A DNA stretch of 63,862 nt, filler included, from Craspedostauros australis (lineage: Eukaryota), in assembly GCA_030167865.1 (NCBI GenBank). It is 12 parts of 12 records of this genome, joined end to end, with 100 filler letters (N's around TTAATTAATTAA, not from the genome) between each part and the next. Parts side by side here need not be neighbours in the genome. Positions count along the whole stretch, not along the records: positions 16,683 to 21,652 come from JALAGF010001877.1; positions 21,753 to 26,722 come from JALAGF010001878.1; positions 26,823 to 31,361 come from JALAGF010001879.1; 9 more parts are not named here. One strand, 5' to 3'. Each line of letters begins with the position of its first letter. Position 1 is the first letter of the stretch. Shown here piece by piece: positions 1 through 63,862 of this stretch. The position numbers and the translations under genes are program-made. Under the pieces are notes generated by a model, which worked only from the letters and a program-made list of their open reading frames with translations, ran no database searches and was not told the origin of the DNA.

Positions 1-86
1 ATTACAGTTACATTTTACATTTACAGTACCATTGACATCGGAACATTAATCTGCGACTGTTGCGTCTGCACTTCCGATTGAACATT

Positions 87-113
87 TGCAATGCAATGCA
101 ATGCAATGCAATG
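87..113 (+). repeat. (TGCAA)n pentanucleotide microsatellite downstream of the USP stop
   Basis: tgcaatgcaatgcaatgcaatgcaatg read directly. Confidence 0.85.
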
Positions 114-170
114 GAGTAGCTCGCACTCCACGAGCTGTCGCGGTCTCGCTTCCGCTCTCACTCTCAGTCT

Positions 171-3100
171 TTATTCCAACGTGCTGTACTTGGCGACATT
201 CGCAGGGGTGATTCGTCTCCTTCGGTAGAAGAGGACGTACGCCATTTCGGAAACAACATGCCGTGGAGGGATGGGCTCGACGAGGTCATCGTCGAACTGG
301 AGCCAGAGGGGTTCGGAAGAGTTGGCAGCCGCCTTCGATGCTGCTGCGGCGGTCGGTTTGTTCTGGTTGCCTGCAGTTTTGGACCAGCCAAGACGCCAAC
401 CCGACGGGACGTCGTTGTCCTCGCTTGGGATGACCGGCTTACCCACGCCGACGCCGTTGAAGTCGTGAGCGACCTCTTCGAAGCCATCGCGGCCGCAGGC
501 TGTTGCTTTGCACGTGGCGACGTAATGGCCTCCCGTCATGCTGCCGTAGTGATTGAGGACTCCAATCAAATCGTAGACGTATTCGTCACCATTGGCGCCA
601 GTCTGACGCACCGGCGATTCCTTGTGGCACCATTCCGTCATGTCCAACCCGGTCAGTGGGAAGTTGACCTTCATCGAGATCTTCTCCCTCCAGCGCGCAG
701 AGCAGTTGAATCGCTTGATGTGGAACGTGAGCAGGTCCGGCAGGCGCCAAAGCTCCAAATTCTGCTTGCCTTCACGGAAATCTCGGCACCGCGGGCACCT
801 CCAGTTGTCGTTGATGGATAGCTGCTGCACCTTGCAAAACTCCGTGAGACAAACACCGAGCTTCAGCCCACCATTGTTCATGGACTTTGCTGCCTGCTTC
901 TTCTTCTGAATCGCATCGTCCAAGATCTTCGCGCTGATTTGGTCGATTGCCAGCTTCGGTGCCGTGTACATGACGGGCGCATTCAAATAGTTCGACGGCT
1001 TGCCGTTGGTCGCCTTCTTGTCCGTCGGAGGTTCCCGCCATTGCAGCACCACGGTATGCTTCGAACTCATGTAATTCCCGATCGATCGCATCAACGAGAA
1101 TGGGAAGGCGACCTCGTCGTTGCCCCGACCGTTGACAGCGGCATCCACGGTGCATACCCTCATTTCGAACGGCAGCCTGTGGATGACCGCGTTCACCTTC
1201 TGCAAGAGCATCGAGGACATCTTTGTTGCATCGTAGCCGGGATTGCGGAATCTGTCCACCTCGATAGCAGGATCAGCATTCGGGTCAGGAGCCACACCGA
1301 GCGCGTACTGAACGTATTCGCGATCAACATCGATCAGCAGGTCGATCAGGTCCGATATCACCGCCTGCGTACGCTCGTACAGCCTGGTGGCCCTGGTGAG
1401 ATGTTCGGGCGAGCTTTCCTGCTTCATGTGATTCTCTTTCTCCGCGGACAGATGCAGAAAACGAGCCGCCTGTGCCAGAATTTGAGCCCCTGCTCTTGCC
1501 GTGGTCCAATCGTTGTGGCACTGCACGTAGAAGCTTTGCCCGAACAACGTATTGGCGCGCGTGACTCTGTCCGTGAACCGGTGATGCACCATGAACTCGG
1601 TTGGCTTCGGTCGTGGCACTGCATGCGAGTACAGCGGACGAACGTGGCCCTCTGTGAAGTGATCGATGCTGTAGGTTTCGTCCCACTTGGAGGAGAAGTT
1701 GTCGAAATGGACCCTGACCTTGAGCTTCTCGACCCCGCCGTCGTCATCGACGTCACCGCCAGCGCCTCCGGCCTCCTTGCCTTCCTTGTCGTCGGCTGCC
1801 CTCTCAATGATCTCGACAACGCTTCCCGGGAACCAATTCCCACGATGGTCGATGGCATCAACTCGCAGTCCAAGCTTGAGCTCGTCTTCCGTTCTGGGCC
1901 AAGTGCTGCGCGAAATGGCCTTCGCGACCGAAATCGTGGGCGTGTCGTACACGCGGCATTCTTCCGCGTTTCCATACACCTCGATGTGACGTTCCAGGTC
2001 GGACAGCTCGCGCCGCGATTTGGATGCCTGCTGCTCTTCTTCGTCGAGGTCATCTGCGCTGTCAGAAGAAATGTCATCGATGTCCTTGCTCAGCTCGACG
2101 GGACGAGGTCTCAGAGTGGTCTCGAACGCGACGATCAATGCTGGCCCGCTCTGCCCGGTCACCGCATCGTCGCCGTTTCCGCGTCGGATAAGCTGGCTGC
2201 AAGGCCCCTCCTTGTCTGTCAACGGCGTCACCTTGGTGTGTCGACGTATGACGGTGCCGTCATTCTTGCCCTTCGCCTCCACCTCCTCCGCACGACATAT
2301 CTTCAGTTTGGTTGCTGGGATACCGCACAGGTTCTGCAGCTGCAGCTTCAAGTCTCCACTGTCAGCCAGCCTTGAGAGCGCAATAACGTACTGCTCGATG
2401 ATGTACTGTTCCGACGGTGGTTTGGGGTCCTTGATGAGATCCCTTCGCACGAATCTCGTCCTAAATCGGTTGCCCTTGCGTGGTTTGTTCAAGATCCATG
2501 GTGTGTTGATCGCACTGGCACGTCGGACGACGTAGCATTGGAAGATGACGTTGGCGACCGTCGGGAATGGAACTGACAGGAGGTTGAAGGGATCGAAGTT
2601 TTTGCTGGAGAAATGGCACACTGGACATGTCACTGTGCTGAGAACCTGCCCCATGGCTACATCGGCCATGATCGATCGATTCCTTCGCAAAAACCTGTGA
2701 ACGCCAATCGATCGATGGAACATAAAATGGCGAGGAGCAGAATATTTCGATCAGTTTCACAGAAAGGGTTGCAATTGCACACGTACACACACGCGTGAAA
2801 TTGTGTGAGTTCCACGCACAGGCCACGATCGTTCAAATCAAAGGATGAGAGAGAAGAGTAGAACAGGATGGAGTAAACGGTGGAATGGAGAGAAGCAAAG
2901 TCAAGCGGAATAGAGTAGAGTAGAACGCAGTCCCATGTTTGCAATTCATGTGTGAGCGTGTAGATGTCGAATTCATGAGGGACACAAACGATAAACGACA
3001 AATGACCAATCGTATCAAGTTCAGGACATCAGATTCAACTATTTCTTCGTCAACACGTGTGCAAACCTCAAGGTGTACGAGCGCATGCATATCCCACACA

Positions 3101-6100
3101 AACATGCGCACTCCATTTGTGACAGCCACAGCGTGTCGCATCGTATCACGTACCTTCTCCATGCTTCGTCACCAACTCGTCGAAGGCTGCTGTTCTCCAC
3201 CCACTCATCTTCGAGGCCTTCCACGTACGGTTTGTTGCGCACTCGATTGCTGTCCTCGTGGAGGACGTCGAGCATGTAGTTAAGGTACTCCTGCGCATCC
3301 TGCTGGTCGGCGCCGGCGAACTGAGAGCAGGCCTTGCCGAGCTGCGATCGGAAACGGCTTGGTGACTTCTCACCGTGCTTGGACATCCACATTTGTCGAA
3401 GGAGCTCCACGAACACTTCCAGCAGCTTTCCGCCCGTTCCCAGCGGATTGTCCTGGTTGAGGTCGCCCTGAGCCTTGAACTGGCCACTGAGGAGGTACGA
3501 TCGAAGCAACGGCATGTAGCCGATGCACTGGATCGCTGAGTTGATGTAGCATGTGTTGCCAAGATTGGACAAGCCGCATGCACCGTAGCCCGGCAGCGCA
3601 CATGCCCTGCCGTTGGCCTCGTTCGCATCGGCCGCGACCTTCTTGACCTGCATCGCCTGGTACTTTGGCTTGGAATTGTTGCCATTGCCGCTTCCCTTCT
3701 TTCCGGTTGGCTCTGGAGCATCCTCCTGCTTGCCAAGGGTGAAACGCCCTGCTGCAGCCAACTGATCGCTCTCGACGTCGATCCACTGCTCGTGTCCGCC
3801 GTGCTCGGTGAAATCAACAAGAACCTCCTTCGATTCACTGGTGGGTCGGACCGCGCCACGTGGACTGATCGGTCCATCCTCCATGGAATCTTCGTCATCT
3901 TCATCCTCTTCGTCGGTCTCATGCGCGACGAGACGAACGCGAGCAATGTCAACCGGGTACCATCTGCCAGACGAATCCATAGCGTCGATGGACAGGCCAA
4001 CCAAATCGGGTGGGTTGGCCAATCTCTGCCCAGTGTTGTCAATGCCCTGCAGGAGCTGACGGAATTTCAGTTCGCTCTCCGCAAGGCGTTTCTCCAAACC
4101 GGCCTTTGCCGCTGCCTCTCGTGGCCACATGAATTCATCGCTGCGATTAAGGACGGCACACTCGATCATGAACTGATCGCCATCGGCGATGTCCATGCTC
4201 TCGATGGTTGCGTCGTCCGTGTACTCCAGCCAGTCCTTCTTCAGCTGTTCAAAGTTTTCTGATATTTCGGTGTACATGTTCTGTACTGGCAGGATGGCGA
4301 AACGGTTCTTGCAGAGCAACGCCCACGGACCGTACCTCGCCATGGCATCTTTCGCGCTTGCCGGTTCCGTCCGCTTCCATAATCTGGCGCGGCCTCTTCC
4401 GGTGGTGTTGAAGCTCTGGTACAGATGGAATGGCAAACGCGTGATGAGTTCTGCATAGAAACGCCAGAGGGGTTGGTTCGGCATGACCATGACGCGGATG
4501 GACATGGGACCGGCATCGCCTCGTCGGTACGGCTGCTGTGGATCGCAGAGATGAACATGAAGGACCCAGGGGTGTGTGCAAATGCTGAGATGCTGTGGCA
4601 AACGCGCGACGCGGCCGTTGGCCTTCGTTTCTCCCGCCGCCATCCCGTCAAAGTCGTCGACGGTGGTTGCGATTTTGAGCTCGACGTCGCCGTTGGGACC
4701 GGGGAGGTTTTGGGTGACTCTTGGTCCATTTGATTGTTGCTGTCGCTGTCGCTGTCGCTGTTGTTCTTCTGGTAGGGCGCTGCTTGGAATGGCAATTCTC
4801 GGCAACGGAGGTCCGCCTCCATACATTTCGTAGAGCGCATCCCACACAGGCGGTGGGACGAGCACGAAGTCGACGTCCCTGCGCAATCCCGGGCGCATCT
4901 GCTCGTAGGATCCCATCGTGCCTGGCACGAAGGTATCGCCAGAGCGATCCAGCAAGCGTTCCGTGGAAATCTCGCTGGGCCGTTCTCGCAGCAGCTGGCG
5001 GGTTTCCCGCGCTGAGTCGGGATCGTCTGCCCACGACCAGCCGACGAATTGAATCCAGTTGTCCCACCACTTTTTGTCGATTGCGTACATGATGCCTGTC
5101 CCCATCGCTCCCAGGCCGTCGACGCCACCGATTCCTCCGAACACATTTGGCACGATGAAATTATCTGCGCCGCCGGACTTGTTCCCGTTGCTGCTGCTGT
5201 TTCCTCTTCTATGCCCGCTGCTGCTGCCGTTGCTGTAGCTGTTGTGGTTGCTGTTGCTGCCGTTGGTCTTTGGAGCCGCGATGTCAGCACCGGACATGCC
5301 TGGCTGGCGCCAGATCTTCCCTTCGATGTTTTCCCATTCGTGCCACCTCGTCTTGACCATGTCGTATTCGAGCTGTCTGTCGGGCAGGACGCCGGTGGCG
5401 AAGATGCGGTCCATGATGACATCCAACGCAACGTCGTTGAGGGCGGATTCCGCGAGTTGACAAAACCTGACCATGTCGATTCTGGATCCGTCCGCTGTGC
5501 CTGACGATCCCATCGCCTCCAGCAGTCCATTCCACTGACCTTCGAGATCGATGTGGAGGCCGGAGGAGTAGGGTGACTGCGTGCCGTTGTTGGTACCATC
5601 GAAGCTGCTGTTGCTGGATGCGCTGGAGGCGGAGACCTCGCTGGTGGAGCTGAACTTGGCTGTGGGTAGCGGTACTAACTTGACGGCGGTGCTGTGCAGC
5701 TGTTCCATGACCTCCGACTTTTTGAATTTATTGGCTCCCGCGGAGGCGGCGTGGTCGCTGCCGTTGGCTTCCTTGTGGTTGCTTCCCCTTCTGATGAGGC
5801 CGAGAGATGGTGTCTTGCGAACTGGAGACTGCGGTCCATCCTTCCCGTTGAACGCTGGACTGCCGGGACCGGATGATGCGAATGCGCTGCTGAGCGGTGT
5901 TATCTTCGCCCTGCGTTTTGGTTTTGATCTTAGCAATGATTGCAGGATGTGGTTTGCGTGGAGGGCGTCAACGGAGAGGGCGGTGGAGGCAGAGGAGTCC
6001 ACATCCGGCGATGTGGATGGGATGTTGGGGCTGCGCTTGCGACCTGGCAGGAATACGTCGCCGTAGATGTGATAGTGCGAAAGGCTGGAAATGCTAATGA

Positions 6101-7572
6101 CGGTGGAGCTGCCTACCTCGAGCAACCAGGTGGGTACGCCGCCAGCTGGATGCGCCTGAAGGAAAGCAAGCAGAGTCTCGGGCGGTAGCAGGAGGTAGAA
6201 CAGCAGCTGCAGTCGTTGCGTCCGCGAACCTCCTGCGAAATGGATGCGTTGCATGAGTATGGTTGTTGTTGTTGTGCAAATGGTGATGAAAGCGAAATTG
6301 CAGAAGCAACATGTGAGTGATGGATGCATGACAACGACATAAAATGCAACATGATATGAAAAGAAACAGACATGATGTGACGTTGACAACATAGTGGTGA
6401 CATTGTAACTCACTCAAGGCCAATGCGACGAGGAACGCCAAGGAGGAGAGGGAAGCACCATGCGGGAAAACGAATGGTTCGGCAATGGGCAGCGAAGGCA
6501 CCGGCCTTGCCTGCAGCATGGCATCCGTCGGCATTTTGATGAGCTTGTTGACATCCATCTCCAATCCCGCCTCCATCGCGTCGTCCTTGGCGATCTTTGC
6601 CACGGTGTCCCAGATGTCGTTGTTGAGGAATAGCATGAGGATGTAGGCATTTTCCGTGGGGTTGCAGGCGGGTGTGAGGTCGGCGGGTATCGTGGGCAGG
6701 ACCTTCTTGATGACGGCGGCTGTGAGGAGGTGGTGGCGGTCCGCGACGAGACGTGCTTCCGCATCCGAGGCATCCTGGAAGGAGTAGGTTCTGTTGGTGG
6801 CACCGCCGTTGGCGTCGCCCTTGTCGCTGTTGGCGTTGCTGGTGGCGGAATTGAGGATGCGTCCCACGCGCGTGGCGGCGCCGTTGGAGGTGTTTGACTT
6901 TCCCTTTGGCAGGGATCGCACGACCTTGCGAACCTTGCGCTGCAGGAAGGTGAGCTCCGTGGTGGTGAGGTTGTTGGTGGTCTGCGCCATGAGATCATCG
7001 AGCGTGGCATGCACGTCTGTCGGATCCAGGAGGCTGGCAGAGAACGCCTTCCAGAGCGCCATCCAATGCGGATCATCCTTGGGCGTGGGTGTGGAGGAGT
7101 TGATGCTGCTGTCGTTGAAGGTGGTGGGATGGATGTGCAGGCTCTCGAAGCCGCCGCCCAGACCGCCTGTGGGGATGGAGAGTCCGTCGATGTGGCCTTT
7201 CCCGCTGCCGTTGGGCATTCCCTTGCCGCTGCTCGCGGAGATTCCCGCAGAGCCGTCTCCCTTGGTGATGCCCTTGGTGTTGCCCTTGCTGCCTCCTTTG
7301 TTCCGTCGGCCCTTTTTGCTGGAGGCAGCAGATATGGAGCCTTCCGAGTTGGCCCGTCTGTAGGATCGTCGCTTGGCGACCGGTTGCCTCGAAGCCTCCC
7401 TCTGGATGCCGTTGGCGCCGCTGTATGCGGAGGACGACGCTGCTCTCTGTCCTCCTGCCGAGCCTCCTGCTTTGTTCGATCTGGATCCGTTGCTGCCTGA
7501 TTTGCCGGCCTTTCCGCCCGTCTGACCAACGCCATCATCCAAGGCGTGCTTCGAAGGACCTCCGCACCCCAT
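171..7572 (-). CDS. Ubiquitin carboxyl-terminal hydrolase (USP/peptidase C19; USP4/15/32-like), 3 exons: 7572-6414, 6232-3154, 2694-171
   Basis: Cys box GLSNLGNTCYINSAIQC, QQDAQEYL, CPVC/CPRC Zn motifs, LPDLLTFHIKRF, His box YDLIGVLNHYGSMTGGHYVA, WLQFDD; DUSP-like YAIDKKWWDNW...DFVLVPPPVWDALYEMYGGGP. GT..AG introns 6413-6233 (GTGAGT...TTTCGCAG) and 3153-2695 (GTACGT...TCACAG) join the three ORFs in frame (..ALR/GSRTQ.., ..AWRR/FLRR..). Confidence 0.93.
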
Positions 7573-9574
7573 GATTCAGCTCTTATCGTGTGTTGTGCAG
7601 GTATAATACTTGTCTAGAGAGGAGAGAAAGGTGTATAGTATGCTTGTGCACTTGTATGATTGAGTGCTTGTTCACTTGTATGATTGTCTGCTTGAGTGTG
7701 TTTGGTGGGAAGTTGGGGGAAGGCCCTCAGCTGCTTCTTTCTGTGGTGCTGTCTGTGGTGCTGTTCTCAAACGTTGCTTGATCCTGTGGAATCCCGTTGA
7801 GTTGTGCTGAGTTGCGTTGAGTTGTGCTGGGTTCAGCCTGAGTCTTGGTCTGTTTGATGTCTGAGATGTTCGGATGCGCGCGCAGTGGGAACACCAATGA
7901 AAGAGTTTCGCACAGATTGCTTTGCTCAACGCTGCTCAACTCTGCTCAATCTGATTCTCCTCTTGATCGGCAACACCCTCTTGTGCACAAGGGATGATGT
8001 CACACAAATGCTAGTTACAACGCAACGCAATGCAATGTGCTATCTGCAGGTGCCAAGTGTTGCGATGTGATGAATGCAATCTCCCGCGATAACACGCGCA
8101 GCGCTTCGCCTCAGACTTGCTTTGTTTTGCGGCTGGTGCTCACGATCTGCAAGATCCTTTCGCAGATGCGATCAACGCAAGCGCGATCGATGCGAGTGTT
8201 GTCAATCGAAGGATGGTGCCGCGATTGCTCCTTCTTTTGTCTTCACCTCTTGCTCTCTCTTCGACTTGCTTCCGAAGCAGAAGGAGCCAAGATCAAGACT
8301 CGCTGAGCACGAACGGGTGCCTGTGTGGGTGGAACTCGTTGGAACCAACGATGTCGATGTTGGTGATGGTAGCAGTGATGTTGGTGCCAAACAGAGAGGA
8401 GAGAGCAGGAGAGGCCAAATCGCTGCGCCACCCTGCCAGTTGCGAGTTCCATAGCTCGTGGGTGCACGTTCGCTGTCTTGGAAAGGTAGCGAAACCAGGA
8501 ACGGTGATGTGTTTGCAGCATTTGTCGCGGTCAACAACTGCGTGCTCCCGCGCCGCGCTTTGTCACGTCGCGCCATGTCCGCTTCCGTTGGGACTTTCCC
8601 AGTTCGGGCAATTCGCCAGCGTTTTGCCTTGTCCGCGTTTTCTCTCGTGCTTTCTTCGTGTTTCTGCGTCTCCGCATGTCGTCACCGTGTCTGTTGGATT
8701 GGGTCGTGTGTCTCAATTGAGGTCTATACAAGTACTATCGATCCGTTGCACAGATTCATCCGCTTCTTGTTGTGGTCGAGTGAATCCAACACGCACAACA
8801 CTCATCTTCCGTTGGGGTCTCCAGACGCGGACTGTGACGTGTCAGCATTCGGCATGCTCGTCACAATCGTCCAATCAAAACCCTCCATTCCAAACGGCAC
8901 TTCCCTCCTGTTGAGTCGCATTTCGAAGTGAAACGCTGGGGAAAGCCAATTCGATGTCACTCTGTCTGTTTGTCCGACATTCACGTGATGTGGTTACCGT
9001 GCGATATACAACAAGTTTCGATTCATGTCTGTCCGAGCCAAGTGCAGTTGGTGATTCCCGTTCGATTCATGCGATTCATATAACGGTCGAACCAACATGT
9101 CAGTTTGTGAAATCAAATTTTGAATTCGTCGCAATGACACCGCCAGTCTGTCAATTCTCCATGTGACAGCGCCTGTCGCGCTCGTACCAGCCATCTCGTC
9201 GGCTCCGTTTTTCTCGCCTTCCTCACAAAAGGTGCTTGTTTTCGTGGCTTTTGTTCTTCGTTCGAAACGTCCACACTCATGCGCCTACTCTGGCGTTGCC
9301 AATACTGGTGTTTGTTCATTGGTGGGGGTGGTGGTGGTGGTGGTGGTGTCACTGTGGATGATGGCACCGTGGATGGCGGCACCACGGATGGCGGCATTCA
9401 AAACGCTTGTTGCCAACAATGCATCACAAACCCACAATCCATCCCATGTACATACATACACCATCGCAATAGTCCAATCATATTTCATTACATTATAGAA
9501 TTGGGACGAAGAGGTACCATTCACACTCATCATCCCATACCTGCGCAAAGCGAAAACGGCGCAGCTCGTAGACG

Positions 9575-12500
9575 ATGATGAGGCTGTCAAGGAAGAAGAA
9601 GCATCAGCACCATGGCGATGGCGATGGCGATGGCGATGGCCACAATGGCGACGATGGCGCCGCTGATCGTGGAGGTTTCGTCGGCCCTCATGGAAGGAAT
9701 GCAATTCCATCCACGCCAAACCAACGACGCAACGCCCTGCCAACCAACCCAAGCACCACCAATCTGGGACCAAGCCGATCTCCCATGTTCCAGCATGAGG
9801 CCAACATCGACCTCGGAGACGAGTCTCTCGTGGGCTTTGCGGATGCTGCAAGCGGGTTCGGGAGCATGAGCAACGTCAACTCTCACGGCTACAGCGAAAG
9901 TGAAAGCGAATTCGAGGACAGCACCGCCTTCGGAGGCCGCAGATCGACGCAGCACAGATCCAGCTTGCGCAGCAGTGGTCGAGATGCGGTGCATGCCGCA
10001 GGGCGTTCCAGTCTGCACTCCGACGTCAGCAGGACCAAGGACTTGGCGCAAGGCAACCCCATCACACCGATGGCCACGATGGAGGCCGTGCCTTTGACGC
10101 CCGAAGGCAAAGAAGTGCCACGCCATGCCGACCTCAAACCAGCAGATCTGGCCAGGAATCGGCATCATCACAACCATCATCACGCAACCCATCAGGCTCA
10201 ACGTCAGGTTGGGCACCAGGCTGGGCATCACGATGAAGAAGGCTTGGCCAATAGTAATGGCAATGGTAACGGCAATGGCAATGGTAACGGCAACAGCTAC
10301 AAACGAGGTGGCAATGCTGCCGACAAGGGCATTGCCCAATTCAACAACGGAGGATATGCAGTTGATGATATTGACGATATTGATGCTGCTGATGCGGACC
10401 ATTCGCAGGATAGCAGCGTGCCATCATTCATCCCATCACACTACGGCGTCACACGAACACCGCAAACCAAGAGGGTTGGTCGCATGCAGGTTCAATCGCC
10501 GGCAGACTCTTCACAGTTCTCTGACAGCGCGAACAGCAATCCGACAGTGACCAGCAGCCGCAGCGGTACCAAGTCGTACATGTCCTACCGCTCATCCACG
10601 AGCCTCTCCATTCTGCACGGTGAGGTCATTGGAGGCCCGGGTGCGATCACTCCAGCCCGCCATCACGCACAAAGACAGCAGGCACGAGCTAACGCCTATT
10701 CCATGAACACCGATGAATCTTCTGCCTTGCCACTGGAGGGCATGGAGATTGGTGGCCGATTCAGTTCTGCCTCACGAACCAAGCAGCAACAGCAACAACT
10801 ACAACTGCAACCACAACAACATCGACATCATGAACAGTACGAGCACAAACATGCATCATCGCAGATCTCAATCCAGTCGGGCGCTGACCATGGCATCGGT
10901 CACGATGACAAGACCGGCGGCAGCACCCAGGGCCTTTCGGCAGTGTTCCAGCAAGGAAACTTCATGCGGCACATCAAGAACAAGTCAGCGTACATCTCCA
11001 GGACGACGCGGCAGCATCTGAGCCAAGTATTCGGTTCGCTCGGATCCACCAACGCCCGCAGGCTTGGTAACACCTACGTCCCACCACCTCCATCACCGGG
11101 AGCTGGGATGGTGAACGACCTCAAGACACTCAGAGCGAGGCATCAGGAGAAGCTGGGGCCGTGGCAGAATGATCCGGAGAGGAATTTCGAAAGACAGCAG
11201 TACTATGACTTTTGCATCATCCTCACGCCGCAGGAGTCCTACAGGTACTGGTCGGAGCTCCTTGATTTCCGCGTCGAGCACCTCGGTGAGGATGGCGATG
11301 GTGACATTTCCAAGACCATGTCCCTGCAGAACATCTGCTCCCTGGAAACATGCTCCACCAGATCCTCCGACGACTCCGAAGCGTCGTACGGGAAGTACAT
11401 CCAGAGCCAGCACCTCCAGATGCAGAATGAAACCACGGCGTTGCAAAGTCCGATGAAATCTCCGGATTACGCAACCCCAAACACCGGCATCCATCGCAGA
11501 AGAGGTGGTGGCAGCGATAGGAAGAACCGAACGCCGAAGAGCCCCATCTTCATGGACCTCGAGACTCCGCCACCACCACATTCCTCGTCAAGACGAGTGT
11601 CCACGTCGACTTTCACCAGGAACCCAAAGCGACTCTCTATGTTTGAAAAGGCAGTTGTCAGCCCCGTCGATGGAGATGCTCTGAACAATTCCGGCCTGCC
11701 CATCAACACTCCAGGTGAGAACTTTCGCAAGTCCATGGGACCCCGCCCATCGATGTCTTCCGCACGGCGACGATGGGGCAACAGAACCATCGGCGAAGCC
11801 GCCAATCGATTGTCCCCACCGGTCCATTCCTTGACCAGGGGCAACTTCACCAAGAAGAAGCTGCCAATCAACTCGACGCCAGTGGCAAAGGAAGATCCCC
11901 TGTGCGAGATGGAGTCTGCCACGCCAATTCAAAATGATGAGAACAGGAACCCGAATGAGCTGCGTATCGACGAGATTCCCAATCACGTGATCCCCAGAGG
12001 CATTGCCGCACGCACCAATGGCATGCTCCAGTTCCTGTCGGCCCTGAAGCGCGGCATCGTCGTGCGCCGTCACCGTCCCAACAAGACGGCCATATACTGC
12101 AAGATCTTCTCCACCGATGATGGCGACACCATCCAGCACCAGCTCATCGATGCATCTGAGGCCATGGTGGGATTCAAGGAGCAGCGCATCAGGTACAATC
12201 GGAATATCGGAAACTCTTCCGACCCCATCGCCATCCGTGGCATCACGAAGGAATGGGCCTGCCTCGATCAGCCCGACAGCAATGATACGTCGATTCACAA
12301 GTTCGCCGTCCCCGACCACGTCGCGGCACAGCGTTACCGTGACAAGATCAAGCAGAACAATGGAGCCCGGCGCCTCGCGCAGGTCTCCATCAAGGCCGCC
12401 AACAGCGGCATTGTGCGAACGTCCGACGTCGTTGCCGTCCACCCAGCGCAGCATCCCGACCCTCGGTCACGACGCAACGAGCTCGGATCGGCGACGCTGC

Positions 12501-15500
12501 GGAAGTCCAAGTCGCTGCATTACACGCCCCATACGTTCTCGCTGATCACCATCGTCGGTAACCGATTCACGGGCAAGTCGCAGAAGGACGCCGTCGAAGT
12601 TAATGAAAACAAATGGTACAGCGGCGAGGGCAATGACATCCAGTTCAAATCCATCGACTTCGAAGCTGCGACCGAAGGCGAGTATTGGCTCATCTTCCGC
12701 GGATTCCTTCTGCTGCACCGTGATGCCGCAGTTGGCCGCTTTGCGGCGCAGAGGCGTGCCGGTATCGGAGGCGGCATGGCCAGGACGCGCGACCCAAGCA
12801 CCACCAACGGCAACGACGAAGTCGAGAACATGCTGCACCGCAACGAATTCCAAGAGCCGGCCACCGTCGGTTGCTTGGAACGGATGGTGGTGAGATGGAG
12901 ATCGTTGGATACAACGTACATGGTCGGATCGATGAAGAAGGGGTCCAAGCCTCCGCCCTCGGACTACTTCCTGGGATTCTCCTCCCCCGGCACGCAGATC
13001 TGGAGCCGCCTGCGTCTTGCCGGGTTGGAAACGCAACGCATTTATGCTGTCAGCAACAACCGCGTGATGATCAAGCTGAGCTGTCCTGAGGATAGGCTGA
13101 TCGATGTTGCGGAAGTTCTGCGGGTGAAGCTGAAGACGCATGACGGACAGTACGCTCCCTTCCGTGAGGACACGGTTGACATCTTCAAGCCGCGGTACGA
13201 CGCGCTGGACTGTCCCTCCGAGTTCCTGGGCAAGCCAGCCTCGCTGTTGCGATCGAAGGACCGGCAGATGATCATCGACTTCATCGTTGGCTCACGCATC
13301 CGAGATTCCGGCGCAGAACTGGGGGCAACGACTGATGTGGGCAAGATGATCGAGGCTCGTGTGCCGCTGCATATACATTCCAAGCTGGAGCCGCTGTACC
13401 AGACCTGGGTGTTCTTCTGGTGCCGAAGTCACTGGACGGGCAGAGACGGACGCGGCCTCTCCGTCGAGCAGGACATGGATGATGGGATGGATGACACCGT
13501 GACGTTGCTGGACAAGAAATTCGACACTGTCAACGATGCACACTTGCACGACCAAGGCAACCAGCACGGCAACAACCAAGGCGCCAAGCAGGGCAGTCAG
13601 CGCATTCGGCAAGACAATCAGCAGCACTACCATCACAATCACCACCAGACAGGTCAGAACCAGAATCCAAACCATCACAGCGCATCAATTGAGAGACGTC
13701 CGCCAAACTTCTTCAAACGTCTCTTCGTCGGCGCGTTCTATCAGCCTCTGGACTCCATCGAGGATTACTTCGGCGAGCAGGTGTCATTCTACTTCGCGTG
13801 GTTGCAGCACGTCGCAGCACACCTCGTCATTCTCAGCGTGTTCGGATTCATCGTCATCACAATCCAAATCCTGTCCAACAACATGGACCATCCCATCCGG
13901 CCGATATTCTCCATCATCGTCATGCTTTGGACGTTCGTTGTGCTGGTGACCTGGCAGCAACGTTCCAACTTTCTCGCCTACAGGTGGGGAACGATCGATC
14001 ACAAGGTGCAGGAAACCACGAGGCCCGAATTCCACGGAACGTACGTGCAGGACGATGTGACGAAGGAGTGGGTGGTGAAGTACCCCAACTGGAAGCGCTG
14101 GATCAAGTACGCCATCAGCCTGCCCGTCAGCCTTTTGTTTGCCGCATTCGCCATGCTGCTCATCATGATGGTGCACGCCAACCGCGATCTGCAGCTTGCC
14201 AACTACATTGCGCAACTGAATTCGGCCAACTCCACCGAGCCGTACAAGGTGACCTTTTCGACGGATGCCATCCTGACGCCGTTGCGGGCGGAGAAGGTGG
14301 AGCTGACGAGAGACATGATGCTAGATGGCACTATATGGTTGCTGATGGGGGCGCTCCCAGTCGCCCTCGGTCTGTGCATCCCTATCCTCAACCTCATCCT
14401 CATGAACGTGTCCGTCATGCTCAACAACTTCGAGAACTACCGCACCGAGTCTGAATACAGAGCAGCGCTGATCATCAAGGTGTTTACCTTCCGATTCGTG
14501 AGTCAGTTCGGAACGGTGTACTACTACGCGTACCTGTCCATCGGCAGCGACGAGAGCATCCGGAACGGAATCGTGCGAATGGGAACGAGTCTTCTGATCT
14601 ACACCACGGTGTCTCATTGGTTCCAGATCCTTCTGCAGGTGTACTTCTTCATGTTGGTCCGTCAGATTCGGAGATTCCTCTACAATCGCATGCTCCGGAG
14701 GGCCCTCAGGCAGATCGAGTGCGCGGAAGATGCATCGGAGGATCTCGAGACCGAGGAGGCGAAGAAGCGACGTGAAATCGAGCTCATCAACAAGCGGATC
14801 CTGCTGGATCAGGCACAGGACGACATTTGGTTCGAGGTCATGAACCCTCCGCATACGAGCTTTCCCGAGTACATGACCGCCGTGGTCCAGTTCTCCTTCG
14901 TGGCATGCTTCAGCGTCGTGATGCCGCTGATCCCATTCTTCTGCCTGGTGAACTGCCTGCTCAGCATGCGGTTCGATGCCTACAAGATCTGCAAGGTGCG
15001 ACGCCGACCACTGGCGCAGCAAACTGGTGGCATGGGCGTCTGGGAGCACCTCCTGCACATCGTCGCCGTCATTGCAATCCTGACCAACTGCTGGTTGATG
15101 GGCTTTACCAACTCCAACTTTGCCTGGCTGGCCAAGCAGATTGGCCCTGCCGGGTTGTTTGGAGTTGTGGTGGCGTGGGAACACGTCATGCTCCTCATCA
15201 AGTACGTTATGCAGACGACCATCTCGGCTTTCCCGAAGTCGGTGCGGGACGACATGCGCCGTGAGCAGCACAGGGCAGAGCGTGAGCGCAACTATACCCT
15301 GATGGCGAGGAATCGCAAGCGCCGTCCGAAGATTCGCAAGACGGGATCGCAATTGTGGCTGCCAGGCGGCAGCGGAACCTTCGAGGAGGGTAGCTACGGT
15401 CAAAACAGCCATGGCAATGGTCATAGTGATGGTCGTGTGTATGCCAACGGCAGCGGCAGCGGCAATATGCACGTCAATGCTCGTGGCAACATTCACGTTA

Positions 15501-15757
15501 CCAACGCAGACAGGATCTATGACCACGATCGCACTTTGAATCGCAACATCCAGGGGCAGGGCCACAGTACTTCCGCTGCTGTTGCTGCTCCTGCTGCTCC
15601 TGTTGTTGTTGAAGAAAGTGGCAGCAACAACAGAAACAGCCACTCGGTTCATCGGAGCGGGTTGAACAACCAAGGAGGAGCATTCCCACGATCAGAGGGC
15701 CTGCTCCAAACGATCCATTCTTCCGAAGAAGATGCCAGCGGTCTCTACCACGCGTGA
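9575..15757 (+). CDS. Anoctamin/TMEM16-family membrane protein with long disordered N-terminus and split PH-like domain (2060 aa, intronless ORF)
   Basis: QPLDSIEDYFGEQVSFYFAWL, WQQRSNFLAYRWG, RPEFHG, LNNFENYRTESEY..LIIKVF, RFDAYK, RRP..QQTGGMGVW, WEHVMLLIK are anoctamin hallmarks; multiple hydrophobic segments in the C-terminal part. Confidence 0.93.
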   Translation: MMRLSRKKKHQHHGDGDGDGDGHNGDDGAADRGGFVGPHGRNAIPSTPNQRRNALPTNPSTTNLGPSRSPMFQHEANIDLGDESLVGFADAASGFGSMSNVNSHGYSESESEFEDSTAFGGRRSTQHRSSLRSSGRDAVHAAGRSSLHSDVSRTKDLAQGNPITPMATMEAVPLTPEGKEVPRHADLKPADLARNRHHHNHHHATHQAQRQVGHQAGHHDEEGLANSNGNGNGNGNGNGNSYKRGGNAADKGIAQFNNGGYAVDDIDDIDAADADHSQDSSVPSFIPSHYGVTRTPQTKRVGRMQVQSPADSSQFSDSANSNPTVTSSRSGTKSYMSYRSSTSLSILHGEVIGGPGAITPARHHAQRQQARANAYSMNTDESSALPLEGMEIGGRFSSASRTKQQQQQLQLQPQQHRHHEQYEHKHASSQISIQSGADHGIGHDDKTGGSTQGLSAVFQQGNFMRHIKNKSAYISRTTRQHLSQVFGSLGSTNARRLGNTYVPPPPSPGAGMVNDLKTLRARHQEKLGPWQNDPERNFERQQYYDFCIILTPQESYRYWSELLDFRVEHLGEDGDGDISKTMSLQNICSLETCSTRSSDDSEASYGKYIQSQHLQMQNETTALQSPMKSPDYATPNTGIHRRRGGGSDRKNRTPKSPIFMDLETPPPPHSSSRRVSTSTFTRNPKRLSMFEKAVVSPVDGDALNNSGLPINTPGENFRKSMGPRPSMSSARRRWGNRTIGEAANRLSPPVHSLTRGNFTKKKLPINSTPVAKEDPLCEMESATPIQNDENRNPNELRIDEIPNHVIPRGIAARTNGMLQFLSALKRGIVVRRHRPNKTAIYCKIFSTDDGDTIQHQLIDASEAMVGFKEQRIRYNRNIGNSSDPIAIRGITKEWACLDQPDSNDTSIHKFAVPDHVAAQRYRDKIKQNNGARRLAQVSIKAANSGIVRTSDVVAVHPAQHPDPRSRRNELGSATLRKSKSLHYTPHTFSLITIVGNRFTGKSQKDAVEVNENKWYSGEGNDIQFKSIDFEAATEGEYWLIFRGFLLLHRDAAVGRFAAQRRAGIGGGMARTRDPSTTNGNDEVENMLHRNEFQEPATVGCLERMVVRWRSLDTTYMVGSMKKGSKPPPSDYFLGFSSPGTQIWSRLRLAGLETQRIYAVSNNRVMIKLSCPEDRLIDVAEVLRVKLKTHDGQYAPFREDTVDIFKPRYDALDCPSEFLGKPASLLRSKDRQMIIDFIVGSRIRDSGAELGATTDVGKMIEARVPLHIHSKLEPLYQTWVFFWCRSHWTGRDGRGLSVEQDMDDGMDDTVTLLDKKFDTVNDAHLHDQGNQHGNNQGAKQGSQRIRQDNQQHYHHNHHQTGQNQNPNHHSASIERRPPNFFKRLFVGAFYQPLDSIEDYFGEQVSFYFAWLQHVAAHLVILSVFGFIVITIQILSNNMDHPIRPIFSIIVMLWTFVVLVTWQQRSNFLAYRWGTIDHKVQETTRPEFHGTYVQDDVTKEWVVKYPNWKRWIKYAISLPVSLLFAAFAMLLIMMVHANRDLQLANYIAQLNSANSTEPYKVTFSTDAILTPLRAEKVELTRDMMLDGTIWLLMGALPVALGLCIPILNLILMNVSVMLNNFENYRTESEYRAALIIKVFTFRFVSQFGTVYYYAYLSIGSDESIRNGIVRMGTSLLIYTTVSHWFQILLQVYFFMLVRQIRRFLYNRMLRRALRQIECAEDASEDLETEEAKKRREIELINKRILLDQAQDDIWFEVMNPPHTSFPEYMTAVVQFSFVACFSVVMPLIPFFCLVNCLLSMRFDAYKICKVRRRPLAQQTGGMGVWEHLLHIVAVIAILTNCWLMGFTNSNFAWLAKQIGPAGLFGVVVAWEHVMLLIKYVMQTTISAFPKSVRDDMRREQHRAERERNYTLMARNRKRRPKIRKTGSQLWLPGGSGTFEEGSYGQNSHGNGHSDGRVYANGSGSGNMHVNARGNIHVTNADRIYDHDRTLNRNIQGQGHSTSAAVAAPAAPVVVEESGSNNRNSHSVHRSGLNNQGGAFPRSEGLLQTIHSSEEDASGLYHA

Positions 15758-16126
15758 AGTCACGCACATGTAGGTATAGAGTATCACAATGAATGAGTGA
15801 ATGAACCTGAACATAAACATGAGTAGAGAATGTAGGTACGATTATACCATCAATCCCTGATTACTCGTGTTGCGATACAAGCGGCTCGTGCGTATGGCAA
15901 CAGTGTTGTGTGGGAAAGAAATGTGGCGTGTCTGTGCACGATCGTGTGCGTGTTGTGCATTTGTGTCATGGATGAAGATGAAAAGAATCGACTGGGTCGA
16001 TCTATTAGTACATCCTTCATCTCCGTTCAGAAAGGATCAAACAAATCCGTGCCGTTTTATTACAGATATACTCTAACTTACCGCAACTTTTAAACCATAG
16101 TTAGCAAGTCCCACATGTAGAGTCGC

Positions 16127-16582
16127 TGTTGATCAATCACGGAGAGTTGTGCAAAACAACGGTTTTGCGTGACCGATTCGTGATTGGATGGTATCTTTGG
16201 TTTCAAAAAATGTGTGGTTGGTCTTCGCGTTGTTTGAAGTTGCTCGCACCCTTGTGTTTGATTGTTCTGTTTGCGTCTCTGGGAGTTGTCGGAAAAGGAG
16301 AAAAGCTTACTTTTTATGTCGGAATTGGCAAGACTAAGTACTTGATTAGACATAAATATGTGGTTTGCACCCATCATGGTACTTTGTTTGTTCCTACTAC
16401 TATTGAGTACTTAGTTAGTTCTCTCCTTTGTGTTTCTGTTTCTGTTGTTTTCGTTGTTTTTTGGTGTTTGTTTTGGTTTTGTTCGTACTGTTGTCGTTAT
16501 TCTGTGTGATCTACTCTGGGGAGTAGTGCTCTCTGTCTGTGATTTCTGTGTGCTTTGCTGCTTCTCGTGTGATGTTTCTGGT
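16127..16582 (-). mobile_element. Probable partial LTR of another LTR-retrotransposon family, cut by the contig end
   Basis: On the minus strand an A/C-rich tract like the U3 of the CoDi LTR ends in ...gtgattgatCAACA (plus TGTTG at 16127) at an abrupt composition change; caatcacg/cgtgattg can form a stem; the contig ends inside it. Confidence 0.5.
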
Positions 16583-16682
16583 NNNNNNNNNNNNNNNNNN
16601 NNNNNNNNNNNNNNNNNNNNNNNNNNTTAATTAATTAANNNNNNNNNNNNNNNNNNNNNNNNNNNNNNNNNNNNNNNNNNNN
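16583..16682. other. Artificial contig linker N44-TTAATTAATTAA-N44 (also 21653-21752, 26723-26822, 31362-31461, 36427-36526, 45714-45813, 47937-48036, 49278-49377, 50534-50633, 52225-52324, 53642-53741; plain N gaps 18790-18867, 63711-63730)
   Basis: Identical 100-bp construct with stops in all six frames, repeated 11 times; ORFs and repeats end abruptly at each. Confidence 0.97.
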
Positions 16683-19600
16683 TCCGAAACCACAGGTAGA
16701 CCGGGAATGTAGGTGTCTTCCCCAACACACTCCTTTGATCCCACCAAGGCTTCCTTGTATGACTTGACCTTGGTGGTATCACCAGCATGGTGGTTGAGGA
16801 TGATATCCCGGAACATTCTGAATTTGGTCCCTTGCAATGGCTTTGTGAAGAAATCTCCGAGCATGTCATCAGTGGGACAGTACTCGACGGTGATGTCTCC
16901 TTTTTCAATTCGGTCTGTGGCAAAGAAAAACCGCATGCTGATGTGACGAGTTCGTTTGCTGCTTGAACCCCGACCATTTTGTTCCAGGAGCATTGCGCTC
17001 TGGTTGTCCTGATAGATGGTCGTGGGACCAAGGTCGACACCTTGCTCCTGTAGGAAATAGCGTGCCCATAACACCTGCGGCATGACGTCGTCGACTGCCA
17101 CAAGTTCGGCTTCTGTGGAGCTCCTGGTGTTCAGTTTTTGTTTGGATGATGTGGCGTATATCACACCTCCTCCTGCGGACAGACATGCTCCTGTGTGGCT
17201 GCGCATGTTGTCATGGACACCGAATGATCCGTCAACCCACCATCTGATGTCCTTGAGCGCCGACCCACCGAGCGCAAGTGTTAGGTTGCGTGTTCCGCGT
17301 AGGTATTTGACAACACGGGCGAGTTTCTTGTAGTCGTCAGTGTCAGGGGATTTGACCCTAGTACATAGAAAAGACACTGCGGTTTGGATGTCTGGTCTCG
17401 CTCGCTTGCAGAGGAATAGCAGTTTTGCGACGTTGTGATGAAACATGTCGGCAGTGTCACTGTCTAGCTTGGTCGGATTGTCCTCATTGATGTTGAATAA
17501 GTGATTCGCAGCTGGAGTTGCTGCTATGCCCGACATGTCCCCAGGCACTCCTTCAATGATGCCATCGATGTATTCGGCCATGTCGATGATGATTTTGTTT
17601 GGCGTAGAGTAGTCGAGTCGCATCCCCAAGTATTCGTGTACCTTGCCTCGAGTGACTGTTAGCGGTGTTCTCTGTCCATATGCTTTGTTCAACATACCGA
17701 TGACATCACTCACGACATGCTCATCCACATGTGATATTTTCAGATCGTCCACATGCCATACCACTGTGCACTGTTTACCGTTCACAACCTTGTTCGCGAT
17801 GCACCAGTCATATGGGTTAATAGTGAACCCGTCCTCCTCCAGCGTTGTGGTGAGGTGTTTCCACCAGCATAGAGCTGCCTTGAGTGTACCGTAGAGTGCC
17901 CTTGTGAGCTTGACGTATATAGCCGATTGTCCACGTTTCTTGTGGATGTACTCATCATACACGTCTGGGGCGATTTTCCCCAGGATTTCAGCCATTCTTC
18001 CCTCGATGAGAACGTGCACAACATCGTCATCGTCGAATTTTGCGTGCAGAAATGCGCCTGGCACATCAACGGTTGCGACATCACGATTTTCTTGTGCATC
18101 AATAACACAAGTGAACATGAGTCCCAACAGTGATACTGTGGGCGAGCTCGTCTCATCTTTTGTCATGTATAGACGCTGCTTGCGCCCATCAGCACATCCA
18201 CGACCCTTGATAATCCCACTCCTTTTCTCTTTCAAATACATGAGATATCGCAGTGCCTTCCTTCGCTCGTCATGAGTGAGCTGATGCCAGTGCTTGGGCT
18301 CGAAGCCCTCCATATCATGGACCTGTTGGAGTTCTCTGCTGATTGCTTCTTCGCCTCGCTCATGGAATTGTTTCAGTCCTTGTTTCCAGTTCATCTGCTC
18401 TGTAACAAAAGTGCATGCCGATGTCTCATTTTCCGGTATTCCGTTGTTCGGTGCACCCAACTGTATCATCGTGGCGTGTGCTCCATCCCGTCCTGTATGG
18501 TGTAGCTTGTAGTAGTCCACTCGTGGACCGCGTCTTGTACGCATGCGATTGTTGTCTGTGTTGGAGTGTTGTTCTTCTGTTGGAGTGTTGTCTCGGTTCC
18601 CGCGTTCATTTCCGACGATTGGGGTTGGGGTGATGAGTGTGTTGTTATCGCGTGAGTCGGCGGCGATATCGATATCGTCATCTTCTTCGTCGGCGATCAC
18701 ATCGCAATTATGATCGGTTGTTTCGCTGGAGACACTGTCATCTGTCTTGCTTCCACCATCGTCATAGTCGTCGCCGTCATGGTTGCTGCNNNNNNNNNNN
18801 NNNNNNNNNNNNNNNNNNNNNNNNNNNNNNNNNNNNNNNNNNNNNNNNNNNNNNNNNNNNNNNNNNCTGGTATCATCCATCTCGTCATCCAGTGATTCGT
18901 CGCTTGCACTTGATGCATTGTCTTCGTCTTCATTGTGGCCTGCATCGTTGCTGCCGGTGTCGGGGTATAGTTCGATACCATGACTGGTGGTAAAATGGAG
19001 GTTCTTCTCGGATTTGGCTGCCTTGGCCAGTGCATGTACGTGGTCTATCACTGATTGTGGCATGGGGATCTCTGTCCAGCTGCGGCGATGAATGCAGCGT
19101 CCGGTAGTCAGGCTGTAGAAGACGTAGCCACCTTGGATGTTGCCGGATGGTCGCAGAGCGATTGCTCCAACGGTGCGTGGTTGCATGGAGTTATCGTGCT
19201 GTTCATGTGTTTGCGCGTAGCTGCCGAATTCGATTCTGCAGTGCGCGTTGTAATCGAGCTTTCTCCCGACCACAATTTCTGCTGGGCTCATGCGCTTTGA
19301 TACGCCATCAGGATGTGGGAACATATTCATCCAGTAGACTGAATGATACACCATTTCAATGATGAGCGATGGTGGGTACGCCTTGAATGGTAGAGCATGG
19401 TATGTAGATCGAGTGCGCTCCTTGATTGTTCGAATATAGCGCTCGACTTCCGGCACGTGTTCATCACGAGAGGTCACGTTGATGCTCACACCAACCTCAG
19501 ACATGTCACCACGGAGCGAGCTGAACTGGTTGTCAGTCAGCATGATACCAACCCTGAACCCTCGTTGCTTGTACAGCTGGATGATGTTCCTGAACTGCTT

Positions 19601-21535
19601 CACGAGCGTTGCATTCGACTCGGAGTTGAGCTTGACGACGGTTCCGAACTTGAGGTGTTTGGATACGGACACCAGAAATGGAATACCGTTCACCTTCATG
19701 ATATCCGCAGAGAGCACGACGTCACGATATTGCTGCATGATACTGGCTGGCAAATGTGCGATCTTTGCTCGGACGGCCGGGGGTACCTGCCTTGTTGTCT
19801 TTCCTTTGAGTGATGGTACATCCGGACCGAAGATGAGCTCGGCAGTGCGAATGTCCTTGGTTGTGATGGGACAGTTCGGTATCATCCCATTCTTCACGTA
19901 CTTGATGTAGTTGCGCGTGGTTGGATGTCCAATGCGCTTCTGAATAGATCTAGCAAGTTGGGCCTGCGAGTAGTCGTAAGTGGAGAAGCTATTTTTGTTA
20001 TCTTCCACTGTAGTCACGAGAGCTACTTCGCTGGGGCTTGCCATGTTCAGGTAGTACAGTCCGCGTTGGGACTCGACGAAGGTCCGGGTTGATCCATCCG
20101 GCTTGTGTACCACAAAGCTGTTGGTACCACTGCTGTCATATGTGACGCGGAACATGGATTTCACGCGGCTGAGTGAGAGGATGTTGGCCACGCCGGATGG
20201 GTGGTACCACACTGCGCCATATCCAGGGAGTGTACCCTTCTTGTTGGTGGTGGTGGTGCCAGCGTTGCAATGGATGGTCAGGGCGGTGTCAACATCATGG
20301 ATGTCGCGGATGAGTTGTGCGTTGGAGAAGACGTCGACCGTGGATTGATTGTCCAGCAGAATCCAAGTGTTGGGAATAGGGCTGTGCTTGTTGTGATTGT
20401 GGTGGTTGGTGAGGAAAACGAACTCATCTTCATCATCCCCCACAGTCGTCGCATGGACGAGGACAGTTCCATTTGCATGGTATTTGGCATGACACTGGTC
20501 GGTTGTGTGGTTGCTGCGACCGCATCGCTCACACTTGGTGTCGTTTTCGTGTGTGTTCACGAATGCCATGCCTGAATCCTTTGGAGTGTTGTGACTTGGA
20601 AGATTCCTTGGATCCTTCGACCAGTGGTTCAGCATTGTGAACGCCTCCGCCATGGTCTTGGGGTATCGATCATCACCTTTGAGGTAGTCGTTCTGTAGTT
20701 CTTCGATGAGGGATCCGTACCGGTGGCGATCTGCGCCGAGGATGAAAGCAACGGCAAGGAAGCGCTGCTTGGCATCCTTCCTGATCTCCTTTCGCTCTTC
20801 CTCGCTTGGGTCTTTGAGGTTACGCTCCTTGAGGACATGAAGGGCTGCGCTGGTCACCTCTGTGACATTGGTCATGAGTGTGTCGTTCACATCGACAAGA
20901 TTGATGAAGGATTCGTAGTATTCTTGTGTGGTTTGTTTTCTCTTTTGTTGGAAGGTGAGAAGGTCCTTCATGATCATGTGTGCGGCGACCAAGTGGTGTT
21001 GGTGTGTTTGGAAATTGAAAACAACACTCTTTATCATCTTGATGAGGGTGATTGTGTCCATGCTGCTGTTGGCTGCAGAGTATTCTGTCATCTCTTGTAG
21101 GCGGCTTCGCATGATCTCTGAGCACTGGCCCCAGATCAGGGCGTACACCTTTTGGAGGTCCACCTCGGCGTTGGCAAGCCGGGTGGTGTAGAGGGCATAC
21201 TTGCGCTTCCACTTTTCCTTCTGAATCTCGGTGGCGTTGCTCGGGTAGTCGGCTGGCTCGGGGATGGACGGCGGCTGGAGGTTTTCAATGGCGAGTGCGA
21301 CGGCTGGTCCGTATTCCGATCCGACGTACACCTTGACTGCATCGAGTGTGCGAGTGAATTCATCGACCTGCTTGGATCGGTTCGCTACACAGTCGAAAAC
21401 GAATCCCTTCAGGCCAGAGCATGCTCCTTCGAACTTGGCTGGACGCACGAACGGTGGTCGATGTGGCTTGTTTGTTTTGTTGTTGCTGTCCGGCGCTGAC
21501 TTTCTCGGCACAGCCGGCTTACTCTCGGTGCTCAT
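16683..21535 (-). CDS. Copia gag-pol polyprotein (~1,660 aa when completed from copy 3); first ATG MSTESK at 21535
   Basis: Gag CCHC CERCGRSNHTTDQC; protease WILLDNQSTVDVF; integrase IGHPT, SADIM, TDNQF, EHVPEVERYIRTIKER; RT KALRYLMYLKEKRSG..KGRGCADG, DVPGAFL, ALYG, WHVDDL; RNase H WWVDGSFG, TEAELVA, QDNQSA, GDFFTKPL; no internal stops. Confidence 0.95.
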
Positions 21536-21550
21536 CTTTGCTGATAGAGC

Positions 21551-21568
21551 AAAAATCAATTGTAACTA
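21551..21568 (-). promoter_or_regulatory. Primer-binding-site position TAGTTACAATTGATTTTT, complementary to LTR-internal 29058-29075 (also 26621-26638 in copy 2)
   Basis: Immediately follows the 5' LTR end CAACA; does not begin with TGG; exact reverse complement of AAAAATCAATTGTAACTA in the LTR. Confidence 0.85.
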
Positions 21569-21752
21569 TGTTGTAACAACAGCGCTCTCGCCGGTCTCTA
21601 CCCGGCTTTGAGCCGAAGGACAGTTCCAGACGATGTTACTGTGTGATTGTATNNNNNNNNNNNNNNNNNNNNNNNNNNNNNNNNNNNNNNNNNNNNTTAA
21701 TTAATTAANNNNNNNNNNNNNNNNNNNNNNNNNNNNNNNNNNNNNNNNNNNN

Positions 21753-24700
21753 TCCGAAACCACAGGTAGACCGGGAATGTAGGTGTCTTCCCCAACACAC
21801 TCCTTTGATCCCACCAAGGCTTCCTTGTATGACTTGACCTTGGTGGTATCACCAGCATGGTGGTTGAGGATGATATCCCGGAACATTCTGAATTTGGTCC
21901 CTTGCAATGGCTTTGTGAAGAAATCTCCGAGCATGTCATCAGTGGGACAGTACTCGACGGTGATGTCTCCTTTTTCAATTCGGTCTGTGGCAAAGAAAAA
22001 CCGCATGCTGATGTGACGAGTTCGTTTGCTGCTTGAACCCCGACCATTTTGTTCCAGGAGCATTGCGCTCTGGTTGTCCTGATAGATGGTCGTGGGACCA
22101 AGGTCGACACCTTGCTCCTGTAGGAAATAGCGTGCCCATAACACCTGCGGCATGACGTCGTCGACTGCCACAAGTTCGGCTTCTGTGGAGCTCCTGGTGT
22201 TCAGTTTTTGTTTGGATGATGTGGCGTATATCACACCTCCTCCTGCGGACAGACATGCTCCTGTGTGGCTGCGCATGTTGTCATGGACACCGAATGATCC
22301 GTCAACCCACCATCTGATGTCCTTGAGCGCCGACCCACCGAGCGCAAGTGTTAGGTTGCGTGTTCCGCGTAGGTATTTGACAACACGGGCGAGTTTCTTG
22401 TAGTCGTCAGTGTCAGGGGATTTGACCCTAGTACATAGAAAAGACACTGCGGTTTGGATGTCTGGTCTCGCTCGCTTGCAGAGGAATAGCAGTTTTGCGA
22501 CGTTGTGATGAAACATGTCGGCAGTGTCACTGTCTAGCTTGGTCGGATTGTCCTCATTGATGTTGAATAAGTGATTCGCAGCTGGAGTTGCTGCTATGCC
22601 CGACATGTCCCCAGGCACTCCTTCAATGATGCCATCGATGTATTCGGCCATGTCGATGATGATTTTGTTTGGCGTAGAGTAGTCGAGTCGCATCCCCAAG
22701 TATTCGTGTACCTTGCCTCGAGTGACTGTTAGCGGTGTTCTCTGTCCATATGCTTTGTTCAACATACCGATGACATCACTCACGACATGCTCATCCACAT
22801 GTGATATTTTCAGATCGTCCACATGCCATACCACTGTGCACTGTTTACCGTTCACAACCTTGTTCGCGATGCACCAGTCATATGGGTTAATAGTGAACCC
22901 GTCCTCCTCCAGCGTTGTGGTGAGGTGTTTCCACCAGCATAGAGCTGCCTTGAGTGTACCGTAGAGTGCCCTTGTGAGCTTGACGTATATAGCCGATTGT
23001 CCACGTTTCTTGTGGATGTACTCATCATACACGTCTGGGGCGATTTTCCCCAGGATTTCAGCCATTCTTCCCTCGATGAGAACGTGCACAACATCGTCAT
23101 CGTCGAATTTTGCGTGCAGAAATGCGCCTGGCACATCAACGGTTGCGACATCACGATTTTCTTGTGCATCAATAACACAAGTGAACATGAGTCCCAACAG
23201 TGATACTGTGGGCGAGCTCGTCTCATCTTTTGTCATGTATAGACGCTGCTTGCGCCCATCAGCACATCCACGACCCTTGATAATCCCACTCCTTTTCTCT
23301 TTCAAATACATGAGATATCGCAGTGCCTTCCTTCGCTCGTCATGAGTGAGCTGATGCCAGTGCTTGGGCTCGAAGCCCTCCATATCATGGACCTGTTGGA
23401 GTTCTCTGCTGATTGCTTCTTCGCCTCGCTCATGGAATTGTTTCAGTCCTTGTTTCCAGTTCATCTGCTCTGTAACAAAAGTGCATGCCGATGTCTCATT
23501 TTCCGGTATTCCGTTGTTCGGTGCACCCAACTGTATCATCGTGGCGTGTGCTCCATCCCGTCCTGTATGGTGTAGCTTGTAGTAGTCCACTCGTGGACCG
23601 CGTCTTGTACGCATGCGATTGTTGTCTGTGTTGGAGTGTTGTTCTTCTGTTGGAGTGTTGTCTCGGTTCCCGCGTTCATTTCCGACGATTGGGGTTGGGG
23701 TGATGAGTGTGTTGTTATCGCGTGAGTCGGCGGCGATATCGATATCGTCATCTTCTTCGTCGGCGATCACATCGCAATTATGATCGGTTGTTTCGCTGGA
23801 GACACTGTCATCTGTCTTGCTTCCACCATCGTCATAGTCGTCGCCGTCATGGTTGCTGCAGTCGTCATGGTTGTTGTCATCATCATCATCATCGTCATCA
23901 CCATCATCGCGATCATCTTCATCATTGCCATCATCACTGGTATCATCCATCTCGTCATCCAGTGATTCGTCGCTTGCACTTGATGCATTGTCTTCGTCTT
24001 CATTGTGGCCTGCATCGTTGNTGCCGGTGTCGGGGTATAGTTCGATACCATGACTGGTGGTAAAATGGAGGTTCTTCTCGGATTTGGNTGCCTTGGCCAG
24101 TGCATGTACGTGGTCTATCACTGATTGTGGCATGGGGATCTCTGTCCAGCTGCGGCGATGAATGCAGCGTCCGGTAGTCAGGCTGTAGAAGACGTAGCCA
24201 CCTTGGATGTTGCCGGATGGTCGCAGAGCGATTGCTCCAACGGTGCGTGGTTGCATGGAGTTATCGTGCTGTTCATGTGTTTGCGCGTAGCTGCCGAATT
24301 CGATTCTGCAGTGCGCGTTGTAATCGAGCTTTCTCCCGACCACAATTTCTGCTGGGCTCATGCGCTTTGATACGCCATCAGGATGTGGGAACATATTCAT
24401 CCAGTAGACTGAATGATACACCATTTCAATGATGAGCGATGGTGGGTACGCCTTGAATGGTAGAGCATGGTATGTAGATCGAGTGCGCTCCTTGATTGTT
24501 CGAATATAGCGCTCGACTTCCGGCACGTGTTCATCACGAGAGGTCACGTTGATGCTCACACCAACCTCAGACATGTCACCACGGAGCGAGCTGAACTGGT
24601 TGTCAGTCAGCATGATACCAACCCTGAACCCTCGTTGCTTGTACAGCTGGATGATGTTCCTGAACTGCTTCACGAGCGTTGCATTCGACTCGGAGTTGAG

Positions 24701-26605
24701 CTTGACGACGGTTCCGAACTTGAGGTGTTTGGATACGGACACCAGAAATGGAATACCGTTCACCTTCATGATATCCGCAGAGAGCACGACGTCACGATAT
24801 TGCTGCATGATACTGGCTGGCAAATGTGCGATCTTTGCTCGGACGGCCGGGGGTACCTGCCTTGTTGTCTTTCCTTTGAGTGATGGTACATCCGGACCGA
24901 AGATGAGCTCGGCAGTGCGAATGTCCTTGGTTGTGATGGGACAGTTCGGTATCATCCCATTCTTCACGTACTTGATGTAGTTGCGCGTGGTTGGATGTCC
25001 AATGCGCTTCTGAATAGATCTAGCAAGTTGGGCCTGCGAGTAGTCGTAAGTGGAGAAGCTATTTTTGTTATCTTCCACTGTAGTCACGAGAGCTACTTCG
25101 CTGGGGCTTGCCATGTTCAGGTAGTACAGTCCGCGTTGGGACTCGACGAAGGTCCGGGTTGATCCATCCGGCTTGTGTACCACAAAGCTGTTGGTACCAC
25201 TGCTGTCATATGTGACGCGGAACATGGATTTCACGCGGCTGAGTGAGAGGATGTTGGCCACGCCGGATGGGTGGTACCACACTGCGCCATATCCAGGGAG
25301 TGTACCCTTCTTGTTGGTGGTGGTGGTGCCAGCGTTGCAATGGATGGTCAGGGCGGTGTCAACATCATGGATGTCGCGGATGAGTTGTGCGTTGGAGAAG
25401 ACGTCGACCGTGGATTGATTGTCCAGCAGAATCCAAGTGTTGGGAATAGGGCTGTGCTTGTTGTGATTGTGGTGGTTGGTGAGGAAAACGAACTCATCTT
25501 CATCATCCCCCACAGTCGTCGCATGGACGAGGACAGTTCCATTTGCATGGTATTTGGCATGACACTGGTCGGTTGTGTGGTTGCTGCGACCGCATCGCTC
25601 ACACTTGGTGTCGTTTTCGTGTGTGTTCACGAATGCCATGCCTGAATCCTTTGGAGTGTTGTGACTTGGAAGATTCCTTGGATCCTTCGACCAGTGGTTC
25701 AGCATTGTGAACGCCTCCGCCATGGTCTTGGGGTATCGATCATCACCTTTGAGGTAGTCGTTCTGTAGTTCTTCGATGAGGGATCCGTACCGGTGGCGAT
25801 CTGCGCCGAGGATGAAAGCAACGGCAAGGAAGCGCTGCTTGGCATCCTTCCTGATCTCCTTTCGCTCTTCCTCGCTTGGGTCTTTGAGGTTACGCTCCTT
25901 GAGGACATGAAGGGCTGCGCTGGTCACCTCTGTGACATTGGTCATGAGTGTGTCGTTCACATCGACAAGATTGATGAAGGATTCGTAGTATTCTTGTGTG
26001 GTTTGTTTTCTCTTTTGTTGGAAGGTGAGAAGGTCCTTCATGATCATGTGTGCGGCGACCAAGTGGTGTTGGTGTGTTTGGAAATTGAAAACAACACTCT
26101 TTATCATCTTGATGAGGGTGATTGTGTCCATGCTGCTGTTGGCTGCAGAGTATTCTGTCATCTCTTGTAGGCGGCTTCGCATGATCTCTGAGCACTGGCC
26201 CCAGATCAGGGCGTACACCTTTTGGAGGTCCACCTCGGCGTTGGCAAGCCGGGTGGTGTAGAGGGCATACTTGCGCTTCCACTTTTCCTTCTGAATCTCG
26301 GTGGCGTTGCTCGGGTAGTCGGCTGGCTCGGGGATGGACGGCGGCTGGAGGTTTTCAATGGCGAGTGCGACGGCTGGTCCGTATTCCGATCCGACGTACA
26401 CCTTGACTGCATCGAGTGTGCGAGTGAATTCATCGACCTGCTTGGATCGGTTCGCTACACAGTCGAAAACGAATCCCTTCAGGCCAGAGCATGCTCCTTC
26501 GAACTTGGCTGGACGCACGAACGGTGGTCGATGTGGCTTGTTTGTTTTGTTGTTGCTGTCCGGCGCTGACTTTCTCGGCACAGCCGGCTTACTCTCGGTG
26601 CTCAT
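21753..26605 (-). CDS. Copia gag-pol polyprotein, copy 2
   Basis: Translation matches copy 1; includes the Asp-rich IN-RT linker. Confidence 0.95.
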
Positions 26606-26722
26606 CTTTGCTGATAGAGCAAAAATCAATTGTAACTATGTTGTAACAACAGCGCTCTCGCCGGTCTCTACCCGGCTTTGAGCCGAAGGACAGTTCCAGA
26701 CGATGTTACTGTGTGATTGTAT
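21753..26722 (-). mobile_element. Same CoDi copia element, copy 2 (redundant contig; partial LTRs 26639-26722 and 21753-21797)
   Basis: Apparently identical to copy 1 at a 5070-bp offset with the same ends; fills the Asp-rich segment gapped in copy 1; single Ns at 24021 and 24088. Confidence 0.96.
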
Positions 26723-26822
26723 NNNNNNNNNNNNNNNNNNNNNNNNNNNNNNNNNNNNNNNNNNNNTTAATTAATTAANNNNNNNNNNNNNNNNNNNNNN
26801 NNNNNNNNNNNNNNNNNNNNNN

Positions 26823-29059
26823 GCAGCAACCATGACGGCGACGACTATGACGATGGTGGAAGCAAGACAGATGACAGTGTCTCCAGCGAAACAACCGATC
26901 ATAATTGCGATGTGATCGCCGACGAAGAAGATGACGATATCGATATCGCCGCCGACTCACGCGATAACAACACACTCATCACCCCAACCCCAATCGTCGG
27001 AAATGAACGCGGGAACCGAGACAACACTCCAACAGAAGAACAACACTCCAACACAGACAACAATCGCATGCGTACAAGACGCGGTCCACGAGTGGACTAC
27101 TACAAGCTACACCATACAGGACGGGATGGAGCACACGCCACGATGATACAGTTGGGTGCACCGAACAACGGAATACCGGAAAATGAGACATCGGCATGCA
27201 CTTTTGTTACAGAGCAGATGAACTGGAAACAAGGACTGAAACAATTCCATGAGCGAGGCGAAGAAGCAATCAGCAGAGAACTCCAACAGGTCCATGATAT
27301 GGAGGGCTTCGAGCCCAAGCACTGGCATCAGCTCACTCATGACGAGCGAAGGAAGGCACTGCGATATCTCATGTATTTGAAAGAGAAAAGGAGTGGGATT
27401 ATCAAGGGTCGTGGATGTGCTGATGGGCGCAAGCAGCGTCTATACATGACAAAAGATGAGACGAGCTCGCCCACAGTATCACTGTTGGGACTCATGTTCA
27501 CTTGTGTTATTGATGCACAAGAAAATCGTGATGTCGCAACCGTTGATGTGCCAGGCGCATTTCTGCACGCAAAATTCGACGATGACGATGTTGTGCACGT
27601 TCTCATCGAGGGAAGAATGGCTGAAATCCTGGGGAAAATCGCCCCAGACGTGTATGATGAGTACATCCACAAGAAACGTGGACAATCGGCTATATACGTC
27701 AAGCTCACAAGGGCACTCTACGGTACACTCAAGGCAGCTCTATGCTGGTGGAAACACCTCACCACAACGCTGGAGGAGGACGGGTTCACTATTAACCCAT
27801 ATGACTGGTGCATCGCGAACAAGGTTGTGAACGGTAAACAGTGCACAGTGGTATGGCATGTGGACGATCTGAAAATATCACATGTGGATGAGCATGTCGT
27901 GAGTGATGTCATCGGTATGTTGAACAAAGCATATGGACAGAGAACACCGCTAACAGTCACTCGAGGCAAGGTACACGAATACTTGGGGATGCGACTCGAC
28001 TACTCTACGCCAAACAAAATCATCATCGACATGGCCGAATACATCGATGGCATCATTGAAGGAGTGCCTGGGGACATGTCGGGCATAGCAGCAACTCCAG
28101 CTGCGAATCACTTATTCAACATCAATGAGGACAATCCGACCAAGCTAGACAGTGACACTGCCGACATGTTTCATCACAACGTCGCAAAACTGCTATTCCT
28201 CTGCAAGCGAGCGAGACCAGACATCCAAACCGCAGTGTCTTTTCTATGTACTAGGGTCAAATCCCCTGACACTGACGACTACAAGAAACTCGCCCGTGTT
28301 GTCAAATACCTACGCGGAACACGCAACCTAACACTTGCGCTCGGTGGGTCGGCGCTCAAGGACATCAGATGGTGGGTTGACGGATCATTCGGTGTCCATG
28401 ACAACATGCGCAGCCACACAGGAGCATGTCTGTCCGCAGGAGGAGGTGTGATATACGCCACATCATCCAAACAAAAACTGAACACCAGGAGCTCCACAGA
28501 AGCCGAACTTGTGGCAGTCGACGACGTCATGCCGCAGGTGTTATGGGCACGCTATTTCCTACAGGAGCAAGGTGTCGACCTTGGTCCCACGACCATCTAT
28601 CAGGACAACCAGAGCGCAATGCTCCTGGAACAAAATGGTCGGGGTTCAAGCAGCAAACGAACTCGTCACATCAGCATGCGGTTTTTCTTTGCCACAGACC
28701 GAATTGAAAAAGGAGACATCACCGTCGAGTACTGTCCCACTGATGACATGCTCGGAGATTTCTTCACAAAGCCATTGCAAGGGACCAAATTCAGAATGTT
28801 CCGGGATATCATCCTCAACCACCATGCTGGTGATACCACCAAGGTCAAGTCATACAAGGAAGCCTTGGTGGGATCAAAGGAGTGTGTTGGGGAAGACACC
28901 TACATTCCCGGTCTACCTGTGGTTTCGGAACATCCCGACGAAGACCAGACCAGGCAAGGAAAACCAACCGAGACCACACAATCGCTGCGCCAAGTCAGCG
29001 ATAAGATCACAGCAACAGCAAACAACAACAAAGAGAGAGAGAGCAAACAAACACCATAA
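26823..29059 (+). CDS. Copia pol C-terminal part (RT, RNase H); ORF extends 175 nt into the 3' LTR, TAA at 29057-29059
   Basis: WHVDDL, RPDIQTAVSFL, WWVDGSFG, DFFTKPL; the 715-aa ORF ends ...KERESKQTP*. Confidence 0.93.
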
Positions 29060-29174
29060 AAATCAATTGTAACTATCTGATTTACCACCCATACAATCAC
29101 ACAGTAACATCGTCTGGAACTGTCCTTCGGCTCAAAGCCGGGTAGAGACCGGCGAGAGCGCTGTTGTTACAACA
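28885..29174 (+). repeat. Complete 290-bp LTR (TGTTG...CAACA), preceded by a weak polypurine tract GGATCAAAGGAGTG
   Basis: 5-bp terminal inverted repeat; first 45 bp match 16683-16727 (rc) and last 84 bp match 21569-21652 (rc). Confidence 0.92.
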
Positions 29175-29253
29175 CTCTCAACGGAATCAACCATCATGGA
29201 GACAGCGCAGAACGAACCCACGATCACTGCGACTCCATGATTCTCCACCAGGA

Positions 29254-31361
29254 ATGATCGCTCCTGTCAACGGCGATTCCACATCAGCCACCTTGGAACC
29301 ACCACGTGATGACAACAACAACAACAACAACAACAACAAGGACACTGTTGATGGTGACAAGTCAATCAAGTCCTCCGCATCCACAGAACAAACCACATCG
29401 ACCATCGATGTCAACATGTTCGAGCTCCTCGCTGGCCGTGCCGCAACTTGCCTTGCGGAAAGTGACCTTCAACTTGAGGCCACGGGCAAGGACAACACAA
29501 GAATGCCCAACTCATCAACAACATGGATCGATGAAAAGAACCTATTCGCATTCCAAAGGGTCATGGAGAAGATCAAGCTCAAGCTTCCAGATGAACAGAA
29601 GACACCCATGGATCGTGATGACGCATTCTCGTGGATCCGATGGATGAAGTCATCACCCACACCCATGATCGTGGACGTGTCGAAGACCTTCCAGTCCATC
29701 ATCAACGCCACCGTCATCACCGATCAGTCCATGGAACGCATCGATCAAACACGAGAGCAGTTCCTGGCACGATTGCGATGTCGGTTGGTGCTGTTGCCAT
29801 CGGGTGCATCGCTGAAGGGACCGCTGCTGGAACCATCATCGTCGTTGATCTGCGGCAAGCTGCTGTATGGTGGCATCACGCGGTACCGTCTCATCGGATC
29901 TCACAATTCCAACCGTTCACCTCGCAAGGCTGGTGAACGCACAGATATCATGGTGTCATCCAAGGACAACCTGCCAACATGGATCCAGTACGGCGGTCCT
30001 GAAAGGATGTACGAGGCGGTCGACATGGGACCATGCGCCGCATTGGAGGTCCTGCTGATGGCACCTGGACAAGGAATCGTTCCTGAAAAGAGTCCACAGA
30101 TGCAGGAAATGATGATTGAGAACTTGGCATGGAGACCAGAACGGATGTTTGGTCAGTACATGAGTGAGAATGGTGATGGTGGTAGCAACGGGGATGGAGG
30201 GAGCTCGATCAACGATCAGCTGGCAATCCCCATCTCGCTATCTGGCAGTGAACGCAATGACGCATTCCAATCCGACTTCGAATCCTCCGTCGGCGGTCTG
30301 CAGAAAGAGATCAGCTCGATCGTCCGACGTGTGCTCGATGGTCGTGTCATCCGTCCAGCCGATGAGGATGACAACACTGCCATCACGGACAAGGACAGCA
30401 TGAAGGACAAGATCAAGGATGGGGCCAAGGACGAGGTCACGACGCAGCTCAGCCGGACTGCCATGGAAGCCGAAGAGCTGTTGGCGTTGGGCTTGACACC
30501 CGTCCGCGGGCTGTTGCTGTATGGACCTCCTGGATGTGGCAAGACAGCACTCGCAAGAGAGATCGCGCGTGCTCTGCGTGCTCGCAAGCCCAAGATCGCA
30601 TCAGCACCAGAGCTGCTGGATCGATGGGTCGGTGGATCGGAGAAGCTGGTGCGATCTCTGTTTGCTGATGCTGAGGCAGAGCTGGCTGCATGCAACGGCG
30701 ATGTCACGAAGAGTGCTTTGCATGTGATCGTGATCGATGAGGTCGATGCCGTGTTCCGGCGTCGCAGTGCTGGAGAAGACTCCGGTGAGGCCACACGTGC
30801 CAGCGTCGTCAATCAGATCCTGGCGAAGATGGATGGTGTCAACTCGATTGACAACGTGCTGCTGATCGGCATGACCAATCGTCGTGAGCTTCTGGATGAG
30901 GCGTTGCTGCGTCCGGGACGGCTGGAGGTCCAGATCGAGATCCCGCTTCCTGACCGGGAAGGCCGTCGTGAGATCCTGAAGATCCACTTTGATGCGTTGC
31001 GGAAGCGCGGTCGTTTGAGCAAGCCTCTTTGCTCTGCAATCGATGGTATGCCCAGCGATGGCATGTCCATGGATGGTTTCTGGGGTAGTGGAAGTGTAGG
31101 TGTAGGTGTAGGTGCAAGTGGAGATGTAGGTACAGCTGGAGATGGCAGCAACAGCCAGACTCAATCAGTATCGCCGCCAGCACCATCGCCTTCGGTGTCT
31201 CCGGGTCGCAAAAGAGCAGCAGTGCGTCATTTTGTGGGGCGGGTACTGACGGGTGCATCTTCGGCGGTGCGTCCAACCTATGACCTGGCCGCCAGCTATG
31301 CCACAGGAGGTTTTTCGGGTGCCGATATCGCAGGTCTTGTGCGTTGCGCTGGATCCATCGC
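29254..31361 (+). CDS. NSF/Sec18-like AAA+ ATPase, 3' end lost in gap; frame open back to the LTR junction at 29175
   Basis: VGGLQKEISSIVRRVL, GLLLYGPPGCGKT (Walker A), APELLDRWVGGSEKLVRSLF, LHVIVIDEVDAV (Walker B), VVNQILAKMDG, IGMTNRRELLDEALLRPGRLEV, FSGADIAGLVR. Confidence 0.88.
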
Positions 31362-32873
31362 NNNNNNNNNNNNNNNNNNNNNNNNNNNNNNNNNNNNNNN
31401 NNNNNTTAATTAATTAANNNNNNNNNNNNNNNNNNNNNNNNNNNNNNNNNNNNNNNNNNNNGCTTGGGATGCACTATTCTTGTTAAAGTGTAATATTTTA
31501 TCCTTTCCTATGAAGGTTTAGTCAGCATACGATCCACGATGTACAGAATTGGAGCAAACAGATGGATGATGCACATATCTACAACTGAAGTAGGCATTTA
31601 TCCCTTCATTAGATAATGTGTGTTGATAGGAACTTATTAATGTCACAATGCTANAANTNTGATAAACATGTATGATGTGGCTTGTACTTTTCCNGTGTGA
31701 TACAGGTGGTCTACATTGATACACTAGCCTTGGAGGTCGATGCGAAATCTCCGTGTCCATGGAATGTCGCGTGGACATTTCGACGTTTTGAGTCGCGGTG
31801 GAGCACAAAATAAACTGGTTGGTGGAAATTGGCTGGTTCGTGAATTTCCGCGTTGGTTGACGGTCTGATGACGGACGGAGTGGCGGCAAATTCTCCTGCC
31901 CGCTGCGTCTGCTGAGACAGTCAGAGTGCACACACAACGCACACCCGTCGCGTCTGCCGATCGTCACACGTTCACCATTATCCCACGCCGCAGGCTACGC
32001 TCTTTCCAGCTGCACTGCAATTCTGTCTGGAACACTCCAAATTCCCTGCTGCCTTTGCTTCCTCTTTTTGGTGAATGTTGGTGTGCCAATTGGTTGGCTG
32101 ATTGCTGATGCGGAGTGACACAGATTGGCACGGGGTTTTGGGCTCTTGTTTTGTCATTGGGTCTTGTTGCAACAGAATGGCTGTTTGGACACGAGTCGGT
32201 TTCTTGAACCGTTGTGGCGCGCGTTGCAGAATGTCCGCTTTCATCGGACTCGCCGGACCTTTGTCGGACTATTGGTACTTTCATCGAACTTGTGTTCGTT
32301 GGAAGGTGTTCGGTATTCAAACCAAAAGGCGTTAAATGCGTTAAACTACAAATTCAATTGTGGTCCATTGAGTCCACCCAGATTTCGTTTGGGGGATTGG
32401 GGGATTAGTCCATGTGGTCGAACGCAAACGGCATCGAGTTTTAGCGAAATTCCCGTGTCTTGCTGTGAAGATCATGCCGGCGCAGCATTCGCGGCCGCAC
32501 TTGTCTTGGAGTGTTGCATGTATTAGTGTATTTGGTACTAGTGATTTTCTTTATATGTAATATTGGCGAGACTGCAACGCAGCCCTTCTTTCCTGAGGGC
32601 CATGCATTGGTACCAACATGAGTGTCGTTGCGCAACTCCTCAGAACCACCAGATGTCCCGAAGGATGCATGTATGCACGGATGGATGTATGCGTGGATTG
32701 GAAACACCGAACCCCTTTTCGGTGTGCTCCTTTGGCTGGCGTCGGCGATGAACGACGCCTTCGTGAGGCGTGCGGCATTTGGCATCTTGGTCAGGCTGCC
32801 TGGTTGTTGCTTCGCGGCACGATACCCGCAATCCCCTCGTCGTTGGTGTCGTCTATCGGGGTTGTTGAGTCTT

Positions 32874-35800
32874 CTACCTGGCCCTCTTGCTCCGTCTTAG
32901 GGTGGTTGATGCAGGGTCGTCGCGTGCGCGTTTGGTTCTTCTTGGTGCCAGGCAGAGCACAGCATGCGCGCCATGTTTTGCGGTTTTACTACGGCGCATA
33001 CTCATTGCTTCCATCTGATTCTTCAGGATGAAGGAATCATCCACCACGAAAGGAACGTATGGAAAACTTTTTCTGGAGTTCCAAGCAACTGCGCTTCGCG
33101 TACCTGCAGCAGTGTAGATCCGGTCTTCGCCAAAGAGAGGGTGCAGTCCGGGGTTCGCCACTGCGGAGGCATTTTTCTCGTAAATGGCCATTTTTGGGCT
33201 TGTATCCTCGGAGTAATCTTTGGCTTGGATACAGATTGTTCGCAAACTGTAGATCTTCTTACCTGTGGTGTCCGTCTTCTCCGTAAGGAAGGTGACGTAG
33301 GCATCTGCGAACTCACTGCTACCTTCTGCAACGTGGATGAGTGGCAGGTTGAAGATAAGTTCCACGACGTCTGTGGTTGTGCTGTGAGATGCGTTGGCGG
33401 GAGCGGGAGCGGCAACGGCAACGGCGGCCGGTTTCGCGTCTCCGTCGAGTGCTTTGTGAGATGTATTGGTGGAGTTGTTGATTCCCGCCGCGGCAATGGG
33501 ATGGATGGCTTGGGGCACAGTGGGGGCTTTCTGCTTGTGGTCTTGCTGGTCGTGGCATTGTTGTTCGGCCTCCCAGAGCACACGGAGTTGGTGGAGTAAG
33601 TCACGATCGACGAAAATTGGATGACAGGACTTCAACCAGTCTGTGATATCTTCTGCTTTGCCGCCCTTCAGCGGAACGCGACGTATGCATCTGCCTTCAG
33701 ACATGAACATTGCATCCATGTTGCGGAATATGGCACCCAAGGCTTTTGCGGTAGCAGCGTCGACGTCGTTCGTGCGTTTTACAGCAGCAGCCTTGATGGC
33801 TTCCATGAATTGTGAACCAACATCAGCATCAACAGCAGCTTTGGTGTCGTTCACGCGTTGTGCATCAACAGCAGCCGCGATGCTTTTCTCGAGTTGTGCA
33901 GCAACATCACCGGTGATGGCTTCCGTGAGTCGTGCATCAACAGTAGCGGCGATGGCTTGCTTGAGTTGCGCATCAACATCAGCGGCGGTGGCTTCCGTGA
34001 GTCGTGCATCAACAGTAGCGGCGATGCTTTTCTCGAGTTGTGCAGCAACATCACCGGTGATGGCTTCCGTGAGTCGTGCATCAACATCAGCGGCGATGGC
34101 TTGCTTGAGTTGCGCATCAACATCAGCGGCGGTGGCTTCCGTGAGTTGCGCACGAGCAGCGGCGATGGCGATGGCTTCCGCGAGTTGTGCATCAACAGCA
34201 TCGGCGATGCTTTCCTTGAGTTCTGCACGAGCAGCGGCGGTGGCTTCCTTGAATTGTGCAGCAACATCACCGGTGATGGCTTCCGTGAGTTGTACATCAA
34301 CAGCAGCGGCGATGGCTTCCTTGAGTTGCGCATCAACATCAGCGGCGGTGGCTTCGTTGAGTTGTGCAGCAACAGCACCGGTGATGGCCTCCGTGAGTTG
34401 TGCATCAACAGCAGCGGTGATGGCTTCCTTGAATTGTGCAGCAACATCAGCGGTGATGGCTTCCGTGAGTTGTGCATCAACAGCAGCGTCGATGGCTTTC
34501 TGGAGTTGTGCACGAGCAGCGTCGATGGTTCCGTTGAGTTGAATATCAGCGGCGGTGGTGCCTTCCTGGAGTTGTGTAAGAGTAGAAGCCATGATGCGCT
34601 CCTTGTCCGCGTCGCTCTTGACGGAAGTCATCATTGACTTGTGGAAGTACACCCGAGGAATCTTGAGGTCTCTTGGAAGTAGTGCCAGGTGGGTACGCTT
34701 GAGAGTCCAAAAGTCAGAACCGGCGCGTTCGTTCACGATTTGCTCTCCGTCGATCGTTTTGCATGTGTAGCGGGTTGGCTGGTCGGCATCCGGGTATGGG
34801 TTGATTTTCATCCCGACCTTGCCCAGAGCAGCAAAGATGTCTGCTTCCTGCTGCTGAATCGTGTCAGAATTGGAACCATTGGCGGGAGCAGCAAGGACGC
34901 GCCCATCATCATCTTTCTTCACGACGGAGGACGCAGCGATGGCGGCCCCGGCCAGCAGCGCAGTGAGGGTTTCAAAGCTGGCCGAGGTTGTTCCGAGAAA
35001 CGATTTCTCAGCCGCAGTTGCTTCACCGCCTTGGATGAGCCAAAGGCAAAGGAGCTGCATGGCATCGCTGAGCGCGAACGGACTTGCCTGCGGCTTGCTC
35101 TTATCGTCACCCGTGAGTGGCCTTGCGGTGACTAAGCCATAATCGACGACCAACCGACGCATGATGGAACCGCCCAGGTCACCCTTGAAGCGTTGGAAGG
35201 TGATCCCGTAATCCATGTTGTTCAGTTGTTTATCGGAGAGCTTTTCACTGAAATCTTTATCCTGTTGGAAAAGAAGAACTGCCAAAGCCTGGGATGCTGT
35301 GAGCCGCGCAAGGTACGGATTGTTCACCAGAGTACTCATGCCATTGCTTTTCATGAAGACTTTGAAGGTTTTGGAAAGGATGGCATTCTGCTCGTATTCA
35401 TTCTCACTTGACTTCTTTCCCTGGTCTCGGTTGATGTTTTCTTGCCTTTTTGACGCCCGCATGTAGATTGAGATCATCCGCGCGTTGGAATCAACGATGG
35501 CCTTGAGAAGAGGGGAATGCTCAAGCTCTTTGTACTCCGGTATGATGGTATTCTTTTCGTCTTTCACGTATTCGCTGCGAAGAATGTGGTAGACGTCTGC
35601 GGCATTCACCTTTGCAGAAGTATCGAGGTGAGTGAAGTTCTTGTGGTTTGATCCCACCCGTGTTTGGTCGGCACCGGTGCCTGCCACAGAGAATAGGACT
35701 TTGATGTCAATGTGGTTGAGAACACAGGGGAGTGTGTCTGCATTTGAGGAGCCTTGTGATGCTCCCACTGCAGAGGGACCGGCTTGGTTCGTGGCCTTTT

Positions 35801-36426
35801 CGGCGCATATGTCCCGGATGAACCCCCCCAGATCCGTTCCAAAGTCATTGTAGCTGTCGATGATGGCCCGGACGAAGTTTGGGGACTTGCTTGCTTCGTC
35901 AATCCCAACGACGATGAGCAGTGTGGTTTTCTCTTGCATCTTACCATCCAACATTTGCAGGAAGTCGCCAAGCCTGCCGAGACTTGTTTTGTCTTCCGTG
36001 AGGACCGATTCGACTTGATGTGCGAGCTTCTTCCAGGAGTTGATCTTTCGGTCGTTCTTGACTTCATCATCATCCGGTGAATCGAGAAGTTGCACATCGG
36101 TAGTGTTGAGCATGATGGTGAACAGAGCGTCTCTGGTGTATGCGCTCGCCGCAAGCTCCACGGTCTTGCCGCTACCACTCTCTTCGTAGTACACATGAAC
36201 CAGGTTGGACGTGTCGATGTCTGGTGGGGTCGGCGCCGCAATGAAGACTTTGTCGGGGACCACGTCGTCGGTTCCTCCATGTCGAAAGTTGGGCTTGCCG
36301 ATGTAGTGTGCGAAGCCATTAGCTTCTTTGCCGGTGGTGTCCGAGGTGTACTTCAGACCACGAAAGCCCTTGGGGTCTTTACCGCGGATCTTCGTCAACA
36401 GGTCGAGAACTGATTGGCGTGGGTTC
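32874..36426 (-). CDS. Large 5'-partial protein: P-loop NTPase, internal 12-aa tandem repeat, C-terminal PD-(D/E)xK-like nuclease (Crinkler/RHS-type effector-like)
   Basis: ORF of more than 1180 codons open to the gap; Walker A-like VYYEESGSGKT, Walker B-like IVVGIDEA, C-terminal FADAYV...CIQAKDY, basic C-tail. Family assignment is from motifs only. Confidence 0.7.
33790..34560 (-). repeat. Coding minisatellite, ~36-bp unit (some 30-bp), about 20 copies encoding (A/D)VDAQL(K/T)EAI(T/A)A
   Basis: Recurrent gcatcaaca(g/t)cagcgg(t/c)gatggcttcc(g/t)tgagttgt; periodicity seen in all overlapping frames. Confidence 0.93.
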
Positions 36427-36526
36427 NNNNNNNNNNNNNNNNNNNNNNNNNNNNNNNNNNNNNNNNNNNNTTAATTAATTAANNNNNNNNNNNNNNNNNN
36501 NNNNNNNNNNNNNNNNNNNNNNNNNN

Positions 36527-37087
36527 GCGGCTCTTGGATGCCGGGTTGGCGCGATCGGCAGCGCGGAACAAGTTGATGGATGTTTGGGTGAGGATGAGTG
36601 CCGGTGCACAATCCTCGATGACCTTGTTCATCTTGGTGAGAGACTTGACGAGCGGTGGTCCGGGAGGGTAGACCAGGACAGCTGTCACTCCTGCACGGAG
36701 ACATCCCACGAACACGGCGAAGAAGTGGAGTCCGAAGTCGTAGCAGAGGACGACACGGTCATCTTTCTTGGCGCCCCATTTGTTGCGAAGGAGGTGGGCG
36801 CAGTGTCCTGCTTCATCCCAGAGCTGCTGGAAGGTGTAGTTGTTGGTTGCCTTGCCTTTTTCATTGTACCAGGTGGAGAAGACAGTGTCGGACTTGAGTT
36901 CGACGATGTACTTGATGTGTTCGATGAAGGACTTGGTTTGGATGGACTTGTGGATGATCTCGTGCTCAGTGATGATGGTGTTGGCCTTGGTGGTGCCAGC
37001 TTCGATGTCGTTGACAGAGACAACATCGCGCTGTGCTTGCACAGCCGTGGAGCTCTTCGGGTCCACACAATAGGGTTGTTTATCCAT
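36527..37087 (-). CDS. Fatty acyl-AMP ligase-like adenylation enzyme, N-terminal fragment (3' truncated by gap)
   Basis: VFSTWYNEKG..YTFQQLWDEA..AHLLRNKWG.KKDDRVVLCYDFGLHFFAVFVGCLRAGVTAVLVYPP matches the FAAL/ANL N-terminal region. Confidence 0.82.
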
Positions 37088-37262
37088 GGTGACGAAACAC
37101 TTTCTGTGGGAGGATGATTATGCTGTGTTTGTTCGTTAGTTTTGTGAGTTTGTGAGTTTGTTTGTTAGTTTATTTTGTGTCGGCATGCATTTGATTTGTA
37201 TTTCGTTGCGCGTTTGAGACACCTCTCCAGCCAATCTTCGTGGTTGAAGTCCAAACAACCGC

Positions 37263-37340
37263 GGCAACAGCGAAGCAAGTGTGAAGAGCTCAATCCAGAG
37301 GCAACGGCAGAAGCAAGTGTGAAGAGCTCAATCCGGAGGC
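37263..37340 (+). repeat. Direct tandem duplication, 2 x ~37 bp
   Basis: ggcaacagcgaagcaagtgtgaagagctcaatccaga / ggcaacggcagaagcaagtgtgaagagctcaatccgga. Confidence 0.9.
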
Positions 37341-37630
37341 CTCGCCACCTTTCGAGGGAGGGGTAATCCTCAGCTCTTCCCCCAACAACCACGAGTGGAT
37401 TTCGGTGGCGGATGCAACAGCGGTGGTTCCACGACCAGATCAATAATCAAAGGGGGTCACTTTTCCGCAAGGGGCACCAGGAAATTCATTTAACCCAGCC
37501 CGTCTCCACAGACGCGCCACAGCGACGCTGGTTTCCCCAAGCCGATTTGAAGTTTTGTGGGCCGATCGAAGAAATGGAGCCACACAGGTCAAACACAGTT
37601 GCACACGCTGCATACGAGCTATGTACGTCA

Positions 37631-38204
37631 GACCCACTTGAGTGACGGGACCTGCAGTCCGTCCTGGAAGGGTGGCAACTTACGGGGCTTTCGACCAAAA
37701 AACTCACATATTAATAAAATAGACAGACATAAGAATCATAGTGGACGCCGGTTTTTCTCTAAGATCTTATTTTAATTTTTATGGACCTCTCGACTTTGCG
37801 GCCATCTAGACACGGCTAGCGCACTACGGCCAGATTTGGTATCTTGGTGCCTTCGCTGGTGTGTTCTGACAGGTAAAACGATGACGCGGCTGAAATGCCA
37901 AGTACTGTCCGCAACCCGTCAAAAAAGTGCTTTCCCGAACGTGTCTGCGCACATTGCTTTGTTTGCATCGGAAAAACTAGTAGATGTCGTCCTTTCATGA
38001 CGAAGCAGCGTGCATATTCGACCAGGAGGACCGTAAATCTACAAAGATCCATAAAACTAAAAATGAGACATTAAAGCAAAATCGGCGTCCACTATGATTC
38101 TTATATTCGTATCTGGTTTATGGTTATGTGAGTAGTTTGGTTGAAATCCTCATGTGCTTCCGACACCCCAGGACCGACTGCAGGTCCTGTCACTCAAGCA
38201 GGTC
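37631..38204. mobile_element. MITE / non-autonomous DNA transposon with ~180-bp imperfect terminal inverted repeats
   Basis: Left gacccacttgagtgacgggacctgcagtccgtcctgg...ataagaatcatagtggacgccg...ttttatgga matches the reverse complement of the right arm gacctgcttgagtgacaggacctgcagtcggtcctgg...ataagaatcatagtggacgccg...ttttatgga; no coding capacity; no clear TSD. Confidence 0.85.
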
Positions 38205-38691
38205 CTATCTTGTGTTCGGCCTCCACCCTCACAATTCTCAGCCCGCAATCGGCAGCGTGGATCAAGGATGGCTGTGGATGCAATGGCAACCGTGCATGCA
38301 AAAGAAATGCGACGAGGATCTCCTCTCTGTTCGAAATGCTTGGATGCGGCGCTGTTGTTAATGTTCACTTCGTTGTCAACGCTGGTGTTCTGATATTCAA
38401 GGCGTGAAAGTAACAAACAGCTAGTCTGCTCCTCGATTGGGCAAGATATGGACGTTTTTCGCGATGCTGTAGTTACCAAACCCTAACCGTTTCCGACCAT
38501 CCACAGATCCACGACAAAGATCGCAACAGATTCCCCAACAGCGCCATCGCATCCATCGCCTCCTGTGTTGCTGATCATTGGATCGTGGGCAGTGCACCAT
38601 TACAGAATCACACTTCAATAACTTGAACGCTGCATTTCCAACTCAAACGCACGAAGCCAACCCTCGGTAACTCCCTCCGTTTTGGCTAACG

Positions 38692-39657
38692 ATGATCCCA
38701 TTCCCAACCTTCCTTTGGCGTCCACTGCTCTTGCTATCGGCACTTCTATGTCTGAATCTCAATCCGGCTGAATGCTCGCCCTTCTCTCTCGATAGTTCTC
38801 CTTGGTTATCGTCTTCATCGTCGTCGTCGCCATCATCATCAGCACCATCGCTGCCGTTGCCGCATCAGCAACCACTGCCGTCTGCGATGCTTGGATCCAA
38901 ATTCTGCCGCAGCTTCGGCACGTGCCGATGGTTTCTGTCGCGACAAACATCCGTCAGCACGCAAACGGCACAGCACTTACTCGCGGAGACTCCGACAAGA
39001 TCCACCATTGCTGCCAACTTACGAACACGAGGCGGTGGAGGAAGTGGCGGATCACAATCGTACAGCAGCAACAACCGCGATGATGACAAGTTCAAGATTG
39101 TGGATGAACAAATTGTCTATCAAAACTTCCGCACCATTTTGCAGCGTCGGATCCGCATGCCCAAGACGGGCAAGATCGTCAATTTCGATCTCGTTGGTGT
39201 CAAGAATTCCGAAATGGCCGTGCTGGTCTTCGCTTGGGATACCCGCACCAAGACCGCTACGATGATTCGTGAATACATGCCAGGCCCCAACCGCGTGCTG
39301 TGGGGCATCGCAGCAGGTCTGGTGGAACCGTCCAAGCACGAGGATGATGCCAGAGTGGCGGGGGAGCATGAACTGGAGGAAGAATGTCATTTGATAGGTG
39401 GAGAATGGTACTTGGTGTCAGAGAATTGTGCAATGGACAAGTACGCGACGATGAACATCTCGGTGTACCTCGTGGTGGACCCTGTTCAAGCAGTTGATCC
39501 GAAACCGATGGATGAAGAAGAGGACATCGAGATTGTTCCAGGCGTGACGATCGAAGAGATCATGTTAAGTCTGACTCGCGGTGAAATGAATGTAGTTGGT
39601 GGATTTGGGTGTCTGATGGCGATTACCAAGCTGCGGGAACTGGGATTGTATTCATAG
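38692..39657 (+). CDS. Nudix hydrolase (ADP-ribose pyrophosphatase-like) with N-terminal signal/targeting peptide
   Basis: MIREYMPG, Nudix-box variant AAGLVE...AGEHELEEE, MDEEEDIEIV; hydrophobic N-terminus followed by a Ser-rich stretch. Confidence 0.87.
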   Translation: MIPFPTFLWRPLLLLSALLCLNLNPAECSPFSLDSSPWLSSSSSSSPSSSAPSLPLPHQQPLPSAMLGSKFCRSFGTCRWFLSRQTSVSTQTAQHLLAETPTRSTIAANLRTRGGGGSGGSQSYSSNNRDDDKFKIVDEQIVYQNFRTILQRRIRMPKTGKIVNFDLVGVKNSEMAVLVFAWDTRTKTATMIREYMPGPNRVLWGIAAGLVEPSKHEDDARVAGEHELEEECHLIGGEWYLVSENCAMDKYATMNISVYLVVDPVQAVDPKPMDEEEDIEIVPGVTIEEIMLSLTRGEMNVVGGFGCLMAITKLRELGLYS

Positions 39658-40267
39658 GGACTTTTTAATGGAGTACAGCATCAAGCAGCCTTTGCTGATG
39701 CGCTCGTGTGCCGTGCCTTGCGTTACTTTGCTGTGGCATGCGTGTGCTGGATCCGTTCCATTGTTTCACTGATTCTAATTCTATTCTACCCAGGCGCTGA
39801 CCCCTGCAGTTTGTTGTTCGCGGCCTCCGACGCTGCGGTGGTAAGTCCTGCGGCGATCTTGTTGCATGTAATCTCTCTCTCTAGTAGCTGTGGATGGCAT
39901 CTACTTCGGTTGGTCATTGACAGACCTGACTTGATTGAGAGTTTCCGCTGCTCGAGGAATGTTGCGATTGTGGTTGGCGTGTCCTAATCGCTTCGATGTT
40001 CCTCCTCGAACTATTAATAGTAAGCCAATGAGTCGAAGACCCCACAACTCTCAATGGCTCTGAAAACATGAATGTAGAGAATGAGCAATGTTCGAAACGA
40101 CGACACGCAGCCCCAAGTGTCGCTAGGCAGAACACGATTCTCACAAGTTCACGCTGCAAGGTTGCGTCGTCTTACGGATACTTGTGCTGACATGCCGTCT
40201 GAGATGCACACATACGATTTCTCACGTTTTCTATTGCGTACACACCAACAACATTTCAACTTGCTGC

Positions 40268-43200
40268 CTACTCATAATCCGAACTGTATTTCTGCACCAA
40301 CATTTCAACCTTCTTGTTCGCTCTCCATTCTTTGTACAGATCGATGGACGCTTTCAGATGCTCTTCTGCCTTCGCTTTCTCACCTATACTTGCGTAGAAC
40401 GCGGAGCACCTCTCATTCGCAAGTGCTTCATTGTGAGTATGCTTCTGCTTTTGCAGCATGCGAATGCCAGCTTCATATCGCTCGATCGCTTTCTTGCCCC
40501 TCTTCTTCAAGAAGCATTGCTCGGCTTCCAAAACTGCGATGGAATGCGAGCAGTTTGGATTTCCTTTCTTCTCCCACCTCTTCAATATCTTCAAGAACTT
40601 GCGAGCGTGCTTGGTGTAGTATGATGGTTTGCATTTGTGAGCCATGCACAAGCAGCAAAGGGCACTGTGAAATAGCGCTGGATAAAGGCCAAAGCTGGAT
40701 GGCATCGTTTTGAGCCACTCGAGACAGGATTGGATTGCGATCTGAGATCCCAGCTCATGCTCACCAAAGTATGTCGCAAGGTACAGCTGGTACACGCCCT
40801 TCGCTCGATTGTGCATGCTTGCTGTTGGGTGGCCCTCCTCGTACAGCTCCTCTGTTTCATCGCATGCATCCCCAATGAGTTTCGTCGTGTGGTTGGAAGC
40901 ACCTCGAAGATTCAAGACGTCCTGCCAGATCATGAGGCATAACTGATATTGACTGTTTTGTTGGCAATCCCTCATGGTGTTGGCATGCGTTGATGCATCT
41001 GCATCGACGGAGAGGAGTGATCTTCCTGTCAAAAGTTTTCCAAGGAGATGAGAGTGCAAGCACCAAGCTCCCGACTCCACATCACCAGTCGACATGCTTG
41101 ATCTAGCAGACTCCAAAAATGTAGGGAAAGTCTCCACAAGTGGATGTCTCCAGTGATGCAAGCTGCCATAGCAGTATAGTCGAATCCTTCCATCACAAGT
41201 ACGGTCGTCCGATGCCTTGGCAACCCTGAGAGCCAGCCTCCCGCATCTATATGCCAAGTCAATGTCCTCCAGGACAAAAGCGAGGAGGAGACCCTGGAAA
41301 GGCAGAGCTGTCCCCGAATGTATCGTGATTCCTTGCTTCAAGCTCACCTTCAATGCTTTCGCTGCGAGCACAGGGATCAACTCTGGGGCATTCAAGTATG
41401 ATGTCATGCTCAACTTGTCCAATGTCTTCATGATGGCTTGGTGGTGCTCGTCATTCGACAACGAGAGGCTGTGCTCCATCTCTGCTTCCAACCGTCGGAT
41501 TGTGCTCTTGGCTGTCATCAAGCCTCGGAGGACATACATCGCTTGGCCAAAGCTAGATGAAGGAAGCTTGCAGCCATGCTGTGACAGCAGGTCCAGACAC
41601 CTATCCGCAGGTCATTCTCCACTGGTACCATGCGTTTGAGCAGAGGCTATATCGATCAGCACGTGATATGCATGCACTTTGCTCAATATGCCGCAGTCCT
41701 GATTGGTGACGATCTTGCAGTACGATTTTGCCTTGGCGAAGCTGGTGGTCATGAAATGGATCTCTGCTGCCGACGAATACAGCTCGAGGCTCTGTTCGGA
41801 TGAGGATTTCCAGTGATCGTCTGGGAGGAGATTGATCGCCATGTCAAAGTACGAAGATGCCAGATGGAAGGCTGATGCACTGGCAGCCTGCTGACCAGCT
41901 TTACGGTTGAGCAGGATGATCTTCATGCGATGATCCAGCTTGCGATGGGTGGGCATGAGATCGGGTCTTGTGTTGAGGAGATTCGTGATCATGAAGATCT
42001 TGTCGCTGAGCTCGTCGTCCGACAGCGCGTACAGGAGGATCTCGTCAACACGATACTTGAGCTCCGAGAGCTGGTCTTCGGTTGGAATCATGGACAGCGC
42101 GGCTTCTTGGACCTTGTCGTGGATGAAGGAGTATTGCAGGGATTTTGATCGCTTCGTGTTTGCGCTTACGGTTGTTACTTGTGGTTATGCTCGTGTTTGT
42201 GCCAGACATTCGGCGGAAGCCATCATTGGTTGACGTGAGGCTGCTTGTACGAGCACGTGATGATTTAACCTTCTCGATCAATGCTTCCGAGCAGAATGCC
42301 TTGAGCATGCTCATGATCTCTGTCTCCTTCGTCATCTTGGTGCCTTGGAACACCTCGCGGAAGAACTTGGAGTGACTGGAGTGGGTGAAGAGGCACATGG
42401 TGACGGCGCAGACATGCGAAGCAGAGAAGGTGGCTCCGAGGCAGGCTGCGATGGACAGCACCCAGTGCTTGGAGGCGGACTTTCGAAGCCTCGTCTTCAT
42501 GAGGTCTATGATGGTGTCACCCAAAACCGCTGAGTCGGAGGTGATTGTATTGATGTCCCAGGTCTAAGCTGGTGGGCGACTGGCATCGTTCGCTGCTGCT
42601 CCTGCTGTTGTTTCAACCGACGGGAGTGGATTTTGGACGATGAGGCCATCCATGACGAGCGAGTCGAGGTACGGCTGGATGAAGAACATGTTGCCTCCAG
42701 TCTTGTTATGTACGATCCGCGCCAGCGGCATGAAGTGCGCAAGCGATGGTTCAGCTTCGGAATGATCGGGATGATCACCTTCATCTTCCTGATGCGAAGA
42801 TACCTGAAAGAGTCGCTGTAGGTACGCAGCCACGTCATCCACGCTCAAGTCCTCCACAGAGAGCTTGATGCTCCAAATGGATCTCTCTCGCTTCGATTCT
42901 TCCAATGATATCAGCGTCGCCTTGAGAGCCTGATTCGCATCCAACATGTTGGAGCGATACAGGCCGATGATGGTCAATGAGGCACTGCAGCTGTCCATCA
43001 ACCAGGATTGGATGAGGCCCAGTGATGCTCGATCGGCCCACTGCAGATCATTGATGACCATCACGACTGGACAGTAGCTGCAGAGTATCTGCATGAAACT
43101 GCGTAGTACGTAGGTGATTCGTTGTGTGTGGCTCTTGTAGTTGACGGAAGATCCTCCGCCCGCTAGACGGCTGAAGGTTGAGGCAGAGATAGAAGCATCA

Positions 43201-44036
43201 GAAACGTCATGCAGTGATGGTGGCGAAGATACTACGGTCCCGAGATTCATTCCGCCAGCGGATTGGTGGGACGTTCTCAGAGCCATGATGATCTCGATAT
43301 TCGGAATGATGTTGGAGAGGAGCTCCGGCTCCACTGCTGTCAACCCTTTCAACACCAACGATGCGAGCGTCCGTTTCCTGAATTCGGAGCCCTGGTTTCG
43401 TGCTTGATGTCCTGCCGAGGCTTTCATTTCTGCATTGGCCCTGTTGGCCACTTGCTCGCACAGTTCCATCATGGCTTGCTGGATTCCGGCGTAGGGGACG
43501 CTCTCCTTCTTGGAAGCCAGTTCGCATTTCCCGGTTGCGAAGAAGCCACGAAAGGGTGTTTCCCCATCGGTGGCATGCGAAGATTGGGTGCCTGGATCTG
43601 AGTTGTCCGATGCTGCCGCTGCCGGAGCCAACAGACTCTCTCGCACATGCTCGACGAGAGCTGATTTGCCGCTTCCTGATTGACCAGAGATCAACACCAA
43701 TGACCGGGTATGATTTTGGACTGCAACTTATGTTGGCACTCGTGCTGCAGCTCGCCATGCCGATGGATTCTCCGTCTTTGGTTGGCTCTTGCTGCTGCCG
43801 TTGCCGTTGCTGCTACTGCTACCGCTGCTGCTACTATCGGTGGCGCTTTGGCCAAATGCGGCGATTGATGCCTCGGCGTCGCCGGGTGCAGACTATTGAC
43901 CGAAAGACGCTGGCTTCTTGACCTTGGCGGACGCTTTTTGGATAGCATGGCGCAGGATGCGGATCTCCTTGTCCCGTCCCACCAGACCGACCTTGTCGAA
44001 CGCGAGGTGCGTCGCTACGTTTGACTCTGTTGACAT
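40268..44036 (-). pseudogene. Pseudogenised STAND-type AAA ATPase + helical/TPR-like protein
   Basis: LVGRDKEIRIL, LISGQSGSGKS, INDLQWAD, KTGGNMFF, YSFIHDKVQEAA, ALANER. In-frame stops TAG (43893-43895), TAA (~43729), TAG (42564-42566), TGA (41612-41614) and one frameshift at ~42140-42185. Confidence 0.85.
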
Positions 44037-44812
44037 TGTCGACGTAGAAAAGATGCAGTGCTGTTCTGTGTTTGCTTCTGTGATTGCTTCTGTGATTGTT
44101 GTAAGCTTTTGAAGTGTTGTCGAGGTGTTGCCGCGGGTGTTGTCAGAACTGTGAAGTTGGCGTGATGTTGTGGGATGGAGAAACAGATTGCGGCCACAGC
44201 GCCTCCACCAGGAATCTTGTGTGGCCGGGACAGCCCATGGGGGCTTGTTCGCCACAGCTGTTCGGGTTGTCTGGCTGGTTGCCTGAATGCCATGATAAAT
44301 CGTATTCGCGGCTTAAGGATGGTGGTTGTGCTAGTACTCGTATCGCCTGTTGCTTCACTTTGATGTTACCTTGGCTTCTCTTGTTCAAGTGTGAAAGAGC
44401 CAGCAATGTCCTTCCTTCGATACATGTCGGGAGGGCGTTTGGCGGCCTTTCATGTTTTCGGTTCGGACTTGTTTGTTTGTTTCTTTGTTTGTGTTGATGA
44501 ACGTGGAGATGAGGACATCGACCCATGACAGTTTCGCACCGAGCACAGCGCCATTGTTGCGCTGGTAGGCAGTCCCTTGCCTCCCTGTCGCTGAGGTCCC
44601 CAGCCAACGAAACCTATCTACAACACCATAGTACTCGTTTGCGCGAGCTAGCCTACTCTACACCGATTTCATAAACTTCTCATTTATTCACTGATGTGGA
44701 CATGTACCTATGTGGTATTCATGAGTGACCAAGGCTGCACTCCACAGGCGTTCTTCCCGCGCAGCATGGCCATCATCATCATCATCATGCTGTCAATCCC
44801 AATTCAGGAGCC

Positions 44813-45713
44813 CTACTGACTCATGATCGAGTTGTTCTGCTTCTCGATTGCTGTTTGAAGATCCTCGATGGATACGGCCTTGGCGTTGTCGGATGTTGGC
44901 AGGCACAGCTGGTTGGTGTTAATCGCAAGCACGAGCTTCTCGAGCTGCTTTGAGAATGAGATCTTGCACGAGACACAACCATCGCCACCTTCGCATGTCT
45001 TCACCGTCGACATTGGCGATGGCACGGCCTCTGGTTCTTCTTTCTTCTCGTCCACCTTTTCAACGGTGACAGCACCGACCTTGGGTGTAGACGACGGTTC
45101 CACCTCGCACGGCTTTGGAACGATCTTGCCCTGCTGGATGAAGGTTCGAACGTCCAACGTGACGCGTCCATGATCGAGAGTCTTTGGCAAGCCCAAACGA
45201 AAGACGGATTCTTGACCGGGCGCTTCCGCCACGCTGACTTCCATGGTATGAAGTCCGCGTTGCAGAAGGTACTTATGGTCCATGTCGGCCAAGAGCTCGC
45301 TCCAAAGATAGATGGATAGTTCTTCGGTCGTGGCATGAACGATCGGCAACATGGCGCAATCGGCCTTGGGGAAGAGGAACTTGGCACCATCTTCGCACTC
45401 TAGCGAGACGGTGGCATGCCCGCCATCAACTCCTTCATCCACGTTGACTTTCATGACGTCAGAGTACATGGGGCAGAGAAAATTCTCGTTCAATCTCTTG
45501 CAGATGCGCTTGACGGATTGCTTGACATCGCCGAAATCGATCAAATATCCGTCATGGGAGATATTCCGTGCTCCCAGGAGTCGCACGGAGACGGCGTAGT
45601 TGTGACCGTGCAAGGCCTCGCGGAATCCCCTGAAGGCAACGAAGTGGGCAGCGTTGAACTTGAATGCCTGCTTGCAGACAAACACCTCGAAGTTGGTGGT
45701 AACTGATCCTGTG
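44813..45713 (-). CDS. PTPS: 6-pyruvoyl-tetrahydropterin synthase family, PTPS-III type (5' end lost in gap)
   Basis: FKFNAAHFVAFRGFREALHGHNY, GYLIDFGDVK, LPIVHATTEELS, VSVAEAPGQ. Confidence 0.88.
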
Positions 45714-45813
45714 NNNNNNNNNNNNNNNNNNNNNNNNNNNNNNNNNNNNNNNNNNNNTTAATTAATTAANNNNNNNNNNNNNNNNNNNNNNNNNNNNNNN
45801 NNNNNNNNNNNNN

Positions 45814-46155
45814 ACGTCATCATTTTCGTCCACGATGAGGACAAGTCAGCCAGGTATTTGTGTCGTAGAAGCTAGCTAAAAATATCTAAGCCTATGCAAC
45901 AACACGCTACACCGTGTGCTAATAAAGTAAGGTTGTCCGATAAAAAATCGGCAGGATCGTACGATTGTACCCTGAATGGGGTCTTGTGCCGACTTCCTTC
46001 GTGTTATTTTCCAAGCTTTTTTCTCGTGTTGTTTTCGCGTAGTGTTCAGTGTTCTCTAGATCAAGCACATACTCTAGAGGATGCTGCCATTTGCAGTGAT
46101 CATGAGGATGCCAGCTCTAGTTTGTTGGTACCATATTAGTAATAACACTACCACA
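45814..46155 (+). repeat. Dispersed repeat (possible LTR); first ~80 bp similar to 53549-53620
   Basis: catcattttcgtccacgatgaggacaag...gtatttgtgtcgtagaagctagctaaaaatatctaagccta versus catcattcttgtccacagtgaggacaag...gtattagtgttgtaagagctatctaaatatatctaacccta; both at contig ends. The right boundary (TACCACA) is a guess. Confidence 0.5.
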
Positions 46156-47476
46156 GCAGCATAGACGTCGTGTGTTGTTTAGCTAGCCAGTGTCTTCATG
46201 TCTACTCGACTACGTGCATTTCTTCGTGTATCGATAGGACCTGCGGTCCTTTCCGTGCCTACTTCACATTGAGCAGTTCCTCTCCAGGCATCTTCACATG
46301 GAATCATTGTCTAATTCATTCATTGTGAGGTGAGATGTGCATCTTGGTTTGTGTTTGCATCTATTTTGCGTCCTCTTCCGTTGGGTCCAACCTCATTGCA
46401 TGATCCAATCGAATCAAGATCGCCATCCGTGTGCTTATCTGTCAAGCAAAGATTGCTTGCTACATTGAGAAACATGAATGTGTTAGTACTATCATGAATA
46501 AGAAGATGTACATATATGATAGCAGGACAGCAATCGGATTCACCCAGATTCTGGCCGCACGCATGACCGCCGCGAATGCAGTTGCTTTCCCACACATTTG
46601 TTTCTGCCAACCAAAGGGATCTCACTTGACAACAGTACAGGTACATACTGGCAAACCCCATCTGCTTCTATTGTGTGTATGCCTTATTAGCACAACGCTG
46701 TATTCACCTGATTCGTTTTCTGATTAGTCTGTCCTGGTATGTGCTGAAACGATGCTTTACTCCGACACATGATTTTCGGCATAAGAGGGACACACTAGGG
46801 AGAACATCAGAGATTCGGTCTGGCCATCGCCTGGCAAACATGTGATGCCCAATTCGACCTGATATACTTCCCAACTAAACCTGAGATGACAACACACTCG
46901 ATGACCTCAAGCATCATCAATGGAATGTGGAATCGACAGAGCCATGGAACGGTGATGAGTGACGTCGACACAGAAGACATCATCGCCACATCATGGGTCA
47001 TCTCCACATCAGAACAAGATCGGATTCGAGGTGCAATGACTGAGAGCTGACCTTGAAGACAACAACATGAGATACAACTCGATGAAGATAACATAAGAAT
47101 CAGAAGTCACTCAACCCAAACAGTGTCTTCACTTTCCAGCTTGTTACCCTCGTCCTGAAAGACTTGATCTCTCTTGAAGGACTCGTGTGATTTTGCTGTG
47201 TACGATAACGAGATAACATGCCTCATGTGGTCTTAGAATTGAACTCCGCACAGGAAGACCATCCATGCCTTCGTTGGTGCAAAATCTTGCGTGAGATTCT
47301 GTTTTGCGGCGGGGATGCACCAAGTGTTGGAAGCCCAAACCTGGTATGCACAAGCTTGAGGACAATTGACAGAGCATTACACTTTATTTGAAGCAATGTG
47401 GAATGCAAGAGAGCCTTGTACTTGCATGAAAACCAAGATTGTTGATGATCAATGTGCGGAGGCGAATTGTCGTGCA

Positions 47477-47936
47477 TGTTGACAAGTTCCGCTCACGGTA
47501 ACCTACGATCGAGGAAGATGGTATTGGTTGATAGTCGTCTGTTTGCTATTTCATTACGTTGGCACTCCGATACTCTCGGTGTCCGTTCGTTCTCTTGCCC
47601 GATGCTCTNNGCGCTTCAATCTGTTTCGTAGATTCAGTCTCCGACTATGAGTCGGTACGCGAGATCCTCTCTCGCTCCTCTCTGTATTCTCTCTCTCTCT
47701 CAACATCGTGCGCTCATGCTGCACGACACTCCGTGTTTGATGCGTGCTCCGCATTCAACACTCCGTTCATTCAGTACTGGTTTCTACTCCATGAGTACTT
47801 ACCATTTGAAGTTCACCTTCAGCACCCATGATGCTGATCCCCTTCGGTCATCGTATCTTTGCCTCCTGCTCTGACTTGGAGACAGCTGTCGACGTGGTGA
47901 CATGATGACATCCTGTCGACGTCAGTAGGCGTCCTT
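47477..47936 (-). mobile_element. LTR of a second family (ends ...gagcggaacttgtCAACA), at least 284 bp
   Basis: Diverged inverted homolog of 49378-49680 with (GA)n tract; canonical CAACA end. Confidence 0.75.
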
Positions 47937-48036
47937 NNNNNNNNNNNNNNNNNNNNNNNNNNNNNNNNNNNNNNNNNNNNTTAATTAATTAANNNNNNNN
48001 NNNNNNNNNNNNNNNNNNNNNNNNNNNNNNNNNNNN

Positions 48037-49277
48037 GCCTTCTTCCTTTCGACCTCGTTCGTTGAAGTCTGCGAGCTCGCGCAGAGCTCTGGGAATACTC
48101 TTCCCTGCAGTTGACTTGGGGTTGGCTTCTCCCTTCCTGCCTCGTGCTTCGTGACGTCGGATCCTCTCCTTTCTAGCTATGTCACGCTTGTTTGGTTTGC
48201 TTGGTGGAGATCTGGATAGACTGTCATGTGTAGACCTCGCTGGTGTATTCCGAGGGGTAACATCTGTCTCGTCATCGGCTTCGTCGCCGGAGGGTAGGAT
48301 TTCGTCATCCTCATGATTGGATTCGCTCCGATCTTCCTCGTCATTCTGGATTAGTTGAGTCACTGCTCCGTCATCCCCATTATCCTCATCATCGCTGTCT
48401 GATAGAATGTAGTACCTGTTACTGTCAGCGAAAGATACTCTCTTCGCTTCCGATGTTTGACGCGTTGCCGTCCTTGACGTTGCTCCCTTCCGTCCGATGG
48501 TTGTGAAGCCGTCTGCGTCCGTTGTTCCTGTTTCGTTGGATATGTTCGGTGCTGGTGCCCAGCCACGGAACTGTCCGTATGATTGGTTGAGCCACTTGAT
48601 GTCNCGTGAACAGATGAGTGACTTNGTCGATGGTCTGTACATGTTGTAGACTCCTGATGCGTGTTGGTGTGCATATCCGATGAACACCATCTCTTCTCCT
48701 CTGTTCTTGAGTTTGGCGGTGATCCCGTCGTAGGTAGTCTTCACGACACCTACTTCTCCAAACGTGCGGAGTGCATCCGCATATGGTGGATCGTTGCCAA
48801 AGAATTGTCGATGTGGTGACTCCTTCTGGTTCTTTGCTACGGTGATGTTGGCGATGGCGGTGGCAGTGCTGGCAGCTGCTGCCCACAGGCCATGCCTATA
48901 CTCTTCGTCAAGTTGTGCTCCGTTGAGCATGGAGCGGATCTTGGTGTAGAGGTACGCGAACTTGTGTTCCACTCTTCCGTTCTGTTGCGGCGTGTTTGAT
49001 GCCGTGTATTCGAATTTCACGTTGAGTCCTGCATCGATGAGAGTATCCTGCGTGAACTTGTTCTCTCCGCTGTTGTCACCTCGGAAGATGATCTGTTGGT
49101 CACCAGTCTGTGACTTGATCGTTTGAACGAATCGTTTGATGTACCCTGGTTGATCACTCTTGTTCTTGAGAAAGAAACTCCAGCAGTGATCCGTAATAGA
49201 GCCCAAATGTAATGGCTGTTGTCTTGTTGGCTGTTCTTTAGCTGTAGGCAGAGGCTTGACTGGCAAGCGATCCGGAC
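48037..49277 (-). mobile_element. Copia integrase core and linker fragment (different family from the intact element)
   Basis: DHCWSFFLK.KSD, RGDNSGEN, EYTASNTPQQNGRVE, LWAAAASTAT, RTFGEVGVV, KLKNRG..MVFIGY; both ends at gaps. Confidence 0.88.
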
Positions 49278-49377
49278 NNNNNNNNNNNNNNNNNNNNNNN
49301 NNNNNNNNNNNNNNNNNNNNNTTAATTAATTAANNNNNNNNNNNNNNNNNNNNNNNNNNNNNNNNNNNNNNNNNNNN

Positions 49378-49680
49378 ATGAACGGAGTGTCGAATACGGA
49401 GTACGTATTGAACACGGAGTATCGTGCGCGACGAGCACACGATGTTGAGAGAGAGAGAGAGAGAGAGAGAATATAAATAGCAGCAAGAGAGCATCTCACA
49501 TACCGACTCATAGTTGGAGACTGAATCTACAAAACAGGCAAACGTGCCAAGAGCATCGGGCAAGAGAACGGAGACACCCAGAGGATTGGAGTCTCAACGT
49601 AATGAAATAGCAAACGAAACGACTATCAACCAACACCGTCTTCCACGATCGTAGGCTTCCGTGAGCGGAACTTGCCCACA
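49378..49680 (+). mobile_element. LTR (second family) with (GA)n tract and TATA-like ATATAAATAG at 49471
   Basis: Homologous to 47477-47770 (rc); ends cttgccCACA directly against RT coding sequence. Confidence 0.75.
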
Positions 49681-50533
49681 GTCATCACTGATCACACATT
49701 CACCGCCACTCCTGACGCTACGGATTTCCGCATATTCGTGGCCATATCGGCATTGGAGAACAAGAAGATATCTGGTGCTGACATGTCCAACGCATTCGTG
49801 GAAGCCCCGTGTGGTGAGCAGAAATGCTTCATGCACGTGGATATTCCGTTTGCCAACTGGTGGAAGTCCAAAGGCAGACCGGCAATCCCAAAAGGACACA
49901 TCATTCCCATATGAAAAAATCTTCAAGGGCATCCTGAGGCCCTGCGGCAGTGGGCGCGACACATCGATGCTCAGCTTCAATGCATGGGGTTTTGGCCTAT
50001 CACCCATGCACCTTGCCTCTACCAAGCCAGGTATGACGGCCAGGATGTTCTCTTCCTGCGACAGGTGGACGACTTCGTCATCGCGTGCGCCAGCGCCAAC
50101 ACGTTTGGAAAAATCTGCGACGAGCTCGACGCATTCCTTTTTGTTCCCATGAAGCGCTTTGGGCTGCTTCAACATTTCAATGGGGCCGACATTGTTCAAA
50201 CGTCCACTCACATCACCATGCACAATGCCACATACTTGGCCAAGGTATTTCGACGCCATAACTGGGATGACATGCACACCACTGAACTTCCCATGGCGGC
50301 CAGCAACGCTCACGTGCGAGCCCTGGATGACGCGGAGGCACTTGATTCTGACGTACTACGAAAGATTCAAGCCAAATTCGGGTCGTATCGGCAGGCTATT
50401 GGTGAGCTTATCTGGCCCATGGTGACCTGTCGGCCTGACATTGCTTTTCCTGTGGTCAAGCTCTCACAGTTCTCAGCGAGACCTGCTGCACTGCACTTCA
50501 CAACGGTCAAACGAATTTTTCGATACCTTCATG
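49681..50533 (+). pseudogene. Decayed copia reverse transcriptase fragment
   Basis: DHTF..., GADMSNAFVEAP, PI*KNLQGHPE (in-frame TGA 49912-49914), HAPCLY, FLRQVDDF, YRQAIGELIWPMVTCRPDI. Confidence 0.88.
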
Positions 50534-50633
50534 NNNNNNNNNNNNNNNNNNNNNNNNNNNNNNNNNNNNNNNNNNNNTTAATTAATTAANNNNNNNNNNN
50601 NNNNNNNNNNNNNNNNNNNNNNNNNNNNNNNNN

Positions 50634-52224
50634 TCTGGCCATGGAGAAGTGGGTTAGCGCCTTGTCGTCCGGTGATCTGGCTCTCTCTAGCACCTCTTCA
50701 CAGAGCTTGTAGCCGACTTCGTAGTTGCCGATCGACAACTCGACGTCGGCGCGTGCCCGATAGACCCGCAGGCAGATGTGGTAGTGCTCATCACTATCCC
50801 AGATCGACGAGCTGGCAGCGACTTGGGTTCTGGTAGACCCTTTGGTCTTGGGGGAGGTGTTGGGAGATGAGCCAGTTCTCACTCGCTGCAGCGCTTCATG
50901 CGCCTTTCGCAAGTACCCGGCGGCTGCTTCGAGCGCTGCCATCTCTGTGGCCTTCTCGCCAACCTCCAGATTCATGATGACGGAGAACATATGGTCCTTG
51001 GTCTGTACGGTGTTCAAGTGGTCCACAGCCACGAACAACAGCCCGTCATCTACTTCTGACGTAGTAAAGGTCGAAGTGAATGTTTCGGTTGACGTTACTG
51101 AGTCTGTGGACTGGGAGGGCATTGCGACCTTGCCTTGTGGGTGATTTTTGCGTTGCTTTTTGGGCTCGTGGTCAGTCCCATGATTCACATCGTTGCCATG
51201 CTCTTCTTCCTCGTCCTCTTGAAGGCGAGCCTGCATGCGTCGGTACATCTGCAGCAAGCAGTGACCGATCCGCACGCGCAGCTTGTCGCGAGCCTCACCG
51301 GCTGGGATCATGCCTTGTGCGGCCTGCTGGATGCGATCGTGCGCGAAGTAGTATTTGGTACCACCGATGGGGTTTGAGATGAGACGCTCCAGAACCGCAT
51401 GGTCCAGCATACTGGAGAGTTCTTGCTTGGAGGAGATGCGGGCCATGGAATCGATCTCTCCATCCACGTGCTTGCGCTCGCTTTCGAGCACCCGATGCAG
51501 CACCGAGATGTCGAACATCGATCGGATGTATGCCGCAACGGATAACACCTGCTGCAGCTGCATGGGAAGGTCTCGAAGCTTGGATTCGATGATGCCGATG
51601 ATGTTATTGCTGATGGGTAGTTGGGCGCTACCGGCGTTGCTATTATCGTCGTCCTCTGGGTTGGAAAGGCTCCACTCCCATTGCTGGGAAATGGAGTTGA
51701 AGGCGAGAATGTCCTTTCTCTCCAGCTCTTCGAGAGCTTGCAGGGTGAAGAAGACGTTTCCATCTGTCTTGGCGTGGAGCTTCTCGGATAGATCTTCGAT
51801 GTCGTTGCAGTCCAGCATGCTTGAGAGCCATGCGGTCATGTCATCCAGCGCGAGGTTGGTGATCGTGATCTGCTGGAGGGTTCGCGGAGGGCGGCGCTTC
51901 CTGGCTTGGGACATTGATGTGGTGGAAGTCACAACGGATGCATCATCGGGACCACCTGCTTTGTGGGTGCCGTCTTCACCCTCCTCTGACGACAACGGCG
52001 TGACGAGGCACCGCGCCAGCGGGTGGTCTGGAGTGAGATCCAGTGGTTCATCTGTATGCGGGTTGGTGTCCTGACGAATGGCACCAAGCAGAAGGAAGTT
52101 TTGCAACCCGAAATCAGCTACCAACCGGGCAATCAGGCTAAGGCCCACCTCGGCAGACCACTGCAGATCGTCGAGGAACATGTAGATGGGTCGTTCCTTC
52201 GTCGAGACTGCCTTAATGAACTGT
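50634..52224 (-). CDS. Internal fragment of a STAND-type AAA ATPase + helical-repeat protein (intact paralog of 40268-44036)
   Basis: PIYMFLDDLQWS, KTDGNVFF, QQWEW, LQQVLSVAAYI, YYFAHDRIQQAA, LFVAVDHLN; open frame from gap to gap. Confidence 0.85.
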
Positions 52225-52445
52225 NNNNNNNNNNNNNNNNNNNNNNNNNNNNNNNNNNNNNNNNNNNNTTAATTAATTAANNNNNNNNNNNNNNNNNNNN
52301 NNNNNNNNNNNNNNNNNNNNNNNNATCAAGTTCATCCTATTATGTTGTGGAGAGTATAGAATATGTTTATACCATAGGATGAGTCACTGTGCTCCATTGT
52401 ATTATATTGTGCTGTGGAGTATTCGCAAGTGTTGCTGTTGCCATG

Positions 52446-53480
52446 AATAATAATAACTCAAGGATTACATTAGAAATGTGCCATAAGGCTTTACCCTCGC
52501 CGCCGAAAGCCCCGTAGGGCCGTGCTTTGAGCGAGCTGGCATGTGTCGTCTGCTATGAAAGCCCCAACCAAGCCGCCAACGCCCGCCTCTCGGCATGCAT
52601 CGACCGCGATCGTCGCCGCGCTCTCACCGCCGTGTGAACGGCGATCATAGAGTTCACCCACTGTTGCATTTGAACCTCGGTGCTGTGTTCGATATGTCAG
52701 CCCTCCCGGAACAAACGCATCTCCGCTTCGGTCATATCCTGACTCGCACCCTGGATCATTCGGCGGACCTTGCGTCGCAGGTCCTGGACCGAGGGGCGCA
52801 TCTCTTTGTCATGCACTTTGGCATTCGCGCCAGCCATACCTCCCAAGGGATTCTCCAAATCCATCGTGCGATCTCTCGGGCCCAAGCATTGGCATCTGGG
52901 TAATGACACTCATGCGTCATCATCCAGTGGGCCTGATGGAGAGCCCAGTCCTTGTGGATAAACCCCATTGTGAGGGGGTACCACCCGATGTTGCTTTGCA
53001 CATCGTTGGATCGTGCATTCCTTCTCCATCTCACAAGACCGACCCGCATGCGCTGAACCAGCCTTGGGACGGTCCCGATCTGAACCATGCGATCGATTAG
53101 GCCAGAAGTGGCCCCATCCCATGCTTCCTGATGCTCTGGGCAACGGAGAACGTGTTGAGTGGTCTCGTTGCTGGCACAGAACTTGCATTTCGGCGACTGC
53201 AGCTGGCCTGTCTGATGAAGTTTGTGGTTGACGCCCACAAAGCCCGAGGCCCACTTGGAGATGAAACGCGTGGACCCACGGTTCATCTTGGATTGTCGCG
53301 CCATCTTGTATGTACGCCAGTCGATCTGGCGAAGCTGCTGCTGCTGTTGCCGTGAATGTAGACGTGAATGTGTAGGGATGCCAAAAACAACCCTGTGCTA
53401 CTTGACACAACACGTACAAGGGAGGAAACGCACAACAGAGCCCAATCGTCCACAACATGAGGAATCAACACGACACTGAA
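52446..53480 (-). mobile_element. Degenerate 3' end of a non-LTR retrotransposon (Ambal-like LINE) with (TTA)n tail
   Basis: QIDWRTY, CKFC..NETTQHVLRC zinc knuckle, QSNIGWYPLTMGFIHKDW, WLAR/NAKVH (frameshift ~52828), in-frame TGA at 52697, ends ..LAAWLGLS* (52553); GC-rich 3' UTR then gagTTATTATTATT. Confidence 0.8.
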
Positions 53481-53482
53481 GC

Positions 53483-53641
53483 TGTCACAACATCGCTACC
53501 CACTCTGTTGGATACCATCGCAGTCTGATATCGACCAACATTGATGACATCATTCTTGTCCACAGTGAGGACAAGCCATGTATTAGTGTTGTAAGAGCTA
53601 TCTAAATATATCTAACCCTACTGGACAACATTGACAGGATT
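53483..53641 (+). repeat. Repeat starting TGTCAC (possible LTR start), same family as 45814 onward
   Basis: Shared ~75-bp similarity; abuts the truncated LINE; contig ends inside it. Confidence 0.5.
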
Positions 53642-53741
53642 NNNNNNNNNNNNNNNNNNNNNNNNNNNNNNNNNNNNNNNNNNNNTTAATTAATTAANNN
53701 NNNNNNNNNNNNNNNNNNNNNNNNNNNNNNNNNNNNNNNNN

Positions 53742-54117
53742 GCTGCGTCGCGAACGAGTTGGGGCCCTCCTCCCAGACGAAGCCGTCGTCCGTCACGTGC
53801 GATTTGACGTTGCCGCCCAAGTAGTCGCGCGCCTCGGCCAGGAAGATGGATCTGCCGTCGCGATTCAGGTTGTAAGCCAACGTGCAGCCCGAGATGCCGC
53901 CGCCCAGCACCAGGCAGTCCAGGACGCCGTCGTCATTGTCATTGTCATCCTTCTTGGAGGCCTTCAGGGGCTGTGCTCTGTGCTTGCTGCTGCAATGACT
54001 GTTGCTGTTGGCAATGTTGCCACCAATCAGGCGAGAAGGCGTGAATGCCTCTGCGGTTGGCAGCAACAGCAACGTGGATGCCGAGGCCACTGCGATGGCT
54101 GAGACGCTGAACTTCAT
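53742..54117 (-). CDS. PPOX: Protoporphyrinogen IX oxidase, plastid-targeted, N-terminal fragment
   Basis: Signal peptide with AEA-FTP cleavage motif; DCLVLGGGISG (FAD binding), EARDYLGGNV, DGFVWEEGPNSF. Confidence 0.9.
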
Positions 54118-56243
54118 CTTGATTGATGCTGATTGATGTGTTGCTGGCGGATGGATTGTTGATGTCGATGGATTGATCTCTTCTGCCTTTGTTGCAAATG
54201 CTGATGCCAGCTGCCGATCCTTTGGAGATGCAGATGGCTTTCCTCCTTCCGATTGCTTTCTTGCAATTGTTTTCTTGCGATGGGGCTCGTCACATCAATC
54301 GGCCACACATCAGTTCAACTTGAGCCTCTTGGCCTCTCTTGGACGGTGAGGATACCCTCAACTCCACACGATTCCACGACTTTGTCTCTTCGTTGTTCTC
54401 AGATGGAGATTGTTCTTTCTTCTTCGGCTCCTGCCTGACGTTGTGTGTGGATAGTATTCAACATTCACCCATTCTTACAGACAAACGAACACAGTTCGCG
54501 ATACGTGTTCATGACGTCACTTCCCTTATCACCACATGTGACGCGTTCTTTTTACTTAACGGCACCTTCTGCTTGTTTCGAAATTGTCTTTGAATCTTCA
54601 ATCTTCGATTGGATCGAGTTGCGCGGGAGTTCGTGCCGTTGTGTTGAATGCTGTCCTGGTTGGACAAGGTGCGCGAGAGCAGTCTGTTGCTGTTTGTCTT
54701 GTTTGCTGCGCGATGGGCATTGGTCGGCTCACCTTTTCAGCAAGCAACTTTTGGTCCTTCGACAAACTCTCATCACAACACCATTCCCAATCATAGAGAG
54801 AGAGCAGAGTGGAGAGGAGAGTGATAGCAATCAACAGACGAAGGCAACGGCAGAAGAGGACAGCAATGAAGGACGGTCGTCAACAGCTGCGTTGCGGTGG
54901 TCGCGATGTCAGCAAGATGACCATGATCGTCGTTCTCGTCTTGGCCGCCGTCATCATCCAAGCAAGGTAAGCAAGAATTTGGCGCACGTTGCGGTTCTGA
55001 ATGCATGCATGCATGTACTCGTGTTGTTTGCAATTGCCGATTGCGTTGCGTTGCAACAACGACAATGGCGGCGATCCGGCGCCACCGACATCGGCATCAC
55101 CATTGCAGTCTCCACACTGCCATCCACACCCTGCGATTGGAGCATGCCATCATCATCATCGCCATGGTCGAGAGAGCAGCAGAATGAGAACTCATCAACA
55201 GAACACACTCGAACCAACAGAACAATAGCTTGGATCACAGCTTGCAACACCAACGGCAACGTCACGAGGATCGGTTTTTGCGCCCTCTGCATGACCACAA
55301 CCAAACGACAGCAACAAACAGCGTGCATGACACCGATCGGATGATGAAATGAGCCCAACAAACAACGACTGCAACAACGACAGACGCAACGTCGCTGCAA
55401 CGTGTCTTTGGCGCGAATTCATCAAAGATCCGACAGATTGGAAATTCTGTTGTCTCTCCACGTGATCTTCTGCCACGTGATTGGTCAATTCCAGACACGA
55501 TCAGTCTGAGTCACAAGTCAAAACAACATTGAACCATCCCTCCAATCGTATCCCACCATGTGGTCGTTGCGTGACGCAAGGCAACAACGCCATCCTGGCT
55601 CTTTTTTGGCACAGGTCACGTCACTCGTGTTGCATCAAACGGATCGAGACGCAGCGCAACGGTAACAACGACAACAACCAAAGCGTCCATGGTCTTGAGG
55701 TTGGTTGAGGACCAGCAGCTTCATTCAACTCCGCTCTCCAAACTCTCCGATCACAAAGTGCAAACGAACGCTTGCGAGAAAGTAAGAGAGAAAGAGAGAC
55801 GTTGAAGGGAATATCAGCAACAGCAGTAGCAGCAACCGCAATCGCAATCGCAACGGTGAACACCAGCCCTTCCAACAAACAAACACGCACAAACGAGAAA
55901 GGCTTCCGACGCCGATCTGGCCGCACGATTACAATCAGCATCATCGTCACTTCCATTTTCCAGGACACGATTGCTTCGTGACGATCGGAGGAAGACTGTT
56001 GCATTGGCACATTTGCATCAGCGACGCTGTTGACAGCATTCCAATCGCTGTCGCCGTGAAGCGTGTTGGCACCAGCACAGCTCAAGTTCTACGACGGAAA
56101 GGCTTCCAACTTTAAATTGGCTTCGTCACATTCATCCATCTCCTCTCATTTCCTCACAAGCAGACCTCACATCCCACCAGCGAGGTTTCATCGATCACAG
56201 ACCAACGCAACGAAGCAACAGCCAGACAGACTAACACAGCAGA

Positions 56244-59200
56244 ATGACGCACTCACGACAACGCAAACCGAAGCAACAGCGGCACGCAGCGCAAGCTCCT
56301 CTTTCCTCACGTTCCACTCACCATTTGCAAACTCCATCATCATCGCCAACCACACCATTACAATCACAATCGCGTCACTGCCATGCACGCACCACCGTGC
56401 AACTCTACGCACCCTTGCTTCTCGCCCTCATCATCGTCATCGTCTCCCACAGCATCACTGAGGCATGGGCTCCACCACGCAGGATAAGGGCGATATGGAA
56501 TCGTCATCTTGTGATGAAGCCAATCCCGCCCGCCAACTGGAATCACAACTGCATGGGCGGCAGCGGCCCGGCCGTCACGACGCGTCTCAGCGTCCTCGCA
56601 GAGCGCCCCACCGACGTCAGCGGCGGCAACGGCTTCGATAAGAACAAGAACCGCAAAAAGAACAGGAGGAAGCCCAACCAAAAGAGGACCGACGACGAGG
56701 AGATGGCATCGGCATCCACCACATCCTCCAACGCAGCGGCCACATCGCTCGATGCCGAAGTCGAGGTGGACGTCAGTGCCGACGCCGATGCCATCACGGA
56801 CATGGGGCGGAACGTGGCTGACCGGGCCGAGCGCGAGTACAAGCTCATTCGCGAAGAAGAAAACCTCAAGCTCTTCTTCGAACGTCATGAGCCGCTCCCG
56901 CTCACGGAATCACCGTTCATCACGCCACCCAACATTAGTGTCCCGCGTGCATCGCGTGGCATCGTCAACGGATTGCCAAAGACATCATCAAAGGAGACCA
57001 AGTCGCGTGTCAACGGTCTCGTCCCACCCACCACGCAATCGAACAACAACAACAACAAACGCCGCAACAACAACAACAATGACACCAAATCCACCACCAC
57101 GACGAACAACACCAGCGATATGCCACGCAAGGGACGTACTGCCCGCAGAAAGAACAACAGGCGGTCGCAGATGCAGACATCGAAATCCGAAAATAACAAC
57201 AACGACAAAGGTCAGGAGGAATCGCAGGGATTCAAGATCCCGCAGATCCACCTCCCGATGCGCCTCGTCTCACGCATTGGATGGGAACATCACCGACAGG
57301 CGGCCACCAGCTTCATGCATCAGCACTTTGGTGGTGACGGCGACAAGAACGACGACGACCAAGGCAAGGTCAACGGTGCCACAGCACGTACCAACACCGG
57401 CCGCAGAGATGATGATGAGGAGGGCGATCCCGAGATCTTCCACGTCGCCGTCGATGCCAGCGTCTCCGATGACATCCCCACCTTCATCGCGACGCACAAA
57501 AAGAAGAACCCCATGCTCGTCTCCTCCACCAACGAATGGAAGCGTCTCGAGGCCCACGCGCATTCCGAGATCAACCGCATGCACCTGCGTGACATGCTGC
57601 AGGACACGGAGCGCTGCAACAAAATGTTTGCCGAGCACGACGGCGTCTACCTCGACTTCTCGCGTCAACGCGCCAACCTCAAAACGATGCAGCTGCTGCA
57701 GGATCTGGCCAAGAAGCAAAAGCTCGACGAGCGCATCCGCGACATGATGACGGGAAAGAAGATCAACTTCACGGAGAAGCGCGCCGTCCTGCACACCGCC
57801 CTGCGTGCCGACCGCGACCACGAGCCCATCATGGTCGACGGCGTCAACGTCGTCGAGGAGGTGCACGAGGTCCTCGACCAGATCAAGGCCTTCACCGAAG
57901 GCGTTCGCGCCGGCACCATCCGCGGTCATACCGGCAAGCGCCTGCGCAACATCATCAGCGTCGGCATCGGCGGCTCCTACCTCGGCCCCGAATTCCTCCA
58001 CGAGGTCCTCAAGACCGAACCGGAAGGCGTGCATTCAGCCTTGGGATACACGCTGCGCTTCCTCGCCAACGTCGATCCCGTCGACGTCGAGCGCACATGC
58101 GCGGATCTCGATCCCGAAGAAACCCTCGTCATCGTCGTGTCCAAGACCTTCACGACGGCCGAGACCATGCTCAACGCCCGCATCATGAGACAGTGGCTGT
58201 GGGATTTCATGGGCGACGATCCCGGCGTCGTGCAGAAGCACGTCGTGGCCTGCGCCAGCGTTTCAGCCACGCACCACGTGGAAGAATTTGGAATCGACAC
58301 GCAGAATTATTTCTTCAAATTTTGGGATTGGGTCGGTGGACGGTACTCCGTCTGCAGTGCTGCAGGTGCCGTTCCGATCTCGCTTCTGTACGGATTCGAT
58401 GTCTTTGAGAAGTTTCTGAAGGTGCGTACTTTTGTTTGTTTTGTGTGATTTGTATGGGTTTGGACTGAGCGCGTGATATACATTGTGCAATATTTTCTAA
58501 CCTCGCTTGCTGTACACTATTGTGCCTGCCACACGCTCACACAATTTGCCGGCCTGAACATTATACAAACGTGCATACTCCGCATGTTTCTATCTGTCTA
58601 AACAACGAAGGGTGCCAACTCCATCGACGAGCACTTCATGTCAGCGCCCTTCGATCGCAACATCCCCGTCATCATGGGCATGCTCGGTGTTTGGAACATG
58701 AGCTTCATGAAGTACAAGACGAGGACTACATTGCCGTACGCCGAGGCCTTGCTGAAGCTCCCGGCCCACATCCAGCAGCTGGACATGGAGTCGAACGGCA
58801 AGGTCATGACGAGGCACGGTGTTGAGGCCGATTACCCGGTCGGCGAGATCGATTTCGGCGAACCGGGAACCAACGGACAGCACTCCTTCTTCCAGCTGCT
58901 TCACATGGGACAGACATGCCCCTGCGATTTCATCGGATTTTGCCAGTCGCAGCACGATCTGTGCCTCGATGACGAGACCCTGTCGAGCCACGACGAGCTC
59001 ATGGCCAACTTCTTCGCCCAGCCCGATGCGCTCGCGTACGGCAAGACGGCCGATCAGGTGCGCGCCGAAGGCGTGGAGGAAGATCTTGTGCCTCACCGAA
59101 CCTTCAAGGGCAACCGGCCCAGCATGTCGCTGCTGCTGCCCAAGCTCACGGCCTACGCCACGGGCCAGCTCCTCGCCATCTACGAGCACAGGACGACGGT

Positions 59201-59501
59201 CCAAGGCTTCATCTGGGACATCAACTCGTTCGATCAGTGGGGCGTGGAACTGGGAAAGAAGCTCGCGATCGACGTGAAGGATCACTTGCTGAAGGCGCGA
59301 CAGCTCGACCAGGAGGGGCAGATGGACGACCCAATCGATGCCGGGAACGCCGCCTCATCCCGAATACTGAACTACTACGTACACAACTCCCAACCCAACC
59401 TCATGGACGACACGGATCATCCCTTGACCCGCGTCACGCGCAAGACCCATGCCGATCATCATCGCACCAGCGAAGTCGAACAGCTGGAAGATGAGTTGTA
59501 G
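56244..59501 (+). CDS. GPI: Glucose-6-phosphate isomerase, probably plastid-targeted; exons 56244-58421 and 58611-59501
   Basis: KINFTEKRAVLHTALR, VGIGGSYLGP, VVSKTFTTAETMLN, FWDWVGGRYSVCSA, QQLDMESNGK, GEPGTNGQHSFFQL, INSFDQWGVELGK; intron GTGCGT...AACGAAG (58422-58610) keeps frame. Confidence 0.95.
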
Positions 59502-59908
59502 GTGTGAAACAAGGGGAATGCGATTCCGAATAGATGTTGAAGATGTAATACACTAAATGAACTTTTTGCTACCACCAATTATACTTGTGCGAGTGTAATA
59601 GTGTAGTTGTGGATGTTGATGATGATGATGACGATCGTTGTGGTTATTCCATCGATGTTGTGCAAGGTGGCTGTGGGAAATGAGAACTTGAGGAGAAAGG
59701 AACATCGACGAAGCGTTTGGAAGGTAAGTGGGAACAACAGAATCCACCCAAACTCCTTCGTGCGTACGTGCCACGCTCGCACACACACACTTGTGTCCAC
59801 CACCAGAGACCAAACCTGACGCAATCCATCACAATACATACTCCGAGAGTATTGGTATACCGCAATATAATACCATTGAGAGGCAGAAAAGCTGAGAAGT
59901 GAAGAGAC

Positions 59909-61546
59909 ATGAAACGCACAGCTTCCAACACCTTGAAGGAACGACGCGAGGATGAATCGGACAATGCAATCGCAACAGCGGCAACGGGATGCTGCTCCTC
60001 ACCTTCATCCAGCACATCCGTCTCAACCTTCAGCTCCACATCACAGGCATCCTCTCAAGCAGGCGTGGATCGCTCCTACCTCTTTGTCGATGAAAACAGC
60101 AACAATGCCGATAGCTGCTTCTTTCCGACAAACATATCGCAAGCCGATTTCGAAGCATCCAAGGCCGTGGTCGCAGCCAGGAAGGCGTCAGGCGGCGAGC
60201 AGTTGCTGGCGCGTGAGATGCAAGATTTGAGTTTGGATGAACGCGAGACGATCTACGAGGAGATTCACGGCGTGGCCAACGACCTCAAGGAGACGCCGCA
60301 GATGCGCAAGTCCAAATTGGCCGAATTCGATGCACATTTGCGGCAACGCAGCAAGAAGAAGCAAGCAGAAGCGCATCGGCAGGCGCGGTTTCTGGCGCCG
60401 CGGTACGTGCAGGATCCCAACTTCCGGTTGATGTTCCTGAGATGCGAGATGATGGACGTGTCCAAGGCCGTGGAGAAGTACATCCAGCACTTTGAGCTGA
60501 AGCGCAAGCTGTTTGGTGTGGACAAGCTGGGCAGATCGCTGGACTGGACGGATCTCAGCGCGGATGATCGCAAGGCCCTGTCCAACGGCGGCGCCCAGAT
60601 CTTTGCGTCTGTGCGCGATCGCATGGACCGCTTGATCTACTTCGAGACGTACAAATTCTACCACTACGCCAACGGCGCCATCACGAGCCAAGTGCGTGCC
60701 ATCTGGTACGTCATGATGAAGGCCCTCGAGAATGACGTCAGCATACAGCTCAAAGGCGGCGTCGGCATCATGTACGCCGTCGGCATGTCGCTGCATGAAT
60801 TCACGCGCGCCGTCTTGGCGCAAAGCGAGAATCTCATGATGGACGCCATGCCGATTCGCACGTGCGGCATGCACTTTTGTTTGGACAATCCTGCATTGCG
60901 ACCCTTGCTTTCGCTGTTTCTGTCGGCGGCGCCCAAGGAGGTGCGACTGCGCACGCGCATTCATTTCGGGTCGCATGTCGAATGTCAGTACGCGTTGTCG
61001 ACGTTCGGGATCAGCACGCAGGTTTTGCCGTACAATGTCGATGGCAAATTGAAGCAGGAGAAGTTGGAAGGGCTCCTGGCATCGCATCGACGAGCCGAAG
61101 ATGAACGGCGACGTTACGAGGACAGGCAGAGGACGCAAAAACGAATCGTGTACCACGCGACGACGCGGGATGTGTTGCTGGGACGCGGCACGCCGTACCA
61201 ATCCTCCGTCGGTACGCAACGTATGATGGCGCTCGTCGGGCAGCATATGGCCGAGTACAAGGCAGCCAGAAGCGATCGTTTCGCCAAGACCACGCTGTTC
61301 CTGCGCATCGTGCAGATGATCCAAGAGGACGGAGGTCGGTTCCTGCGCCGTCATCCTCGCTCGACCTTGAGTGGGAGAGGGTCGCCTTTGTCGTCGCCAG
61401 CACGCAAGAAGAAACTCGCGCAGTCGCAAATCAAGGAGCAGCGCGATGACGAGGATGACGAATACCTCGATACTTGGATATTGGTGAGCGACAACGATGC
61501 GCGTGAGAAGGTGGCGATGGGATTCCGCAATCTATCTCGCAAGTAA
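59909..61546 (+). CDS. Diatom CRAL-TRIO-like + DUF6824-like protein
   Basis: LAREMQDLSLDERETIYEEIHG, FRLMFLRCE, PIRTCGMHFC, RTRIHFGSHVECQYALSTFGI; C-terminal DVLLGRG...GGRFL...AREKVAMGFRN. Confidence 0.8.
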   Translation: MKRTASNTLKERREDESDNAIATAATGCCSSPSSSTSVSTFSSTSQASSQAGVDRSYLFVDENSNNADSCFFPTNISQADFEASKAVVAARKASGGEQLLAREMQDLSLDERETIYEEIHGVANDLKETPQMRKSKLAEFDAHLRQRSKKKQAEAHRQARFLAPRYVQDPNFRLMFLRCEMMDVSKAVEKYIQHFELKRKLFGVDKLGRSLDWTDLSADDRKALSNGGAQIFASVRDRMDRLIYFETYKFYHYANGAITSQVRAIWYVMMKALENDVSIQLKGGVGIMYAVGMSLHEFTRAVLAQSENLMMDAMPIRTCGMHFCLDNPALRPLLSLFLSAAPKEVRLRTRIHFGSHVECQYALSTFGISTQVLPYNVDGKLKQEKLEGLLASHRRAEDERRRYEDRQRTQKRIVYHATTRDVLLGRGTPYQSSVGTQRMMALVGQHMAEYKAARSDRFAKTTLFLRIVQMIQEDGGRFLRRHPRSTLSGRGSPLSSPARKKKLAQSQIKEQRDDEDDEYLDTWILVSDNDAREKVAMGFRNLSRK

Positions 61547-61712
61547 CCGTGTGGATGGCAGACACGTAGGGTACGAGCACCGAAATGGGATCAACAGTTT
61601 TGAGAGAATTTAATACAGGTTCTGATATAGTATGAGTGAATTTGAGTCTGAGTATGAGCATAAATGGAATGGGTATGACTGCTGTCGAGTTATTGAGTTA
61701 TTGGCCGCAGCA

Positions 61713-62108
61713 TTAGACCTCACCACCATCATGAGCGCCACCATCAGCATCAGCATCGGCTGAGCCGGCCGTGGCATTGCGCTTTTGCCGTCGCTGCAGC
61801 TGCGCCTTCACCCAACACCGATGGCCATACCGAACGATGATCACCGTGGAAACACCCACCAGAATGCCCAACACATTGAACGCGATATCGAGAAGCTCGA
61901 ACTGGCAGGTCGGATGGCACCATGGAAGCCCGACGATCCAGCCGGACGCCAAATCCGACAACTCCTTGACGATCCCGATCAGGAACACGATGCACGCCGT
62001 CCAGCGCAAGTGTCCAAGCAGCGGGATGATGAAGAACGCCGCATGCAGAATGCAGACCAACACGGCGTTGGCGACGAGATGCTGCACCTTGTCACGGCCG
62101 ATGGTCAT
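61713..62108 (-). CDS. Small multi-pass membrane protein (VanZ/YfiM-like motif pattern); start uncertain
   Basis: GRDKVQH...IGIVKELSD...LDIAFNVLG with 3-4 hydrophobic segments. Confidence 0.6.
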   Translation of the reverse strand: MTIGRDKVQHLVANAVLVCILHAAFFIIPLLGHLRWTACIVFLIGIVKELSDLASGWIVGLPWCHPTCQFELLDIAFNVLGILVGVSTVIIVRYGHRCWVKAQLQRRQKRNATAGSADADADGGAHDGGEV

Positions 62109-63862
62109 GCAGCTTCCAGCGCTGTGCGGAATGGAAGTCGTGGAGTGTTGTGGAAGTGCTCTATGGACGGATGCATCCCCAAGAGGGCCAATCCTCACGC
62201 ATTCCTGGCTCGATGGGGATTCTTCGATAGAAAGAGCGTGGGAATGATGGGTTTGTCACACTCATGACTGGCTTTTCGACGATCGTGACTTGGCAGCGCC
62301 AAGAATCCGCGCGACGGACAGGATTGCGCGCCATCAATGGCTTCCACGTCCCGCTACCACTCGACATAGAGGACAGCATTCCATACTCGGCAAGCGACTG
62401 AAGCGCGCTCCTTGGATGTGCTTCACAAATGTGATCTGATCACACTCCATAAGTTCTGCGTCTTCGTCTTTGATGACCGAAGAACACCTGTGAGTGATTG
62501 AGAGCATCCATGAGCACTCCGCCTATGACTGCACGACGCAAGGTGCACAGCCATCGTAGGCATAATACAAGCCAAGCCGTCCACTATTGCGCAACAACCT
62601 GCAGAGAGGAGAGTCAACGAACGCCCCAAAGTGGAGCATTCGCAGCACAGAACATCCATCAACACATTCCATACTCATCGACCGCCGAACAAGGAACGTG
62701 TGATATGGCACTCGCGCACCATAGTCAAGCAATCACAGAACACTTACCCATCCACGCTGCTGTCGATATCCCCGCCTCTGGCCTCAGACGCGCGCGCGAT
62801 GAGGAACCACAACCCCTTCGGGAGGAGGGTGCCGATCACTGAACGCAGCGAGGAACAACGCCATGGCTGCTCTTTCACATCCAGAGGTACACACACCACG
62901 CTTGGTACCGTGGCTATCAAATACGGTACCTTTAGCCAACAGTATTCCTCTTCCTGTGTTCCATTCCCATTCAATGCTACGATTGGAATGCGTACATGAA
63001 CAAGCAGTACCGTACGTTCCGAGGATGTCGTGTGCCCAAGCCAGTGCAGTCCTCGATTTGGATGCGTTTCTTCAAACCACATGAACCGAGACACAAACTA
63101 CGACGGAAAACGAGGGACCAACACGATTCATCTCCAAATCAATCTGGGCAGGAAAGCAAACGCAGCTGCAAGCTCTACGTGTACGCCACGAGTATCGCAC
63201 AACTTTGAGACAGGTATTCAAGCACGGGAGCCAAAGGATCTGCACCTACTTTGCGGCAGGATGTGAAAACGAATCCGTGTACGTAAGTGTATTGCAGTCT
63301 GTCGCTCGTTGCCAAATATACCATCGATTCTTCGACTTCTGCATCACAGAATCTATTCCTCATCAAGGCATCCGTGGATAGGGAACGGTTTCGGACACGC
63401 GTTGGACCCTGAGAGCGCTCTACTTCTGTACCATTTCGTCCGCACACATTCCACGCTGGTCAACTTGTTGCTGGCAACCTAAACCGGATGAACGAAAGTT
63501 CATCAGAGATAGAATAGTATGCTGTTCGCAACCACAATGCCCGCAGATGCTGTTAGCACAGCTGTCCATCACCTTATGTTGGAACATGACGAATATTCAG
63601 ATTCGTGTATGACCTGGTAGGGGTCACAGTTGCGCAAATGACTGCTCACACATATTTGTTTGTCCAGAACTCCTTCTCACGATCAAATGTTCCAAACCCG
63701 AAAACGGAAANNNNNNNNNNNNNNNNNNNNATATGACGAAAGAATCTCGGAATCTTCAGAAACAAATAATCTACCGATCGAGAGGAATCTAACGTCAGCG
63801 GGAACGTGAGGAGCAGAGCATGAACGTCAGCAGAGGAGCAAGACCAGATATATATGGATGAG

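Follow-up and report, generated by a model that had tools for sequence, protein, structure and literature searches.

This locus raises the question of how a Ty1/copia retrotransposon primes minus-strand DNA synthesis when the sequence directly following its 5' LTR lacks the TGG start of a tRNA-type primer-binding site (PBS). The element lies in a stretch of 63,862 nucleotides, filler included, from the diatom Craspedostauros australis, which we refer to as the window. The original prediction was that the 5' end of the element's own transcript anneals to the PBS, as in the yeast element Tf1. Each part of this interpretation that can be tested computationally held, and we consider Tf1-like self-priming, with its putative transcription start and RNase H cut, to be the best reading of the locus, with a probability of roughly 85%.

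Anatomy of the element and limits of its LTR

The window consists of 12 separate contigs joined by 44N-TTAATTAATTAA-44N linkers, and what had been taken for an assembly gap in the 5' LTR is such a linker. Two of the contigs, copy A (positions 16683-21652) and copy B (21753-26722), are near-identical copies of one contig, each of which stops 84 nt inside the 5' LTR. The gag-pol frame is on the minus strand in both. In copy B it spans 21753-26605, encodes a CCHC knuckle, integrase, RVT_2 reverse transcriptase (RT) and RNase H, and is open to the contig end; the gag ATG is located at 26605, 15 nt past the PBS. In the duplicate contig, copy A, the frame spans 16683-21535 and contains a gap of 77 N (18790-18866). 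The 3' part of pol is found on the plus strand of contig C (26823-29059), where positions 26823-28929 are the exact reverse complement of 21753-23859. The open reading frame of contig C (26912-29059) continues 172 nt into the 3' LTR before it ends at the TAA stop codon of pol (29057-29059).

The assignment of the element to Ty1/copia was correct: it has an RVT_2 domain, an integrase before the RT, TG...CA LTR ends and a zinc knuckle in gag. Pfam places RVT_2 at residues 1103-1337 with an E value of 6e-15, which passes the curated cut-off, and a zf-CCHC_5 knuckle at residues 342-367, in the gag part; RVT_2 was likewise detected in all nine relatives scanned. Pfam and PDB sequence searches gave no integrase match. 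An AlphaFold model of residues 520-840 (pLDDT 82.7) matches the integrases of RSV, HIV, MVV and PFV (Foldseek probability 1.00, E values from 4e-9 upwards), and this modelled integrase fold precedes RVT_2. The sole named relative is a protein from Cyclotella cryptica, with 60% identity over RT-RNase H. At about 5.4 kb, with an LTR of 290 bp, the element falls within the ranges published for CoDi (copia of diatoms) elements (PMC2806351), a likeness of size.

There is only one complete LTR in the assembly, the 290-bp 3' LTR at 28885-29174 on the plus strand, with the terminal inverted repeat TGTTG...CAACA. The predicted limits of this LTR, and with them a complementary arm that runs from LTR position 174 to a point 98 nt before the LTR end, are independently supported by contigs from run X1. 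Among these contigs, a diverged copy begins to match exactly at 28885, preceded by unrelated flank, and an identical copy diverges at 29175, where its flank differs from that of the window. Both ends of the window LTR are thus delimited by other insertions. The last 84 nt of the 5' LTR in copy B (26639-26722, minus strand, reaching the contig end) are 100% identical to 29091-29174, and the duplicate contig A carries the same region at 21551-21652 (minus strand), with the PBS at 21551-21568 and the LTR part at 21569-21652. Because both copies stop 84 nt inside the 5' LTR, the primer segment of that LTR is deduced from the 3' LTR, as had been recognized at the outset.

The edges of the LTR are conserved. 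All 26 relatives that contain the junction region (pol end, LTR, gag) keep the start motif AGGAGTG/TGTT(G/A), in which the slash marks the LTR start, and the end motif (Y)CAACA. The heptamer thus precedes the LTR in 26/26 cases; in the window this polypurine-type tract is located at 28878-28884 on the plus strand, directly before the LTR and within the conserved coding sequence for the pol C-terminus. From its position, AGGAGTG is a candidate plus-strand primer.

Pairing between the LTR and the PBS

The PBS of the window element, TAGTTACAATTGATTTTT, begins directly after the LTR end and is found on the minus strand at 26621-26638 in copy B and at 21551-21568 in copy A, adjoining the same LTR end (...GAGAGCGCTGTTGTTACAACA) in both. 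Its reverse complement is on the plus strand at 29058-29075, and within the window the 18-mer has three matches at up to three mismatches, against 0.01 expected by chance, and this LTR end accompanies all three. The proposed self-primer, AAAAATCAATTGTAACTAT (29058-29076, plus strand), pairs perfectly over 19 nt with the last LTR base and the 18 nt that follow, as predicted, and 97 nt separate the two arms. The PBS indeed lacks a TGG start, and the complementarity has the polarity required for priming minus-strand strong-stop DNA. Dinucleotide shuffling of the window junction region (20 shuffles) gave complements of at most 9 nt, so the 19-nt pairing is not due to chance.

Perfect pairing of 13-17 nt is present at the same place in 39 of the 85 related loci fetched, which are all the assessable loci except one decayed copy, and these 39 loci contain 28 distinct 13-mers. 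The relatives are mostly metagenome contigs, many with one collapsed LTR, and the LTR limits are directly bounded only in the window and in loci L010, L015 and L031. Real 3' flanks in the window, L010 and L015 place the start of the 3' arm at the true LTR end, and a real 5' flank in L031 places the 5' arm within the LTR. A perfect inverted repeat of 14-17 nt was found at the same place in 25/26 metagenome junction regions; the remaining one, from the decayed locus L057, retains these arms but for two differences. Across 540 dinucleotide shuffles of the junctions the longest repeat was 13 nt. The pairing is also present in 31 of the 33 metagenome loci with a match to the gag N-terminus, the exceptions being L057 and L030, which begins at the LTR end and is therefore missing the arm region. 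In a second collection (genome_contigs), both loci that hold the region, L081 and L083, have the pairing, and the L081 sequence is new.

Covariation between PBS and LTR, which the original prediction had named as a check, is almost complete. When 20 distinct arm pairs (window included) are aligned in register, counting from the LTR end, Watson-Crick pairs fill 279 of the 280 cells and G-U the remaining one, whereas only 80-117 cells pair when the partner is slid by 1-3 nt. The distinct PBS 14-mers differ from each other at 7.5 positions on average. Loss of complementarity in related families had been considered; the opposite was found, with complete compensation in 28 sequences. The 3' arm always starts at the conserved LTR end (Y)CAACA, and the pairing stops sharply after 14 nt, dropping to 6/20 at position 15. 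Arm and PBS are 92-118 nt apart in 21 of the 24 families that allow the measurement. A TGG start is found in none of the 20 distinct PBS sequences, which have a mean GC content of 12%; with 28 distinct sequences of such composition, these sites therefore cannot all match host tRNAs, although for the window 18-mer taken singly a matching host tRNA fragment is conceivable.

The predicted RNA structures are centred on the same duplex. Minimum-free-energy folds of the window RNA (z -4.6) and of eight relatives (z-scores -2.9 to -4.8) are all closed by it. In the window fold, hairpin 1 (TGATT...AATCA; 29078-29099, plus strand) directly follows the primer, and its equivalent co-varies in the relatives, with G-C in nine and A-U in three. 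RNAalifold applied to 12 relatives yields the 14-bp duplex and two hairpins, with compensatory changes in 25/26 pairs. In the alignment of relatives 90.4% of the cells are paired, compared with 64.1% in shuffles and 33-49% in slid registers, and none of 500 shuffles equalled the observed value on any of five measures. The two neighbouring hairpins, both located inside the loop between the arms, contain G-U pairs, whereas the primer helix is essentially devoid of them, which would fit a PBS that is copied with the primer as template.

Proposed priming mechanism and its rivals

The 5' arm is directly preceded by CA in 27 of the 28 distinct families, and by TCA in 23 of them. Published Inr-like motifs of diatoms are TCAH+1W and CAY+1A (PMC4686930), and the conserved (T)CA fits the former, with +1 at the first arm base. 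Unlike most relatives, the window has CCAT directly upstream of the arm (29054-29057, plus strand), a candidate initiator that would put the start at 29057 or 29058.

We hypothesize that the transcript has its first base in the 5' LTR, either at the counterpart of 29058 or one base upstream of it. Its leading 18-19 nt, which correspond to 14-15 nt in most relatives, would bend back across an R-U5 loop of ~97 nt that is itself structured, and would pair with the sequence directly after the LTR. The RNase H of the element would cut 3' of the paired segment, exposing a 3'-OH from which synthesis through U5 and R would yield minus-strand strong-stop DNA, as in Tf1. Plus-strand strong-stop DNA would copy the primer, and the PBS would thereby be rewritten from it. 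We propose that this rewriting keeps the arms perfectly complementary.

It is conceivable, but in our view improbable, that this conserved RNA duplex has a role other than priming, for example in packaging, dimerisation or translation control or as a stem of the U5-leader type, and that a different molecule primes. Covariation proves that the pairing is kept, not what it is for; two more hairpins in the region co-vary as well, and stems and long-range pairings occur around the PBS of retroviruses and Ty1. However, the duplex starts at the LTR end, which is the exact position required of any minus-strand primer, and the 15 nt between the PBS and the gag ATG of the window contain no TGG. The variety and low GC content of the 28 PBS sequences likewise argue against host molecules as their common source of primers, and the primer helix is perfect and free of G-U, unlike the adjacent hairpins, which look maintained by selection.

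Still less probable is a transcription start downstream of the arm. The arm would then be part of U3 and occur in the RNA only towards its 3' end, and the pairing might serve 5'-3' cyclisation, or priming from the 3' copy or a second RNA. The start site is predicted rather than mapped, and the window has no canonical TCA; moreover, ATAAAAAT (29055-29062) and the AT-rich arms of the relatives could alternatively be TATA-like elements, in which case the start would be located ~30 nt downstream and the arm would be outside the RNA 5' end. Yet the complementarity ends abruptly at the base after (T)CA, as expected if the RNA ends there, in agreement with an initiator that has its +1 at the first arm base. 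The clustered arm-PBS distances, and a loop made of conserved hairpins and closed by the duplex, point to a local fold. A downstream start would probably also leave the primer joined to the whole genome, making the later strand transfers awkward.

An origin of the pairing by chance, by assembly artefact or as a by-product of the terminal inverted repeat is refuted: the arms do lie on different contigs of a fragmented assembly, and the palindrome CAATTG lies inside the arm, but the shuffles, the in-register covariation and the recurrence of the same design with other sequences in 39 independent loci and in the second collection leave it a negligible probability, and the repeat TGTTG/CAACA is unrelated to the arms.

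Comparison with other elements that lack a canonical tRNA primer site

To our knowledge, demonstrations of self-priming are limited to Tf1-type gypsy elements, with predictions for a few lineages, and we found no report in the literature of self-priming in diatom elements. Tf1 and Tf2 from Schizosaccharomyces pombe, which belong to the Tf1/sushi group, are described as having no tRNA PBS and, at the PBS position, a sequence that perfectly complements a segment at the expected start of the RNA (PMC7175516), as in the diatom clade. In both, a loop of about 100 nt that contains further structure lies between the arms, and the polarity allows an RNase H cut to make the primer; the primer length differs, being 11 nt in Tf1, 14-15 nt in the diatom relatives and 18-19 nt in the window. 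The two co-varying hairpins in the diatom loop are possible counterparts of the U5-IR stem-loop of Tf1. The Tf1/sushi elements are Ty3/gypsy chromoviruses, whereas the diatom clade has an RVT_2 RT with the integrase upstream of it, and the pol frame of the diatom element, unlike that of Tf1, crosses U3 to the presumed start site. The window element, Tf1-like in its proposed priming, is nevertheless outside the Tf1/sushi group, since the gypsy domain order and RT family are absent.

The original prediction was right about Tf1 and too general in stating that copia elements normally use tRNA, because self-priming has been predicted for the plant Ty1/copia lineage TAR, which includes Houba and Osr-1 (PMC6317226). 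Neumann et al. require complementarity over 10 bp or more between the 5' LTR and a region that begins 0-5 bp after the LTR (PMC6317226). The diatom clade has such complementarity, and TAR is a case from the same superfamily, predicted by the same kind of reasoning (PMC6317226). Self-priming in diatom copia elements would thus join a kind already predicted for plants. The two come from different host groups and probably from different copia branches, a contrast taken from published descriptions.

CoDi-like elements have been grouped with Ty and GalEa in copia 'branch 1' (PMC5445492). The fungal GalEa elements of this branch are also described as being without a tRNA PBS, and have a 'Conserved Hairpin Site' that runs from the last A of the 5' LTR (PMC5445492). 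Both arms of this site are downstream of the LTR and form a local hairpin, whereas in the diatom clade one arm is in the LTR, ~100 nt upstream; the GalEa authors state that they found no LTR segment complementary to the site (PMC5445492). The half-tRNA-primed copia-type lineages Osser, Bryco and Bianca share a non-canonical PBS without TGG (PMC6317226). Their PBS is conserved through one tRNA match, whereas the diatom clade has 28 AT-rich PBS sequences, each matching its own LTR.

On balance, and with clearly less confidence than for self-priming itself, we favour a broader proposal. A whole, widespread, diatom-associated copia clade would do without tRNA priming and use as primer the first 14 nt of its RNA, which an initiator at the U3/R border would define. 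The PBS would be rewritten in every cycle, and each family would have a private primer-PBS pair (28 variants). Self-priming in copia branch 1 would then be distinct from that of Tf1/sushi and of plant TAR, having either arisen separately or been retained from ancient times.

A deep third lineage, marked by a clean signature throughout the clade, is relevant to two questions: whether self-priming has multiple origins or was already present in the ancestor of LTR elements, a possibility put forward in PMC3601003, and how primer length is determined. It explains why annotation tools that seek a tRNA-complementary PBS would fail on abundant diatom elements, and it provides a search rule for LTR ends and presumed starts: CA, 14 nt, ~100 nt, CAACA and the reverse complement. 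If the clade has given up tRNA priming, its elements would be independent of host tRNAs. Stress activation of diatom copia elements and their part in shaping diatom genomes have been reported (PMC2806351), which makes the way they replicate relevant to more than transposon specialists. Many relatives of the window element are present in environmental DNA.

Contigs, domains and LTR limits of the element

The window is made up of 12 contigs, separated by linkers of the form 44N-TTAATTAATTAA-44N (16583-16682, 21653-21752, 26723-26822 and eight more sites), in which the 12-mer TTAATTAATTAA places a stop codon in all six frames. The apparent gaps are therefore contig joins, and adjacent pieces need not be neighbours in the genome. 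Contigs 16683-21652 and 21753-26722 are near-identical copies of one 4970-nt contig placed side by side (100% identity over 2107 nt, 99.93% over 2786 nt), one with a 77-N gap and the other with two single Ns, and look like assembly redundancy rather than two insertions. Both carry one retrotransposon on the minus strand, which comprises the last 84 nt of the 5' LTR, a long gag-pol frame and the first 45 nt of the 3' LTR. In contig 26823-31361 an exact reverse complement of 21753-23859 comes first, followed by the remainder of the 3' LTR and then unique flank. When the overlapping contigs are joined, the frame measures ~1,660 codons, from the ATG at 26605 to the TAA at 29057-29059, a length that depends on the inferred contig join and includes X residues at the two single Ns.

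Pfam identifies a CCHC knuckle (residues 342-367) and RVT_2 (residues 1103-1337) in the polyprotein. Neither Pfam (10 proteins scanned) nor a profile search of PDB sequences detected an integrase by sequence; the AlphaFold model of residues 520-840 (22 aligned sequences, pLDDT 82.7) resembles retroviral integrases with a Foldseek probability of 1.00. Since this fold precedes RVT_2, the predicted domain order is gag, integrase, reverse transcriptase, and by this modelled order the element is classified as Ty1/copia. Between the zinc knuckle and the integrase, at the position expected for the protease, the protein P0001 has the clade's invariant block WxxLDxxST, here LLDNQST (residues 399-407; window ~25409-25435, minus strand). 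The block lacks the usual D-S/T-G, and P0001 matched no Pfam protease family. Public data hold more than 2,000 homologous polyproteins; of the named ones a single one was examined, a protein of the diatom Cyclotella cryptica.

The LTR spans 28885-29174 (290 bp, TGTTG...CAACA), because contigs from a sequencing run, X1, bound both ends. These contigs were compared with contig 26823-31361 alone. In a diverged copy the match begins exactly at 28885, with unrelated sequence before it, and an identical copy departs into a different flank at 29175; the limits assumed in the original prediction were thus recovered independently. The diverged copy has 17 differences in 206 nt, none of them within 29055-29090.

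We scanned metagenome contigs with an alignment of 34 sequences and obtained 79 related loci, 26 of which could be read from the end of pol through the LTR to gag (16 contiguous, 10 merged via terminal overlap of contig ends). The LTR start, AGGAGTG-TGTT(G/A), is kept in all 26 and sits within conserved pol coding sequence; one locus with a true 5' flank, L031, confirms it and has its 5' arm (the proposed primer segment) 81 nt inside the LTR. A shorter LTR starting from TGTAAC (29068), which would leave half of the arm outside, is excluded by the X1 contigs and by the conserved AGGAGTG-TGTTG start. The LTR end, (Y)CAACA, is also conserved and is a real end, since the window and two relatives (L010, L015) have true 3' flanks beyond it. 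No contig ending in poly(A), which would mark the end of R, was found.

The pol frame reaches 172 nt into the LTR (28885-29059), ending in a TAA (29057-29059) no more than a few bases from the presumed start site. Among 25 tabulated relatives the pol stop is at most 25 nt from the arm in 13 (L008, L010, L014, L020 and L037 are examples of a frame running into the LTR). Consequently most of U3 is coding, and conserved codons contain both the plus-strand primer tract and the LTR start.

Complementary arms in the window and in related loci

The 18-mer that follows the 5' LTR end (21551-21568 and 26621-26638, minus strand) has its complement inside the LTR at 29058-29075 on the plus strand; a search for the 18-mer and its complement returned 3 matches against 0.01 expected. 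When the last LTR base is counted, the complement is 19 nt long, with 97 nt between the arms. The longest complement in 20 dinucleotide shuffles of the junction was 9 nt, and the perfect 19-nt complementarity between LTR and primer binding site (PBS) described in the original prediction is confirmed.

The same arrangement is found in the relatives. In 25 of the 26 junction regions the longest inverted repeat is a perfect pair of 14-17 nt whose arms are 52-118 nt apart, and the remaining region, in the decayed locus L057, carries the same arms but for two differences; none of 540 shuffles reached 14 nt. In every case the LTR end, or the base just inside it, is where the 3' arm begins. Because a MAFFT alignment of 22 junction regions (A2) was gapped inside the 5' arm, it was replaced by counting anchored at the LTR end and by a second alignment (A3) limited to 12 of 23 distinct regions, picked for similar loop length. 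Counted in register from the LTR end, the 20 distinct pairs, window included, comprise 279 Watson-Crick cells out of 280 and one G-U, compared with 80-117 of 280 when the partner is slid by 1-3 nt. The distinct PBS 14-mers differ at a mean of 7.5 positions, and pairing falls to 6 of 20 at position 15. PBS and LTR thus covary, as had been proposed for checking.

Complementarity in related families, a further point on which the prediction could be examined, is present in 39 of 85 loci, with 28 distinct 13-mers. This count was taken without L068, L085, a second hit in L047 and a hairpin with a 5-nt loop in L011, all of them spurious matches outside the CA and CAACA contexts. The pattern occurs in 31 of the 33 loci with a match to the gag N-terminus; the exceptions are the decayed L057 and L030, whose sequence opens only at the LTR end and so does not include the arm. 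A third candidate exception, L013, was rejected, as it has the PBS where the contig starts and the arm within its 3' LTR. An out-of-sample collection of contigs filed under bacterial MAGs yielded 6 loci, and the pattern is present in both of those that cover the region, in one of them as a sequence not seen before; a collection of viral contigs yielded no relatives. These six retrotransposon contigs (L080-L085) are filed in public bacterial MAGs under labels such as Gloeobacterales, Spirochaetia and Rhizobacter, and are probably binning contaminants.

The leader from PBS to gag ATG is ~360-800 nt in L013 and in the group of loci with the arm CTCTTTTTACGAAA (L028, L037, L040, L042), and 15 nt in the window. 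A close variant of this group, L035, differs at three arm positions, all compensated in the PBS.

Putative RNA start, RNA folding and proposed self-priming

The sequence immediately 3' of U5 is where a minus-strand primer has to anneal. In these elements it is family-specific, AT-rich (mean GC 12%) and never TGG-initial, which extends the lack of a TGG start noted in the original prediction to every PBS sequence examined, and it matches the LTR of its own family. A host tRNA or tRNA half would not account for this family-by-family match; a primer derived from the element's own RNA would. No tRNA gene was found in the window by ARAGORN, or in the 79 metagenome loci or the window by a script parse, and Rfam gave no family match in window positions 26000-29400 or in three loci.

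The sequence immediately upstream of the 5' arm is CA in 27 of 28 families and TCA in 23 of 28. Diatom initiator-like elements have the consensus TCAH+1W, or CAY+1A for FCP genes (PMC4686930), and under either the +1 position is the first arm base, or one base earlier in the window and L031. The complementarity ends abruptly at the first arm base, as expected if the RNA begins there.

Minimum-free-energy folds of the RNA that spans both arms (first base of the 5' arm to last base of the PBS) are closed by the arm duplex in 8 of 8 relatives (z-scores -2.9 to -4.8), and likewise for the window RNA, joined in a script (-43.2 kcal/mol, z -4.6). With 12 relatives, RNAalifold returned three helices unprompted: the 14-bp duplex, a small hairpin right after the primer (UGGUUU...AAACC; 29078-29082 paired with 29095-29099 in the window) and a second hairpin, with compensatory change in 25 of 26 pairs. 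By pair counting in the 12 relatives, 90.4% of pairs were formed versus 64.1% in shuffles, on each of five measures the real alignment exceeded all 500 shuffles, and slid registers gave 33-49%. The primer helix contains one G-U pair, at its edge, and the two hairpins several; from this contrast we infer that copying from the primer, and not merely selection for RNA folding, maintains the PBS.

We propose that the element RNA would start at the arm, which would pair with the PBS, and that a cut at the arm's 3' end would then supply a 3'-OH primer toward U5, as in the Tf1 scheme. Because the arm's 3' end lies opposite the first base that follows the LTR, cleavage at that point would expose a 3'-OH directed at U5, and the primer polarity originally deduced is right. 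On sequence grounds the self-priming interpretation is supported, and its signature extends from one element to a clade with clear covariation, the mechanism indicated being of an already known kind.

In Tf1 the PBS is paired with the first 11 nt of the RNA, which RNase H cleaves between nt 11 and nt 12 (PMC7175516). The element would work in the same way, but does not belong to the Tf1/sushi group, which is Ty3/gypsy. The fungal GalEa copia elements differ in being without a PBS and having a local hairpin, to which their authors reportedly found no LTR complement (PMC5445492). The original premise that tRNA primes copia elements has to be qualified, as self-priming has been predicted for the plant copia lineage TAR (PMC6317226). 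A full-text search of a partial literature collection returned no statement on priming of diatom elements, and the main text of Maumus et al. 2009 does not discuss the primer binding site, its single 'PBS' being a buffer.

Neighbouring genes and repeats

An AAA-ATPase gene (29254-31361, plus strand; Pfam AAA, E 4e-32), partly covered by run X1 contigs, is oriented like the 3' LTR and starts 80 nt downstream of it, and the LTR could act on its expression. On other contigs are ordinary host genes for a ubiquitin hydrolase with a DUSP domain (171-6392, minus), an anoctamin (9575-15757, plus), a phosphoglucose isomerase (56244-58448, plus) and a DUF6824 protein (59909-61546, plus). A 1079-codon ORF without a clear Pfam family (32874-36113, minus) encloses diverged tandem repeats at 33826-34576 (minus), which self-BLAST resolves in a ~36-nt register with 73-89% identity.
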